Assembly (NCBI GenBank): GCA_022821685.1
Contig: JAJEDD010000042.1
Location: 35,071-99,070 of the forward strand
Reading direction: 5' to 3'
Origin: Acidimicrobiia bacterium
GTDB lineage: Bacteria > Actinomycetota > Acidimicrobiia > Acidimicrobiales > Aldehydirespiratoraceae
Length of the DNA stretch: 64,000 nucleotides
Each line of letters begins with the position of its first letter. Positions within the stretch are counted from its first letter, which is position 1. Shown here piece after piece: positions 1 to 64,000 of this stretch. The notes beneath the pieces are model-generated. The model ran no database searches and was not told the DNA's origin. It saw nothing but the letters and a program-made list of their open reading frames with translations. Position numbers and translations under genes: made by a program.

Positions 1-449
1 GCTGAGCGGGCCTCGTCTGTTTGGATATCGCCGTCTACCAGCTCGCCAATGAACAGGGTGTGGGTGCCCAGGTCGATGGATTGGCGTACCTCACAGTCCA
101 TCCAGGCGATCGCCTCGGCGAACACAGGCGCGCCGGTGGCCGCTTCCCGCACCGCCCGGCCGTTGAGGGTTCCGTCGGCGTAAGTGGCCGGCTTGGAGAA
201 CTTCACGAACACCCGGGTGTCTTCCGAATCCCAGAGGTTGACGGTAAACGAGCCCCCCTGCGAGATGAGCCGGTGCGTGACCGCCGTATTGTCCACTCCA
301 ACCCCTATGAGGACCGGCTCCATCGACAGCTGCGTGATCCAGCTCGCGGTCATGGCGTTGCGCTCGTCGCCCGAGCGCGAGCCGATCAGGGCCAGAGCGT
401 TGGGGATCTTCCAGGTCAACCGGTTCACGAGTTGGTCGTCAAGAGCCAT
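1..449 (-). CDS. Flavin reductase-like (DIM6/NTAB family) protein, 3' end truncated by window edge
   Basis: Not in ORF track; manual translation MALDDQLVNRLTWKIPNALALIGSRSGDERNAMTASWITQLSMEPVLIGV...GAPVFAEAIAWMDCEVRQSIDLGTHTLFIGEL shows family motifs NAMTxSW and GxHTLFIGE. Confidence 0.85.
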   Translation of the reverse strand, partial: MALDDQLVNRLTWKIPNALALIGSRSGDERNAMTASWITQLSMEPVLIGVGVDNTAVTHRLISQGGSFTVNLWDSEDTRVFVKFSKPATYADGTLNGRAVREAATGAPVFAEAIAWMDCEVRQSIDLGTHTLFIGELVDGDIQTDEARS

Positions 450-546
450 CGCGCCACCCTACTCGGAGGCCTGATGCGCAATCGCAGGCCCCTGTTCCGG
501 TGATCTCGGTGCGCCGCACCGACCCGCCATCATATTCGGAGGCCTG

Positions 547-1389
547 ATGCCCGACCGCCGCCCCCCTCCCGAGGTGCTGTTCATGGCCGGGGCGGTGTCG
601 CAATACCTGGGCGCGGCTGTCGCCGCGACGCTGTTCGACGAACTGGCACCGGGCGGGGTGGCGCTGCTGCGGGTGCTGGCCGCAGGATCGGTGATCGTGG
701 TGCTGCGGCGCTCCTGGCGGCGGCGCTGGCCGGTCCGCGACCTGGGCCGGGCTGCGGCCTTCGGGGTGTCGCTGGCCGCCATGAACCTGTGCTTCTACCT
801 GGCCATGGACCGGCTGCCGCTGGGCAACGCGGTAGCCATCGAGTTCACCGGACCGGTAGTGGTGGCCGCGCTCGGCGCACGGACGCTGCGCTCGGCGGGG
901 GCGCTGGCCCTGGCCGCGGCGGGCGTGCTGGTGCTGGCCGGGGTGGAGTCCGATGGCACCGCCGCGGGGGTGGGATTCGCGCTGTTGGCTGCGGCGTTCT
1001 GGGCCGGCTACATCCTGCTCGGCTACCGAGTGGCCCGCAGCCCGACCGCAGTGGACGGGCTGGGGCTGGGAATGCTGATCGGCGCGCTGGCCATCAGCGG
1101 GTTCGGGGCGGCCCCGGTGGCCGGCGCCCTGGACGCTCCGTTGCTGCTGGCGGTGGGCCTGGGCACCGGGATCCTGTCCAACGTGATCCCCTACCGGATC
1201 GATCAGACGGCGATGCGTCTCATCGACCCGCACCGCTTTGCCCTGCTCCAGGCCCTGCTTCCGGCCACCGCGACCCTGGTCGGGCTGGTTGCGCTTGCCC
1301 AGGTCCCCAGCGGCCGGGAGGGGCTGGGCATCGCCCTAGTGATCGCGGCCATCGCAGCCAGCCGTCTCAACGACCGAGCGATCAGGTGA
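547..1389 (+). CDS. EamA/RhtA-family (DMT) transporter
   Basis: 280 aa, about 10 hydrophobic segments, MNLCFYLAMDRLPLGNAVAIEFTGP motif of RhtA-like exporters; GGAGG upstream. Confidence 0.85.
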   Translation: MPDRRPPPEVLFMAGAVSQYLGAAVAATLFDELAPGGVALLRVLAAGSVIVVLRRSWRRRWPVRDLGRAAAFGVSLAAMNLCFYLAMDRLPLGNAVAIEFTGPVVVAALGARTLRSAGALALAAAGVLVLAGVESDGTAAGVGFALLAAAFWAGYILLGYRVARSPTAVDGLGLGMLIGALAISGFGAAPVAGALDAPLLLAVGLGTGILSNVIPYRIDQTAMRLIDPHRFALLQALLPATATLVGLVALAQVPSGREGLGIALVIAAIAASRLNDRAIR

Positions 1390-1429
1390 GCGAATCAGCC
1401 CCGCAGCGCCGCATGGGCCTGAGAATCAC

Positions 1430-2509
<1,080 letters not shown>

Positions 2510-2554
2510 CTACCACCCCGCAGCGCACGCGCCAGCCGACTCCACCGCGGCACC

Positions 2555-3793
2555 TCAGTAGCCGGTGGCGCGCTCGGCGGGATCCTTGTGGAGCTCGAAG
2601 GACTGGTGCAGAGCGCCGACGGCCGGCTCCATGTCGCCGGCCCGGATCACGCACGAGATGCGGATGGCAGAGGTGGAGATCATCTCGATGTTGATCCCGG
2701 CCGAGGCCAGCGTCTCGAACATCCGGGCGGCCACCCCCGGGTTGGTCTGCATGCCCGCACCGATCAGGCTCACTCGGGCGATGTCGTCGTCGGCGGCCAC
2801 ATTGTCGGCCCCCAGCTCGTCGATCAGTCCCTGCGCCACCGACCGGGCCGCGTCGAGCTGTAAGCGGGGGACGGTGAAACTGATGTCGGTGACGCCCTGG
2901 CTCGACACGTTCTGCACGATCATGTCCACATTCACGTCGCTGTCGGCCAGCGCCCGGAACAGCCGTCCGGCCACGCCGGGCTTGTCGGCCACCCCCGAGA
3001 CGGTCATCTTGGCCTCGCTGCCATCGTGGGTGACGGCAGAGATGATGGCGTGTTCCATGGCTTCCTCCCCGGTTACGGTCGTTCCCGGCATCCAGCTGAA
3101 AGCGGACCGGACATGCAGCTCCACGCCGTAAGTCCGGGCCAGCTCCACTGCCCGCATGGCCGGCTTGGGGCAGCCGCTGGCGGTCATCTCGAGCAGTTCG
3201 TCGAACGAGACCAGATCCATGCGCCGCGCCTCAGCCACGATGCGAGGGTCGGCGCTGAACACGCCGGGCACATCGGTGTAGATCTCGCAGTAGTCGGCAT
3301 CGAGGACGTGGGCCAGCGCCACCGCGGTGGTGTCGGAGCCGCCCCGGCCGAAGAAGGTCACGTCGCCGTCGCCCGACACCCCCTGCGAGCCGCCCACCAC
3401 CGGCACCAGGCCGCGCTCCACCGCCTCGACGACCCGTCGGGGGGTGATCTCCACGATCTTGGCCGCGGTGTGGGAGGCGTCGGTGCGGAAGCCGGCCTGG
3501 CTGCCGGTGAACGAGGCGGCGGGCACGCCCAAGTCGCTGAGGGCCATGGCCATGAGGGCGCAGGCCTTGCGCTCGCCGCCGGTGATGAGCATGTCGAGCT
3601 CGCGTCCCGGCGGATCGGCGGCCACATCGGAGGCCATGCGCAGCAGCTCGTCGGTCTCGCTGCCCATGGCCGACACCACCAGCACGACCTCGTCGCCGTG
3701 GTTGCGGCGGCGGGCCACATGGTCGGCCACGATCCGAATGCGATCGGGACCGGCCACCGAAGTGCCACCAAACTTCTCCACGACGCGGGCCAC
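2555..3793 (-). CDS. lysC: Aspartate kinase
   Basis: KFGGTSV, GRGGSDTTA, two ACT domains; adjacent to asd. Confidence 0.96.
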   Translation of the reverse strand: MARVVEKFGGTSVAGPDRIRIVADHVARRRNHGDEVVLVVSAMGSETDELLRMASDVAADPPGRELDMLITGGERKACALMAMALSDLGVPAASFTGSQAGFRTDASHTAAKIVEITPRRVVEAVERGLVPVVGGSQGVSGDGDVTFFGRGGSDTTAVALAHVLDADYCEIYTDVPGVFSADPRIVAEARRMDLVSFDELLEMTASGCPKPAMRAVELARTYGVELHVRSAFSWMPGTTVTGEEAMEHAIISAVTHDGSEAKMTVSGVADKPGVAGRLFRALADSDVNVDMIVQNVSSQGVTDISFTVPRLQLDAARSVAQGLIDELGADNVAADDDIARVSLIGAGMQTNPGVAARMFETLASAGINIEMISTSAIRISCVIRAGDMEPAVGALHQSFELHKDPAERATGY

Positions 3794-3889
3794 GACCGAT
3801 CAGGCTACCGGAGCCTCCAGTGGAGCCCGGCCTAGAGCGCGTGCCGAAGGTGTTGCCCGAACCCCAGTATTTCGTGGCAATCTTTGGGG

Positions 3890-4288
3890 GTGAGCGAAGC
3901 GCTCGCCGATGAGATCGTTCTGAGGGTGCCCGCGTCGGTCGAGCACGCGCGGGTCGCGCGGGTGGGAGCCGCCGCGGTGGCGCTGCGCCAGGGAATGTCG
4001 TTCACCGAGATCGACGAGCTGCGAGCCGCGGTCGATCAGGCCATCGAACTGCTGCTGGAGCAGCCCGCCGCGGGCGACGCCTCCATCGAGTGCATCTTCA
4101 GGGCGCACCGAGGATGGCTGGAGATGGAGGCGCGGCGCACCGACGAGGCTGGCGTGGCGGACACGGCCGCGGCCCGGTTCAAGAAGGCGGTCGATGCCGC
4201 CAACGTGTCGGCCAGCGTGGAGCCCGACCGGGGGTGGCTGCTGATGCGCAAGCCGGTCGGCCGCCCCGGCAGCCGCCCCGCTGCCTGA
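3890..4288 (+). CDS. RsbW-like anti-sigma factor / HATPase_c-like small protein
   Basis: LRVPAxxEHARVAR...FTEIDELRAAVDQA resembles the RsbW N-terminus; ATP-binding boxes look degenerate. Confidence 0.6.
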   Translation: MSEALADEIVLRVPASVEHARVARVGAAAVALRQGMSFTEIDELRAAVDQAIELLLEQPAAGDASIECIFRAHRGWLEMEARRTDEAGVADTAAARFKKAVDAANVSASVEPDRGWLLMRKPVGRPGSRPAA

Positions 4289-4346
4289 GTCCGAGCGGCA
4301 AGCGAGCGAAACTGGTCCATACGGGCGAGGCCGCTGCCTGAGTCCG
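4278..4346 (+). repeat. Repeat-family variant flanked by a 16-bp direct repeat
   Basis: CCGCTGCCTGAGTCCG at 4278-4293 and 4331-4346; the insert resembles the 5' part of the 14322 copy (GAGC...GCGAA...CAT..GGGCGAGGCCG). Confidence 0.7.
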
Positions 4347-4347
4347 C

Positions 4348-4785
4348 TCAGCGGCCGGTTGAGCCGAAGCCTTGATCGCCCCGCGTCGACGGGTCGAGGC
4401 TGTCCACCTCAATCAGGCGCACCTGCTGCACCGCCATCACCACCAGCTGGGCGATGCGCTCGCCCCGCCGCAAGGTGAACGGCGCCGACGAGTCGGTGTT
4501 GACCAGAATCACCTTGAGCTCTCCCCGATAGCCCGAATCGATGAGGCCGGGTGTGTTGAGGCAGGTCACGCCATGGTTGAGGGCCAGCCCGCTGCGGGGA
4601 AGCACGAAGCCCGCGCAGCCCTCCGGCAGCGAAATGGCCACGCCGGTCGGCACCAGCGCCCGGCCTCCCCCCGGAGCCAGCACGGCCGCGGTGCGGGCTA
4701 GCAGGTCGATGCCGGCGTCGCCGGGGCGGGCGTAGCCGGGCAGGGGCAGGTCGCGGTCGAGCCGCAGGATGGCAACGTCGAGCAC
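4348..4785 (-). CDS. dut: dUTP diphosphatase
   Basis: PRSGLA, GLIDSGYRGEL, ERIAQLV, RGDQGFGSTG motifs. Confidence 0.97.
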   Translation of the reverse strand: MLDVAILRLDRDLPLPGYARPGDAGIDLLARTAAVLAPGGGRALVPTGVAISLPEGCAGFVLPRSGLALNHGVTCLNTPGLIDSGYRGELKVILVNTDSSAPFTLRRGERIAQLVVMAVQQVRLIEVDSLDPSTRGDQGFGSTGR

Positions 4786-4919
4786 CGGCCGAGATTAGCC
4801 GCACCGCGGCACGGCCACCTGCCCCGCCGCAGCGAACGGTCGGCCCAGCACGGCCACCGACGAACAGGCCCGGCCGCCTCTATCGGCGCGCCGCTGCGGG
4901 GCCTCGTTATCCTGCCGCG

Positions 4920-5462
4920 GTGCTTGTGTGGATGGACTTGGAGATGACCGGGCTCGATCCCGAAATCCACTCCATCGTCGAGATCGCCGTCCTCGTCACC
5001 GACGACGACCTGGAGCTGGTGGCCCGCGGCCCCGACCTCATCGTCCATCAGCCCGACGAGGCGCTGAACCGGATGGACGACACCGTGCGGGCCATGCACA
5101 CCGACAGCGGGCTGCTCGACGAGATCAAGGCCTCGACCGTGACTCTGGCCGAAGCCGGCTCGGCGGTGCTCGCCTTCCTGCAGGCCCACATCACCGAGCC
5201 CCGCACCGTGCCGCTGTGCGGCAACTCCATCGGCACCGACCGCCGGTTCCTGGCCCGGCACCTCCCCGAGATCGAGGATTTCCTCCACTACCGCTCGATC
5301 GACGTGTCGACCGTGAAGGAGCTTGCCCGCCGCTGGCAGCCGGCGGTTTACGAGGGCGCGCCGGCCAAGGCTGAGGGCCACCGCGCCCTCGACGACATTC
5401 TGGAGAGCCTCGAGGAGCTGCGCTGGTACCGCCGGGCCGGATTCATCGGCACCGGGCCATGA
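4920..5462 (+). CDS. orn: Oligoribonuclease
   Basis: WMDLEMTGL, CGNSIGTDRRFL, HYRSIDVSTVKEL, HRALDDI motifs. Confidence 0.97.
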   Translation: MLVWMDLEMTGLDPEIHSIVEIAVLVTDDDLELVARGPDLIVHQPDEALNRMDDTVRAMHTDSGLLDEIKASTVTLAEAGSAVLAFLQAHITEPRTVPLCGNSIGTDRRFLARHLPEIEDFLHYRSIDVSTVKELARRWQPAVYEGAPAKAEGHRALDDILESLEELRWYRRAGFIGTGP

Positions 5463-6550
5463 CCACCGCCACGTACACCCGCCAGGAGCAGGAGCCCGCC
5501 TCCTCAGAGGTGACCGAGGTGGCGCCGGGCGTGCTGCGGCTGCAGCTGCCCGTCGACATGCCGGGCCTCGGCCACGTCAACTGCTACGCCCTGATCGACT
5601 CCGCCGGCGCCGCGTTGGTGGATCCCGGACTGCCCGGCGAAGAGTCGTGGTCGGCGCTGAACGACCGGCTCAAGCAGGCCGGCATCCCGCTGCGGCGGGT
5701 TCACACCGTGATCGTCACCCACTCCCACCCCGACCACTTCGGGGGCAGCCACCAGCTGCGGTCCGAGACCGGCGCCGAGCTGCTGGCCCACACCGACTTC
5801 ACCAACCACCACGCAGCCGAAGCCGCCAACGCCGACATCGACCTGGAGCTGCTGGAGCTGGATCCCGAGGCGCTGATCGAGCTTTGGAAGGCCAAGCTGC
5901 AGGACCGGGGCGTCACCCCCTGGGGGACCCGGCGCGAACCGCCGCCCGACGAGTTCATCCGGCGGTTCATCCAGACCGGCGCCGCGGGCAGCCTGCCCCG
6001 CTTCAGGGTGCCGGAGCCGACCATCCGCCTCACCGACGACGACCGAGTGCGGCTGGCCGGGCGGGACTGGTTCGCGATCTACACGCCCGGCCACACCGCC
6101 GACCACCTGTGCCTGTGGGATCCGGCCGAGGGCGTGCTGCTGGCCGGCGACCACGTGCTGCCGACCATCACGCCCCACATCGCGGGCTCGACCGATCTGG
6201 ACGATCCGCTGGCCGCGTTCTTCGCTTCGCTGGAGCGGGTGGGCGCATTCGAGGGGGTGAAGGTGTGCCTGCCCGCCCACGGCCACCCCTTCTGCGACCT
6301 GCGGGGGCGCACCGACGGCATCCGTCGGCACCACCGCGATCGGCTGGACCGGCTCCGGGCGGCAACCGCCGAGTTGGGCCGTGCTCCGGTGGGGGCCTAC
6401 ATGAAGGAGCTGTTCTCCGAGCGGGCCTGGGGCGACATGGCCGCCAGCGAGACGTTCGCCCATCTGGAGCACCTGCGGGTGCTCGGCGAGATCGATAGCA
6501 GCCGCGACCACAACGGGCTACTGCACTACCAGCCCAGCCCGCAAAACTGA
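5459..6550 (+). CDS. MBL-fold metallo-hydrolase
   Basis: THSHPDHFG, PGHT, GDHVLP, PAHG motifs; ATGA-coupled to orn. Confidence 0.9.
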   Translation: MTTATYTRQEQEPASSEVTEVAPGVLRLQLPVDMPGLGHVNCYALIDSAGAALVDPGLPGEESWSALNDRLKQAGIPLRRVHTVIVTHSHPDHFGGSHQLRSETGAELLAHTDFTNHHAAEAANADIDLELLELDPEALIELWKAKLQDRGVTPWGTRREPPPDEFIRRFIQTGAAGSLPRFRVPEPTIRLTDDDRVRLAGRDWFAIYTPGHTADHLCLWDPAEGVLLAGDHVLPTITPHIAGSTDLDDPLAAFFASLERVGAFEGVKVCLPAHGHPFCDLRGRTDGIRRHHRDRLDRLRAATAELGRAPVGAYMKELFSERAWGDMAASETFAHLEHLRVLGEIDSSRDHNGLLHYQPSPQN

Positions 6551-6574
6551 TCGCAGAGCGCCGGTAGCAGGGCA

Positions 6575-7204
6575 ATGACAGCTGAGAGCGAGCACCCGAG
6601 CCGCGGCAACCGGGCTCGCCTGGCGATTGGCCTGGCCGTGGCTGCAGCCGCAACCGCGGTCGCCTTCGTGGCCGAGGGCGTCCTCTCGTCGGAGGATCAC
6701 GACGACACGGCTGTGACCGTCTCCGCTGACGGCCGGCTGGGCGCAGAGACCGCCGCTCCGTCTGGGGATCCCGGCGCAACGAGCCTGTCCGAGTTGACCT
6801 TCGACCGCTTCGACGGCAGCACCGGCAGCATCGCCGACTACGCGGGCGCGCCGCTGGTGGTGAACTTCTTCGCGTCGTGGTGCCCGCCCTGCGTGAGGGA
6901 GATGCCGGAGTTCCAGGAGGTCTTCGAGAGCCTCGAAGGCCGGGTGGCCTTCCTCGGGCTCTCGCAGGACTCAGCCGCGCAGGATGCTCTCAACCTGGTG
7001 GACACCACCGGCGTAACCTACGACGTGGGCTGGGATCTCGACCTCGAGGTCTACAAGGCCACCGGGAGCATCGCCATGCCCACCACCGCCTTCGTCTCGC
7101 CCTCCGGGGAACTGCTCGACACCTTCGCCGGGGTGCTCGACGCCGAATCGTTGGCTGAGCGCATCAACGACTCGCTCGGCGTGGCGGCCGGGGCACCGGC
7201 TTAG
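6575..7204 (+). CDS. TlpA/ResA-family thiol-disulfide oxidoreductase
   Basis: N-terminal TM anchor, NFFASWCPPCVREMP, cis-Pro MPTT. Confidence 0.9.
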   Translation: MTAESEHPSRGNRARLAIGLAVAAAATAVAFVAEGVLSSEDHDDTAVTVSADGRLGAETAAPSGDPGATSLSELTFDRFDGSTGSIADYAGAPLVVNFFASWCPPCVREMPEFQEVFESLEGRVAFLGLSQDSAAQDALNLVDTTGVTYDVGWDLDLEVYKATGSIAMPTTAFVSPSGELLDTFAGVLDAESLAERINDSLGVAAGAPA

Positions 7205-7208
7205 CAAC

Positions 7209-8318
7209 GTGGACTGGGCCTCCCTCGCCTACCCCTTCTCGCTGGGGCTGGTGGCCGCCTTCAACCCGTGCGGCTTCGCCCTGCTGCCCGCCTACCTGGG
7301 CTACTTCATCGGGGTGGAGCAGTCCGGCGAGCAGCCAAGCTCGGGCGCCAAGGCGCTGGGCTCGATGGTGCGGGCCATGGTGGTGGCCCTCACGCTCACC
7401 GCCGGCTTCGTGTTGGTGTTCGGCGCTTTCGGCGCGCTGTTCGAGACCGTGCTCAGCCAGGGCACCGTGCTCGACCACATCGGCTACGTGACCATCGCCA
7501 TCGGCGTGATCATGGCCGGGTTGGGCGTGTGGCTGCTGGCCGGGCGGGCCGTCAACCTGCGACTACCCAAGATGAACCGCGGGACTGGCAGTCGGGGCTT
7601 GGCGTCGGTGTTCATGTTCGGCGTCAGCTACGCGGTGGTGTCGCTGTCGTGCACCATCGGGCTGTTCATCGCCGCAGTGGCAACCAGCTTCTCGGCCGAC
7701 GGCGTGGCCAACGGCACCGCCAACTTCATCGCCTACGGCGTCGGGATGGGCGCGGTGATCACGTTCCTGACCCTGGCGTTGGCTCTGGCCCGCACCAGCG
7801 TGGTGGGCGCGATGCGCAAGATGTTCCGCTGGATCAACCCGATCTCGGGCCTGGTGCTGATCGCGTCGGGGGTCTACGTGGCCAACTACGGCTGGTGGGA
7901 GCTGCAGGTCATCGACGATCCCACCGCCAGCAACGTGCTGGTCGAGAAGTTCACCGAGTTCCAGAGCGCGGTCACCAACTGGATCGACCACGCCACCGCC
8001 GAGCGTCTCGGCGTGCTGTGCGCGCTGGGAGTGCTCGGCGCCCTGGTGCTCGGCTGGCGACAGGGCGCCACCAGCGTGTTCTGGCGCCGCACCGTGACCA
8101 CGATCTACGTGGCGCTGTACCTGGTGGTGGAGTTCTACTTCAACCGGGGCGAGTTCGTGGTGTTGCCGGTGCTGCGGTTCGTGGCGGGCTGGCCGCAGCG
8201 GGTCGGCCACTGGTTCACCGATCCGGCCCGGTTCGGGGTGCCGCTGGAGATCCTGTTCACCGCCCTGGTGGTGTGGACCGCCTGGAGCCTGCTGAGGAAG
8301 TTCTCGCGGCGAAGTTGA
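7209..8318 (+). CDS. ccdA: Cytochrome c biogenesis CcdA/DsbD-family membrane protein with C-terminal extension
   Basis: FNPCGFALLPAYL and SLSCT Cys motifs; follows the TlpA gene. Confidence 0.82.
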   Translation: MDWASLAYPFSLGLVAAFNPCGFALLPAYLGYFIGVEQSGEQPSSGAKALGSMVRAMVVALTLTAGFVLVFGAFGALFETVLSQGTVLDHIGYVTIAIGVIMAGLGVWLLAGRAVNLRLPKMNRGTGSRGLASVFMFGVSYAVVSLSCTIGLFIAAVATSFSADGVANGTANFIAYGVGMGAVITFLTLALALARTSVVGAMRKMFRWINPISGLVLIASGVYVANYGWWELQVIDDPTASNVLVEKFTEFQSAVTNWIDHATAERLGVLCALGVLGALVLGWRQGATSVFWRRTVTTIYVALYLVVEFYFNRGEFVVLPVLRFVAGWPQRVGHWFTDPARFGVPLEILFTALVVWTAWSLLRKFSRRS

Positions 8319-8336
8319 GCGGGTACCGTCACCGGC

Positions 8337-9623
8337 GTGCTGGACCTGCGACAGCTGCGAGCCGATCCCGACACTGTCAAGGCCGCCGTCGCCCGGCGGG
8401 GCGAGACTGCCGACCCACTCGACCAGGTCATCAACCACGACGAGCGCCGCCGCCGCGTGGTGAGCGAGGCCGACGAGTTGCGGGCGGAGGTCAAGCGGAT
8501 CTCCGCCGAGGTCGGAGCCCTGTTCCGCGACGGCCGAGCCGAAGAGGCTGAGGAGCTGCGGGCCCGCAGCCGCGAACTCGGCGAGCGCATCGACGAACTG
8601 TCCGCAGAGGCCGACCAGCTCTCGGAGTGGATCCGCCGGATCTTGCTGTTTGTGCCCAACACCCCGGCCGAGGACTGCCCCGACGGGTCCGGCCCTGACG
8701 ACAACGTGGTGGTGCGCACCGTCGGCTACCACCCGGACGCCTATGGCGGGCACCAGCGGACGCCGCACTGGGACATCGGCGAAGAGCTCGGCATCCTCGA
8801 CGTGGACCGGGCCGTGCGCATGTCGGGGGCGATGTTCGCCATGTACCGGGGGCTGGGGGCCCGGCTGGTGCGGGCCCTCATCGACTACGGACTGGACCGC
8901 AACCGCGACCGGTACGAGGAGATCCGGCCGCCCACGCTGGTTCGCACCGAGACGATGACCAGCACCGGCCACCTGCCCAAGTTCTCCGACGACGCCTACC
9001 ACCTCGAACGCGACGGCCTGTGGGCCATTCCCACCGCCGAGGTGCCGCTCACGTCGCTGCTGTCGGGTGAGATCGTCAACGAGGCCGACCTGCCGATCCG
9101 ACTGATGGCCCACACGTCGTGCTTCCGCCGCGAGGCGGGATCGGCCGGCCGAGACACCCGCGGGCTGCTGCGGATGCACGAGTTCGACAAGGTGGAGCTG
9201 TACGGGTTCTGCACCCCCGAGGGGGCCCACGACCTGCACGCCGAGATCCTTGAGCGGGCCGAGGGCGCCATCGCCGATCTGGGACTGGCCCACCGGGTGC
9301 TGGATCTGTGCACCGCGGATCTGGGCGCGGCCTCGGCCCGAACCTTCGACATTGAGGTGTACGCCCCGGGCGCCGATCGTTGGCTGGAAGTGTCGAGCGT
9401 GTCGTGGTGCCGCGACTACCAGGCCCGCCGGGCCGACATCCGCTACCGCCCGGCGGCGGGGGGACGAACTCAGATGGTGCACAGCCTCAACGGCTCGGGG
9501 CTGGCCGTACCCCGGGTGTGGGCCGCGCTGGTGGAGACCCACCGGCAGCCCGACGGCTCGATCTCAGTCCCCGAGGCGCTGCACCCCTACATGGGCGGCA
9601 TAACCTCAATCGCCCCGAACTGA
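8337..9623 (+). CDS. serS: Serine--tRNA ligase
   Basis: N-terminal coiled coil, IPTAEVPL, CFRREAG, EVSSVS, HSLNGSGLAVPR. Confidence 0.97.
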   Translation: MLDLRQLRADPDTVKAAVARRGETADPLDQVINHDERRRRVVSEADELRAEVKRISAEVGALFRDGRAEEAEELRARSRELGERIDELSAEADQLSEWIRRILLFVPNTPAEDCPDGSGPDDNVVVRTVGYHPDAYGGHQRTPHWDIGEELGILDVDRAVRMSGAMFAMYRGLGARLVRALIDYGLDRNRDRYEEIRPPTLVRTETMTSTGHLPKFSDDAYHLERDGLWAIPTAEVPLTSLLSGEIVNEADLPIRLMAHTSCFRREAGSAGRDTRGLLRMHEFDKVELYGFCTPEGAHDLHAEILERAEGAIADLGLAHRVLDLCTADLGAASARTFDIEVYAPGADRWLEVSSVSWCRDYQARRADIRYRPAAGGRTQMVHSLNGSGLAVPRVWAALVETHRQPDGSISVPEALHPYMGGITSIAPN

Positions 9624-9656
9624 TGTTCGAGTTGCACCACTGCCGTTTGCAATACA

Positions 9657-9833
9657 GTGAATATCCTGGACTACATGGATCACCGGGTCGCAGCGGACCC
9701 GCGCCGTATGGGCCAGCCTTTGACCGGCCCGCTCGGCAAGCTGGGGCGCTTCCAAGTTGTGTGCGACCTCCAAGACGAGGCTGTTCGTGTCTGGGTGGTG
9801 AGAATCGGCAAGAGGGATGAGGTTTATCGGTAG
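9657..9833 (+). pseudogene. Truncated RelE/StbE-family toxin remnant (58 aa)
   Basis: Manual translation MNILDYMDHRVAADPRRMGQPLTGPLGKLGRFQVVCDLQDEAVRVWVVRIGKRDEVYR; has the RelE C-terminal pattern (G.R.EVYR) but lacks the N-terminus and the RYRVGDYR segment; no antitoxin. Confidence 0.7.
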
Positions 9834-9895
9834 CAGAGCAATCGGCGGGCTGATTCCCGGCTATGGGCTGGTTCGAACGTCGTAGAGTCCTGAGC

Positions 9896-10546
9896 ATGGA
9901 TCTGGCGCAAATGCGCGAGCACTACTCCGAGGTGGGGCTCAGCGAAGCTGACGTCGCCGACAATCCGATCGTGCAGTTCAAGCGCTGGTTCGAGGAATGG
10001 GTGGCGACGAAGCCCTACGACGTCAACTCCTTCATTGTGGCGACCACCGACGCCGCGGGCTGGCCCTCGGCCCGAGCCGTGCTCTTGAAGGGCTTGGACG
10101 AACGGGGATTCGTTTTCCACACCAACCGTCGCTCAGCCAAGGGACTGGACCTGGAGGCCTCCGGCCGGGCGGCGTTGTGCTTCCTGTGGCATCCCGTCGA
10201 GCGCCAGGTGCGGGTGGTGGGCACGGTCGAGCACCTGCCCGACGACGAGAGCGACGCCTACTTCGCCTCGAGGCCCCGTGGCGCCCAAGTCGCGGCCAGC
10301 GCCTCTCCGCAGTCGCAGGTAGTCGCCAGCCGGGCCGAACTGGAGCGCCTCATCGCCAAGACGGAGGCTCGCTTCGCCCGAGACTCGGCGCCGCCAAGGC
10401 CCTCGCACTGGGGCGGCTATCTGGTGCGTCCACTGGCCGTGGAGTTCTGGCAGGGCCGGCGCAGTCGCCTGCACGACCGGCTGCGCTACCGCCGGGAGGA
10501 CTCCACAGACGAAGCGAACTGGGTGGTCGAGCGCCTCGCCCCCTGA
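9896..10546 (+). CDS. pdxH: Pyridoxamine 5'-phosphate oxidase
   Basis: PSARAVLLK, RQVRV, YFASRPR, EFWQGRRSRLHDRLRY, WVVERLAP; TAGAGT 7 nt upstream favours start at 9896. Confidence 0.96.
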   Translation: MDLAQMREHYSEVGLSEADVADNPIVQFKRWFEEWVATKPYDVNSFIVATTDAAGWPSARAVLLKGLDERGFVFHTNRRSAKGLDLEASGRAALCFLWHPVERQVRVVGTVEHLPDDESDAYFASRPRGAQVAASASPQSQVVASRAELERLIAKTEARFARDSAPPRPSHWGGYLVRPLAVEFWQGRRSRLHDRLRYRREDSTDEANWVVERLAP

Positions 10547-10611
10547 CAGGACCGGCTCAACGGTTTCGTGAGAACTTCACGCAGTGTTCACCCATGCGTT
10601 TTTTTCGCGTT

Positions 10612-10640
10612 TTGCACACCTGTGGATTACCTGCCATGAT
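10612..10640 (+). promoter_or_regulatory. Putative housekeeping-sigma promoter for the radical SAM gene
   Basis: TTGCAC-17 nt-CATGAT in an AT-richer intergenic region. Confidence 0.5.
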
Positions 10641-10751
10641 GGCCGCTCCCCATTCGACGCCGGAGACGGCACCGATACCTGTGGCCGTGCTGAGGAGCCG
10701 GCCGGGGCGGTGCATGGCCCCGGCGCCCGCTACCGGGATCAACGAACCGAT

Positions 10752-12290
10752 ATGACGCGCACAGACCAGACCAAGACCCGCCGACCGAAGTACCAGCCCA
10801 CCGACCGGGAGCGATCAGTCCTCGATCAAGTCGAGAACCCGCGCTACGACCGGCAGATCGTCAACGGCCTTAGTCCGTTCCTCGACGAGGCCGCTCCCGA
10901 CGACATGGCGGGCTTCTACACCCCCTCCGAACTGGCCGCACTCAGCGAGCTCAGAGGCACCGACCGAGACGTCGAGGCCCGGATGCCGGTGAAGATCACC
11001 CGCCACTATTTCGAGATGGCCCGCAACAGCGAGGCCCTCCAGCGGCTGGTGAAGGCCTCGGCCGACGAGACCGACGACCTCGACGGCGATGAGGATCCGG
11101 CCGGGCAGCTCGACTACAGCCCGGTCGAGGGGCTTCTCCACAAGTACGAGATGGCCCTGCTGTACGTGATCTCCACCTGCTCGGCCCACTGCCGGTTCTG
11201 CTACCGCGAGGATCTGATCGCCCGCAAGGACATCGCCCGCTCCGACGGCACCGTCAAGAAGAAGGGCTTGGCCCAGGTCTCCGAGGTGACCGACTACATC
11301 CGGGCCCACAACGCTGCGGTGGCCGCCAACGGGGGCAAGCACCCCGAGACCGGGCGGCCCAAGCTGCGCGAGGTGTTGCTGTCGGGCGGCGATCCGATGG
11401 TGCTGCCCAACTCGAAGCTGGCCGGCTGGTTCACCGCTCTGGCCGAGGCCGGAGCGGAGGCGATCAGGGTCGGCACCAAGGAGTTGGCGTTCCATCCCGA
11501 CCGGTTCGACGAGGCGTTCATGGCCATGCTCGACCGCTTCCACGAGGTCTACCCGGATGTGGCCCTTCGCCTGATGGTGCACTTCAACCATCCCGACGAG
11601 CTGCTGCTCAATGCGAGCGACGGCAGCTATGTCGAAGGCAACAACGGCCAGTACCAGTGGCACCCCGCCGTCCGGCGGGCGGTCAAGGCGGTCACCTCGA
11701 GGGGCTGGATCAGCGTCGAGAACCAGTCGCCCATCATCCGCGGCGTCAACGACGACCCCGACGCCCTCAGGATTCTGCAGCGCACCCTCAAGGCGGCCCG
11801 CATCGAGAACCACTACTTCTTCGGCGGGCGCAACATCGTGGCCTACAAGGCGTTCAACGTGCCGGTCGAGACCGCCTGGCGCATCCTCAACGAGTCGCAG
11901 CAGGGACTGTCGGGCGTGGAGGCCCACGCCCGGCTCACCCTGGTGCACTTCAAGGGCAAGACCGAGGTGGCCACGGTCACCGACGAGCCGATACCGGGCC
12001 TGCCCGGCGCCGAGAACGGGGTGGTGGTGTTCAAGGTGCTCCGCAGTCCGGGCGGCGCCGGCGATCGGGGCAAGACGGCCATCGTCGGGCGCAACCCCGA
12101 GGCTCTGTGGTTCGACGACTACGACGACCGGGTCATCGTGGACGAGGCCGGACTGTTCAACTTCCGCAGGCCACGGCTGCGGATTCCTGTCGTGCGGGAG
12201 GGTGCCGCCCGTCGCACGCCGGCCCAGCGCCACCGCGACGAGGAGATCCACAAGCACCGCACCACCACCAAGCAGAGGCCGAGCAGTTAG
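10752..12290 (+). CDS. KamA-family (lysine 2,3-aminomutase-like) radical SAM protein
   Basis: GLLHKY, CSAHCRFCYR (CxxxCxxC), VLLSGGDP, HFNHPDE, NQSPIIRGVNDD, candidate PLP lysine in KGK. Confidence 0.85.
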   Translation: MTRTDQTKTRRPKYQPTDRERSVLDQVENPRYDRQIVNGLSPFLDEAAPDDMAGFYTPSELAALSELRGTDRDVEARMPVKITRHYFEMARNSEALQRLVKASADETDDLDGDEDPAGQLDYSPVEGLLHKYEMALLYVISTCSAHCRFCYREDLIARKDIARSDGTVKKKGLAQVSEVTDYIRAHNAAVAANGGKHPETGRPKLREVLLSGGDPMVLPNSKLAGWFTALAEAGAEAIRVGTKELAFHPDRFDEAFMAMLDRFHEVYPDVALRLMVHFNHPDELLLNASDGSYVEGNNGQYQWHPAVRRAVKAVTSRGWISVENQSPIIRGVNDDPDALRILQRTLKAARIENHYFFGGRNIVAYKAFNVPVETAWRILNESQQGLSGVEAHARLTLVHFKGKTEVATVTDEPIPGLPGAENGVVVFKVLRSPGGAGDRGKTAIVGRNPEALWFDDYDDRVIVDEAGLFNFRRPRLRIPVVREGAARRTPAQRHRDEEIHKHRTTTKQRPSS

Positions 12291-12311
12291 GTACGCGCTT
12301 CAGCGCTGGGT

Positions 12312-13562
12312 TCAGGCCGGGACCAGTGAGTCGAGGTGGCCGGCCAGGTGTGAGACCAGGTCCCGGCTGTCGTCGGCGGCGCCGCAGATGAAGCTCGACT
12401 TGCGTCGGCGCAGGAAGTTCAACCCGATCACGTACAGGCCCGGCGACTCGGTGACGACTCCGCCGTCGTGGCGGATCTGGCCCTTGTGGTCGAGCACGGG
12501 CACATCGAGCCACGAGTAGTCGGGTTTGAAGCCAGTGGCCCAGATGATGGTGCTGATCTCCCCGCGGGCCAGGTCGAGCTTCAGTGGCGGGGACGGCGGG
12601 ACCCGGATGGGGGCGAACCGCTCCGGTGGCCCGACCTCGTCGAGGCCGCTCGACTCGGCCCACTCGTCGAAGGTGTCGAGCAGCCGGCCCTGCTTGAGGT
12701 CGGCCAGCTCGCACTTGTTGGCCAACGATCCCGACAGCAGCGCCTCCGAGCCCCGCAGTGCTGCCAGCCGCCCCACTAGGCGCACCCCCTGATCGGTGAG
12801 GGCATTGAGGTCGAGCGTCACCCGCTGCGGGGTGCCGACCAGCTGCGGCGACGGGGTGCGGCGCACCCGCACAACGTCGTCCACCTCGTCGTAGCGCTCG
12901 TCGAAGAGGCCGGAGCGCTCCATCCACCACAGCACGTCGCGGCCCCGGTACAGGCGGGGCATGCGCACATGCTCGCCCACCGCCACCGTGACCGGGCGGC
13001 CGGAGCGGTGCACCTCGTCGGCGATCTGCACGCCGGTGGCCGAGGCACCCACCACCAGCACTCCGCCGGGGGCCAGCCTGTCGGGGTTGCGGTACTCGAA
13101 GGCGCTGAGCGAGGCGATTCCCTCCGGCGGCGCGCCCCCCAGCTCCGGGATCTTGGCCACGTTGAAGCCGCCCGAAGCCAGCACCACCGTGTCGCACTCC
13201 CAGCGGCCCCGGTCGGTGTCGACGATGTAGCCCGCGCCCCGCGAGCGCACCGAGGCAACCGTCGTGCCGGTGCAGATCGGGGCATCGATGAGCCGGGCGT
13301 AGTCCGACATAAACCCGACGACCTCGGGCATCGACATGTAGCCGTCAGGGTCGCCGCTGCCGTTGTCGCCGTAGGCATGGCCGGGCAGCCGGCTCTGCCA
13401 GTTGGGGGTGAGCAGCCGCAGCGAGTCCCAGCGCTGGGTCCGCCACGAGTTGGCCACCTCGCCGCGCTCGATCACGACGTGGTCGATGGAGCGCTCGGTG
13501 AGGCGCCGGCTCACGGCCAGGCCGGAGTGCCCGGCCCCCACCACCACAGTCGCAGTCTTCAT
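12312..13562 (-). CDS. Flavin-containing monooxygenase-like NAD(P)/FAD oxidoreductase (CzcO/TrkA-like)
   Basis: GAGHSG, RWDSLRLLTP, VVGASATG, IWATGF motifs. Confidence 0.85.
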   Translation of the reverse strand: MKTATVVVGAGHSGLAVSRRLTERSIDHVVIERGEVANSWRTQRWDSLRLLTPNWQSRLPGHAYGDNGSGDPDGYMSMPEVVGFMSDYARLIDAPICTGTTVASVRSRGAGYIVDTDRGRWECDTVVLASGGFNVAKIPELGGAPPEGIASLSAFEYRNPDRLAPGGVLVVGASATGVQIADEVHRSGRPVTVAVGEHVRMPRLYRGRDVLWWMERSGLFDERYDEVDDVVRVRRTPSPQLVGTPQRVTLDLNALTDQGVRLVGRLAALRGSEALLSGSLANKCELADLKQGRLLDTFDEWAESSGLDEVGPPERFAPIRVPPSPPLKLDLARGEISTIIWATGFKPDYSWLDVPVLDHKGQIRHDGGVVTESPGLYVIGLNFLRRRKSSFICGAADDSRDLVSHLAGHLDSLVPA

Positions 13563-13601
13563 GAGCCCGCCGGGCGCACCCCCACCGCACCGGGTTGGGG
13601 T

Positions 13602-14156
13602 CTAGTTGACCTCGACGGTCACGTTGGTGGGGTTGGTGATGATGTCGTAGACGGCCGATCGCTTCTGCGACTGGGCCACCAGCGCCCTGATCTCCTCCGC
13701 GGTGGCGTCGGCATCGATGTCGTAGGAGACCTTCACGTCGTTGAACCCGTTGCGGACGTCGGGATCGCCGCCGAGGATGCCGAGGATGTCCATGCTGCCC
13801 TCGAGGGTGGCCTTCACCGACCGCAGCTGGATCTCGCGGTTCTGGGCCACCGCGGCCACCCCCGCGGTGAGGCAGCTGGCCAGTCCGGCCAGCACCAGCT
13901 CGACCGGCGTGGCCGCATTGTCCTCCGCGCCGAACACCAGGGGATGGTCGGCCTCGAAGCTGAAGGTCGAGCGATGCTGGTGCTCGGCGCCGAGCCCGTG
14001 GTAGCTGTCGACCGAGGATCGGCTGTGGGTGCCGTTCAGCCACTCGTTGGTGGCCTTCCAGGTGAACTGGGCCGCGTCGCGGGCCTCGGTGAGAGCCTGG
14101 CGGGCCTCCAGCAAATGCTGGACGTTGACACCGTTGTCGGCGGTTTCGGTGGTCAT
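13602..14156 (-). CDS. OsmC-family protein
   Basis: ADHPLVFGAEDNAATPVELVLAGLASCLT; GGAGG upstream of ATG 14156. Confidence 0.88.
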   Translation of the reverse strand: MTTETADNGVNVQHLLEARQALTEARDAAQFTWKATNEWLNGTHSRSSVDSYHGLGAEHQHRSTFSFEADHPLVFGAEDNAATPVELVLAGLASCLTAGVAAVAQNREIQLRSVKATLEGSMDILGILGGDPDVRNGFNDVKVSYDIDADATAEEIRALVAQSQKRSAVYDIITNPTNVTVEVN

Positions 14157-14321
14157 CGGGTTGCTGCCTCCTGTGTGTGCGGGCGGTGGACTGCCAGCGC
14201 AACCAGTTCGGCTTGCGAACCGCAGCTGCGACGGCAACCGTGCAATGTAGAGGCTGCCAGCCCGAATCCCGACTATTCCGATCAGCTTTTATCCGATTAG
14301 ACCGGGCGGGCGGCTTGCGCA

Positions 14322-14420
14322 GAGGCCGAGCGAATAGGCGTGCGAACCCGGCTCATATGGGCGAGGCCGTGGCCCGAGCGGCCCGTGAGCGCAGCGAACA
14401 AGAGCGGGAATGACCCCGCT
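14322..14420 (+). repeat. Dispersed REP-like hairpin repeat with expanded first loop
   Basis: GAGGCCGAGC...GCGAGGCCGTGGCCCGAGCGGCCCGTGAGCGCAGCGAACAAGAGCGGGAATGACCCCGCT. Confidence 0.9.
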
Positions 14421-14421
14421 C

Positions 14422-15315
14422 CTACAGGCGGGGTTCGGGGGGTGGGGGTCCCAGGCGCTCGAACTCGGCCTCGATGTCGGCGGTGGTGAGGGTGTTGGCT
14501 GCGACGCGTCGGCGGCGGTCGGTGGCATCGGCGCTGCGCTGCGCGGCCGAGTAGCGGAAGAACTTGATGGCGATGAGCGTCCACAGATAGAGGCCGCCCA
14601 GTACCTTCATCACCGCGCCGGCGGCCTGCTGGTCGGCCGTCACCGAGATGCCCCACAGCCGCTGGGCGTGGTCGTAGATCGGGTACACCGAGCCCTCGGC
14701 GAAGGTGAGCCAGGCGGCTGGCACGGTGGGCACGATCGACATGGCGAACAGGTACACCATCTTCATCGGCTCCGAGAGGTGCAGCTCCCTCAGCGGGCCC
14801 ACCACCGGCATCCACATGGCCAGCGCGCTGGTGAACATCAGCAGGTGCATGGCGTAGTGGAATCCGCCGCTGCGCACCGACAGCTCCACCAGGGTGCTCC
14901 AGTGCATCAGCCCCTGCAGAGCGTTGAACACCACGCCGGCCACCAGCGGATGCACCAGCCGCCGGATCACCCGAGCGGCCCGGGAGCCTTCCACCAGGAT
15001 GAGCCGGGCCAGCCACTCGGGCACGGCTATCAGCAGCAGCGGCGGCACCACGAAGCTGATGAGCAGGTGCTGCACCATGTGCACCGAGTAGAGGTATTGC
15101 TCGGCGATGTCGTGCATGGGCCAGTCCGCCGAGATCCACAGCAGCATCGCCCCGGCCGCGAAGCAGAGCCGCTGGCGGCGAGTAACCGACTCGCCGGCTG
15201 CGGGCGCCACCACCCGGACCACGTAGAAGCCGAGACCCGCCACCGCGGCCACCATCAGCCACGCCTCGGGATGGAATTGGAAGCGCCAGGCGTCGGCGGC
15301 AGCCAGCGCGCCCAC
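14422..15315 (-). CDS. ctaG: Cytochrome c oxidase assembly protein (caa3 CtaG family)
   Basis: YLYSVHMVQHLL...PPLLL, DQQAAGAVMK motifs; last gene of the oxidase cluster. Confidence 0.88.
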   Translation of the reverse strand: MGALAAADAWRFQFHPEAWLMVAAVAGLGFYVVRVVAPAAGESVTRRQRLCFAAGAMLLWISADWPMHDIAEQYLYSVHMVQHLLISFVVPPLLLIAVPEWLARLILVEGSRAARVIRRLVHPLVAGVVFNALQGLMHWSTLVELSVRSGGFHYAMHLLMFTSALAMWMPVVGPLRELHLSEPMKMVYLFAMSIVPTVPAAWLTFAEGSVYPIYDHAQRLWGISVTADQQAAGAVMKVLGGLYLWTLIAIKFFRYSAAQRSADATDRRRRVAANTLTTADIEAEFERLGPPPPEPRL

Positions 15316-15378
15316 GCTCGGCCCCAGGCTCAGAACGCCCGCGGGGGCGCGGTGCAGCCTTGCCCCGTGCCCTGGAAG

Positions 15379-15410
15379 TTCCCGCTCACCTTCGCTTCGC
15401 TCGCGGGCCG
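15379..15410 (-). repeat. Dispersed repeat, 3' half only
   Basis: Reverse complement CGGCCCGCGAGCGAAGCGAAGGTGAGCGGGAA. Confidence 0.75.
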
Positions 15411-15411
15411 A

Positions 15412-15762
15412 TCAGGCCCAGAACTCGAAGACGGTCAGCGTCACCACGTACACACCGACCGCGAGGACCAGCCCCGCGGTGAACATCCGGCCGAATAGCT
15501 TGCTGTCGAAGCGCAGGTGCATGAACCAGGTGGCCACCAAATAGAACTTGACCACCATCATGAAGATCAGCGAGGGCACCAGCGCCACGCCCCAGTCGAG
15601 CACCGTCTCGAAATAGGTGAACACCTCCAGGGCGGTGATCACGGCCAGAACTACCGCGATCTTGACGTAGGCCCAGTCCGAGGGATGGGAGTGGCCCTCG
15701 TCGTGCTCGGCAGTCTCGTCAGCCGCGGGCTCGGAGTGCTCGGTGACAGTCGTGTCGCTCAT
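15412..15762 (-). CDS. Prokaryotic cytochrome c oxidase subunit IV
   Basis: LAVITALEV, KFYLVATWFMHLRFD; 3 TM helices. Confidence 0.85.
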   Translation of the reverse strand: MSDTTVTEHSEPAADETAEHDEGHSHPSDWAYVKIAVVLAVITALEVFTYFETVLDWGVALVPSLIFMMVVKFYLVATWFMHLRFDSKLFGRMFTAGLVLAVGVYVVTLTVFEFWA

Positions 15763-15766
15763 GGTC

Positions 15767-16378
15767 CTAGTCCGCGGGGATCAGGTAGATGACGGTGAAG
15801 ATGAAGATCCACACTATGTCCACGAAGTGCCAATAGAGGCCGACGATCTCCACCGTCTCGGAATTGCGCTGGGTGAGCTTGCCCTTCACCGATGCCACGA
15901 ACAGCGACATCAGCATCACGATGCCGAGGCTCACATGCACTCCGTGGAAGCCGGTCAGGGTGAAGAAGGCGCTGCTGGCCGGGTTGGTGGTGAACGCCAC
16001 GCCCTCACGGACGAAGCTGGTGAACTCGTACACCTGCCCGCCGATGAACACGCCGCCCAGCAGGGCGGTGGCCAGCAGCCAAGTGCGGCCCGCCTCCTCC
16101 TCGCCCCGGGACACCGCGGAGAGGGCCAGCACCATGGTGAGCGAGCTCATCAACAGCACGAATGAGCTCACCGACGTGAACGGGATGTCGAACACGTCGG
16201 TGGGCAGCGTTCGGTTGTTGCCCCGGGTCTTGTACAGCAGGTAGGTGGAGATCAGCCCGCCGAAGAGCAGGCACTCCGAGCCCAGGAACACCCACATGGC
16301 CAGCTTGGTGTGCGACAGGCCGGTGGTGGTGGCGTGCTCGTCGTGACCGTGATCGGCGACCACAGCTTCGGCGCTCAT
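15767..16378 (-). CDS. ctaE: Cytochrome c oxidase subunit III
   Basis: MWVFLGSECLLF, LTGFHGVHV, GLYWHFVDIVWIFIF. Confidence 0.93.
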   Translation of the reverse strand: MSAEAVVADHGHDEHATTTGLSHTKLAMWVFLGSECLLFGGLISTYLLYKTRGNNRTLPTDVFDIPFTSVSSFVLLMSSLTMVLALSAVSRGEEEAGRTWLLATALLGGVFIGGQVYEFTSFVREGVAFTTNPASSAFFTLTGFHGVHVSLGIVMLMSLFVASVKGKLTQRNSETVEIVGLYWHFVDIVWIFIFTVIYLIPAD

Positions 16379-16487
16379 GGCTGGGCTCCCCGGCCGGCGG
16401 GTCCTGTCACGGGCGCGGCCTGGCGGCGCGAGCGCCGCCATTCCTTGCCCCCGTGCCACCCCCCGGCCTCGCCGGTTGCGCCAGCGC

Positions 16488-18473
16488 TCATTGCTCATCT
16501 CCGTCGTTGTCGGCCTCTTGGGCTTCTTGGTGATCTTCTTCGTGGTGGTCGTGGGCGGCGTCGGGGTCGTCCACCGGTTCCAGCGCCCACGAATAGAGCG
16601 AGGCGATCGTCAACAGGGCGCCGATCAGGGCCAGCCAGAGGTTGAAGATCAGGCCGTAGCCGATCAGCGGCAGGCCCACCGCCACCGCCAGCGGCCAGAA
16701 CGACGGCGAAGGCAGGTGCACGCCGGTCGCCTCGCCGGTCTGGGCGGCCTCCTCCACAGTGGCGACCCGCACCACCCTGCCGTCGTCGTCCTCCGCGTAC
16801 TTGGTGTGCCACCAGTCGTCGCGGCTGTGCACCTGCGGGACGGTGTCGAAGTTGTGGGTCGGCACCGGCGACGGGATCGACCACTCGAGAGTGCGGCCGT
16901 CCCAGGGATCCGGCCCCGGCGGCGGCAGATGGGGGGCGTCGCGCTTGGACTTCACCACGTTCCAGATGAAGATCAACACCGCCACCGCGATCAGCAGCGA
17001 TCCCACGGTGGCCGCCATGTTCCAGAACTCGAAGCCGTATCCCCGGGCGTAGGTGTCGATGCGGCGAGACATGCCCTGCAGGCCCAGGATGTGCATCGGG
17101 CCGAAGGTGAGGTTGAAGCCCACCAGCATCACCCAGAAATGCCAGTTGCCGAGCCGCTCGTTGAGGAAATGCCCCCAAATCTTGGGCCACCAGAAGTACA
17201 TGCCGGCGAACAGGCCGAGCACGCCGCCGCCGAAGATCACATAGTGGAAGTGGGCCACGATGTAGTAGGTGTCGGTCTGCTGGGTGTCGGCCGGCGCCAC
17301 CGAGTGGGTCACGCCCGACAGCCCGCCGATGGTGAACATGGCCACCGTGGCCACCGCGAACTTCATGGCCACCGTGAATTTGAGCTTCCCGCCCCACATC
17401 GTGGCCAGCCAATTGAGGACTTTCACCCCCGTCGGCACCGCGATGAACATGGTCGACAACGAGAAGGCGGCCACCGAGATGGGGCCTATGCCCGACACGA
17501 ACATGTGGTGGGCCCACACCCCCCAGCCCATGAAGCCGATGGCGATGCCGGAGAACACCATGAACTCGTAGCCGAACAGGGGCTTGCGGCTGAAGGTGGG
17601 GATCACCTCCGACACCACCCCGAAGGCGGGCAGGATGATGATGTACACCTCGGGGTGGCCGAAGATCCAGAACAGGTGCTGCCACAGCAGCGGGTCGGCC
17701 CCGGCGTCGGGGTTGAAGAACTGGGCGTCGAAGAGCCGGTCGAACATCAGCAGGAACAGCGCCACCGTGATGACCGGCAGCGCGAACAGCAGCAGGAACT
17801 GGGTGATCAGCAGCATCCAGGTCATCACCGGCATCCGCATCAGCGTCATGCCCGGCGCCCGCATGTTGAGGCAGGTGACGATCAGGTTCACCGACGACAC
17901 CAGCGAGGCGATGCCCAGGATCTGCAGGCCGATGGCGTAGAAGTCCACGCCGTGGCTGGGCGAGAAGGCCACCCCGCTGTTGGTGGAGTAGCAGAACCAG
18001 CCGCAGTCGGCCCCGCCGCCGCCCACGATCCACGAGGTGTTCAAGAAGATGGCGCCCGACAGCCAGATCCAGAACGACAGCGCGTTGAGGCGGGGGAAGG
18101 CCACGTCCCGGGCCCCTATCTGCAAGGGGATGAAGTAGTTCGCGAAGGCGGCGGCCAGCGGCATGATGAACAGGAACACCATGGTCACGCCGTGCATGGT
18201 GTACACCTGGTTGTAGACGTCGGCGCTGAGCACCGAGCCCTCCGGCGCGGCGAGCTGCAGGCGGATCAGCAGCGCTTCCACCCCGCCCACCAAAAAGAAG
18301 AACATGGCCGAGGCGCCGTAGAGGATGCCGATGCGCTTGTGGTCGACCGTGCTGAGCCAGTCGCGCCAGCCCCGGCCCTCCTGGGGGCGGGTGAACACGC
18401 CGAGGGGCCGCTGGGCATAGCGGGCGGTGTCGCCGGGGCCGATCTCGAGCGGCGTGTGCTCAGTTATGGCCAT
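16488..18473 (-). CDS. ctaD: Cytochrome c oxidase subunit I (A1 type)
   Basis: All six His ligands present: TMHG, GHPEVY, WAHHM, AHFHY; D-channel ARDVAFPR; K-channel PTGVK; GMSRR. Confidence 0.97.
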   Translation of the reverse strand: MAITEHTPLEIGPGDTARYAQRPLGVFTRPQEGRGWRDWLSTVDHKRIGILYGASAMFFFLVGGVEALLIRLQLAAPEGSVLSADVYNQVYTMHGVTMVFLFIMPLAAAFANYFIPLQIGARDVAFPRLNALSFWIWLSGAIFLNTSWIVGGGGADCGWFCYSTNSGVAFSPSHGVDFYAIGLQILGIASLVSSVNLIVTCLNMRAPGMTLMRMPVMTWMLLITQFLLLFALPVITVALFLLMFDRLFDAQFFNPDAGADPLLWQHLFWIFGHPEVYIIILPAFGVVSEVIPTFSRKPLFGYEFMVFSGIAIGFMGWGVWAHHMFVSGIGPISVAAFSLSTMFIAVPTGVKVLNWLATMWGGKLKFTVAMKFAVATVAMFTIGGLSGVTHSVAPADTQQTDTYYIVAHFHYVIFGGGVLGLFAGMYFWWPKIWGHFLNERLGNWHFWVMLVGFNLTFGPMHILGLQGMSRRIDTYARGYGFEFWNMAATVGSLLIAVAVLIFIWNVVKSKRDAPHLPPPGPDPWDGRTLEWSIPSPVPTHNFDTVPQVHSRDDWWHTKYAEDDDGRVVRVATVEEAAQTGEATGVHLPSPSFWPLAVAVGLPLIGYGLIFNLWLALIGALLTIASLYSWALEPVDDPDAAHDHHEEDHQEAQEADNDGDEQ

Positions 18474-18474
18474 G

Positions 18475-19713
18475 TCAGTCCACCTGGGTCGCTTCGATTA
18501 TCCAGCCCGCGGGCTTGGCGCCCAGACCTGAAAGGTAGGCCACCAGATCGTCGATCTGCTGCTCGCTCAAGTCGAGGTCGGGCATGCCCCGGTACTGCTC
18601 TCCGGGCACGGTGTAGTTGGCCTTGACGGCGCCGGGATCGCGCAGCCACGCTTCCAGGTCGGGGCGGTTGAGCGATCCGTCGGCGTTGTAGGTGTCGAGG
18701 ATCCCGCCCGCAAACGTGCTGCGCTCCGCGAAATGGGTCAGGTTCGGCGCGGCCCCCGAGGCCTGGTCGGCGCTCTCGAACACGTCGTCGTTGAGTCCCT
18801 CCACGACGTGGCAGGAGGTGCAGATGCCCGCGAACACCTCCATGCCCGCCAGCGCGTCGGCCGCGGTCGGCTCGGCCGCGTCGGCGCTGGTGCGGTCCAC
18901 CCAGGCCTGGAAGTCGGCCGGGGTGAGCGCCACCGTCTGCATTCTCATGCGGGAGTGCGACAGGCCGCAGAACTCGGTGCACTGCCCGAAGTAGACGCCG
19001 GGGTCCGATGCCTCGATCTTCCAGGGGGAGAAGCGGTTGGGGACGGCGTCGCGCTTGCCGTTGAGCGCCGGGATCCAAAACGAGTGGATCACGTCGCGCG
19101 ACGTGAGGATCAGCTCGACCTCCTCGCCGGTGGGGATCACCATCTGCCCCGATGTGACGATGTCGGCGGGGGGCAGCGTCTTGGCGTCGCCGTGGGCCCG
19201 CAGGTCGGCCAGGTCGACCTGGTCGGAGAAGTAGTAGCGGAACTCCCACCACCACTGGTTGCCCACCACCACCACCGTCGGCGCCCAGGAGACACTGCGG
19301 TCGTCGACGCTGACCGTCATGGTGTTGTCCTCGGTGGCGTCCACGGTGGGCAGCGACCACAGCATGATGCCCGCCACCGCGGTCATGGTCACGAAGAACC
19401 CGACGGTCCAGCCGACCTCCAGCGGGACGTGGCCGTGGGTCTGCGCGGGCCAGTCGTCGTCGCCGTCGTAGGTCCTCACCCGGTTCTTCCAGATGAGCCA
19501 GACCATGGCGATGGTGATTCCCACGAACACCACCGCCGCGATCCAGAACACCGGCAGCACGCCCCGGCTGTGCAGCTCCCTGGCGATCGGGCCCTGTGGC
19601 GCGAACGTGTCGAGCTCCGCGTCGGACGCGCAGCCGGCCACCGTCGCCGCGCCCAACAGCAGCAGCGCCCAGATGACGGCGCGGCGCCAAGCGGTCACCG
19701 GTGTCTCAGCCAC
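18475..19713 (-). CDS. ctaC: Cytochrome c oxidase subunit II with fused cytochrome c (caa3 type)
   Basis: QWWW, DVIHSFW, CuA motif CTEFCGLSHSRM, C-terminal CTSCH; GTG start overlaps upstream stop. Confidence 0.93.
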   Translation of the reverse strand: MAETPVTAWRRAVIWALLLLGAATVAGCASDAELDTFAPQGPIARELHSRGVLPVFWIAAVVFVGITIAMVWLIWKNRVRTYDGDDDWPAQTHGHVPLEVGWTVGFFVTMTAVAGIMLWSLPTVDATEDNTMTVSVDDRSVSWAPTVVVVGNQWWWEFRYYFSDQVDLADLRAHGDAKTLPPADIVTSGQMVIPTGEEVELILTSRDVIHSFWIPALNGKRDAVPNRFSPWKIEASDPGVYFGQCTEFCGLSHSRMRMQTVALTPADFQAWVDRTSADAAEPTAADALAGMEVFAGICTSCHVVEGLNDDVFESADQASGAAPNLTHFAERSTFAGGILDTYNADGSLNRPDLEAWLRDPGAVKANYTVPGEQYRGMPDLDLSEQQIDDLVAYLSGLGAKPAGWIIEATQVD

Positions 19714-20503
19714 CGTGGTCACCGCCTGCGGGCTCGCCGGACTCTTCGTGGTGGGTCTCGTCATGGTGGTGGAAGTCGCGCTCGCCCGCCACCGCGGCCA
19801 GCACCCCGCCCGCCAACAGCAACAGCGCGGCGACCACCCCACCGACGCGCACCAGGCGGCGGCCGATTCCGGGGCGGGCCACGTACAGCCAGGCGCCGCC
19901 CAGGATGAGGGCCGACACCACGCCGGCCACGGTCACCGCCTCCAGCTGCGACACCGTCAGCAGGATCCGCGACGCGGCCAGCACCACCACGCCCACGGCC
20001 AGCGCGCCGATCACGGGAATCTCAATTGGGGCCATGATCCGGTTGCGCAGCTCGCGGTTGGCCGAGGTGTCACCGGTAGCCCGATCGGCCCAGGCGTCCA
20101 TGGTCCACTCCACCAGCGACAGCACGATCAGGGCCAAGCCGAGCACGAACACCGCGGGATGCAGCACCAGCCCCAGCGCGGCCGCACCCACCCCGAAGGA
20201 GGCCACCACCGGCCAGAAGCTGGCCGCCACCGGCTGGTCGTTCATGACTTCGGACAGGCCCTGCAGACGGGCCTGGGCCGCCGCGTCGGCGTCCCGGAAC
20301 GACACCAGCACCAGGCTGATGGTCAGCGAGGCCGCCGCCAGCGCCACCAGCAGCCCGTAGCCGATGTGGTCGCCGACGCCGCCCTTCCATCCCAGCGACA
20401 GGGGTCCGACGTGGTCGCCGCCGGTGGTGTAGCCGTAGACGAGCGCGGCGGCGCAGAAGGCGGCGGACAGTCCGAAGAAGAACTTGAATCCGGTGGTGAA
20501 CAT
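19706..20503 (-). CDS. Membrane protein in oxidase operon, CtaF-like / subunit I C-terminal-helix-like
   Basis: About 7 TM segments; ASFWPVVASFG resembles PSFWPLAVAVG in this CtaD and actinobacterial CtaF; His-rich C-terminal tail. Confidence 0.55.
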   Translation of the reverse strand: MFTTGFKFFFGLSAAFCAAALVYGYTTGGDHVGPLSLGWKGGVGDHIGYGLLVALAAASLTISLVLVSFRDADAAAQARLQGLSEVMNDQPVAASFWPVVASFGVGAAALGLVLHPAVFVLGLALIVLSLVEWTMDAWADRATGDTSANRELRNRIMAPIEIPVIGALAVGVVVLAASRILLTVSQLEAVTVAGVVSALILGGAWLYVARPGIGRRLVRVGGVVAALLLLAGGVLAAVAGERDFHHHDETHHEESGEPAGGDHGG

Positions 20504-20513
20504 GCTCTGCGCC

Positions 20514-21098
20514 CTATTTGGTAATGAAAACGACGTACCAGACACCGAAGTAGCACACCACACACATGTGCCAGTAGAGGGCCGCGGCCTGCACGCCGTG
20601 GGCCAGCTCCCGGCCGAAAGGCCCCATCAGCGAGCGGATGGTGGTCACCGCCACCATAGCCATCCCGCCGATCAGCATGGCGATGAACGAGCCCGTCACC
20701 GCGTAGAACAGCAGCTCGGCCCGCCCGCCGTCGATAGCGAAGGCGGTGTCCTGGTACACGAACCAGAACTGGTTGATCACCGCCGCGCCGAACATCAGCG
20801 TGACCCCCAGTGCGATGAACCCGTGGGGCCGGTCCTCGGTGCGGGCGGCCTGCACCGCCCACTGCACGGTCACGATCGACAGCATCAGCGTCATCATCAT
20901 CATCCCGGCCGGGCCGAGCTCTACGCTGCCGTCGGGGAACCACTCCGCGCCCGCGGCCCGAGCCGCCTGGCGCTGCTGAACATATATCGCCACCAGGGCG
21001 GCGAAGGCCACGAACACCGCGGCCGTCGCCATCAGAACCCCCACCACCACCGTGCGGGGCCGGGTCGCCTCTGCAGCGGGCAGGGCCGTGGTTCTCAC
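20514..21098 (-). CDS. Second, divergent heme-copper oxidase subunit III-like protein
   Basis: FYAVTGSF...ALYWHMCVVCYFGVWYVVF aligns with CtaE FFTLTGFH...GLYWHFVDIVW; GTGA-coupled to upstream gene. Confidence 0.8.
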   Translation of the reverse strand: MRTTALPAAEATRPRTVVVGVLMATAAVFVAFAALVAIYVQQRQAARAAGAEWFPDGSVELGPAGMMMMTLMLSIVTVQWAVQAARTEDRPHGFIALGVTLMFGAAVINQFWFVYQDTAFAIDGGRAELLFYAVTGSFIAMLIGGMAMVAVTTIRSLMGPFGRELAHGVQAAALYWHMCVVCYFGVWYVVFITK

Positions 21099-22591
21099 GC
21101 TGCCTCGCTTCGGGCCGGGGCGGGTCGCAGCGCCGCCGCGGTCCCGGCCAGCCCGGCCGCCAGCAGCAGCGCTCCGACGAGGTTGACCACGTTGAGCACC
21201 ACGTTGGCGTCCAGCGCCAGGGCCATAAGGTCGCGGGCGTCGGACATGAACCCCGAGATCAGATCGGACAGCACCAGCAGGCTGGCACCTGCGCCCATCA
21301 ACAGCACCGTGCCCCGGCCCACCATGGCCGGCACGGGACGGATCGACAGCCGCTGCGGCCAGGTCATCAGCGCGACCACCCCGGCGACGAGGCCGGCGGC
21401 TACCACGCCGTGGAACACCGCCCAGGTGGCGGCGGTGTCGAGCAGATCGAAGGGCTCGATGACGCGCAGCGCCCCCACCAGCGCCGCCGCGCCGAGGAGC
21501 TTGAGGGCTGCGCCCGCGCCCACCATCCGGGGGTCGAGGAGCCGATCCAGCGACTTGGGGCCTCGCAGCACCAGTTCGGCTGCACCGCCGGCCAGCGCGG
21601 CCACCGGCACTGTCGCAGCCAGCCCGAAGGCCACATACACCAGGCCGTCGCGCAGATCCTGGGGGGCGGTGAAGTAGTCCTGGGACCAGCCGCCCACGGC
21701 CAGCAGCCCGAACAGGCCCACGATGACCGTGACGGCCTCGGGGCGGCTGGAGCGGGATCCGGTGGCGGCCGCCACCGCCTCGAAGGCGATGCCGAGCACC
21801 GGCACGGCCATGAGGTAGACGGCGGGCTGCTCCACCAGCCAGTCGAGCTGGAGCCAGATGTCGGGGCTCTCGGCCCGGCCGAAGGCGATGGCGGGCCGGC
21901 CCCGCAGGTCGGCGTAGATCACCACGATGTTGGCGATGGCCACGGGCAGCGTGAACAGCCAGGCCGCCGCGGCCACCAGCATCGACCAGGCGAATGGCGG
22001 CACCTCCAGCAGGCTCATGCCGCTGCGGCGCAGCGAGATCACGGTGGTGGCCACCGACACCGCGCCCACCAGCAGGGCCACGATCACCATGGCGGTGCCG
22101 AGCAGGGTGAGGGCCATGGCGTCGCTCTCGTTGCCGGTCACCCCGTCGACCGCGCCCCAGCCCCCGCCCGCCAGCACCGACACCACCACGATCAGCGCAC
22201 CGATCAGCCACGACCAGAACGAGGCCAGCGCGGCCCGGGGGAAGGCGAGGTTGCCCGCCCCGACCTGCTGTGGCACCACCGCCATGGCTACGCCGAGCAG
22301 CAGGGGCAGCACCACCAGCAGCATGAACGACACCCGGTACAGGGTCCACATGCGGAAATAGGCGTTGAGGCCGCCGAACATGTCGGCCGGGTCGACGACC
22401 TCGGTCCGCCCCAGCGAGAGCAGCGCCCCGACCACCGAGGTGCCCAGCCCCAGCAGCAGCGACACCACCACGAAGAGCCGGCCGACGGTGGCCGAGTCGC
22501 TGGTGACGAAGGGCTGGGCCAGCGCAGGCACCTCCGACGGGGCCGCGGGGGCGGCCTCCGAGTCGGCGACAGCCGGTTCGGTCAGCGTCAT
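21095..22591 (-). CDS. Degenerate heme-copper oxidase subunit I paralog lacking metal ligands
   Basis: VVPQQVGAGNLAFPR, WLQLDWLVEQPAVY, GGWSQDYF, WAVFHG align to CtaD with His ligands substituted; ORF intact, 498 aa. Confidence 0.85.
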   Translation of the reverse strand: MTLTEPAVADSEAAPAAPSEVPALAQPFVTSDSATVGRLFVVVSLLLGLGTSVVGALLSLGRTEVVDPADMFGGLNAYFRMWTLYRVSFMLLVVLPLLLGVAMAVVPQQVGAGNLAFPRAALASFWSWLIGALIVVVSVLAGGGWGAVDGVTGNESDAMALTLLGTAMVIVALLVGAVSVATTVISLRRSGMSLLEVPPFAWSMLVAAAAWLFTLPVAIANIVVIYADLRGRPAIAFGRAESPDIWLQLDWLVEQPAVYLMAVPVLGIAFEAVAAATGSRSSRPEAVTVIVGLFGLLAVGGWSQDYFTAPQDLRDGLVYVAFGLAATVPVAALAGGAAELVLRGPKSLDRLLDPRMVGAGAALKLLGAAALVGALRVIEPFDLLDTAATWAVFHGVVAAGLVAGVVALMTWPQRLSIRPVPAMVGRGTVLLMGAGASLLVLSDLISGFMSDARDLMALALDANVVLNVVNLVGALLLAAGLAGTAAALRPAPARSEAA

Positions 22592-22610
22592 CGGGAGGCG
22601 ATGCTACACA

Positions 22611-23519
22611 TCACAGGCCGTTGCTAATCAGCACGTCGGCCGCGACCGCGCCGAACAGGATCATCACGTAGGCGTTGGACCAGCCGAACAACCGGATCGA
22701 CCGGGTCGGGTCGGGGCGGCGCAGCACATCGAGGGCCAAGCCCACAAAGCCCGCGCCCGCGATCAGCGCCGCCACCAGGTAGAAGGCGCCCATGTCGGCC
22801 ACCGGCACCAGCACCAGTGTGAACGCCACCAGCACCACCGTGTAGGCGACGATGCGGCGGGCGGTGGTGCGCAGCCCGGCCACCGCGGGAAGCATGGGAA
22901 CCTCCGCGGCCCGGTAGTCGCTGCGATAGCGGATGGCCAGGGCCCAGAAGTGGGGCGGCGTCCAGTAGAAGATCACCGCGAACAGCACCACCGGGGGCCA
23001 GTCGAGCGAGCCCGTGACCGCGGTCCAGCCCACCAGGGTGGGCACCGCGCCGGCCGCGCCCCCGATCACGATGTTGCGTATGGACGTGCGCTTGAGCCAC
23101 AGCGAGTAGACGAACACGTAGAACGCAGCCGCCGACGCGGCCAGAGCCGCCGAAAGCAGGTTGACGAAGGCCCCCAGCCACACGAACGATCCGACGGTGA
23201 GGGCCGATGCGAACACCACCGCCTCGGTCGGCCGGACTGCGCCGGTGACCAGGGGACGGTTGCGGGTGCGATGCATGAGCCGGTCGATGTCGCGGTCGAT
23301 GTACATGTTGAGGGCGTTGGCGCCGCCCGCGGCCATCGCTCCCCCCGCCACGGTGGCCGCCATCAGCCCCAGCGACGGCAGCCCCTGCTCGGCCAGGATC
23401 ATCGACGGAACGGTGGTGACCAGCAGCAACTCCACGATCCGGGGCTTGGTCAGGGCCGCGAAGGCCGCGGCGCGGGCTCGGCGGGGCGCGCGCACCCCGC
23501 CGGTCACGGTTCCGGTCAC
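22611..23519 (-). CDS. ctaB: Heme O synthase (protoheme IX farnesyltransferase)
   Basis: LTKPRI, NMYIDRDIDRLMHRTRNRPL, WTPPHFWAL. Confidence 0.96.
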   Translation of the reverse strand: MTGTVTGGVRAPRRARAAAFAALTKPRIVELLLVTTVPSMILAEQGLPSLGLMAATVAGGAMAAGGANALNMYIDRDIDRLMHRTRNRPLVTGAVRPTEAVVFASALTVGSFVWLGAFVNLLSAALAASAAAFYVFVYSLWLKRTSIRNIVIGGAAGAVPTLVGWTAVTGSLDWPPVVLFAVIFYWTPPHFWALAIRYRSDYRAAEVPMLPAVAGLRTTARRIVAYTVVLVAFTLVLVPVADMGAFYLVAALIAGAGFVGLALDVLRRPDPTRSIRLFGWSNAYVMILFGAVAADVLISNGL

Positions 23520-23570
23520 CCCCGCAGGCTAGGACATCGAGCGGCCCATACGACAGATCGAGCGCCGTCT

Positions 23571-23605
23571 TTCCCGCTCATGTTGGCTGCGCTCACGGGC
23601 CGCTC
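23571..23605 (-). repeat. Dispersed repeat, 3' half, between divergent ctaB and ctaA
   Basis: Reverse complement GAGCGGCCCGTGAGCGCAGCCAACATGAGCGGGAA. Confidence 0.8.
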
Positions 23606-23648
23606 ACAACCCGATCCCACACCGGCCATTTCGCTCTACCATCGACGT

Positions 23649-24725
23649 GTGGCACCGCACGCCTACGCCCGGCTCACCCGGTTCGCTCTGTGGGCGCTGG
23701 CGGCCATCGTCGTGACCGGCGTGTCGGTGCGCCTCACCGGGTCGGGTCTGGGCTGCGAGGACTGGCCCGCCTGCTCCGAGGACCGCTTCGTGGCCGACCT
23801 CGAGTACCACGCCCTGGTGGAGTTCGTGAACCGGCTCTTCACCGGGGTGGTGGCCATCGCGGTGATGGCCGCGGTGCTGGGCTCCTGGCGGCGCCGGCCC
23901 CGGCGGACCGATCTGATTCTGCTGTCGCTGGGACTGGTGGCGGGGGTGCTGGCCCAGGTCGGGCTGGGGGCGCTGCTGGTGCTGTCGGAGCTCGACCCCC
24001 GCTTCACCATGGGTCACTTCCTGCTGTCGATGGTGCTGCTGTGGAACGCAGCCGTGCTCGACGTCCGAGCCCGCCGCGACGCCGAGGCCGCGGCTACGGG
24101 TCTCGGCGATCCCGTCGGTTCGACCGGCTCGGCCCCAGCCGCGCATCGAGTCGATGCCACCACCCGGCTGTTGTTGTGGGCCGTGCTGGCGGTCGGCGGA
24201 GCCCTGCTGGTGACCGGCACCCTGGTCACCGGTGCGGGACCCCACGCCGGCGACAGCCGGGCCGAGCGACTCCCGCTGCTGGTGCGCGAGGTGGCCCGGA
24301 TCCACAGCATCGTCGCACTCTGCCTGCTGGCGTTGGTGGTGTGGGCGTGGTGGCGGCTCAGAGGCCGAGCTTGCGAGGCCGTGGCCCGAGCGGCCCGTGA
24401 GCGCAGCGAACAAGAGCGGGAGATACCCCCCTTCGACGCGAAGCCTCCCCACCTATCCGCGTGGCGGCTCAGAGGCCGAGCGGATAGTCGAGCGGGGCAG
24501 GTCCGCATGGGGCGGATCGCGGTGCTGCTGGTAGTGCAGGGCGCGGTCGGCTACCTGCAGTACTTCACCGGTGTGCCCGCGCTACTGGTGGGAGTGCACG
24601 TGACGCTGGCGTCGATCACCTGGATCGAGATCGTCAAGGCCGCCCACGACCCCGCCACCGGCGCGGCTGCACAGCTGGAGCCCCGTTCGCCCGACGGCGC
24701 GGCCATGATCGGGGCGCGGCCATGA
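23649..24725 (+). CDS. ctaA: Heme A synthase (COX15/CtaA) with an in-frame repeat insertion
   Basis: [47 protein letters not shown]. Confidence 0.9.
24361..24421 (+). repeat. Dispersed repeat, full copy inside the ctaA coding sequence
   Basis: GAGGCCGAGCTTGCGAGGCCGTGGCCCGAGCGGCCCGTGAGCGCAGCGAACAAGAGCGGGA. Confidence 0.93.
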
Positions 24726-25126
24726 ACTCGGACACTGCACGGACTCCCGTGAGCGAGAATCGACCGGCCTCACTCCCGCTCATGCTCGCTTCGCTCACGG
24801 GCCGCTCGGGTCACGGCCTCGCAAGCTCGGCCTCCATGAGCGCGCCGGTCACCTCGCCGGTGAAGGACCCGGTGGACGAGACCGTCCGCCGGCCCGACCT
24901 GCCCTGGAAGGTGATCGTGCTCGACGACCCGGTCAACCTGATGTCGTACGTCACCTACGTGTTCCGCAAGTTGTTCGGATATTCGCAGCAGAAGGCCCAC
25001 CGCCTGATGATGCAGGTCCACACCGAGGGCAGGGCCGTGGTGGCGTCGGGTCAGCGGGAGAAGGCCGAGTTCGACGTGTACCGGCTCCACGAGCACGGCC
25101 TGTGGGCCATCCTCGAGCAGGACTGA
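24722..25126 (+). CDS. clpS: Clp protease adaptor ClpS (core begins at ATG 24836; upstream ATGA-coupled in-frame start at 24722)
   Basis: [26 protein letters not shown]...[12 protein letters not shown]...HGLWA. Confidence 0.93.
24774..24834 (-). repeat. Dispersed repeat, full copy in the clpS 5' region
   Basis: Reverse complement matches the consensus with few substitutions; ends 1 nt before ATG 24836. Confidence 0.9.
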
Positions 25127-25614
25127 TGGCCCGCGGCAGGTTCCGGCTCGGCCCCGACGGCATCACCGTGACCCTGAGCGGCGAGGAGCGATCCGGCCTG
25201 GCCACCGTGCTGGAGCAGTTCCGGCAACTGCTGCTGGAGGGCACCGACGTGTCGATGCTGCGCTTCCAGCCGCCGGTGCACCTCCACGACCGCGAGGCCT
25301 CCGACGAGTTCTGGGACATGGCGGCCGGGCCCCTGCTGCGCCACCGGCTGGAGGCCATCGACGTGGTGGAGGCGGGCCTGGCCGGCGCCGCCCTCGACGA
25401 CGAAGCGGTCTCGGCCTGGATCCAGACCCTCAACAGCCTGCGCCTCTACCTGGGCAACACCCTCGAGGTGGGCGCGGCCACCTTCGATCCGCCTCAGCAG
25501 GGCGAGCGTCCCCAAGAAGCGGCCCGCTACATGCTCTACGAATGGCTGGGCGGCCTGCTCGACCAGCTGGTGGAAGCCGCGGCCGAAACCCTCCCCCCCA
25601 CCACCAACAGCTAG
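25126..25614 (+). CDS. DUF2017-family protein
   Basis: Follows clpS as in other actinobacteria; AWIQTLNSLRLYLG and YEWLGGLLDQLVEA motifs. Confidence 0.75.
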   Translation: MARGRFRLGPDGITVTLSGEERSGLATVLEQFRQLLLEGTDVSMLRFQPPVHLHDREASDEFWDMAAGPLLRHRLEAIDVVEAGLAGAALDDEAVSAWIQTLNSLRLYLGNTLEVGAATFDPPQQGERPQEAARYMLYEWLGGLLDQLVEAAAETLPPTTNS

Positions 25615-25673
25615 CACCAAGCGCGACCGCGAGAGCCTGCCGCGTGAGGCGCTCGGTAGGGTGGGGTGGTTGG

Positions 25674-25746
25674 GCCCCCATCGTCCAGCGGCCTAGGACG
25701 CCGGCCTTTCACGCCGGTAACACGGGTTCGAATCCCGTTGGGGGTG
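25674..25746 (+). tRNA. tRNA-Glu(TTC)
   Basis: Cloverleaf; anticodon arm CCGGC-CTTTCAC-GCCGG; T arm ACGGG-TTCGAAT-CCCGT. Confidence 0.95.
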
Positions 25747-25801
25747 CGAGCAGCGGGCTGGCTCGCTAGCGTTTCGGGTTCCGCACGTCCGTCGTGCACC
25801 C

Positions 25802-25876
25802 GGTCCTGTAGATCAGTCTGGAGTGATCGCCACCCTGTCAAGGTGGAGGCCGCGGGTTCAAATCCCGTCAGGACCG
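25802..25876 (+). tRNA. tRNA-Asp(GTC)
   Basis: Acceptor GGTCCTG/CAGGACC; anticodon arm CCACC-CTGTCAA-GGTGG. Confidence 0.95.
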
Positions 25877-25906
25877 CGTTGTCGCCCTCCGGGGTGGCGA
25901 CAACCC

Positions 25907-25982
25907 GGTCGGGTAGCTCAGTTGGCAGAGCGTCCGCCTGAAAAGCGGAAGGTCCGCGGATCGACGCCGCGCCCGACCACCA
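25907..25982 (+). tRNA. tRNA-Phe(GAA)
   Basis: Acceptor GGTCGGG/CCCGACC, anticodon arm TCCGC-CTGAAAA-GCGGA, encoded CCA. Confidence 0.93.
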
Positions 25983-25988
25983 CCACCA

Positions 25989-26065
25989 GAGGCCGAGCTT
26001 GCGAGGCCGTGGGCTGTGTCGCCTGGGGTTTGGGCGACCCGTGAGCGCAGCGAACAAGCGCGGGA
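25989..26065 (+). repeat. Dispersed repeat, long-spacer subtype, after tRNA-Phe
   Basis: GAGGCCGAGCTTGCGAGGCCGTGGGCTGT...TTGGGCGACCCGTGAGCGCAGCGAACAAGCGCGGGA. Confidence 0.88.
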
Positions 26066-26150
26066 GTGACAACGCCGCACTGCGAGGCGCTTGGGAGCAA
26101 ACCGCGCGTGTTCGAAAGTGCGATCCCAGCAGTCTCGCTAGGGTCTACCC

Positions 26151-28004
26151 ATGGGACAGCTTCGATCGCACACCACCACCCAGGGCCGCAACATGGCCGG
26201 AGCCCGCGCCCTGTGGCGGGCCACCGGCATGACCGACGACGACTTCGACAAGCCGATCGTGGCGATAGCCAACTCCTTCACCCAGTTCGTGCCCGGCCAT
26301 GTGCATCTGCGCAACCTCGGCAAGCTGGTGGCCGACGAGATCGCGGCCGCGGGCGGGGTGGCCAAAGAGTTCAACACCATCGCAGTTGACGACGGCATCG
26401 CCATGGGCCACGGCGGGATGCTCTACAGCCTGCCCAGCCGGGATCTGATCGCCGACTCGGTCGAGTACATGGTCAACGCCCACTGCGCCGACGCGCTGGT
26501 GTGCATATCCAACTGCGACAAGATCACCCCCGGCATGTTGATCGCGGCCATGCGGCTCAACGTGCCCACCGTGTTCGTGTCGGGCGGGCCGATGGAGGCC
26601 GGCAAGACCAAGCTGGCCGGGGTGAGCGTGAAACTCGACCTGATCAACCCGATGATCTCCGCCGGCGACTCCTCGGTCAGCGACGAGGACCTCCTGGAGA
26701 TGGAGCGCTCGGCCTGCCCCACCTGCGGGTCCTGCTCGGGCATGTTCACCGCCAACTCCATGAACTGCCTCACCGAGGCGCTGGGGCTGTCGCTGCCCGG
26801 CAACGGCACGGTGCTGGCCACCCACTCCGACCGCCGGGAGCTGTTCTGCGAGGCGGGCCGGCGGGTGGTGGATCTGGCCCGCCGCTGCTACGAGAAGGAC
26901 GACGAGTCGGTGCTGCCCCGCTCGATCGCCACTAGGACCGCCTTCGAGAACGCCATGCGCCTCGACATCGCCATGGGCGGATCCACCAACACCGTGCTGC
27001 ACATCCTGGCCGCGGCCCGAGAGGGCGAGGTGGACTTCACTATGGCCGACATCGACCGGCTCAGCCGCAGCACCCCCAATATCTGCAAGGTGGCCCCGTC
27101 CACCGCCGAGTTCCACGTCGAGGACGTGCACCGGGCCGGGGGCATCATGGGCATCCTCGGCGAGCTCGACCGGGGCGGGCTGCTCGACACGTCGGTTTCG
27201 ACGGTGCACTCCGCCACCCTGGCCGACGCGCTGGAGGTGTGGGACGTGATGCGCGGCCCCTCCAGCGAGGTGGTCGAGTTCTTCCGGGCCGGACCGGCCG
27301 GCATCCCCACCCAGGAAGCCTTCAGCCAGTCCACCCGCTGGCCGACGCTGGACCTTGACCGCGACCACGGCTGCATCCGCACGGTGGCCAACCCCTACAA
27401 CGCCGACGGCGGGCTGGCCGTGCTCTACGGCAACATCGCGGCCGACGGCTGCATCGTCAAGACCGCCGGCGTGGACGAGTCGATCCTGCGGTTCTCGGGA
27501 CCGGCGAGAGTGTTCGAGAGCCAGGACGAGGCCTGCGACGGGATCCTTGACGAAGAGCACGGGATACAGCCCGGCGACGTGGTGGTGGTGCGCTACGAGG
27601 GTCCCCGCGGCGGCCCCGGCATGCAGGAGATGCTCTATCCCACGTCGTACATCAAGTCCCGCGGGCTGGGCAAACAGTGTGCGCTGCTCACCGACGGCCG
27701 ATTCTCGGGGGGAACGTCGGGCCTGTCGATGGGCCACGCCTCGCCCGAGGCAGCCGAGGGCGGCGCCATCGCACTGGTCCGCGACGGCGACGTCATCGAC
27801 ATCGACATTCCCAACCGCACCGTGAACCTTCGGGTGGACGACGCCGAGCTCGACCGCCGCCGAGCCGCCGAGGACGCCCGCCCCGACGGCTGGAGGCCCC
27901 GCAACCGACAGCGCCAGGTGTCCGCCGCGCTGCGGGCCTACGCGGCCATGGCCACCTCCGCCGACAAGGGCGCAGTGCGCGACGTAGACCGTCTCAGTCC
28001 CTGA
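26151..28004 (+). CDS. ilvD: Dihydroxy-acid dehydratase
   Basis: [42 protein letters not shown]. Confidence 0.97.
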
Positions 28005-28193
28005 ATCATCCTCACGAGTTAGGATTCGTTTCGCTGGTTATTCGGCGACGATTGTGGGTCCAATTCACACAATCTCTTCGTCTGAATTTGTGCCGAATAA
28101 GACTGATCTACTGGCGTGGTTGTGGCTTATTCGTGATGTAACTATCGTTCGCTTCTTCCCCGACCTAATGACCGTTGAAAGGAAAGCGGACTA

Positions 28194-28595
28194 GTGGTTA
28201 GACAAATGTCAGACGAACACAAGGCGGCCAACGCCAAGGCTCGTTCCGAGAATAGGGCGGTTAGCACCTATCTCGAAGGCCTGGAATCGAACCGGCCCCG
28301 ACCGGGCCGCAGGCGCACCGCCGAGTCCATTCAGAAGCGAATGGAAGCAATCAGCGAAGCCCTCGAGTCGGCCACACCGATACGCCGGGTCCAGCTCATC
28401 CAAGAGCGCATCGATCTTGAGCGGGCCTTGACCGCGCCGGCGGAGATCGTCGATATCAGCGAACTCGAGGACGAATTCGTGTCGGTCGCCGTCTCATACA
28501 GCGGCCGAAAGGGAATCACCTACGCGGCATGGCGCGAGGTGGGAGTTCCTGCCGCAGTGCTCAAGCGAGCCGGCATCTCCCGCGGCGGCGCCTGA
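28194..28595 (+). CDS. Hypothetical basic helical protein, possibly nucleic-acid binding
   Basis: Purine-rich RBS GAAAGGAAAG; RPRPGRRRT basic patch, coiled coil, GITYAAWREVGVPAAVLKRAGI C-terminus. Confidence 0.75.
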   Translation: MVRQMSDEHKAANAKARSENRAVSTYLEGLESNRPRPGRRRTAESIQKRMEAISEALESATPIRRVQLIQERIDLERALTAPAEIVDISELEDEFVSVAVSYSGRKGITYAAWREVGVPAAVLKRAGISRGGA

Positions 28596-28695
28596 CGCAG
28601 AAGCCTCGAATAGAGGGGACCCTCGAGGGTTGGCTCGCGTCAATCCTCTGACAAGGCCACAGAGTTCTGGTCGCTGAAGCGACGGCAGGGGCTCT

Positions 28696-30111
28696 TCACA
28701 ATCGAACTTCGGCGGGCTGGATCGCGGCCTGCGGATGACGGGCCGCGATACCGCGGGCTGCCGCCACAACTCGCGCTGTCTGCTCCGGCGCCGTTCCCGC
28801 GAAGCGTTCAGGGTCGGCCACCAATCGCTCCAATTCGGCGCGGCCGAGCGGCACCCGCTCATCGGCCGCCAACCGGTCCAGCAGACCGTCGAGATCAACA
28901 GAATCATCTCCGGCTGCCTGCTGCGCGGCCCGTCGGGTGGGTTCGGCCAGCACGGCATGGGCCTGCTCGCGGCCCATCCCGGCCCGCACCAGCGCGGTGA
29001 GCAGCCCGGTGGTGGCCAGCAGCGGCAGATAGCGCTCGAACTCGGCGGCCACCGCGGCCTCGTTGATCTGAAGCTCCTCCAGCACTCCCAGCGCGGTGTG
29101 GAGCAGGCCGTCGGCGGCGCAGAAGGCGTCGGGAATCATCACCCGCCGTGCCGCCGAGCAGCTCACATCGCCCTCGTTCCACTGCCGGCCCGCCAGCGAG
29201 GCCGCCATGGCCAGATGGCCGTCGAGCACCGCCGCCAGCGCGCCGATGCGCTCCGAAGAGCGGGCGTTGGCCTTGTGGGGCATGGCCGACGAGCCGACCT
29301 GGCCGTCGCGGAACCCCTCCGACACCAGCCCGTGGCCGGCCATGAGCCGCACCGTGGTGGCCAGCGACGTCGGACCCGACACGGCCTGCACCAGCGCGGC
29401 CACCACGTCGAGGTCCAGCGAGCGGGGGTAGATCTGGCCTGAGGCATCGAGTACCGCGCCGAAGCCGAGATGCTCGGCCACCAGGCGCTCCAACTCGTCG
29501 ACCGCCTCCGGCGAGCCGAGCAGGTCGAGCTGGTCGCCGCGGGTGCCGACCGCTCCCTTGATGCCCCGCAGCGGGTAGCGGTCCAGCAGTTCTGTGATCC
29601 GGACGTATCCGAGCATCGTCTCGGATGCCGCGTCGGCGAGCCGCTTGCCCACGGTGGTGGCCTGCGCAGCCACGTTGTGGGTGCGGGCCACCATCACCGT
29701 TGAGGCGTGGGCCTCGGCCCGCTCCGCCAGCCGGGCGATCAGCGCCACCAGGTCGTCGCGGACAATCTGCAGCGAATCGCGGAGCAGCAGCTGCTCGGTG
29801 TTCTCGGTGACGTCGCGCGACGTCATGCCCAGATGGATGGACTCGTGGCCTGCCAGGGCGCAGAACTCGTCGATCCGGGCCTTCACGTCGTGGCGGGTGA
29901 CCGCCTCTCGTGCCGCTATCGACTCAAGGTCGACCACCTCCAGCACCGCGGCGTAGTCATCGACGACGGCCCGATCGACGTCGAGCCCCAGGTTGCGCTG
30001 AGCCTCCAGCACCGCCAGCCACAGCCGGCGCTCCAGCACCACCCGGCGCTCGGGCGACCACAGCGCCCGCATCCGCTCGCTGGCGTAGCGGCCCGCCAGA
30101 ACGTTGGCCAT
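28696..30111 (-). CDS. purB: Adenylosuccinate lyase
   Basis: TRHDVKA, HLGMTSRD, GSSAMPHKAN fumarate-lyase signature; downstream of purA. Confidence 0.94.
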   Translation of the reverse strand: MANVLAGRYASERMRALWSPERRVVLERRLWLAVLEAQRNLGLDVDRAVVDDYAAVLEVVDLESIAAREAVTRHDVKARIDEFCALAGHESIHLGMTSRDVTENTEQLLLRDSLQIVRDDLVALIARLAERAEAHASTVMVARTHNVAAQATTVGKRLADAASETMLGYVRITELLDRYPLRGIKGAVGTRGDQLDLLGSPEAVDELERLVAEHLGFGAVLDASGQIYPRSLDLDVVAALVQAVSGPTSLATTVRLMAGHGLVSEGFRDGQVGSSAMPHKANARSSERIGALAAVLDGHLAMAASLAGRQWNEGDVSCSAARRVMIPDAFCAADGLLHTALGVLEELQINEAAVAAEFERYLPLLATTGLLTALVRAGMGREQAHAVLAEPTRRAAQQAAGDDSVDLDGLLDRLAADERVPLGRAELERLVADPERFAGTAPEQTARVVAAARGIAARHPQAAIQPAEVRL

Positions 30112-30133
30112 GCCGGTGTCCACTGCTCGGCCC

Positions 30134-33960
<3,827 letters not shown>

Positions 33961-33961
33961 A

Positions 33962-34465
33962 TCAGTCGCTCCTTAGTTTCCCGCTCTTGTTCGCTGTGCT
34001 CGCGGGCCCCTCGGGCCACGGCCTCACCAGCTCGGCCTCTGGCGATCCGACGGGTTCGACCACCGAGGCGGGGCCACGGGTGGCCCGGTAGATGGTGACC
34101 GCCCGGCTGGATGCGACCGCGGGCAGCCGCACGCCGGGGTTGAAGCCGCGGGCTGCCAACTCGGCCGACTGGCGCTCATGGGCCCGGCGGGCATCGTCGA
34201 GCTCGACCTGCAGCTCGGCCACGGCCGCCTCCAACTCCAGGACTCGCTGCACCCCGGCCAGGTTGAGGCCCTCGTCGGTGAGCTCGGCGATGCGCTCGAG
34301 CAGGGCGAGGTCGGCGTCGCTGTAGCGGCGGCTGCCGCCCGCAGTCCTCGCCGGCGCCAGCAGGCCCCTGCGCTCGTAGATGCGCAGCGTCTGGGGGTGG
34401 ACCCCGGCCAGCTCGGCGGCCACCGATATCACGTATACGGCCTTGTGGAAGCGGTCGTCAGTCAT
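33962..34465 (-). CDS. hspR: Heat-shock repressor HspR (MerR family) with repeat-derived C-terminal tail
   Basis: YVISVAAELAGVHPQTLRIYERRGLL...GGSRRYS...EGLNLAGV; downstream of dnaJ. Confidence 0.93.
   Translation of the reverse strand: MTDDRFHKAVYVISVAAELAGVHPQTLRIYERRGLLAPARTAGGSRRYSDADLALLERIAELTDEGLNLAGVQRVLELEAAVAELQVELDDARRAHERQSAELAARGFNPGVRLPAVASSRAVTIYRATRGPASVVEPVGSPEAELVRPWPEGPASTANKSGKLRSD
33979..34039 (-). repeat. Dispersed repeat, diverged copy inside the hspR 3' end
   Basis: Reverse complement GAGGCCGAGCTGGTGAGGCCGTGGCCCGAGGGGCCCGCGAGCACAGCGAACAAGAGCGGGA. Confidence 0.9.
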
Positions 34466-34520
34466 GTCTGTTCTCCGTGTTGCGTGGGTTGCGTGCTGGT
34501 TGCGTTCAGGTCTGTTCGAT

Positions 34521-35615
34521 TCATGGCTTGAGGTGGGCCCTCGGGTCTTCGCCGTCGGCGGCGGCGAAGGCCTCCACCGCCGCCCTCTGCTCGTCGGACA
34601 GGTTCTGGGGCACCGCCACCTCGACGTCGACGATGAGGTCGGCGCCGCCGTTGGCGCCGCTGGCCGGGATGCGCAGGCGTCGCCCGGTCTGGGTGCCAGG
34701 CGGGATGCGGATGGTCACCGTGGCACCGTCGAGGGTGGGCACCGGGATCTCGGCGCCCAGCGCAGCCTCCGAGAAGCTGACCGGCACAGTCAGCGTGAGG
34801 TTCTTGCCGTCGCGCCCGAACAGCCGGTGCGGCTTGACCTGGACCCGCACGTACAGGTCGCCGGGTCTGCCGCCCGCACCCTGACCCGGCGCGCCCCGGC
34901 CGCTGAGCTTGATGCGCTGCCCGTCGCTCACCCCGGCCGGCACCCGGGTCCTGACCTCGCGGCGGCGGTGTTCGATGCCCCGCCCGGCGCAGGCGCCGCA
35001 GGGGTCGTCGATGACGGTGCCCCGTCCGGCGCAGGCCGCACAGGGCCGGCTGAACGAGAACAGGCCCTGGTTCTCGTCGTTCACTCCGGTGCCCGAGCAG
35101 GTCAGGCACGGGCGCGGCTTCGACGGGGGGTTGGCTCCGAGACCCTCGCAGGTCCGGCAGCGGGCCTCGCCGGTCACCGGCACCGCTACGGTGGCGCCCG
35201 ACACCGCGTCGGCGAAGTCGAGCTTCACCTCGGTCTCGACGTCCGCGCCCCGTTGGGCGGCACCGCGGCGGCGGCCGAAGAGATCGCCGAGAAGGTTGCC
35301 GAGCCCGCCCGGCTGCTCGAAGTCGACGTTGAAGCCGCCTGCGGGACCGGGACCGAACCCACTGCCCACAGGGCCGAGCCGGCGTACCTCGTCGTAGGAC
35401 TTGCGCTTGGCGGCGTCGCCGAGCACGTCGTAGGCCGAGGCCACCTCCTTGAAGCGCTCCTCCACCGCCTCGTCGCCGGGGTTGGCGTCGGGATGCAGCT
35501 TCTTGGCCAGGCTGCGATAGGCCTTGGCGATGTCGGAGGCCGAGGCGTCCGCAGCCACACCGAGGATCTTGTAATAATCCTTCTCGAACCATTCCCGCTG
35601 GGGCTCCACGCTCAC
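34521..35615 (-). CDS. dnaJ: Chaperone DnaJ
   Basis: J domain HPD, four CxxCxGxG repeats. Confidence 0.96.
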   Translation of the reverse strand: MSVEPQREWFEKDYYKILGVAADASASDIAKAYRSLAKKLHPDANPGDEAVEERFKEVASAYDVLGDAAKRKSYDEVRRLGPVGSGFGPGPAGGFNVDFEQPGGLGNLLGDLFGRRRGAAQRGADVETEVKLDFADAVSGATVAVPVTGEARCRTCEGLGANPPSKPRPCLTCSGTGVNDENQGLFSFSRPCAACAGRGTVIDDPCGACAGRGIEHRRREVRTRVPAGVSDGQRIKLSGRGAPGQGAGGRPGDLYVRVQVKPHRLFGRDGKNLTLTVPVSFSEAALGAEIPVPTLDGATVTIRIPPGTQTGRRLRIPASGANGGADLIVDVEVAVPQNLSDEQRAAVEAFAAADGEDPRAHLKP

Positions 35616-35651
35616 CTCCCTGTTGCTTCTTGGTCTTCGTTCGTGTTGTTC

Positions 35652-36257
35652 TCAGCCCCGAACCTTCACCATGGCCGGGCGCAGCACCCGGCCGTTCCAG
35701 GCGTAGCCGGTGCGCAGCACCTCGGCCACAGCCGGGCCGTCGGCACCGTCACCACCGGATTCCTCGCTCATCACCGCCTCGTGGAAGCCGGGATCGAAGG
35801 GCTCGTCCACCGTGCCCAGCACGGTGAGGCCCTCCGCCGACAGCACACCCAGCAGCTGCGACTGCAGCGCCTCGATGCCCTCCACACCCTGGCCGACCGC
35901 CGCCTCGCAGGCGTCGAGCACCACCAGCAGTTCCTTGGCCAGCCGCGAGGCGGCCTGCGCCACCAGGTCGGTGTTGCGCTTCATGGTCTGGCGCCGGAAG
36001 TTGGTGAACTCCGCGGTGACCCGCTGGAGGTCCTCCAGGTAGGCGTCCCGCTCCGCCATCACCGCGGCCAAGTCGGACTCGGCCCCGGAGTTTGACTCGT
36101 CTGCTGCATCCGTCGGCTCGGCGGCTGCGAACTCGGCCTGCTCTGCGTCCGGCACCAGCTGGGCGGTCACAGACTCGGCCCCATCGCCTGTGTCGGCGGC
36201 GGCTTCGACAGCCTCGTCGGGCGCAGACTCGCCGGGGTCGGGCGACGGTGCGCTCAC
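35652..36257 (-). CDS. grpE: Nucleotide exchange factor GrpE
   Basis: [19 protein letters not shown]...[10 protein letters not shown]. Confidence 0.95.
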
Positions 36258-38074
36258 GCCGTCTCGCGGTCGTCGTCGACGATCTCAGCCTCGACCACGT
36301 CGTCGTCAGCGGGCGCCTCGGCCTCGCGCTCGGCCGCGGCGGCCGCCTCGTACAGCCTCTGGCCGAACTCCTGGCTGGCCGCCATGAGCGCCTCGGTGGC
36401 CGACTTGACCGCCTCGATGTCATCGCCCTCCAGCGCGCTGCGCAGGTCGGCGAGCTTCGAGTTGATCGTCTCCTTCTCGTCGTCTGACACCGCCTCGGCC
36501 TGATCGGCGAGCAGCTTCTCGGTCTGGTACAGCAGGGTGTCGGCCGTGTTGCGCACCTCGGCCTCCTCGCGCCGCTGCTGATCCTCTGCGGCGTGGGCCT
36601 CGGCATCGGCCACCATCTGCTCGATGACGTCGGAGTCGAGCGACGACTGCCCCGTGATGGTCATCGACTGCTCCTTGCCGGTGGCCTTGTCTTGGGCGCT
36701 GACGTGGACGATGCCGTTGGCGTCGATATCGAAGGTCACCTCGATCTGGGGCATGCCCCGGGGGGCCGGCGGCAGATCGACCAGCTGGAACTTGCCCAGG
36801 GTCTTGTTGTAGGCGGCCATCTGCCTCTCGCCCTGCAGCACATGGATCTCCACCGAGGGCTGGCCGTCCTCGGCAGTGGTGAAGATCTCGCTCTTGCGGG
36901 TGGGGATGGTGGTGTTGCGCTCGATGAGGGTGGTCATCACGCCGCCCTTGGTCTCGATGCCCAGCGACAGCGGGGTCACGTCGAGCAGCAGCACATCCTT
37001 GACCTCGCCCTTGAGCACGCCGGCCTGGATGGCCGCGCCGACGGCGACCACCTCATCAGGGTTGACCGTCTTGTTGGGCTCGCGCCCGGTCATCTCCTGC
37101 ACCAGCTCGGCCACCGCCGGCATGCGGGTCGATCCGCCCACCAGCACGACGTGGTCGATATCGCCCTTGGCCACTCCCGCGTCTTTGATGGCCCGCTCGA
37201 ACGGGCCCCGGCAGCGCTGCAGCAGCGCGGCGGTCAGCTCCTGGAACTTGGCCCGGCTCAGCGTGTAGTCGAGGTGCAGCGGACCCTGGTCGGTGGCGGT
37301 CACGAAGGGCAGGTTGATCTGCGACGACGGGGTCTGCGACAGCTCGATCTTGGCCTTCTCGGCCGCCTCCTTGAGGCGCTGCATGGCCATGGCGTCGCCG
37401 GACAGGTCCACGCCGTGGTCGCCCTTGAACGACGCCACCAGCCAGCCGATCACGGCCTCGTCCCAGTCGTCGCCGCCGAGCTTGGTGTCGCCGGAGGTGG
37501 ACTTCACCTCGAACACGCCGTCGCCGAGCTCCAGCACCGACACGTCGAAGGTGCCGCCGCCGAGGTCGAACACCAGGATGGTCTGGTCGGCGGACTCCTT
37601 GTCGAGCCCGTAGGCCAGTGCGGCCGCGGTGGGCTCGTTGATGATCCGCAAGACTTCGAGGCCGGCAATCTTGCCGGCCTCGTTGGTGGCGGTGCGCTGG
37701 GCGTCGTCGAAGTAGGCGGGCACGGTGATCACCGCCTGCGTCACCGTGTCGCCGAGGTACTCCTCTGCGTCACGCTTGAGCTTCATCAGCACCCGGGCCG
37801 AGATCTCCTGGGCGGTGTAGCTCTTGTCGTCGATGTCGGACTTCTTGGCCGTGCCCATTTCGCGCTTCACCGAGCGGATGGTGCGCTTGGGGTTGGTGAT
37901 GGCTTGGCGCTTGGCCACCTCGCCCACCAGCACCTCGCCGTCGTTGCTGAAGGCCACGACGGAGGGGGTGGTGCGAGATCCCTCGGCGTTGGGGATGACG
38001 ACGGGATCGCCGCCCTCGAGGACGCTCACTACAGAATTGGTGGTACCGAGGTCGATACCGACAGCCTTGGGCAT
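36254..38074 (-). CDS. dnaK: Chaperone DnaK
   Basis: [28 protein letters not shown]. Confidence 0.98.
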
Positions 38075-38099
38075 GGTGGGGTTCCTTTCGTTTGGTACC

Positions 38100-38175
38100 T
38101 AACCTTTGAACGCTCAGGCTAGCTAAGTTGATTTGTATTTCAAACAAAATATGGGTCATTCTTTATCAACTTTTG
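38100..38175. promoter_or_regulatory. AT-rich dnaK promoter/operator region with inverted repeats (candidate HspR operator)
   Basis: AAGTTGAT (38125-38132) and ATCAACTT (38165-38172), plus TTGA-N8-TCAA; only partial similarity to HAIR CTTGAGT-N7-ACTCAAG. Confidence 0.45.
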
Positions 38176-38202
38176 GTGGGCCGGTTGGAGTACCTTGGCC
38201 CC

Positions 38203-38973
38203 ATGGCCCACAATCTGATCCTGCTGCGCCACGGCCGCAGCACCTGGAACGACAAGAACCTGTTCACCGGCTGGTACGACTGCGAGCTGAGCGAAGCGGG
38301 ACGGGCCGAGGCCCACCGGGCCGCCGAGCTACTGGCCGCTGCCGGCCTGCTGCCCGCCGCGGTGCACACATCGGTGCTGCGGCGGGCTGTCGAGACGACC
38401 CGGATCGTGCTCGACGATCTCGGCCTCGCCTCGCTGGCGGTGCGACATAGCTGGCGCCTCAACGAGCGCCACTACGGCGACCTGACCGGGCTCGACAAGG
38501 CCGCCACCCGCAAAGCCCACGGCGACGAGCAGTTGCAGCGCTGGCGACGCGGCTACGACACCCCGCCCCCTCCGATCCGGCCCGACAACGAGTTCAACCC
38601 CAACACCTCGCCGCGGTACGCCGACCTGGCGCCGGGAACGATCCCGCTCGCCGAGAGCCTCGCCGACGTGCTGGCGCGAATGCTGCCCTACTGGCGCGGC
38701 GAGATCGTGGCCGACCTGCGCCTTGGTGGCACCGTGCTGGTCTCAGCCCACGGCAACAGCCTGCGCGCCCTGGCCAAGCACCTCGACCGGATCCCCAACG
38801 ACGACATCGGCGCCCTCAACATCCCCACCGGGATGCCCCTGCACTACGAACTGGGCCCCGACATGTTCCCCACCGAGGCCAAGCACCCCCTCGCGCGCGC
38901 CCTGGATCCAGCCGCCGCAGTCGCAGCAGCAGCAGAAGTAGCCGCCCAAGCCACCAGCCCCCACACGGCCTGA
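38203..38973 (+). CDS. gpmA: 2,3-bisphosphoglycerate-dependent phosphoglycerate mutase
   Basis: LRHGRS.WN..NLFTGW, RLNERHYG, AHGNSLRAL, LNIPTG. Confidence 0.95.
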   Translation: MAHNLILLRHGRSTWNDKNLFTGWYDCELSEAGRAEAHRAAELLAAAGLLPAAVHTSVLRRAVETTRIVLDDLGLASLAVRHSWRLNERHYGDLTGLDKAATRKAHGDEQLQRWRRGYDTPPPPIRPDNEFNPNTSPRYADLAPGTIPLAESLADVLARMLPYWRGEIVADLRLGGTVLVSAHGNSLRALAKHLDRIPNDDIGALNIPTGMPLHYELGPDMFPTEAKHPLARALDPAAAVAAAAEVAAQATSPHTA

Positions 38974-39060
38974 GGGGGCACGGCCCGGTAGGCCGGCGAG
39001 TGGCGGCGAAGCCTCGTCGATCGAACGGCCTCGGCGACAGGTCCCGCTGGCCGGGGATGC

Positions 39061-41280
39061 TCAGCTTCGAGCGCTGTTGGTTGCCGCGTCGCGAGCCTCG
39101 ACCGCCTCCAGGACGTGCAATGCGATGTCGGCGACCTGAACCGAGTCCTCCTCGGCGCCGTTGGCCCGCACCCCGTCGTCCATCATGATGTAGCAGAACG
39201 GGCAGGCGGTGGCGATGCGCGACGCGCCGGTGTCGAGCAGTTCCTGGGAGCGCTCGTCGTTCACCTTGGTGCCGATGGTTTCCTCCATCCACATGCGGGC
39301 CCCGCCCGCGCCGCAGCACATGCCCTTGTTGCCGTTGCGGGGCGCCTCCACCAGGTCGATGCCGCCGAGCGAGCCCAGCACCCGCCGCGGCGCCATGTAG
39401 ACGTCGTTGTGGCGGCCCAGGTAGCAGCTGTCGTGGTAGACAACCCGCTCGGCCAGAGTGGCGCCCTCCAGGTCCAGGCGACCCTCGGCCACCAGCGACT
39501 CCAGCAGCTGGCTGTGGTGGATCACCTCGTAGTGTCCGCCGAGCTGCGGGTATTCGTTGGCCAGCGTGTTGAAGCAGTGGGGGCACTGGGTGACGATCTT
39601 GCGCACCCCCATGGAGTTGAGGGTCTCGATGTTGGCCGAGGCCAGCATCTGGAACAGGTACTCGTTGCCGGAGCGCCTAGCCGAGTCGCCGGTGCAGTTC
39701 TCGGCCGGGCCGAGAATGGCGAAGTCCACACCGGCCCGCTCCATGAGCTGGGCCATGGCCCGGGCCACCTTCTTGTTCTTGTCGTCGAACGATCCCGCGC
39801 ACCCGACCCAGAACAGGTACTCGGCCTCGAGCGGGTCGCCGCCGGCCACCACTCGCACGCCGTCGAGGTCTCGGGCCCAGTCGGCCCGCTCGGTCTGGCT
39901 CAGCGACCACGGGTTCGACGAGTTCTCCATGCCCCGGAAGGCCTGGCCCAGCTCCGAGGGGAAGTCGCTCTCCATCAGCGTGAGATAGCGGCGCATGTCG
40001 AGGATCTTGTCGAGGATCTCGATGTTGACCGGACAGATCTCGTCGCAAGCCCGACACGACGTGCAGGCCCACAGCTCCTCATTGCTGACGCGCTCGAACA
40101 TCCAGTTGGCCGGCACCTTCACGATCTCGCCGCCGCCGGCCTCGGTCTCGCCCCGACCGAGGGGGGGCGATGTGGGCGGATTGCCGGTCAGGGCCATGAC
40201 CTCGCCCGTCTTGAGCACGATCTCCCGAGGATCGAGGGGCTTGCCGGTGGCGTGGGCCGGACAGACCGAGGTGCAGCGTCCGCACATGGTGCATGCGTCG
40301 GTGTCGAGCAGCTGCTTCCACGAGAAGTCCTCCACCACCGACGCGCCGAACGTCTCCAGTTCGGTGTCGCCCTCCACCAGATTGGGCATGGGCGCCATGG
40401 CGCCCTTGGGCCGGTCGCGGTGGCGCAAGTACATGTTCAGCGGAGACGTGAACATGTGGCGCAGCATGGTGGTCGGCAGGATCACCAGGAAGGCCGCGAA
40501 GGCAACAACGTGGGCCACCCACCACGCCTGGTGCCAGCCGTGGACCGCGCCCGAGCCGTCGACCAGGGTGGCCAGCGGGTAGCCGATGAAGCTCCAGCGC
40601 TCGTGGTCGGGCAGGCCGTCGGCCGCGATTCGGAAGGCCTCGGCGCCGAATCCAGTGACGCCGATGGCCAGCAGGACCGCGCCGATGACCGCGTGCTCGG
40701 GCCGGGACTTGATGCGGATGCGGTACGGCCGCCAGCGCGGCGGTCCGAAGCGGCGCAGGATGGCCCACACCATTCCGACGATGAACACCGCCCCAGCCGC
40801 GTCGCCCACCGCGGCGTAGGCCCGGTATACGTCGCCGTGCAGGAACTTGGCGCCGTCGGGGAGTTGGTGGTCGACCTCCAGGGCGGTGGTCACGCCCAGC
40901 AGCACCAGGAAGCTGAAGTAGATGAGCGAGTGCATCACCCCGGCGCCGGGCTCCCGCAACAGCGTGCGCATGTAGACGCCGGCCCGGAAGTCGGCCATGC
41001 GGCGCTTGGCGTTGTGGCCGGTGGTGCGGCGGTTGTCGGGGCGGCCCCGCTCCCAGTTCTTCACCCGGTTGGCGAACAGGACCGATCCGTACACCAGCAG
41101 TATCGGGATGACGGTGTAGAACGCGACCTTCAGCGGGCCGGGAACGTTACCAAAGACCTCGCGGGTGATGAGGCTGTCGCTGTGGAAGCCAGCGAAGCTA
41201 GCCACGATCCCCGAGGCAGCGGTGAACAGCGCCACCCCAACGCCGAGCGTAACGACGACATGGTGAGGCCTGACCCGCAT
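39061..41280 (-). CDS. Membrane-anchored Fe-S oxidoreductase (FadF/HdrD-like, two CCG domains)
   Basis: CTMCGRCTSVCP, CTSCRACDEICP, CPHCFN, YHDSCYLGRHN, CCGAGG, ACPFC. Confidence 0.9.
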   Translation of the reverse strand: MRVRPHHVVVTLGVGVALFTAASGIVASFAGFHSDSLITREVFGNVPGPLKVAFYTVIPILLVYGSVLFANRVKNWERGRPDNRRTTGHNAKRRMADFRAGVYMRTLLREPGAGVMHSLIYFSFLVLLGVTTALEVDHQLPDGAKFLHGDVYRAYAAVGDAAGAVFIVGMVWAILRRFGPPRWRPYRIRIKSRPEHAVIGAVLLAIGVTGFGAEAFRIAADGLPDHERWSFIGYPLATLVDGSGAVHGWHQAWWVAHVVAFAAFLVILPTTMLRHMFTSPLNMYLRHRDRPKGAMAPMPNLVEGDTELETFGASVVEDFSWKQLLDTDACTMCGRCTSVCPAHATGKPLDPREIVLKTGEVMALTGNPPTSPPLGRGETEAGGGEIVKVPANWMFERVSNEELWACTSCRACDEICPVNIEILDKILDMRRYLTLMESDFPSELGQAFRGMENSSNPWSLSQTERADWARDLDGVRVVAGGDPLEAEYLFWVGCAGSFDDKNKKVARAMAQLMERAGVDFAILGPAENCTGDSARRSGNEYLFQMLASANIETLNSMGVRKIVTQCPHCFNTLANEYPQLGGHYEVIHHSQLLESLVAEGRLDLEGATLAERVVYHDSCYLGRHNDVYMAPRRVLGSLGGIDLVEAPRNGNKGMCCGAGGARMWMEETIGTKVNDERSQELLDTGASRIATACPFCYIMMDDGVRANGAEEDSVQVADIALHVLEAVEARDAATNSARS

Positions 41281-41377
41281 ACCGGCCGCGACCCTACTAG
41301 CCGAGCCCCCTCAGGCCGCGCCTCGGCCGATGGCCTAACCGACGGCCTTGCGGTTGGCGGGCGGTAGCGTTTTGGGG

Positions 41378-41959
41378 GTGGGGCCTCGGATTGCGGTTGT
41401 CGACAACTATGACTCTTTCGTGTACATCCTGGTCCAGTATCTGGGGGAGTTGGGGGCCGAGCCGCTGGTCTACCGCCACGACGCGGTCACTGCCGACGAG
41501 GTGCGGGCGCTGGCGCCCGACGGGATCCTGATCAGTCCGGGGCCGGGCACGCCGGAGGACGCCGGCGTCAGCAACGACCTGCTGGAGACGCTGAGCGGCT
41601 CGGTGCCCATCTTCGGCGTGTGCCTGGGGATGCAGTGCATAGGCCAGGCCTTCGGTGCGGCGGTGATCCGGGCCCCGGAGGTGATGCACGGCAAGACCTC
41701 GGTGATCGAGCACGACTCGTCCGGGGTATTCGACGGCCTGGCCAACCCGCTCACCGCCACCCGCTACCACTCCCTGATCGTGGACCGCGCCTCGGTGCCG
41801 TCGGTGCTGGAGGTGACCGCCACCTGCGACGGCGGCCTAGTGATGGGGCTGCGGCACCGGAGCCACCCCACCGAGGGCGTCCAGTTCCATCCCGAGTCGG
41901 TGCTCACCCACTCGGGCCGAGACCTGCTCGGCAACTTCCTGGCCCGCTGCGGCCCGTGA
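41378..41959 (+). CDS. Anthranilate/aminodeoxychorismate synthase component II (glutamine amidotransferase)
   Basis: DNYDSF, SPGPG, GVCLGMQ, RYHSL, GVQFHPES; convergent with pknB as in other actinobacteria. Confidence 0.93.
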   Translation: MGPRIAVVDNYDSFVYILVQYLGELGAEPLVYRHDAVTADEVRALAPDGILISPGPGTPEDAGVSNDLLETLSGSVPIFGVCLGMQCIGQAFGAAVIRAPEVMHGKTSVIEHDSSGVFDGLANPLTATRYHSLIVDRASVPSVLEVTATCDGGLVMGLRHRSHPTEGVQFHPESVLTHSGRDLLGNFLARCGP

Positions 41960-41984
41960 GCGCCGCTCCTGCCTCGCTCGACTT

Positions 41985-44297
41985 CTAGCCCGAGTTGCCG
42001 GGGTCGGATTCGGTCTGGTCGGCGCCCGTCTCACCGGCACCGGTCTGGTCACCGCCTCCGGTCTCGGTGTCTTCGCCCTCGGGCGGATCGACTTGATCGC
42101 CCTCGGTCTCCGACACCTCGCCCACCACCACGTCCACCGGGGTCTCGGCCGACACTTCGAGATTGGGCGGCGGCGTCTGGGCCAGGATCCGGCCTACATC
42201 GGTTGATCCCGGCTCCACCGGCTCGAACGTCACTATTCCCACCACCAGGCCGGCCCGCTCGACGGCCAGCTTCCCGGTGTCGAACAGCAGGCCCTGCACG
42301 TCGGGGATGGCCACCAGCGGCGGACCGTCCGAGATGATGACGAACACCTCCAAGCCGCTCGACACCGGCCATCCGTGGGGCGGATCGGTGTCGATGATCT
42401 GCCCCTCCTCCACCGTGGTCGAGGGCTCGCGCCGCTCCCCCACCCGGAATCCCTGTTCGATCAGGGTCTGGAAGGCCTGGCTCAGGGTCTGGCCCCGCAG
42501 GTCGGGCACGAAGATCTGGCCCGGCCCGGTGGAGACGGTGATGGTCACCGCCTCGCCCGGCGCGAGCTCGGTGTTCGACGACGGTTCCTGGCCCACCACA
42601 ATGCCCGCCTCGGCCTGGCTGGCGCCCTCGATCACGATCACCTCGTAGCCCGCACTCCGAAGAATGTCGGTGGCGTCGACCCGGTTGCGGCCCCGCACCG
42701 GCGGGACGGTTGGGGTCTCGCCCTGGCTCACGGTGAGCGCCACCGTGGTGCCCTCGTCGATCCGCTGTCCGGCCGGCGGACTCTGGGCGATCACGGTGTT
42801 CTCGGGCTGGCCGGTGTTGACCTGGTAGCTGGGCTCCGGCACCAGTCCGATCGAGCGCAGCTGGGCGTCGGCGTCGGCGTAGTTCAACCCCAGCACATCG
42901 GGCACATCGATCAGCGCGACGCTCTCGGAGGCGGCTGGTGCGTCGGTCCCGTTGTCGTCGTCGAGGCCCAGCGACTCATAGAAGGTCACTCCCAAGACGA
43001 CGAGGACCACTACCAGGGCGCCGAGGCCCAGCATCATCAGCAGGGCCCGCTTCCAGCCGTCGGAGCGGTGGACCTCCTCGTAGTAGTAGGCCGGTGGAAC
43101 GAACTGCTGGGGAGGGCCTTGCCCCGAGCCGGGCGCGGCTGGCACCTGGGCGGTGGAGCCGGTGGGCGGACCGCCGCCGGGCGGCGGGGCGGCAGCCACC
43201 GGACCAGTGCGGGGCCGCCCCGACATGGCCACCGGACCGGCCCGCGGCCGCCCTGGCGTGGCCACCGAACCGGTGCGGGGTCGGCCAGATGCAGCCACCG
43301 AACCCGTGCGGGGGTCTGGAGTCGCGGCCGGGCCGGAGCGCGGCCCCGACATCGCTACCGAGCCCGTGCGGGGGGTTGAGGTCGGGCCGGGAGCAGCCGA
43401 CGGTCTGGCCGCGGCACGATCGGCCGTCCCGGCCCGGGCGGGCGGGGCACCGATGCTGTGCGCACCGGCCAGGTAGCGCTGGAGGTCGGCGCGCAGGTCG
43501 TCGGCCCTGGGATAGCGCTTGGCCGGATTCTTGGCCAGCAGCTTCAAGATGATGGCCTCGAGCGACTCCACGATGCCCACGCCGAGCAGCGACGGCGGCA
43601 GCGGGCGCTCCTGCACATGCTTGACGGCCACCGCGGTCGAGGTCTCCGCGCTGAAGGGGGGCTTGCCCACGATCAACTCGTAGAGCACCACCCCCAGCGA
43701 GTACAGGTCGCTGCGGCCGTCGAGAGCCTTGTCCTGGGCCTGCTCGGGCGAGAAATACGTGGCCGTGCCCATGACCGACCCGATATGGGTGAGGTTGTCT
43801 CCGGTCCTTCGGGCCAGCGCGGTGGCTATGCCGAAGTCAGCCACCTTCACCTGGCCGTCGTCGCTCACGATGATGTTGCCGAGCTTGATGTCGCGGTGTA
43901 CCAGGCCCGCGTTGTGGGCGCTGCTGAGCGCCTCGGCCACGTCCGATGCGATCTCAGCGGCCCGGTCACCACTGAGCCGACCGGTGGAACGCAGCACGTC
44001 GGCCATGTTGCGGCCCACCACGTACTCCATCACTATGTAGTAGGTGCCCTGCTCTTGACCCCAGTCGTAGATGCCGACGATGTTGGGGTGATTCAGGTTG
44101 GCCGCGGCCTTTGCCTCCCGGCGGAAACGCTCGACGAAACTGGGATCATTGGCGAACTCGGGGAACAGAACCTTCACCGCCACCTGGCGGTCGAGCGACG
44201 CGTCGCGGGCCAGGTAGACATCGGCCATTCCGCCCCGCCCGATGCGCCGGAGCAGTTCGTAGCGACCGTTGAACACGGTCAGTCCCTCGTCTGACAC
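41985..44297 (-). CDS. pknB: PASTA-domain Ser/Thr protein kinase
   Basis: GRGGMADV, HRDIK, DFGIA, GTATYFSPEQ, TM helix, four PASTA repeats. Confidence 0.93.
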   Translation of the reverse strand: MSDEGLTVFNGRYELLRRIGRGGMADVYLARDASLDRQVAVKVLFPEFANDPSFVERFRREAKAAANLNHPNIVGIYDWGQEQGTYYIVMEYVVGRNMADVLRSTGRLSGDRAAEIASDVAEALSSAHNAGLVHRDIKLGNIIVSDDGQVKVADFGIATALARRTGDNLTHIGSVMGTATYFSPEQAQDKALDGRSDLYSLGVVLYELIVGKPPFSAETSTAVAVKHVQERPLPPSLLGVGIVESLEAIILKLLAKNPAKRYPRADDLRADLQRYLAGAHSIGAPPARAGTADRAAARPSAAPGPTSTPRTGSVAMSGPRSGPAATPDPRTGSVAASGRPRTGSVATPGRPRAGPVAMSGRPRTGPVAAAPPPGGGPPTGSTAQVPAAPGSGQGPPQQFVPPAYYYEEVHRSDGWKRALLMMLGLGALVVVLVVLGVTFYESLGLDDDNGTDAPAASESVALIDVPDVLGLNYADADAQLRSIGLVPEPSYQVNTGQPENTVIAQSPPAGQRIDEGTTVALTVSQGETPTVPPVRGRNRVDATDILRSAGYEVIVIEGASQAEAGIVVGQEPSSNTELAPGEAVTITVSTGPGQIFVPDLRGQTLSQAFQTLIEQGFRVGERREPSTTVEEGQIIDTDPPHGWPVSSGLEVFVIISDGPPLVAIPDVQGLLFDTGKLAVERAGLVVGIVTFEPVEPGSTDVGRILAQTPPPNLEVSAETPVDVVVGEVSETEGDQVDPPEGEDTETGGGDQTGAGETGADQTESDPGNSG
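43190..43375 (-). repeat. Intragenic 30-33 bp tandem repeats in the pknB juxtamembrane linker
   Basis: PRTGSVAMSG / PRSGPAATPD / PRTGSVAASGR / PRTGSVATPGR / PRAGPVAMSGR / PRTGPVAA. Confidence 0.8.
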
Positions 44298-44376
44298 CGT
44301 CAGTCATTGTAACGGCCACCCCCGAACCGGCAGATTGAGGCATCCTCGCTCGCCTAGGAGGGCGCGCTCCTGGAGA

Positions 44377-45150
44377 TCAGGCCGCGACGGCGGGGTGGAA
44401 CCCGAGCACCAATTGGCCGGGGCGGCTGGGGTCGAGTTCGGGATCGCCTGCGACCTCGACAACGACCGCGGTTGCGTTGTCACGGCCACGGCCGGGGCGC
44501 ACCGCACGCTGCACCAGGCGGCTGGCGGCATCCGAGGGGTCATCGGCAAACCGCAGGATCTCGGCGATCTCGGGTTCGGGCACCTCGTTGCTCAGCCCGT
44601 CGCTGCACAACAGGAAGCGGGTTCCGCCGACCGCGGCCAACTCCCAGCCGTCGACATACACCCGAGGCTCGAGTCCGACCGCTCGGGTGAGGGTGTGCCG
44701 GTCGACGTGCTCGACTGCCTCGGCGGCCGAGATGATCCCGTCGCGCCGCAGATTCTCAGAGATGGTGTGGTCGACGCTCACCTGGCTCAGGCCGCCGCGG
44801 TAGAGCGCGTACAGCCGGGAGTCGCCCACGTTGCAGGCGGCCAGCCGCGACCGGCCGACATGGGCCAGCACGCACAGCGTGGTCGATGTCTCGAACAGGC
44901 GAGGATCGTCCTTGGCGGCCTCCAATATCGCCTCGTTGACCGTGCCCACCAGCGCGATCAGCTGATCCAGGGACTCGACGCGCTCAGCCTCGGCGAGAAT
45001 CTCGGCGGCGATGCCCGCCGCGGTGCCCCCGCCCCGGTGGCTGCCGACCCCGTCGGCCACCGCAAAGAGGTCGCTGCGGGCGACATGGCGATCTTGATTC
45101 TCGCGGCGGCGCAGACCCACATGGGTGGCCGCCCCATAGTCCAGACGCAC
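44377..45150 (-). CDS. PP2C-family Ser/Thr phosphatase (PstP-like, soluble)
   Basis: RRENQD, VADGVG, NVGDSRLY, LLCSDGLS, RDNAT. Confidence 0.93.
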   Translation of the reverse strand: MRLDYGAATHVGLRRRENQDRHVARSDLFAVADGVGSHRGGGTAAGIAAEILAEAERVESLDQLIALVGTVNEAILEAAKDDPRLFETSTTLCVLAHVGRSRLAACNVGDSRLYALYRGGLSQVSVDHTISENLRRDGIISAAEAVEHVDRHTLTRAVGLEPRVYVDGWELAAVGGTRFLLCSDGLSNEVPEPEIAEILRFADDPSDAASRLVQRAVRPGRGRDNATAVVVEVAGDPELDPSRPGQLVLGFHPAVAA

Positions 45151-45236
45151 CCCGGCGATGCTAGTAGCCGCCCGATTCTCCCCTGACCGGAGGCCGAGCG
45201 ATTCTGGCTGGCGGTCCGCTAGCCTCTCGGGGCCAC

Positions 45237-45321
<85 letters not shown>

Positions 45322-45333
45322 CCCCTCTATATC

Positions 45334-46056
45334 TCAGCGGGCGAAGGCGGCAAGCCACTGCTCGCGGCTGGTGGGGCTGAACACGTAGTTGCGCTCTCGG
45401 GTGGTGCCCATGGTGGCCGACGACTCCAGCGAGTAGCGATGGCCCGGATACAGCACCGCCTCGTCGGGCACCCGGGCCAGCCGGGTGGTGAGGCTCTCAT
45501 ACATCTGGGCCGGGTCGGAGCCGGGCAGGTCCATGCGCCCGCAGCCCTCGAGGAAGAGGGTGTCGCCGGCTACCAGCCGGCCGTCCACCAGGAAACACTG
45601 GCTGCCGGGGGTGTGGCCCGGCGTGGCGATCAGTTCGATGTCGACCGCGCCCACTGTCACCACGTCGGCTGAGGCGTGGCTGACCAGACAGTCGGCGTCC
45701 ACCCCGGTCACCTTGCGCACGTATTCGGCCTCAGCGCCCTGGACGTGGATCGGCGCCGACACCCGCTCCAGCAGCCGGCTGATGCCCTCGATGCTGAGGC
45801 CCATCATCTCGCCGCCCACATGGTCGGGGTGGTAGTGGGTGGCCAGCACGCCGACGCAGGCCATGTCATCGGCCTCCAGCCGGTCGAGCAGTTCCCAGGT
45901 GTCGTAGGCGGGATCGACGAGCACGGCCTGGCCCGTCCGGCGGTCGCCGATCGCGTAGACGAAGTTCACCATCTGGCAGGCCAGCGGGTCGCCCGCCGCG
46001 AAGTCGCGCCCCGACAGCCACTGGCGGAAGTACAGCCGATCCTCCACGCCGGTCAC
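45334..46056 (-). CDS. MBL-fold metallo-hydrolase (glyoxalase II-like)
   Basis: THYHPDHVGG, TPGHTPGSQC, GDTLFLEGCGR, YPGH. Confidence 0.9.
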   Translation of the reverse strand: MTGVEDRLYFRQWLSGRDFAAGDPLACQMVNFVYAIGDRRTGQAVLVDPAYDTWELLDRLEADDMACVGVLATHYHPDHVGGEMMGLSIEGISRLLERVSAPIHVQGAEAEYVRKVTGVDADCLVSHASADVVTVGAVDIELIATPGHTPGSQCFLVDGRLVAGDTLFLEGCGRMDLPGSDPAQMYESLTTRLARVPDEAVLYPGHRYSLESSATMGTTRERNYVFSPTSREQWLAAFAR

Positions 46057-46209
46057 CGGCCACCGCCCAGGGCCCCGTGAAGCGCACCAAGGCCCCCGCG
46101 GAAGTGCAGCCGATCCTCCACGCCGGTCACCCTATGGGGTTCGGCCACCGAGCGGGTAGGCCCATCTCGCTGGCGCTGATCCCGGCGGCGGGGCCGTACC
46201 CTGCCGTGG

Positions 46210-47133
46210 ATGGAGCCAACCGTCGGATACCTGGGCCCGCCGGGGACGTTCACCGAGCAGGCGATCTACTCCCAGCCCGATCTGGCCCGCATGAACCACC
46301 GGCCCATCAACTCGATCGTCGATGTGCTGCGGGCGGTCGGCAGCGGCGAGGTCGATCTGGGGCTGGTGGCCATCGAGAACATGATCGAGGGGTCGGTCAC
46401 CGCCACCCTCGACGCGCTGGCCTTCGACACCGACCTGTTCATCCAGCGCGAGGTGATCATCGACGTCAACCTCAACCTGCTGGTCGTCCCCGGCACGGCG
46501 CTGGAGTCAGTACAGCGGATCCGCTCCTATCCGGTGGCCCACGCCCAGTGCCGCGAGTATCTGGCCGCGCAGCTCCCCGGCGCGGTGTTCGAGGCCACCA
46601 ATTCCACCGCCGATGCGGCCCGCAGCCTGGCCGAATCGGGCGACCGCACCACCGCGGCCATCGCCCCGCTGCGCTCGGCGGAGGTGTACGGGCTGGACGT
46701 GCTGGCCGCCGACATCGCCGACCGTGCCGACAACCAGACCCGCTTCGTGCTGGTCGGCGCCGACGTGATCGCCGCGCCGACCGGCCACGACAAGACGAGC
46801 ATGGTCGTCTACCAGCGCTCCGACGTGCCGGGCTCGCTCATCGGCATCCTGGGCGAGTTCGCGGCCCGGTCCATCAACCTCACCAGCCTCCAGAGCCGCC
46901 CCACCAAGTCCAGCCTGGGCCAGTACTGCTTTCTGCTCGACTGCGAGGGCCACATCGCCAACGAGGTGGTGGCCGACGCCCTGCGCAACCTGAGCATGAA
47001 GACGTCCCGGGTGAAGTTCCTCGGCTCCTACCCGTCGGCGACGGCCGACCATCACGACCAGGTGATGAACCAGGCCGAGATGCGCAAGGCGTCCGCCTGG
47101 ATCGAAGACCTGAGAGCCCGGATCCCTAGATAG
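46210..47133 (+). CDS. pheA: Prephenate dehydratase
   Basis: YLGPPGTFTEQA, IENMIEGSV, NQTRF, SRPTK, FLGSYP. Confidence 0.95.
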   Translation: MEPTVGYLGPPGTFTEQAIYSQPDLARMNHRPINSIVDVLRAVGSGEVDLGLVAIENMIEGSVTATLDALAFDTDLFIQREVIIDVNLNLLVVPGTALESVQRIRSYPVAHAQCREYLAAQLPGAVFEATNSTADAARSLAESGDRTTAAIAPLRSAEVYGLDVLAADIADRADNQTRFVLVGADVIAAPTGHDKTSMVVYQRSDVPGSLIGILGEFAARSINLTSLQSRPTKSSLGQYCFLLDCEGHIANEVVADALRNLSMKTSRVKFLGSYPSATADHHDQVMNQAEMRKASAWIEDLRARIPR

Positions 47134-47162
47134 GGGCCGTTCAGTCTCTTATCCTTGGCGGC

Positions 47163-47249
47163 GGAGGGATGGCAGAGCGGACGATTGCGACGGTCTTGAA
47201 AACCGTTGGGCCTTCACCGGTCCCGGGGGTTCGAATCCCCCTCCCTCCG
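47163..47249 (+). tRNA. tRNA-Ser(TGA)
   Basis: Acceptor GGAGGGA/TCCCTCC, anticodon arm ACGGT-CTTGAAA-ACCGT, long variable arm. Confidence 0.95.
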
Positions 47250-47286
47250 CCCGCTACCGGCAACTTCCCATCGTGAGGAGGTCGCC

Positions 47287-48576
47287 GTGATCCGTTTGCG
47301 CTCACGCTTGGCCGTTCTGGCTGTAGTCGCGGCAACGGCGGCCGCTTGCGGGTCCAACGGCGACGAAGCCGCGTCGACCCCCGCGACCACGGCGCCAACT
47401 ACCACCGCGGCCCCCGCCCCAACCGTGTCGCCGCCTGCAACAGCCGCACCTACATCAGGCGCCGCTACGACAGGCGCCGACGAACCCACAGCCGCTGTCA
47501 CGACAACCACCCCGGCAGCTCCTGCCACAACGACCGCGGCCACCACCGACACGACAACCACTGCGACCACTACAACGACCACCACCACGCTGCCACCCGT
47601 GGCCGACTCGCCGTGGGAGCGGGTTGTAGGCACCGAGGACTGCGCCTGCGCCGACGGCAGCGAGTACGTCTACTGGGTGCGACAGGGCGACCCGTCAAAG
47701 CTGGTCTTCTACCTGGAGGGCGGCGGGGCCTGCTTCAGCGACGGGACCTGCTCTTTCAGCACCGGCAACTACGACCCGACCGCCGATGATTCCGACCCCT
47801 ACGACAACCCGTACTACTGGCCGGGCATATTCGACTTCGACAACCCTCTCAACCCGCTCAGGCACCACTCCTTCGTGGTGGCGCTGTACTGCACCGGCGA
47901 CATCCACATCGGCAACAACACCCACGACTACGGCCGCGGCGTGGTGGTGCGCCACAACGGTTTCGTGAACGCCAACACCGCACTCGACACCGCGGTCGAG
48001 CGCTTCGGCGGAGCGACCGAGGTGGTGGTGGCCGGAACCAGCGCCGGGTCGGCCGCGGCGCCCCTGTACGGCGGTCTGGCCGCCGACCGGTTCCCGCAGG
48101 CCGACATCGCGGTGATGGCCGACTCCTCGGGCGCCTACCCCAGCGTCCCGGCGGTGAACGCCGGCATCGGCGAGCTGTGGGGCACGTTCAGCGCGGTGCC
48201 GGACTGGCCGGTCAACCAAGACGTGACACCCGAGCAGTGGGGCCTGCCCGAGCTGTTCATCCAGGCCGGGCGCCACGCTCCGAGGATCCGGTTCGGCCGG
48301 TTCGACAACGCCTTCGACCGCACTCAGGAGTTCTTCGCCCGGCTGGCCGGATTCGACGCCAGCCGGCTCGATGAGCTGATGCTGCTGAACGAGTCGCGGA
48401 TCGAGGAGGCCGGCGTCAGCCAGGCCAGCTTCACCGCGCCGGGCCGCGACCACGGAATCCTGCCCCGCGACTCCTTCTACGACCTGGAGGTCGAGGGCAT
48501 ATCGTTCCTCGACTGGTTCACCCGGTTCCTGCAAGGCGACGACGTAGCCGACCTAACCTGCACGGACTGCGCCTAG
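47287..48576 (+). CDS. Pectinacetylesterase/Notum-family lipoprotein with Thr/Ala/Pro-rich tether
   Basis: GAGGAG RBS, lipobox AAAC, CADGS, YLEGGGAC, YCTGDIHIG, nucleophile GTSAG, ADSSG. Confidence 0.82.
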   Translation: MIRLRSRLAVLAVVAATAAACGSNGDEAASTPATTAPTTTAAPAPTVSPPATAAPTSGAATTGADEPTAAVTTTTPAAPATTTAATTDTTTTATTTTTTTTLPPVADSPWERVVGTEDCACADGSEYVYWVRQGDPSKLVFYLEGGGACFSDGTCSFSTGNYDPTADDSDPYDNPYYWPGIFDFDNPLNPLRHHSFVVALYCTGDIHIGNNTHDYGRGVVVRHNGFVNANTALDTAVERFGGATEVVVAGTSAGSAAAPLYGGLAADRFPQADIAVMADSSGAYPSVPAVNAGIGELWGTFSAVPDWPVNQDVTPEQWGLPELFIQAGRHAPRIRFGRFDNAFDRTQEFFARLAGFDASRLDELMLLNESRIEEAGVSQASFTAPGRDHGILPRDSFYDLEVEGISFLDWFTRFLQGDDVADLTCTDCA

Positions 48577-48647
48577 AGGCCGAGCTTGCGAGGCCGTGGC
48601 CCGAGCGGCCCGTGAGCGCAGCGAACAAGAGCGGGAATGACCCCGCT
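48576..48647 (+). repeat. Dispersed repeat, full copy overlapping the stop codon of the lipoprotein gene
   Basis: Same 61 bp as the ctaA copy, plus the ATGACCCCGCT tail shared with the 14322 copy. Confidence 0.93.
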
Positions 48648-48716
48648 GCGACGCAACAGCCTCGTAGCGGCCCGCGGACGCTCGAAGGGCCGACACGCGG
48701 TACGCTCGGGGCTTCC

Positions 48717-48805
48717 GGAGACGTGGCCGAGTCTGGTTGAAGGCGCTTCCCTGCTAAGGAAGTAACGATGCAAGTCGTTCGTGGGTTCGAATCCCACCGT
48801 CTCCG
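48717..48805 (+). tRNA. tRNA-Ser(GCT)
   Basis: Acceptor GGAGACG/CGTCTCC, anticodon arm CTTCC-CTGCTAA-GGAAG. Confidence 0.95.
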
Positions 48806-48876
48806 CGCTTTGTGTCGGGGCTAGTCCGGTCGGGGGCTTTGGGGTCGTGGGGGGCGCTACACTGCGGCTTCCCCTA

Positions 48877-48951
48877 GCGCTCGTAGCTCAATTTGGATAG
48901 AGCATCTGACTACGGATCAGAAGGTTGGGGGTTCGAGTCCCTCCGAGCGCG
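48877..48951 (+). tRNA. tRNA-Arg(ACG)
   Basis: Acceptor GCGCTCG/CGAGCGC, anticodon arm TCTGA-CTACGGA-TCAGA. Confidence 0.95.
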
Positions 48952-48985
48952 CTGAATCCAGTCCGGTTGCCTGGCCGGGCGGTGG

Positions 48986-51031
48986 TCAGTCGTCTTGGAC
49001 TACGACCTTCGACAACAGGGCGTGGGGCAGGGGCTGGTAGTCGTGGTGCTCGGCGCTGAAGGTGCCGGTGCCGCCGGTCATCGACCGCAGGTCGATCACG
49101 TAGCTGAGGATCTCCGAGGTGGGCACGTGGGCCCGGATCACGCTGGTGCCCGCCGCCGAACCGGGCTCGGTGCCGAACACCTGTCCCCGGCGCGAGTTCA
49201 GGTCGCCCAGCACGTCGCCCTGGTAGCTGTCGGGCACCTCCACGCTGATCTCGCTGATCGGCTCGAGCACCGCGCTGCCGGCCTGCTCCACCGCCTGCTT
49301 GAGGGCCAGCGACCCGGCGATCTTGAAGCTCATCTCCGACGAGTCCACCGAGTGGTGCTTGCCGTCGTAGCACACCGCCCGCAGGTCCACCATCGGAAAG
49401 CCGTGCCGGCCGCCGTTGGCCATGGCCTCGCCGATGCCGGCCCCCACTGCGGGGATCAGGTTGCGGGGTATGGCGCCGCCGCTCACCTCGGTGTCGAACT
49501 CGTAGCCGCCGCCCCTGGCCAGCGGCTCGAAGCGCACCATGGCCACCGCGAACTGCCCGTGGCCGCCGCTCTGCTTCTTGTGTTTGGCCTCCACGTCGGC
49601 GGGGCGGGCCAGCGTCTCGAGGTACGCCACCTTCATGTCCTCCACCTCGAAGTCGATCCCCATGCGCTCGAGGCGCGACCGCACCACCCGGATGTGGGCC
49701 TCGCCCGCCCCCGACAGCACCGTCTGGCGAGTGGTGGGATCCTGGCGGATCACCAGGCTGGGATCCTCGGTGGCGAAGCGGCGCAGCGCCGAGGCCAGCT
49801 TGTCCTCCTGGGCCGGGGCCGTGGCGTGCACCGCCACCCCGTACACCGGTGTCGGCGGCGGCGTGATCGGCACCGAGAGGGCAGAATCATTCGACAGCGT
49901 GTCGCCGGTGCGCACGTCGCCGAGCTTGGTGACGGCCACGATGTCGCCGGCTGCGACCTGACCTGTGCCCTGGTGGTCGGCGCCGGTGAACGACATGAGA
50001 TTGTGGAGCCGCTCCTTGTCGCCGGTGCGGCTGTTGACCAGGTTGTCGTTGGAGCGGATCGTCCCCGACAGCACCCTCAGCAACGAGATCTGCCCGAGGA
50101 AGTCGTCGATGCGGGTCTTGAACACCAACGCTGCCGGCGATGCCGACTCGTCGCTGGCCAGCTCCACCGACTCGCCGCCCCGCACCGCGGCCACCGGTCC
50201 GTTGGCGCCGGGGGCGGGGCCGACCCGGCCGATGAAGTCGAGCAGATGGTCCACGCCGATGGGCTTGGCCGCCGAGCCGCACAGCACCGGGAACACACTG
50301 CACTGGGCCACCGCGTCGCGGATGAGCTGCTGCAGCTGCTCCTGGGTCGGCTCGACGCCCTCCAGATACTGCTCGAGCAGCTCGTCGTCGCCCTCCACCA
50401 CATCCTCTACCAGCTGGGTGCGGCCGTCGGACGCGGCCGGGGCCACATCGTCGGGTACGGGCGCGTCGGCCGACTGCCCGCTGCTGTAGTCGAGGGCGCC
50501 GTCGCCCACCAGATCGGCGATGCCGTGGAACGAGGCCTCCGCCCCCAGCGGCAGCTCCACCGCCTCAACGCGCGAGCCGAAATGCGACTGCAGGTCGTCG
50601 AGGGTGCGCTCGAAGGAGGAGCGCTCCCGGTCCAGCCCGTTGACGAACACCAGCCGGGGCAGGCCCAACCGCTCGGCGTGGCGCCACATCACCTGGTCCT
50701 GGGCCTGGACCCCCGACACTGCGTCCACCACGAACACGGCCAGGTCGGCGGCATGCATGCCGTTGACGGCGTCGCCCACGAAGTCGGTGTATCCGGGGGT
50801 GTCGATCAGGTTGACCCGGTGGCCCCGCCAGTCGAACGATGCCAGCGACACGGTCAGGCTCTGGTGGCGGGCCCGCTCCTCGGGGTCGTAGTCGCAGTGG
50901 GCGGTGCCCTCGTCGACCCGGCCCATCCGGCTCACCACGCCGGCCCGGTACAGCATCGCCTCGGCCAGGGTGGTCTTGCCGTTGCCGTTGTGGCCGACGA
51001 GGACGACGTTTCTGATGGATGGCGACGACAC
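48986..51031 (-). CDS. Elongation factor G paralog (EF-G2-like)
   Basis: GHNGNGKTT, DTPGYTDF, KKQSGGHGQFA, HHSVDSSEMSF, GDLNSRRG; not in the str operon. Confidence 0.9.
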   Translation of the reverse strand: MSSPSIRNVVLVGHNGNGKTTLAEAMLYRAGVVSRMGRVDEGTAHCDYDPEERARHQSLTVSLASFDWRGHRVNLIDTPGYTDFVGDAVNGMHAADLAVFVVDAVSGVQAQDQVMWRHAERLGLPRLVFVNGLDRERSSFERTLDDLQSHFGSRVEAVELPLGAEASFHGIADLVGDGALDYSSGQSADAPVPDDVAPAASDGRTQLVEDVVEGDDELLEQYLEGVEPTQEQLQQLIRDAVAQCSVFPVLCGSAAKPIGVDHLLDFIGRVGPAPGANGPVAAVRGGESVELASDESASPAALVFKTRIDDFLGQISLLRVLSGTIRSNDNLVNSRTGDKERLHNLMSFTGADHQGTGQVAAGDIVAVTKLGDVRTGDTLSNDSALSVPITPPPTPVYGVAVHATAPAQEDKLASALRRFATEDPSLVIRQDPTTRQTVLSGAGEAHIRVVRSRLERMGIDFEVEDMKVAYLETLARPADVEAKHKKQSGGHGQFAVAMVRFEPLARGGGYEFDTEVSGGAIPRNLIPAVGAGIGEAMANGGRHGFPMVDLRAVCYDGKHHSVDSSEMSFKIAGSLALKQAVEQAGSAVLEPISEISVEVPDSYQGDVLGDLNSRRGQVFGTEPGSAAGTSVIRAHVPTSEILSYVIDLRSMTGGTGTFSAEHHDYQPLPHALLSKVVVQDD

Positions 51032-51119
51032 GCTGACTATCCCTCCCGTTGGTAGGCCTGCGCACGCATGGGAACGCCGACCCTAACCCCCGCCGCCGCC
51101 GACGGCTAGTGGGCCCCCC

Positions 51120-51231
51120 GAGGCCGAGCCTGCGAGGCCGTGGCCCGAGCGGCCCGTGAGCGCAGCGAACAAGAGCGGGAAACCGAGGCCGAGCCTGCGA
51201 GGCCGTGGCCCGAGCGGCCCGTGAGCGCAGC
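51120..51231 (+). repeat. Dispersed repeat, tandem pair (65-bp period)
   Basis: Full copy at 51120-51180 and 3'-truncated copy at 51185-51231. Confidence 0.92.
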
Positions 51232-51240
51232 TCCGCGGGA

Positions 51241-51438
51241 TCAGTCCTCGATCAACTCGACTGCGTACTCGGGGCAGTTGTCGAAAGCCAGGCGGGCCTT
51301 CTCCTCCAGTTCGGGGGCCACCTCGCCGTCGCCGATCTCGAAGGCCGTGCCCTCGTCGTCCACGTCGAACAGTTCCGGCGCCAGCATGTAGCAGCGGTTG
51401 TGGCCCTGGCAGGCCTCCTGGTCGACACGAACTCTCAT
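51241..51438 (-). CDS. Small ferredoxin ([3Fe-4S] type)
   Basis: MRVRVDQEACQGHNRCYMLAPELF...NCPEYAV (CxxHxxC...CP). Confidence 0.9.
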   Translation of the reverse strand: MRVRVDQEACQGHNRCYMLAPELFDVDDEGTAFEIGDGEVAPELEEKARLAFDNCPEYAVELIED

Positions 51439-51469
51439 GGCAACTTCCCTTCCGGCAGGGGGGGGGGGA

Positions 51470-53014
51470 TTATGGCAGGCGGATGGGGAAGGCGGACCGG
51501 ATGCGGGCGTCGGCCTCGGCGCTGATGTGGGATGGACGGTGCTCGGCCAGCACCCGCTGGACGTGCTCATGGGCCCGGGTCCGGGCGTCCTTGCCGCCCG
51601 CGTCCATCCAGTTGTCGGGGGTATCGCGGTCGCCGATCTCGGGGTAGACGTACTCCCGCTGCATCAGCTCCAGCGTTTGGGGCGAACCCAGGAAATGGCC
51701 CGGACCGGCCACCACCTCGGCGATGAGCTCAGCCGACAGCGTCTCCTCGTTCACCTCGATTCCCCGCACGGTGCGGTTGATCGAGCCGAGCATGTCGTTG
51801 TCGATCACCAGCGCCTCCAGCGAGCAGCTCAGGATGCTGGCCACCATCCCCGCCGACTCGTACACCAGGTTGGCTCCGGCCTGGCCGGCCAGCGTCACGT
51901 TGACGCCCTTCTCGTAGCCGGCCTGGTTGTCGGGGATCTTGGAGTCGGCCATGCCCGCGGCCACCCCCGACGGCAGGCCGATCCAGTTGAGCAGCTGGGC
52001 CGCGGCCGCGTTGAGGATGCCCTCCTCGCCGGAGCCTCCGCTCATGGCGCCGGTGCGCAGATCCGAAACGAACGGCCACATGCCCATCACACACGGGTGG
52101 CCGGGGCTCAGCAGGTTGACCCCGGTGAGCGCGGCCAGGCACTCGGCCAGGGCCTGGGCCAGCGATCCGGCCAGCGCCGCGGGGGAGGTGGCCCCGGCCT
52201 GGCCGGCCGACAGCAGGTTGATGGGCATGCCCGTCTCGACCTGGGCCACCATGCACTTCGCCGACTCCTCCGCGAAGCGCAGCGGCGGCACCACGAAGGT
52301 GTTGTTGGCCGCCACGAAGGGCCGCTTGCGGAACTCGCCCCGCCCGCCGAGAGCCATGTCGAACATGTCCACCGTCTCATAGACGTGGTCGCGCTCGAAC
52401 CACGACGTGCCGACGGGCTTGGTGGTGCCCGCCATGGCCGCGTAGGCGGTGTTGATGTCGAGCTCGCGGGCGTCCTCCATGTCTCGGGCCACCACGGTGC
52501 GCACGAAGAAGTGGATGTGGTCGAGGGTGTCGACTAGGCGGGCGCAGTCGTAGACGTCGACTGCGGTGGAGGGGCGGAACTCCCCGGCGAGGTGGTCGTA
52601 CATCAACACGGCCGCGCCGGCGGTGCCGAAGTGGACCCGGTCGCCGCCCACGGTGATGGAGCGGTCGTCATCGAAGCCGTGCCACACCCACTCTTTGGCC
52701 GCGGTGGCGATGGCGCCCTCCACCAGTCCACGCGGGTAGCGCAGCCGGCCCGCATCATCGACGTGGCCGCCCGCGGCGGTGACCACCTCGGTGAACTCGT
52801 CGATAGGCGAGCCCATGCCGACGTTCTCGAGCAGCCCCAGCGCGGTGTCGTACACCTGCTGAAGGTCGGACTCGCTCAGCGGCGAGAACCGGCCTCCCGG
52901 CAGTCCCGGCCGCACCGGCCGGGCATCGACCTCCAGCGGAGCAGCGCGGGCCGCGATGCGCCCGGCCCTGCCGCCGCCCCGGCGCCGTCCCGCTGCCTCG
53001 GACACCTGCGTCAC
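51470..53014 (-). CDS. Trimethylamine methyltransferase (MttB) family protein, non-pyrrolysine
   Basis: RRRGGGRAGR N-terminus, AGQAGATSPAALAG, SDLRTG, ADSKIPDNQAGYEK, GPGHFLG; no in-frame TAG; start approximate. Confidence 0.88.
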   Translation of the reverse strand: MTQVSEAAGRRRGGGRAGRIAARAAPLEVDARPVRPGLPGGRFSPLSESDLQQVYDTALGLLENVGMGSPIDEFTEVVTAAGGHVDDAGRLRYPRGLVEGAIATAAKEWVWHGFDDDRSITVGGDRVHFGTAGAAVLMYDHLAGEFRPSTAVDVYDCARLVDTLDHIHFFVRTVVARDMEDARELDINTAYAAMAGTTKPVGTSWFERDHVYETVDMFDMALGGRGEFRKRPFVAANNTFVVPPLRFAEESAKCMVAQVETGMPINLLSAGQAGATSPAALAGSLAQALAECLAALTGVNLLSPGHPCVMGMWPFVSDLRTGAMSGGSGEEGILNAAAAQLLNWIGLPSGVAAGMADSKIPDNQAGYEKGVNVTLAGQAGANLVYESAGMVASILSCSLEALVIDNDMLGSINRTVRGIEVNEETLSAELIAEVVAGPGHFLGSPQTLELMQREYVYPEIGDRDTPDNWMDAGGKDARTRAHEHVQRVLAEHRPSHISAEADARIRSAFPIRLP

Positions 53015-53093
53015 CTGCCTTCGGTTGAACTGCCGGGGTTCAGGGTGGCGAGTGGTCCACAGCATCCGGGAGTTCCATGAGGTTGAGTGCTCA

Positions 53094-55559
53094 TCATGAT
53101 CGGGGCGCGGTGTTGGCCGGGTCGTAGGCCGGCTCGGCCAGCACGGTGGCGGTGCGGCGCTCGCCCAGCAGGTCGAGCTCGAAGGTGGACCCGGGCGCCT
53201 CGAAGGCCGGGGCCACGTACACGAAGGCCAGACTGCGGCCCACGGTGTGGCCCCAGGCGCCGCTGGTGGCGATGCCCATGACGTTGCCGTCGGCGTCGAA
53301 GGCAGGCTCGTTGCCCCGCACATCGTTGTCGGTGGCGTCCACCTCGCAGTACACCAGCACCATCGACAGCGGCTCTAGCTGGTCGCGCCGGGCCACCGTG
53401 GCGTCGCGGCCGATGAACGGCCGGCTCAGGTCGATGAAGCGTTCCAGGCGGGCCTCGATGGGGGTGATCTCGGTGGTGAGCTCCGAGCCCCAGGCCTTGT
53501 AGCCCTTCTCGATGCGCATCACGTTCATGGCGTAGCTGCCGAAGTGAACCATCCCGTGGGGCTCGCCCGCGGCGACCACCGCTTCGTACAGGTCGGCCAG
53601 CCGGTCCATGTCGCAGTGCAGCTCCCAGCCCAGCTCCCCCACATACGACACCCGCAGCGCCACACACGGCACCCCGGCCACGGTGATCTCGGCCGCGGTC
53701 AGCCAAGCGAAGGCGTCGTTGGCGAGGTCGGCGTCGGTGAGAGGCGCCAGCACGTCGCGGGCCCGGGGGCCGGTCACCGCCAGCAGGCCGGTGGAGTCGG
53801 TCACGTCGGCCACCTTGACGTCCTCGCCCGCACCGACGTGCTGTTGCAGCCAGTCGAGGTCGTGGCTCTGGCCCATGATGGCCGAGGTCGCATAGAAGCG
53901 GTCGGGCGCCAGGCGGGCGATGGTCATCTCGCACTCGATGCCGCCGAGGTCGGTGAGCATGTGGGTCAGCCGGATGCCGCCGTCTCGGGCCGGCAGCCGG
54001 TTGGCCGACAGGCGGTCGAGGAAGGCGGCCGCATCGGCGCCGCTCACCTCGAAGGAGGCGAAGGCGGAGATGTCGGCGATCCCGACCCGCCGGCGCACTC
54101 CCTGCACCTCGGCCGCCACCGGGTCGAAGGCGTTGGAGCGGCGGAACGAGTGCCGCTCGCCGGCGCCGTCGGGCGCGTAGTACTGGGGCCGCTCCCAGCC
54201 GTACACCTCCTGCCACTGGGCGCCCAGCCGGTCGAGGCGGCCGTGGATGGGGGTCGTCTTCTGGGGCCGGCCCGCGGCCCGGTACTCGCCGGGCAGGCGC
54301 ACCTGGTACATCTCGTGGTACTCGTCGCAGGCCTTGGCGACGGCGAAAGTCGAGCGGGGGCCGGTGTGGTCGCCGAAGCGGCGGGGGTCCATGCCCCGCA
54401 CGTTGATCTCGGTCTGGCCGTGGACCATCCACTGGGCCAGGTACTTGCCCGCGCCGGGACCCTGGGTGATGCCGATGGAGGCGCCGTTGCAGTGCCAGTA
54501 GTTCCCCAGCCCCGGCGCGGGGCCCATCAGGTAGCCGGAGTCGGGGGTGTGGGTGATCGGCCCCGACACGATCTGCTTGATGCCGGCGGTGGCGAAGGCC
54601 GGTATGCGCATGGCGGTGTATTCGAGGCACTCCTCGAGCACGTCGACGTTCTCGCCGGTGAGGTGGAAGTCGTGGGCCCAGTCGATGCCCTCCACTCCGT
54701 AAACCCTGGAGTCCGACATCTCGTAGGGGCCGACCAGCAGTCCGTCGATCTCGCGGCGGTAGTAGCACGAGGACCGGGGATCGCGGGTCACGGGCGGCTC
54801 GAAGCCGAGGTCGATCATGGCCTGCAGCGGCTCGGTGACCAGGTACTGGTGAATCACCGAGACGATGGGCACATCGAGGCCGACCATGGCCCCGAGCTGG
54901 GGTGCGTAGTGGCCGGCCGCGTTGACGACATGGTCGCACACGATCCGGTAGCTGTCGTCGGTGCCGCCGCCCATGCCGCCAGGGACGGCGATGATCTCCC
55001 AGCGCCCGTCGGGTAGGCGGCTCATGTCGGTCACCAGGGTGTGGCGGCGAATCTCGCAGCCGAGATTGCGGGCGCCCCGGGCCATAGCGTTGGTGCAGCC
55101 CGACGGGTCGGTCCAGCCGTCGTTGGGGGTGTAGAACCCGACCTTGACGTCGCTGAGATCCTCCAGCAGCGGATGGCGCTCGCGGATCTCGGCGGGGCCG
55201 ATCAGGTGCGACTCGACGCCGATCTGGGTGAGCATGGCGTGCACGTAGCGGTGCCAGTCGACCTCGTCGTCGCTGCGGGCCAGCCGGATGGCGCCGCAGC
55301 CGTGCCAGCCCGCCGACAGCCCGGTCTCCTCCTCGAGGCGGGGGTAGAGGGCCACCGCCTCCTCATGGACCTTGGCCATGTTGAGGTCGCCGATGAAGTT
55401 GGGGATCAGCCCGGCCGCATGCCAGGTAGACCCCGAGGTGAGCTCGCCCTTCTCCAGCAAGACGGTGTCGGTCCAGCCCTCATGGGCCAGGTAGTAGAGC
55501 AGGCCCACCCCCATGGCCCCGCCCCCAACAATCACACACCGCGCCTGTTGCGTTGTCAT
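53094..55559 (-). CDS. Dimethylglycine/sarcosine dehydrogenase-like FAD oxidoreductase with GcvT folate domain
   Basis: GGGAMG, ELTSGSTWHAAG, GWERP, SYVGELGWELH, MRIEKGY. Confidence 0.9.
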   Translation of the reverse strand: MTTQQARCVIVGGGAMGVGLLYYLAHEGWTDTVLLEKGELTSGSTWHAAGLIPNFIGDLNMAKVHEEAVALYPRLEEETGLSAGWHGCGAIRLARSDDEVDWHRYVHAMLTQIGVESHLIGPAEIRERHPLLEDLSDVKVGFYTPNDGWTDPSGCTNAMARGARNLGCEIRRHTLVTDMSRLPDGRWEIIAVPGGMGGGTDDSYRIVCDHVVNAAGHYAPQLGAMVGLDVPIVSVIHQYLVTEPLQAMIDLGFEPPVTRDPRSSCYYRREIDGLLVGPYEMSDSRVYGVEGIDWAHDFHLTGENVDVLEECLEYTAMRIPAFATAGIKQIVSGPITHTPDSGYLMGPAPGLGNYWHCNGASIGITQGPGAGKYLAQWMVHGQTEINVRGMDPRRFGDHTGPRSTFAVAKACDEYHEMYQVRLPGEYRAAGRPQKTTPIHGRLDRLGAQWQEVYGWERPQYYAPDGAGERHSFRRSNAFDPVAAEVQGVRRRVGIADISAFASFEVSGADAAAFLDRLSANRLPARDGGIRLTHMLTDLGGIECEMTIARLAPDRFYATSAIMGQSHDLDWLQQHVGAGEDVKVADVTDSTGLLAVTGPRARDVLAPLTDADLANDAFAWLTAAEITVAGVPCVALRVSYVGELGWELHCDMDRLADLYEAVVAAGEPHGMVHFGSYAMNVMRIEKGYKAWGSELTTEITPIEARLERFIDLSRPFIGRDATVARRDQLEPLSMVLVYCEVDATDNDVRGNEPAFDADGNVMGIATSGAWGHTVGRSLAFVYVAPAFEAPGSTFELDLLGERRTATVLAEPAYDPANTAPRS

Positions 55560-58015
55560 GGAGCGTCCTCCAGACGGACTCTTTGGTTTCGGGGATCGTA
55601 GAAGCTGCGGATCGATGGGGTGGCCGCCACTAGCTCGCCGCCGATGTTGATCTCGAAGGCGCCTGTGTCGAGCCAGTCCTGGACCACGCCCTCGTTGCCG
55701 GGGCGGCGCAGGTAGCCCATGGCCAGGCAGCGGTCCTCGGTGTAGCTCCACATCGACGAGGTGGTGCTGCCCACCGGCTCGCCGTTGCGCAGGATCGGGT
55801 CGTCGTGGTAGCAGAGCAGCTCGGGGTGCTCGAGGCGGAACTGGATGAGGCGCTTGTTGCGGGGCCGCTCGCGCTGGTGCTCCAACGCGGCCCGTCCGTT
55901 CCAGGGGTTGGGCTTGTCCCAGCCGACGGTGAACCCCAGCCCGGCCTCAATGGGGGTGTCCTCGTCGGTGATGTCGTGGCCCCAGTGCCGGTATCCCGAC
56001 TCGAGCCGCAGCGTGTTCATGGCGTGGTAGCCGGCCAGGGCCAGGCCGTGGGGCTCGCCCGCCTTCATCAGCGCGTCGTAGAGCTCGATGGCGTGGGCGT
56101 TGGGCAGGTAGAGCTCCCAGCCGAGCTCGCCCACATAGCTCATGCGCAGGGCCAGCACATCGATGCCGGCCACCGCTATGCGCTGCGAGGTGCCGAACGG
56201 GAAGTCGGTGTTGGTGAGCGAGGCGTCGGTGAGCGGGCCGAGCACGAAGCGGGCCTTGGGACCCATCAGCCCGATCATGGCCCAGTGCTCGGTGATGTCG
56301 GCGATCTCCACGTCGCGGCCGCGGCCGGCCCGGCGCAGTCGGGCCCAGTCCCTGGTCTGGGCCGCGGCCGCGGTCACCACCAGGAACCGGTCCAGGCCGA
56401 GGCGGGTCACGGTGAGGTCGGCCTCGATGCCGCCCCGGCTATTGCACCACTGGGTGTACACCGCCTTGCCCACGGGCACGTCGATGCGGGCCGTGCTCAA
56501 CTCGTCGAGCACCTTCAGCGAGTCGGGGCCGTCCACAGTGAACTTGGCGAACGAGGTCTGGTCGAACAGCGCCACCCGCTCCCGCACCGCCTGGCACTCC
56601 TCGGCGGTGTTGGGCCACCAGTTCTGCCTGCCGTAGCTGTAGGCGTAGATGCGGTCCTGGCCGTCGCGGGCGTACCAGTTGGGCCGCTCCCAGCCCGCGG
56701 TCTCGCCCCAGACCGCCCCGGCCGCATCGAGGCGGTCGTGCAGGGGCGACATCCGCCTGCCCCGGGCGCTCTCGTACTGGTAGAAGGGCCAGTGCATGGC
56801 GTACAGCAGGCCCAGGCTCTCGGGGATGCGCTCGGCCAGGTAGGCGGGATCGGACTGGAACTCGAACGCCCGGCGGATGTCCACCGACGACAAGTCCATG
56901 GGCGGGTGCCGGTCGGCGATCCAGTCGGCCAGGGCCCAGCCCACCCCGCCAGCGGACTGGATGCCCACCGAGTTGAACCCGGCCGCCACGAAGCAGCCGT
57001 CCACCTCGGGGGCCTCGCCCAGGTAGTACACCCCGTCGGGGGTGAAGGCCTCGGGGCCGTTGAGGAACAGCTGGATGCCGCAGTCGCCCAGCGCGGGCAC
57101 CCGGTGCACCGACCGCTCGAAGATCGGGCCGATGTGGTCCCAGTCCTCGCCCAGCGTGCCGAAGGTGAAGTCGCGGGGCACGCCGTCGAGGTTCCACACC
57201 TTGCCCCGGGGCTCGAAGAAGCCGGCCATGATCTTGCCGGTCTCCTCCTTGAAGTAGGTGTAGTTGCCGGGGTCGCGCAGCACCGGGGTGTCGGCGTCGA
57301 GGCCGAGCGGCTCGGACACGACATAGAAGTGCTCGCAGGCCTGCAGCGGCACGTTCACCCCGATCTGGGCTGCGAGCTGGCGGGTCCAGATGCCGGTGGC
57401 CAGCACCACAGTCTCGGTCGCGATGCTGCCCTGCTCGGTGTCGACGGAGGCGATGGCGCCGCCGCGGGTGCGCAGGCCGGTGACCGCGATGTCCTCGATG
57501 ATGCGCACTCCCCGGCTCCGGGCCCCCTTGGCCAGCGCCATGGTGGTGTCCACCGGGGAGGTGTGGCCGTCTCGGGGGACGTACAGCGCGCCCACGATGT
57601 CGTCGGTGCGGATCAGCGGCCAGCGCTCGCGCAGCTCGTCGACGTCGATCTGGCGGGTCTCGACCCCGGCGGTCACGGCCATGGCCGCGGCCCGCCTGAT
57701 CTCCTCCCAGCGCTCGGCGTCGGCGGCCACCGAGATCGATCCGGGGGTGCGGCAGCCGGTCGCCTGGCCGGTCTCGTCCTCCAAGGCCTCGTAGAGCCGG
57801 GCCGAGTAGGTGGCCAGCTTGGTGAGGCTGAAGGTCGACTTGAGCTGGGACACCAGCCCGGCCGCATGCCAGGTGGTGCCGCCGGTGAGCTTGTTCTGCT
57901 CCAGCACGACCACGTCGCTGATGCCCCGCCGGGCCAGGTGGTAGGCCACGCTGCAACCGACGATGCCGCCGCCCACCACCACGATCTGCGCTCGGTCGGG
58001 CGGCGCCTGGACCAT
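55556..58015 (-). CDS. Second dimethylglycine/sarcosine dehydrogenase-like GcvT-family protein
   Basis: GGGIVG, LTGGTTWHAAG, NGPEAFTPD, GWERPNW, SYVGELGWELY, LRLESGYRHWG. Confidence 0.9.
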   Translation of the reverse strand: MVQAPPDRAQIVVVGGGIVGCSVAYHLARRGISDVVVLEQNKLTGGTTWHAAGLVSQLKSTFSLTKLATYSARLYEALEDETGQATGCRTPGSISVAADAERWEEIRRAAAMAVTAGVETRQIDVDELRERWPLIRTDDIVGALYVPRDGHTSPVDTTMALAKGARSRGVRIIEDIAVTGLRTRGGAIASVDTEQGSIATETVVLATGIWTRQLAAQIGVNVPLQACEHFYVVSEPLGLDADTPVLRDPGNYTYFKEETGKIMAGFFEPRGKVWNLDGVPRDFTFGTLGEDWDHIGPIFERSVHRVPALGDCGIQLFLNGPEAFTPDGVYYLGEAPEVDGCFVAAGFNSVGIQSAGGVGWALADWIADRHPPMDLSSVDIRRAFEFQSDPAYLAERIPESLGLLYAMHWPFYQYESARGRRMSPLHDRLDAAGAVWGETAGWERPNWYARDGQDRIYAYSYGRQNWWPNTAEECQAVRERVALFDQTSFAKFTVDGPDSLKVLDELSTARIDVPVGKAVYTQWCNSRGGIEADLTVTRLGLDRFLVVTAAAAQTRDWARLRRAGRGRDVEIADITEHWAMIGLMGPKARFVLGPLTDASLTNTDFPFGTSQRIAVAGIDVLALRMSYVGELGWELYLPNAHAIELYDALMKAGEPHGLALAGYHAMNTLRLESGYRHWGHDITDEDTPIEAGLGFTVGWDKPNPWNGRAALEHQRERPRNKRLIQFRLEHPELLCYHDDPILRNGEPVGSTTSSMWSYTEDRCLAMGYLRRPGNEGVVQDWLDTGAFEINIGGELVAATPSIRSFYDPRNQRVRLEDAP

Positions 58016-58115
58016 TGAGCTCCCATCCGTCGATTCGCAGGTCCGGCCAGCCCGGCCCCAAGCCGGAGCCAATCTACGCCAGCAGCCAACCCGCCGCCAG
58101 CAAACCCTGCCCGTC

Positions 58116-58200
58116 ATTCCCAAAACGCGCTGCGTTTCATTCCCAAAGTGCACTGCGTTTTATTCCCAAAGTGCACTGCGTAGTATTCCCAGGACGCACT
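58116..58200 (+). repeat. AT-rich 23-bp tandem direct repeat, about 3.7 units
   Basis: Units start at 58116, 58139, 58162, 58185: ATTCCCAAAACGCGCTGCGTTTC / ATTCCCAAAGTGCACTGCGTTTT / ATTCCCAAAGTGCACTGCGTAGT / ATTCCCAGGACGCACT. Confidence 0.9.
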
Positions 58201-58258
58201 TTGACGGGTTCACGGAAACGCTCCGCGTCGAGCTGTCGCGGGACAAGGACGGGCTGCT

Positions 58259-59551
58259 ATGGGTCGTGACCATGAAGCACTGAGACCGCTGGTGATGCCG
58301 GGCTACCGGCCCCGGAGTGTGGATGCCATTGTGGGCGGCTCACTGCAACGTCGAGGGGCTGTCTTGATCGAAGGCTGCCGGGGCTGCGGCAAGACTTGGA
58401 CGGCGCGAAGCTTCGCTCGCAGCGAGGCGCGGCTCGACGACGAGGCCACCCTTCTGCTCGCCGAAGTCGACCCCGGAGCCCTGCTGAGCGGCGCCGCTCC
58501 ACGGTTGTTGGACGAGTGGCAGAACGCTCCGCGACTTTGGAATCGGGTGCGGCGGGAATGCGACGACCGGGCTGTGCCGGGCCAATTCCTGCTGACGGGC
58601 TCCGCTGCACCGCAAGACGACATCACCCGCCATACCGGGGTGGGCCGCATCGCCCGGGTCCTAATGCGGCCCATGTCGCTGCGCGAAAGCGGCCTCTCCG
58701 ACGGCTCGGTCTCGCTGAGGGGCCTCTTCAACGGCGAAGCCTTCTCAGCCATGCCACGGTCCGGGCAGGGGCTGACCGAGATCGCGGCATCGATCTGTGT
58801 CGGCGGCTGGCCTGCCAGCCTGGGCCTCGGCGAGGAACAGGCTCTTCTCGTCGCGGGCGACTACCTCAACGAGATCGTCCACCTCGAGCTTCCCGCCGCG
58901 AACGGTGTCACCCACAACCCCGCCGCGGTCCGCAGGCTGATGCGCTCGATCGCCCGCCACACCGCCACCGAGGCCAAGACGTCGACGCTGGCCGCGGACA
59001 CGGGCGCCGAGGGGCCGGCGGGCCGCAACACCGTCGCCGCTTATCTCGATGCGCTGGAGCGGGTCTTCGTGATCGAGGACCAGCCGGCCTGGTCGGTGCA
59101 ATTGCGCTCTAGGGCGACGCTGCGCAGAGCAGCCAAACGCCACTTCGTCGACCCGTCGCTGTCAGCGCACCTGCTGCGGGTGTCCCCCCGCCGGCTGCTG
59201 GCCGATCCCTCCACTCTCGGCCTGCTGTTCGAGTCACTGGCCGTGCGCGACCTGCGCGTCTACAGCCAGCCGGAGCGCGGCGAGGTGTACCACTACCGAG
59301 ACGACACCGGTCTGGAGGTGGACGCCGTCGTCGAGCGCGACGACGGTGCCTGGATCGCCGCTGAAGTGAAGGTGAGTCCCGGCCCCGATACTGTCGATGC
59401 CGCGGCCAGAGCGCTGCTGCGACTCCGCAGCAAAGTGAGCCCCTCTCGGGCCGACGACCTGACCGCGATGGTGGTGGTCACCTCCACCGGCGCCGCCTAC
59501 CGCCGCCCAGACGGAGTTCAGGTGGTGCCCATCACCACCCTGGGCCCATGA
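58259..59551 (+). CDS. AAA_14 ATPase with DUF4143 / PD-(D/E)XK-like C-terminal domain
   Basis: Walker A GCRGCGKT, Walker B LLDEWQ, LLTGSA, GGWP, KRHFVDPSL, LFESL, EVDAVVE...AEVK; alternative start at 58295. Confidence 0.88.
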   Translation: MGRDHEALRPLVMPGYRPRSVDAIVGGSLQRRGAVLIEGCRGCGKTWTARSFARSEARLDDEATLLLAEVDPGALLSGAAPRLLDEWQNAPRLWNRVRRECDDRAVPGQFLLTGSAAPQDDITRHTGVGRIARVLMRPMSLRESGLSDGSVSLRGLFNGEAFSAMPRSGQGLTEIAASICVGGWPASLGLGEEQALLVAGDYLNEIVHLELPAANGVTHNPAAVRRLMRSIARHTATEAKTSTLAADTGAEGPAGRNTVAAYLDALERVFVIEDQPAWSVQLRSRATLRRAAKRHFVDPSLSAHLLRVSPRRLLADPSTLGLLFESLAVRDLRVYSQPERGEVYHYRDDTGLEVDAVVERDDGAWIAAEVKVSPGPDTVDAAARALLRLRSKVSPSRADDLTAMVVVTSTGAAYRRPDGVQVVPITTLGP

Positions 59552-59604
59552 CGAAGGGATCCAACTGAACGCCGAACTGCCGTGGTAGGCGCTCCTGGCG
59601 GGGG

Positions 59605-60966
59605 TTAGGGGGTGCCGGGGATCCAGTTGGTTCCTGCTAGGGGGACTTTGGCCATGGCTGCGGCTTCCACTGTGAGCGCGGCCAGGTCTTCAGGCTCCAG
59701 GTTCAAGACGTGGGACTTGCCGTTGGCTCGGGCCAGTATCTGGGTCTCAATGGTGAGCACCTGGAGGTAGTTGGCCAGGCGGCGGCCGGCCAGTACCGGA
59801 TCGAGGCGGGCCGACAACTCGGGATCCTGGGTGGTGATCCCGGCCGGGTCGTTGCCGGCCTGGAAGTCGTCCCAGAATCCGGCCGAGGCGCCCAGCGCCC
59901 GATACTCGGACTCGTGGGCCGGGTCGTTGTCGCCGATGGCGATCAGCGCGGCGGTGCCGATCGAGGCCGCGTCGGCCCCCAGCGCCAGCGCCTTGGCCAC
60001 GTCGGCGCCCGAGCGGATGCCGCCCGCCACGATGAGCTTCACCTCGCGGCGGTGCACCCCGAGCTCGCGCAGGGCCCGCACCGACTCGCCGATGGCGGCC
60101 ACCGTGGGGATGCCGACATGCTCGATGAACACGTCCTGGGTGGCGGCCGTGCCGCCCTGCATGCCGTCCACCACCACCGCGTCGGCGCCGGCCTTCACCG
60201 CCAGCGCAGTGTCGTAGTAGGGGCGGGCCGCGCCCACCTTCACATAGACCGGAATCTGCCAATCGGTGATCTCGCGCAGTTCGCCGATCTTGATCTCCAG
60301 GTCGTCGGGACCGGTCCAGTCGGGATGGCGGCACGCCGAGCGCTGGTCGATCCCCTCCGGCAGGGTGCGCATCTCGGCCACCCGCTCGGTGATCTTCTGG
60401 CCCAGCAGCATCCCGCCGCCGCCGGGCTTGGCCCCTTGGCCCACCACCACCTCGATGGCGTCGGCGGCCCGCAGATGGTCGGGGTTCATGCCGTAGCGCG
60501 ACGGCAGATACTGGTACACCAGCGTGGCGGAATGCTGGCGCTCCTCGTCGGTCATGCCTCCGTCGCCGGTGGTGGTGGACGTGCCCGCCGCCGACGCGCC
60601 CCGCCCCAGCGCCTCCTTGGCCTGAGCCGACAGCGAGCCGAAGCTCATTCCCGCGATGGTCACCGGGATCTTCAGATGCACCGGCCGCTCGGCCCGGTCC
60701 TCGCCGATCACCACGTCGGTGCCGCAGGCCTCCCGGTAGCCCTCCAGCGGATAGCGCGACATCGACGCCCCCAGGAACACCAGGTCGTCGAGGGTGGGCA
60801 GGCGGCGCTTGGCCCCCCAGCCCCGGATCCGGTAGATGCCGGTGTTGGCGGCCCGGCGGATCTCGGCGATCACGTTGCGGTCGAAGGTGTACGACTCCCG
60901 CAGATGCCAGAAGTCGGGATCCGAGGCTTCGATGGGCTCGGGGCCTTCAGGCGATGGCGTGGTCAT
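59605..60966 (-). CDS. mgsC: FMN-binding glutamate synthase-like protein (N-methylglutamate synthase subunit, GlxD/MgsC)
   Basis: AGMSFGSLS, TTTGDGGM, GQGAKPGGGG, RHPDWTGPDDL, DGMQGGTAAT. Confidence 0.88.
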   Translation of the reverse strand: MTTPSPEGPEPIEASDPDFWHLRESYTFDRNVIAEIRRAANTGIYRIRGWGAKRRLPTLDDLVFLGASMSRYPLEGYREACGTDVVIGEDRAERPVHLKIPVTIAGMSFGSLSAQAKEALGRGASAAGTSTTTGDGGMTDEERQHSATLVYQYLPSRYGMNPDHLRAADAIEVVVGQGAKPGGGGMLLGQKITERVAEMRTLPEGIDQRSACRHPDWTGPDDLEIKIGELREITDWQIPVYVKVGAARPYYDTALAVKAGADAVVVDGMQGGTAATQDVFIEHVGIPTVAAIGESVRALRELGVHRREVKLIVAGGIRSGADVAKALALGADAASIGTAALIAIGDNDPAHESEYRALGASAGFWDDFQAGNDPAGITTQDPELSARLDPVLAGRRLANYLQVLTIETQILARANGKSHVLNLEPEDLAALTVEAAAMAKVPLAGTNWIPGTP

Positions 60967-61673
60967 CGACCGGCCGCTCGGGCTAGGGCATCAACGTCGT
61001 CGATATTGAAGTTGTAGAGGCGGCGGGCTGAGCCGTAGCGGCGGAACTCGGCGGGGTCGGCCCCTTCGACGGTCGAAGCGGCCGCGGCCAGCAGTCGGGC
61101 CAGCGTGTCGACGTGCTCGGGGCGCATCTCCTTCTCGACGCAGTCGGCGCCGAGCGACTCCACGTCGCCCCGCACGAAGATCCGGGCCTCGTAGATCGAG
61201 TCGCCCAGATCGGCGGCCGCGTCGCCGCACACCACCAGGTTCCCGGCCTGAGCCATGAAGGCGCTCATATGGCCCGCGTCGCCGCCCACCACGATGTCGA
61301 CGCCCTTCATGGAGATGCCGCAGCGGGCGCCGGCGTTGCCGCCCACCACCACCAGACCGCCGCAGCCGGTGGCCGCGGCCGACATGGTGGCGTTGCCGGT
61401 GATGCGCACCGTTCCCGACATGATGTTCTCGGCCAGGCCGGTGCTGGCGTTGCCCTCGACCAGTACCCGGCCGCGCTGGTGCATCCCGGCGCAGTAGTAG
61501 CCCACCGAGCCCCGCACCACCACATCGATGTCGGCGGTGATGCCGCAGGCCACCGCATGGGCGCCCCGAGGGTTGAGCACCTCGAAGCGTCCACCAGCAC
61601 CGGCGGCGTGCAGGGCGCCGTTGAGGTCGCGGCGAGTCGCCTCGGCCAGATCGAAGGTCCGCACGCCGCTCAC
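60963..61673 (-). CDS. mgsB: GXGXG-repeat protein (GlxC/MgsB)
   Basis: GSVGYYCAGM, GLAENIMSG, RCGISMKG, GDSIYE, SLGADC. Confidence 0.88.
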   Translation of the reverse strand: MSGVRTFDLAEATRRDLNGALHAAGAGGRFEVLNPRGAHAVACGITADIDVVVRGSVGYYCAGMHQRGRVLVEGNASTGLAENIMSGTVRITGNATMSAAATGCGGLVVVGGNAGARCGISMKGVDIVVGGDAGHMSAFMAQAGNLVVCGDAAADLGDSIYEARIFVRGDVESLGADCVEKEMRPEHVDTLARLLAAAASTVEGADPAEFRRYGSARRLYNFNIDDVDALARAAGR

Positions 61674-61710
61674 GCGGCCTCGCCCACTGCAACGTGGGTG
61701 GGCGCGACGC

Positions 61711-62610
61711 TCATGCGGCCAGGCTCCAGGTGTAGATGCGGGCCGGCTCGGGCTCCCACACCTCGGCGTCGACGGCGCCCGGCAGGCGGGCGATGGCCCG
61801 GTACTCCGACGACATGGCCACCCAGTCGTCGGTCTCGGCCACCACCGCCGGCTTGCAGGCGATGGGGTCGCGCAGGATGGCGAACCCGTCGGCCACCCCG
61901 ATGGCGAAGGTGTAGAACCCGTCGAGGTCGCTCAGCGCGCCCTGCAGCGCCTGCGAGATCGAGTCGCCGGAGCGGATCCGCCACGACAGGTAACCGGCGG
62001 CCACCTCAGAGTCGTTCTCGGTCTGGAACGACTCGCCGTGGCCCTCCAGGTGGCGCCGCAGCCGGTTGTGGTTGGACAGCGACCCGTTGTGCACCAGGCA
62101 GGTGTCGGCGCCGGTGGCGAAGGGATGCGATCCCCGGGTGGTGACCGCCGACTCGGTGGCCATGCGGGTGTGGGCCAGGGCGTGAGTGCCGCGGCGGGAG
62201 GCCAAGTCGTAGCGCTCGGCCACCAGGTCGGGGTCGCCCACCGCCTTGTACAACTCGATCTGGGCGCCGTAGCTCAACACCGTCACATCGGCCACGTTGT
62301 CGATGATCCACTGGCGGGCGACCCGGCCGTCGCCGTCGGTGGAGAGCACGGCGTGGTCGTGCACCGCCCGCACCGTCACCGCCGCGTCCAGCACGCCCTC
62401 CAGCGCACCCGCCACCGCGGCCCAGTCCACCTCGACGCCCTCGGCCAGCACGGTGATGCGGGTGCGGCCGGGCTCGCCGGGGTCATACGAGGCGAAGCCG
62501 GCGCTGTCGGGGCCGCGGTCGCGCATCTCCCGCAGCATCACCGCGGTCAGCCGGCCCAACTCGTGGCGGTGGGTCTCGGTCTTGCAGAACAGTCCAACGA
62601 TGCCGCACAT
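61711..62610 (-). CDS. mgsA: Class II (Ntn) amidotransferase (GlxB/MgsA)
   Basis: MCGIVG N-terminal Cys, RGPDSAG, HTRMATES, HNGSLSN, RDPIACKP. Confidence 0.88.
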   Translation of the reverse strand: MCGIVGLFCKTETHRHELGRLTAVMLREMRDRGPDSAGFASYDPGEPGRTRITVLAEGVEVDWAAVAGALEGVLDAAVTVRAVHDHAVLSTDGDGRVARQWIIDNVADVTVLSYGAQIELYKAVGDPDLVAERYDLASRRGTHALAHTRMATESAVTTRGSHPFATGADTCLVHNGSLSNHNRLRRHLEGHGESFQTENDSEVAAGYLSWRIRSGDSISQALQGALSDLDGFYTFAIGVADGFAILRDPIACKPAVVAETDDWVAMSSEYRAIARLPGAVDAEVWEPEPARIYTWSLAA

Positions 62611-62707
62611 GCCCCTTGTCCCCCGAAACCCCCGCCCGGCGAAGTTCGGCCCGCACCGTAGCGCCCGGCGCACCATCGACCGCAGCCAAGCTCCGCCGCC
62701 GCCTGAC

Positions 62708-62782
62708 TCCCGCTCATGTTCACTCCGCTCACGAGCCGCCCAAGATCCAGCACTACAGCCCACGGCCTCACAAGCTCGGCCT
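62708..62782 (-). repeat. Dispersed repeat, long-spacer subtype, between divergent mgsA and gmaS
   Basis: Reverse complement AGGCCGAGCTTGTGAGGCCGTGGGCTGTAGTGCTGGATCTTGGGCGGCTCGTGAGCGGAGTGAACATGAGCGGGA. Confidence 0.85.
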
Positions 62783-62855
62783 GCGCCGGATTCCCGCGGG
62801 TGGGGATGCTTGACTACTGTCGGCTGCCGCTACCAGCCGAGACACAGGGGGAACC

Positions 62856-64000
62856 ATGAGCGCGCTCGATGAGATCCGGGGCCGGGTGGAGGCCGACGGC
62901 GTGGAGTTCATCTACGCCATGTTCGTGGAGATGCACGGCAAGCCGTGCGCCAAGCTGGTGCCCGTCGGCGCCCTAGAGGCGCTGATGAGCGACGGGGCCG
63001 GGTTCGCCGGGTTCGCGGCCGGACCGATGGGCCAGGACCCCTCCAGCCCCGACATCCTCGCCCTGCCCGACCCGGCGTCGTACACGCAGCTTCCGTGGCA
63101 GCCCAACGTGGCCGCCATGCAGTGCGACCCCACCGTGGAGGGCGAGCTCTGGCCGTACGCGCCGAGGGTGATCCTGCGCCGGGCCCTGGCCGCCGCCGCC
63201 GAGCGCAACCTGGTACTCAAGTGCGGCGTGGAGGCCGAGTATTCGCTGGTGGTGCGCAACGACGACGGCGCCATCGCGGTGGCCGACGACCGCGACACCA
63301 TGGCGCTGCCCTGCTACGACGCCAAGGGCCTCACCCGGATGCTGCCCCACCTCACCGCGGTGTCCAAGAACCTCGACGCCATGGGCTGGGGCAACTACGC
63401 CAACGACCACGAGGACGCCAACGGCCAGTACGAGCAGAACTGGCAGTACTCCGACGCTCTCACCACCGCCGACCGGCTGATCCTGTTCCGGCTGATGGTC
63501 CACACCCTGGCCCAGCGCGACGGCCGCTACGCCACGTTCATGCCCAAGCCGTTCGCCGACAAGACCGGCAACGGGCTGCACGTCCACCTCAGCCTGTGGT
63601 CGGGCGACGCCGACGAGCCGCTGTTCATCGGCGGCGGTCCGGGCGGCGCCGACACCAAGGGGCTGGGCCTCAGCGACACCGCCTACAAGTTCGTGGGCGG
63701 CATCCTCGAGCACGCCTCGTCGCTGGTGGCGGTGGCCTGCCCCATCGTCAACTCCTACAAGCGCATGGGGGTGGGCGCGCCCACCTCGGGGGCCACTTGG
63801 GCGCCGGCCTATGCGGCCTACGGCGGCAACAACCGCACCCAGATGATCCGGGTGCCGGAGCCGGACCGCATCGAGATCCGGCTGGGCGACGGCGCGGCCA
63901 ACCCGTACCTGATGTTCGCGGCCATGCTGGCCTGCGGCCTCGACGGACTCGACCGCGGCCTCGATCCGGGCGAGCCCAACACTGACAACCTGTTCACGCT
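62856..64000 (+). CDS. gmaS: Type III glutamine synthetase-like gamma-glutamylmethylamide synthetase, truncated by window edge
   Basis: Not in ORF track; manual translation MSALDEIRGRVEADG...AKLVP...GAGFAGFA...PCYD...YANDHEDANGQYE...TFMPKPF...GNGLHVH...VNSYKR; divergent from mgsABC. Confidence 0.85.
   Translation, partial: MSALDEIRGRVEADGVEFIYAMFVEMHGKPCAKLVPVGALEALMSDGAGFAGFAAGPMGQDPSSPDILALPDPASYTQLPWQPNVAAMQCDPTVEGELWPYAPRVILRRALAAAAERNLVLKCGVEAEYSLVVRNDDGAIAVADDRDTMALPCYDAKGLTRMLPHLTAVSKNLDAMGWGNYANDHEDANGQYEQNWQYSDALTTADRLILFRLMVHTLAQRDGRYATFMPKPFADKTGNGLHVHLSLWSGDADEPLFIGGGPGGADTKGLGLSDTAYKFVGGILEHASSLVAVACPIVNSYKRMGVGAPTSGATWAPAYAAYGGNNRTQMIRVPEPDRIEIRLGDGAANPYLMFAAMLACGLDGLDRGLDPGEPNTDNLFT

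Follow-up and report, generated by a model that had tools for sequence, protein, structure and literature searches.

Among the described systems closest to the locus studied here is the A-family haem-copper oxidase core of Actinomycetota (CtaD/CtaE/CtaF of the mycobacterial and corynebacterial bcc-aa3 supercomplex; PDB 6adq, 7rh5, 7q21), which has the same three-subunit membrane set as a module of three genes here named dCox1 (I'), dCox3 (III') and P3. The best solved-structure matches of dCox1 are 6adq_F (E 8e-25) and 7rh5/7rh6, those of the N-terminal unit of P3 are the CtaF chains 9wcx_m and 6adq_H, the best NCBIfam match of dCox3 is aa3_CtaE_Actin, and a predicted complex places P3 against I' and III' as in the bcc-aa3 set. 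Unlike that core, the module has no CuB, haem a3 ligand, D or K channel, or subunit II of its own, it has at most one haem a ligand, its CtaF-like unit is fused to three extra helices, and its scores lie far under the family cut-offs (101 against 880, 47 against 190). The neighbouring caa3 ctaD and ctaE, part of a Bacillus/Thermus-style ctaBCDEFG cluster, share neighbourhood and fold with the module, at identities of 26% (dCox1 and CtaD, pairwise, same locus) and 21% (dCox3 and CtaE).

Two further groups are relevant. In the portion of Murali et al. 2024 (PMC11214002) used here, the newly described HCO families with no O2-reducing activity (eNOR, bNOR, sNOR, gNOR and nNOR) are without the active-site tyrosine, their active sites are still metal sites, and gNOR carries an aspartate for one histidine. 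On that portion, these families and the module are both divergent superfamily members with altered active sites, whereas in the module the ligands are gone and the Tyr position is often kept. As for membrane-anchored blue-copper electron carriers (plastocyanin/azurin family, PF00127; sulfocyanin SoxE, PF06525), the three C-terminal helices of P3 are homologous to the anchor of the 3TM+PF00127 proteins whose genes follow ctaG in other orders of Acidimicrobiia, but the copper domain is absent in the module's own genus. A literature search found no paper describing the module.

Layout of the module and its start block

The three genes are tightly packed on the minus strand between ctaB and ctaCDEFG (Table 1). 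In the window, the whole 64,000-nt stretch analysed, their reading frames contain no stops or frameshifts, and a TAGCAT lies 9 nt before the dCox1 ATG, both as the sequence-only reading had described. Of the packing it reported, the overlap of the dCox3 GTG start with the dCox1 stop (GTGA) and the 10-nt gap between dCox3 and P3 stand, while the overlap with ctaC is one of two candidate starts: GTG 19698, 7 nt past the P3 stop, or GTG 19713, overlapping P3. The ctaC product combines a lipoprotein signal, a CuA cupredoxin and a fused cytochrome c, and ctaC is the one subunit II gene in the genome (single COX2 match). CtaD has all ligands and a C-terminal fused CtaF-like two-helix tail (PF12270, residues 580-632).

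Table 1. Coordinates in the window of the module and the flanking oxidase and haem genes.
Feature	Position	Strand	Description
Caa3_CtaG	14422-15315	-	PF09678
caa3 subunit IV	15412-15762	-	PF03626
ctaE	15767-16498, provisional start	-	PF00510
ctaD	16488..18473	-	true subunit I; PF00115 509 bits
ctaC	18475..19698	-	subunit II; PF00116 + PF00034; directly downstream of P3
P3	19706-20503	-	265 aa, 7 helices
P3 residues 146-265	19706..20068	-	three helices; homologue of blue-copper (cupredoxin) protein membrane anchor
P3 residues 1-145	20069..20503	-	four helices, CtaF-like
dCox3	20514-21098	-	194-aa, 5-helix subunit-III homologue
dCox1	21095-22591	-	498-aa subunit-I homologue, 12 helices
invariant start block, 30 nt	22577..22606	-	TAGCAT + 9 nt + ATG + first 15 nt of CDS
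ctaB, haem O synthase	22611..23519	-	PF01040 220 bits; directly upstream of dCox1
ctaA, haem A synthase	23601..24725, provisional start	+	PF02628 64 bits; divergent from ctaB

The start block of dCox1 shows no variation among 12 of 12 members of the genus, with variable flanks and a variable ctaB-dCox1 distance, and it is unique within its own genome with up to three mismatches allowed. No Shine-Dalgarno sequence was found ahead of dCox1, where the spacer reads CCTCC, and a hairpin around the block was no better than in shuffles (z -0.92). The block may be a -10 box followed by a very short leader.

Fold, ligand positions and maintenance of the module

dCox1 matches PF00115 (COX1) in Pfam with E 2.3e-33 and 116 bits, where the CtaD next to it scores 509 bits, and TIGR02891 with 145 bits, where the cut-off is 670 and CtaD exceeds it with 684. 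Its AF2 model (pLDDT 85.7, pTM 0.89) superposes on A-type subunit I with a TM of about 0.8 (Foldseek). Of the six metal-ligand His, one is left, namely haem a ligand 2; haem a ligand 1 is Tyr (Tyr85), the three CuB His are Gln, Gln and Asp, and the haem a3 His is Val. The Asp and Glu of the D channel are Asn and Ala, and the K-channel Lys is Leu; the residue facing PTGVK depends on the alignment, with Lys absent in every one. Ligands were called from a pairwise alignment, a HMMER alignment to 6adq_F and a 64-sequence alignment, and every motif change listed in the sequence-only reading appears in all three. In the 64-sequence alignment, 16 of 16 checked positions are kept in all 32 true CtaD, bar nine with Tyr at one conserved Trp, so the motif losses of dCox1 exceed chance. 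Where at least 85% of 21 family-level orthologues (mean identity 33%) share a residue, it is mostly Gly, Pro, Trp or Arg, and with two exceptions it is also the CtaD majority residue; no family-specific conserved polar site was found among these positions. dCox3 in turn matches PF00510 (COX3; Pfam) with E 1.9e-11 and 44.8 bits, and NF050119 with 47 bits (cut-off 190).

Trees built under a site-heterogeneous model place dCox1 and dCox3 outside the class-wide caa3 CtaD and CtaE clades, which are well supported, and dCox3 forms a clade of its own outside that of caa3 CtaE. A recent tandem copy of the neighbouring caa3 ctaD/ctaE was rejected on this placement. By phylogeny the module is an old paralogue, a point beyond the sequence-only reading. 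The dCox1 clade (SH-aLRT 100) branches in a way that mirrors the CtaD tree, showing vertical inheritance from close to the base of the order Acidimicrobiales onwards. Of the 150 best representatives at 50% identity, 146 belong to the family, and a complete CuB site is seen in none of these. Both haem a His are retained in three deep-branching lineages (L031, L032 and L033), whose P3 also has a Cys-His-Met blue-copper motif, again a point beyond the sequence-only reading.

Among 13 genomes of the genus, where dS was usable for 67-76 of the 78 pairs, the median dN/dS was 0.255 for dCox1, 0.136 for dCox3 and 0.195 for P3, compared with 0.106 for CtaD, 0.095 for CtaE, 0.147 for CtaB, 0.154 for CtaG and 0.166 for CtaC. 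The dN/dS of dCox1 is about 2.4 times that of CtaD and its branches are 4-5 times longer; judged from these rates, the constraint on dCox1 is real but loose. In the genus, 24 of 24 genomes carry dCox1 free of internal stops, and 39 of 41 relatives have P3. In an even draw of the order, dCox3 was found in 95 of 161 genomes, with no strong match in 66; in a draw of the phylum, strong dCox3 matches occurred in 22 of 24 genomes of the order and in 0 of 377 others. The order dCox1-dCox3-P3 followed by ctaD-ctaE is kept in 20 of 20 loci sampled across the order, each with a ctaC homologue, and ctaB adjoins dCox1 in 19. The module is missing from families with a different aa3-type CtaD and is therefore dispensable for respiration as such. 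RNA-library contigs that map to the module genes are from relatives and could be carried-over DNA. The proposal that this is a maintained pseudoenzyme module, not a decaying one, is borne out by kept synteny and dN/dS values of 0.14-0.26. These results show that the proteins are intact, have kept the oxidase fold and are under purifying selection.

Composition of P3 and a model of the complex

P3 itself has no Pfam family. Its N-terminal profile, A3, matches 9wcx_m, 6adq_H and 8hcr_H with E values of 9e-5 to 2e-4, the alignment running from profile 6-130 to chain 5-125 and covering the whole 4-helix unit, and it matches 1m56_C with E 0.003. Helices 3-4 are also similar to helices 1-2 of 7-helix subunit III. 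PF12270 matches 5 of 21 P3 orthologues, with only 14.4 bits for the P3 of this locus. The identification of the third protein as CtaF-like holds, as its profile reaches mycobacterial CtaF chains at E about 1e-4.

The C-terminal helices of P3 align with 3TM+plastocyanin proteins of other orders, and PF00127 or PF13473 is found (Pfam) both on those proteins and on P3 orthologues of other families. In 12 of 13 loci of other orders, such a P3-like 3TM+cupredoxin gene follows ctaG. In the lineage of this locus the copper domain is gone and a His/Glu-rich tail stands instead, with six His in the last 30 residues; 13 P3 orthologues without the domain have 1-6 His there, the composition of the tail being loosely conserved and its sequence not. 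Among the eight orthologues that retain the C-terminal domain, five have lost the Cys-His-Met motif. S178-R179 is an invariant Ser-Arg within a helix, common to the anchors of other orders. Going further than the sequence-only reading, we conclude that P3 is a fusion of a CtaF-like unit with the anchor of a lost cupredoxin.

P3 modelled with dCox1 and dCox3 gave a complex score of 0.84, against 0.28 for the best of three controls, a value that may reflect likeness to the solved mycobacterial CtaD-CtaE-CtaF and comes from our own alignments, outside the calibration of the tool. Among 80 solved complexes 58 come up to that mark, and among 110 mismatched pairs 2 do. At least 71% of contacts are common to the runs, the partner pLDDT is 66, and the predicted contact surface of P3 with dCox1 and dCox3 lies in its residues 1-145. 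This interface is enriched in conserved dCox1 positions (9/34 versus 58/498 residues, Fisher p 0.011). The model supports binding of P3 to dCox1 and dCox3 in a putative three-protein subcomplex.

Possible roles of the module

Such a body could serve as an assembly platform or copper-handling factor, with an inert I'-III'-IV' body holding new CtaC or cofactors during biogenesis and the extracytoplasmic tail of P3 binding copper for CuA/CuB, a possibility that we take seriously and consider unlikely. The module has the haem A genes ctaB and ctaA on one side and ctaC on the other, two subunit-I-like proteins are encoded in the genome along with a single subunit II, His-rich tails recur in the 13 orthologues without the domain, and the P3-like genes of other orders follow a copper-insertion gene, ctaG. 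However, the cupredoxins of relatives are of the plastocyanin type (Cys-His-Met), fitting an electron carrier over a chaperone, the tail is conserved in composition and not in sequence, known chaperone families gave no match, and a 12+5+7-helix body would be a costly tail anchor. Even less room is left for the idea, raised in the sequence-only reading, of a haem or haem A carrier in which the retained haem a His and Tyr85 bind one haem. This pair is invariant in the 12 genus sequences examined, 22 of 146 representatives keep both haem a His, and ctaB and ctaA adjoin the module; yet the sister genus has Asn at the retained-His position, both positions vary freely across 21 families, the Tyr/His pair occurs in 2 of 146, 86 of 146 have no ligand His at all, and no Arg pair is retained to hold the haem propionates. 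With Asn in the sister genus, so many His-less members and no Arg pair, haem binding cannot be what preserved the family, and we regard the carrier as improbable.

That the emptied scaffold of subunit I evolved into a transporter or channel, for ions, protons or small molecules, appears very improbable: the fold encloses cavities formerly filled by two haems and P3 has its invariant Ser-Arg inside a helix, but dCox1 offers no family-specific conserved polar or charged residues, and the D- and K-channel positions carry varied, mostly uncharged replacements across the family. Finally, we give almost no credence to a decaying remnant, a pseudogene cluster carried by the operon. It could explain why dCox1 evolves faster than the true subunits and why 66 of 161 order genomes gave no match to the module. 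Frames are nevertheless intact in 24 genus genomes and 20 order-wide loci, dN/dS is low, the family has diverged to a mean identity of 33% without breaking, and the 30-nt start block is invariant; decay is already contradicted by what the substitution rates indicate about selection.

The explanation that we favour, with somewhat better than even confidence, is that the module forms a structural subcomplex of the respiratory chain that has no catalytic role and is produced along with the caa3 oxidase. I', III' and the fusion of a CtaF-like unit with a blue-copper anchor would form a cofactor-depleted oxidase membrane core, the three proteins assembling into one membrane subcomplex. This subcomplex, which has no CuB, haem a3 ligand, proton channels or subunit II of its own, would neither reduce O2 nor pump protons. 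Its role may be structural, as a partner within the respiratory chain, and a pseudo-twin (pseudo-dimer) of the oxidase or a supercomplex scaffold, both raised in the sequence-only reading, are plausible forms. Inactive enzyme homologues do serve as structural subunits in respiration, for example the core proteins of mitochondrial bc1. The retention of a dead paralogue as architecture is the analogy behind the structural explanation; the bc1 core proteins belong to a different protein family, and the module is a putative member of a complex.

Judging from relatives, the ancestor may still have been redox active: its I', without CuB, would have held a bis-His haem fed by a tethered blue-copper domain. 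Most lineages, this one included, would later have lost all cofactors and kept the architecture. Loss of the cofactors with retention of the architecture points to the architecture itself as the selected property.

Gene order and cofactor sites of the module

Between ctaB and ctaC lie three closely packed genes, dCox1, dCox3 and P3, here referred to together as the module. The sequence-only reading had described the GTGA overlap of dCox1 with dCox3 and the 10-nt gap between dCox3 and P3, and we find the same junctions; the start of ctaC is either 7 nt past the P3 stop or overlaps P3, according to the GTG chosen. The genome itself (96% complete) contains two COX1-family genes, a cytochrome b on another contig and one PF00116 match, which is the ctaC of the caa3 operon, with no separate subunit II for dCox1.

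Features of the module, its surroundings and related loci (window positions unless a fetched locus is named)
Feature	Position	Strand	Remark
ctaB	22611-23519	-	upstream of dCox1
dCox1, 498-aa ORF	21095-22591	-	PF00115
dCox1 start block, 30 nt	22577-22606	-	TAGCAT, 9 nt, ATG, first 15 coding bases
dCox3, 194-aa ORF	20514-21098	-	PF00510
P3, 265-aa ORF	19706-20503	-	no Pfam match
ctaC	18475-19698	-	downstream of P3
ctaD	16488-18473	-	true subunit I
ctaD C-terminal end	16488-16800		fused two-helix tail
ctaE	15767-16498	-	subunit III of caa3 oxidase
caa3 subunit IV gene	15412-15762	-	in caa3 cluster
Caa3_CtaG	14422-15315	-	in caa3 cluster
ctaA		+	divergent from minus-strand cluster
Intergenic repeat copies	14348-14427, 15365-15413, 23557-23605, 24360-24439, 24759-24841	both orientations	window
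Intergenic repeat copies	26004-26083, 33964-34042, 48569-48654, 51114-51263, 62693-62741	both orientations	window
Three tRNA genes	25674-25979	+	in a row just past clpS
Four further tRNA genes	45237-48951	+	
Rfam PYLIS_3 match	51853-51952	-	pyrrolysine insertion sequence of mttB
Deep-branching dCox1 genes	L031:9738-11360, L032:5920-7548, L033:1990-3621		P3 genes alongside
3-helix anchor + copper-domain gene (example)	L035:8117-8953		after ctaG

dCox1 is a homologue of subunit I, as it matches Pfam COX1 (PF00115) with 116 bits (cut-off 34.8; 509 bits for the neighbouring CtaD) and TIGR02891 (CtaD_CoxA) with 145 bits, below the equivalog cut-off of 670.75 (684.5 for the neighbouring CtaD). Its AlphaFold2 model (pLDDT 85.7, pTM 0.89) has twelve long helices and fits solved A-type subunit I structures with a TM of about 0.8. 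Few membrane enzymes are better studied than haem-copper oxidases, whose subunit I is defined by six His ligands. We examined these positions by pairwise alignment, by HMMER alignment to the Mycobacterium smegmatis CtaD (6adq_F) and in a 64-sequence alignment. All three agree that a single metal-ligand His of the six is left, the second haem a His, while the first haem a His is replaced by Tyr, the three CuB His by Gln, Gln and Asp, and the haem a3 His by Val, confirming the loss of catalytic residues that had been read by eye from the 498-aa ORF. Moreover, the D-channel Asp and Glu have become Asn and Ala and the K-channel Lys has become Leu; all these ligand and channel positions are retained by 32/32 true CtaD in the 64-sequence alignment. 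The full set of haem and non-haem metal His of nitric oxide reductase-type HCO (NorB and relatives) is missing as well, and no NOR family is found among the NCBIfam matches. Mean identity among family-level orthologues is 33% for dCox1 and 63% for their CtaD. The dCox1 positions conserved in at least 85% of these orthologues are mostly Gly, Pro, Trp and Arg, and all but two have the CtaD majority residue; no new conserved polar site was found among them.

dCox3, the homologue of subunit III, matches PF00510 (COX3) with 44.8 bits (cut-off 23.8), with homology spanning the 5-helix core, and reaches 47 bits on NF050119 (aa3_CtaE_Actin), below the NCBIfam cut-off of 190.

Concerning P3, the AF2 model (pLDDT 77) shows seven membrane helices. 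A profile built from 21 P3 orthologues matches the mycobacterial and Corynebacterium CtaF (subunit IV) chains of known structure over its positions 6-130 (E 9e-5 to 1e-3); a weaker match is to the first two helices of a 7-helix subunit III (1m56_C, E 0.003). PF12270 (CtaF) is found in 5/21 orthologues (best E 1.1e-4), the P3 of the window alone scoring 14.4 bits against a cut-off of 26.9. The top rows of the fold search comprise CtaF 6adq_H (Z 7.8, rmsd 4.8, 74 residues aligned) and subunit III 9f5x_2D (Z 7.7, rmsd 2.6, 61 aligned), all with Z below 8, a range common for helical models; the ESM Atlas returned unnamed clusters and, as a lead only, one cluster whose automatic name is "cytochrome c oxidase polypeptide IV". 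Residues about 135-260 match the three-helix anchor of proteins from other orders that combine three helices with a PF00127 domain. Judged by these matches, P3 appears to be a fusion of a CtaF-like unit with the three-helix anchor of a cupredoxin protein. It stops 26 residues after the last helix, without the cupredoxin domain (PF00127 / PF13473) and its Cys, His and Met ligands; in the family of the window this domain is lost and a His/Glu-rich tail is left, 6 of the last 30 residues being His. P3 orthologues in L026-L033, fetched loci of the order Acidimicrobiales, still have a C-terminal domain, with Cupredoxin_1 above cut-off in L026, L030, L031 and L032, and among these the Cys-His-Met copper motif is present only in L031, L032 and L033.

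In the other orders of the class, the gene directly after ctaG encodes three helices and a plastocyanin/azurin-type domain in 12/13 loci, with no dCox1 or dCox3, and PF00127 is above cut-off in 3/3 of the proteins scanned. This protein is a candidate for the dedicated electron donor of the caa3 oxidase. The anchor and copper-domain gene was observed in L034-L046, and no family name was found for it. Separately, the tail fused to ctaD resembles the second half of actinobacterial CtaF, with a PF12270 match at residues 580-632, after which the protein finishes in an acidic, His-rich stretch.

Maintenance, distribution and descent

A dCox1 orthologue free of internal stops, with 59-95% identity, is present in 24/24 same-genus genomes, and P3 is present in 39/41 relatives. 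We estimated dN/dS by the Nei-Gojobori method in 13 genus genomes (78 pairs, of which the 67-76 per gene with dS between 0.05 and 1.5 were counted). The medians were 0.255 for dCox1, 0.136 for dCox3 and 0.195 for P3, compared with 0.106 for CtaD, 0.095 for CtaE, 0.147 for CtaB, 0.208 for caa3 subunit IV, 0.154 for CtaG and 0.166 for CtaC. The run dCox1-dCox3-P3 precedes ctaD-ctaE in 20/20 of the loci retrieved throughout the order; ctaB is directly upstream of dCox1 in 19/20, and a ctaC homologue is found within each of the 20 loci. The sequence-only reading had taken the module for a maintained one, and both the selection and the synteny analyses bear this out: frames are intact, the order of the module and ctaD-ctaE is the same in all 20 loci sampled and dN/dS values are far from 1. 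The module is maintained and not decaying.

A single strong dCox3 match was found in 95 of the 161 genomes, each at least 90% complete, of an even draw from the order (the 95 include the unpublished G720 and G786). Several genomes of family f7 that are complete in a single contig, among them G053 and G105, also carry the module. Among the 401 genomes drawn from the phylum, dCox3 matches of at least 184 bits occur in 22/24 of this order and in 0/377 others, and 62 weaker matches to the dCox3 profile (92-132 bits) occur in other classes and in G085, a genome of this order; these include the unpublished G417, G446 and G379. That the weaker matches represent dead modules in other classes was rejected, as in ten other-class loci and G085 they scored about equally on the CtaE profile and are ordinary CtaE. 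In a profile search of 1.84 billion representatives, 146 of the best 150 hits scored more than 50 bits higher on the dCox1 than on the CtaD profile. None of these 146 dCox1-family representatives (0/146) has all three CuB His; across the six ligand sites, 86 carry no His, 32 carry one, 23 two, four three and one four, and both haem a His are retained in 22/146. The record titles of close relatives are Acidimicrobiales MAGs, many of them Candidatus Aldehydirespirator, and the locus search with a single protein likewise returned MAGs only and no cultured strain.

The dCox1 sequences group in a single clade (SH-aLRT 100). Its branching order follows the CtaD tree, on branches that are longer by a factor of 4-5, which indicates that the gene has been inherited vertically from near the base of the order onwards. 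An earlier tree with caa3 sequences alone could not place dCox1 outside caa3 CtaD, the kind encoded next to the module. With wider sampling and a site-heterogeneous model, dCox1 falls outside the well-supported clade of the caa3-cluster CtaD of the class, and dCox3 likewise falls outside the caa3 CtaE clade. The module is therefore not a recent copy of its neighbours, and a recent tandem duplication of ctaD/ctaE is ruled out.

The order families that do not have the module (f19, f20, f25 and f29; loci L059-L063) have instead type-b CtaD, the canonical actinobacterial aa3-type. These families also have smaller genomes, of about 2.0-2.9 Mb for the five that were examined, and a small CtaF-like gene comes directly after their aa3-type CtaD. 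A simple replacement does not hold, since several genomes (G034, G040, G250, G264, G244 and G063) carry a type-b-like CtaD, a caa3 CtaD and the module together; counts of oxidase types include the unpublished G737, G720 and G786. That the module is a degenerate orthologue of the canonical aa3 (type-b) oxidase was suggestive and was not upheld, given these genomes and the three-way polytomy formed by dCox1, the caa3 CtaD clade and the type-b CtaD clade.

The deepest branches in both the CtaD and the dCox1 trees are L033 and the pair L031 and L032. Their dCox1 proteins retain both haem a His, and those of L031 and L032 also the haem a3 His and the D-channel Glu; the CuB His are already absent from all three, with Arg/Ala/Gly or Gln/Thr/Asp in their place. 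An intact blue-copper motif in P3 coincides exactly with these three loci. Among the other 18 family-level orthologues, both haem a His are found only in L017 and the copper motif in 0/18. The lineages are kin, so the gradient describes a pattern and does not amount to statistical testing. Going by these residues, the deep-branching modules may be redox-active, non-oxidase members of the HCO superfamily, and the ancestor would probably have been a CuB-less haem protein fed by its own tethered blue-copper domain.

Start region, expression and neighbouring elements

The 30-nt block at the start of dCox1 is identical in 12/12 genus members and occurs once in the genome, with a CCTCC spacer in place of a Shine-Dalgarno sequence, while ctaB lies between 19 nt and about 105 nt away, depending on the genus member. 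This would fit a putative promoter, or a short-leader start, belonging to the module itself. A hairpin at the block was not better than shuffles (z -0.92), and the promoter and terminator scan gave weak in-gene matches only. Three metatranscriptome runs contain 6-8% of the sampled words. Short contigs from the RNA libraries, 88-95% alike and hence from relatives, lie on dCox1 (run X1, record 7) and dCox3 (run X3, record 23); runs X2 and X3 contain almost nothing on P3, and none of the contigs listed bridges P3 and ctaC. DNA carry-over being possible, these contigs are evidence neither for nor against expression of the module.

An intergenic repeat of about 50-80 nt with the core CCCGAGCGGCCCGTGAGCGCAGCGAACAAGAGCGGGA occurs at least 10 times in the window, and several of these copies lie beside cta genes. 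The repeat resembles a REP or MITE-type element; one copy, when folded, was not better than shuffles (z -1.38), and when read in frame the repeat gives spurious 12-residue peptide stretches in ORF lists. The PYLIS_3 match (52.5 bits, gathering score 38) probably lies within an MttB-family methyltransferase gene. The window also contains the two groups of tRNA genes in the table.

Predicted complex, rival explanations and significance

The module is an intact, selected, vertically inherited and cofactor-depleted set of counterparts of oxidase subunits I, III and IV (I', III' and IV') in a fixed operon position. We predicted the complex of dCox1, dCox3 and P3, with P3 as the partner and with alignments built for this analysis. 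The score was 0.84, with the best of 3 controls at 0.28, and that mark is reached by 58/80 solved complexes and 2/110 mismatched pairs; the pass may reflect likeness, as CtaD-CtaE-CtaF complexes are already solved. Runs share at least 71% of contacts (partner pLDDT 66). The confident interface is made by P3 residues 3-148, the CtaF-like part, and does not use the three-helix anchor, and conserved dCox1 positions are enriched at this interface (9/34, Fisher p 0.011). The model supports the binding of P3 to dCox1 and dCox3. We infer that the three proteins would form one membrane subcomplex without redox or pumping chemistry, made together with the caa3 oxidase; its role would be architectural, that of an oxidase twin or of a supercomplex scaffold.

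Other explanations have to be weighed against such an architectural role. The module may be an assembly or copper-handling platform, as favored by the His-rich tail of P3 and by the position of the genes. It is unlikely to be a haem carrier, as in the earlier suggestion, made from sequence, that dCox1 could carry haem A through its retained His; this residue is invariant in the genus of the window (12/12) and is Asn in the sister genus, which argues against haem binding as the conserved function of the family. A new transporter is likewise unlikely, and a relic or pseudogene is contradicted by stop-free frames in 24/24 genus orthologues and dN/dS values of 0.14-0.26. Returning to the architectural role, one tentative reading, which we regard as possible although rather doubtful, is that the module represents the end state of an unrecognised HCO branch, which would have passed from a CuB-less two-haem I' with a blue-copper donor to a cofactor-free, obligate structural half of a caa3 oxidase or supercomplex. 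Within that same reading, the early form would have been a membrane electron-transfer module and not an oxidase, and the final form a "twin" in a hetero-oligomer of the Acidimicrobiales.

No description of such a module was found in the literature searched, including PMC9145763, PMC11214002 and PMC11706023, whose supplements, notably that of PMC11214002, could hold family lists. New here are the recognition of P3 as a fusion that has lost its cupredoxin, the graded loss of cofactors from lineage to lineage, the rejection of a recent tandem duplication, and the counts over the order and the phylum. Close relatives of dCox1 are named "hypothetical protein", "cytochrome c oxidase subunit 1" or "cbb3-type cytochrome c oxidase subunit I" in public records, and annotation as oxidase subunit I or cbb3-type subunit I would add a spurious terminal oxidase to metabolic reconstructions of marine and sponge-associated Acidimicrobiia.

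At least 146 clusters (50% identity) keep the architecture of subunits I, III and IV through the whole history of the order while every cofactor was discarded, and the lineages that keep haem and blue-copper ligands are a stepwise record of the passage from enzyme to pseudoenzyme. If the tentative reading is true, this would be the first respiratory oxidase known to include an inactive copy of its core. Should the module belong to a working oxidase or supercomplex, it would represent a new way of building respiratory complexes and a natural experiment on what the scaffold does beyond catalysis, for instance in assembly, in the access of lipids and oxygen or in contacts within supercomplexes.
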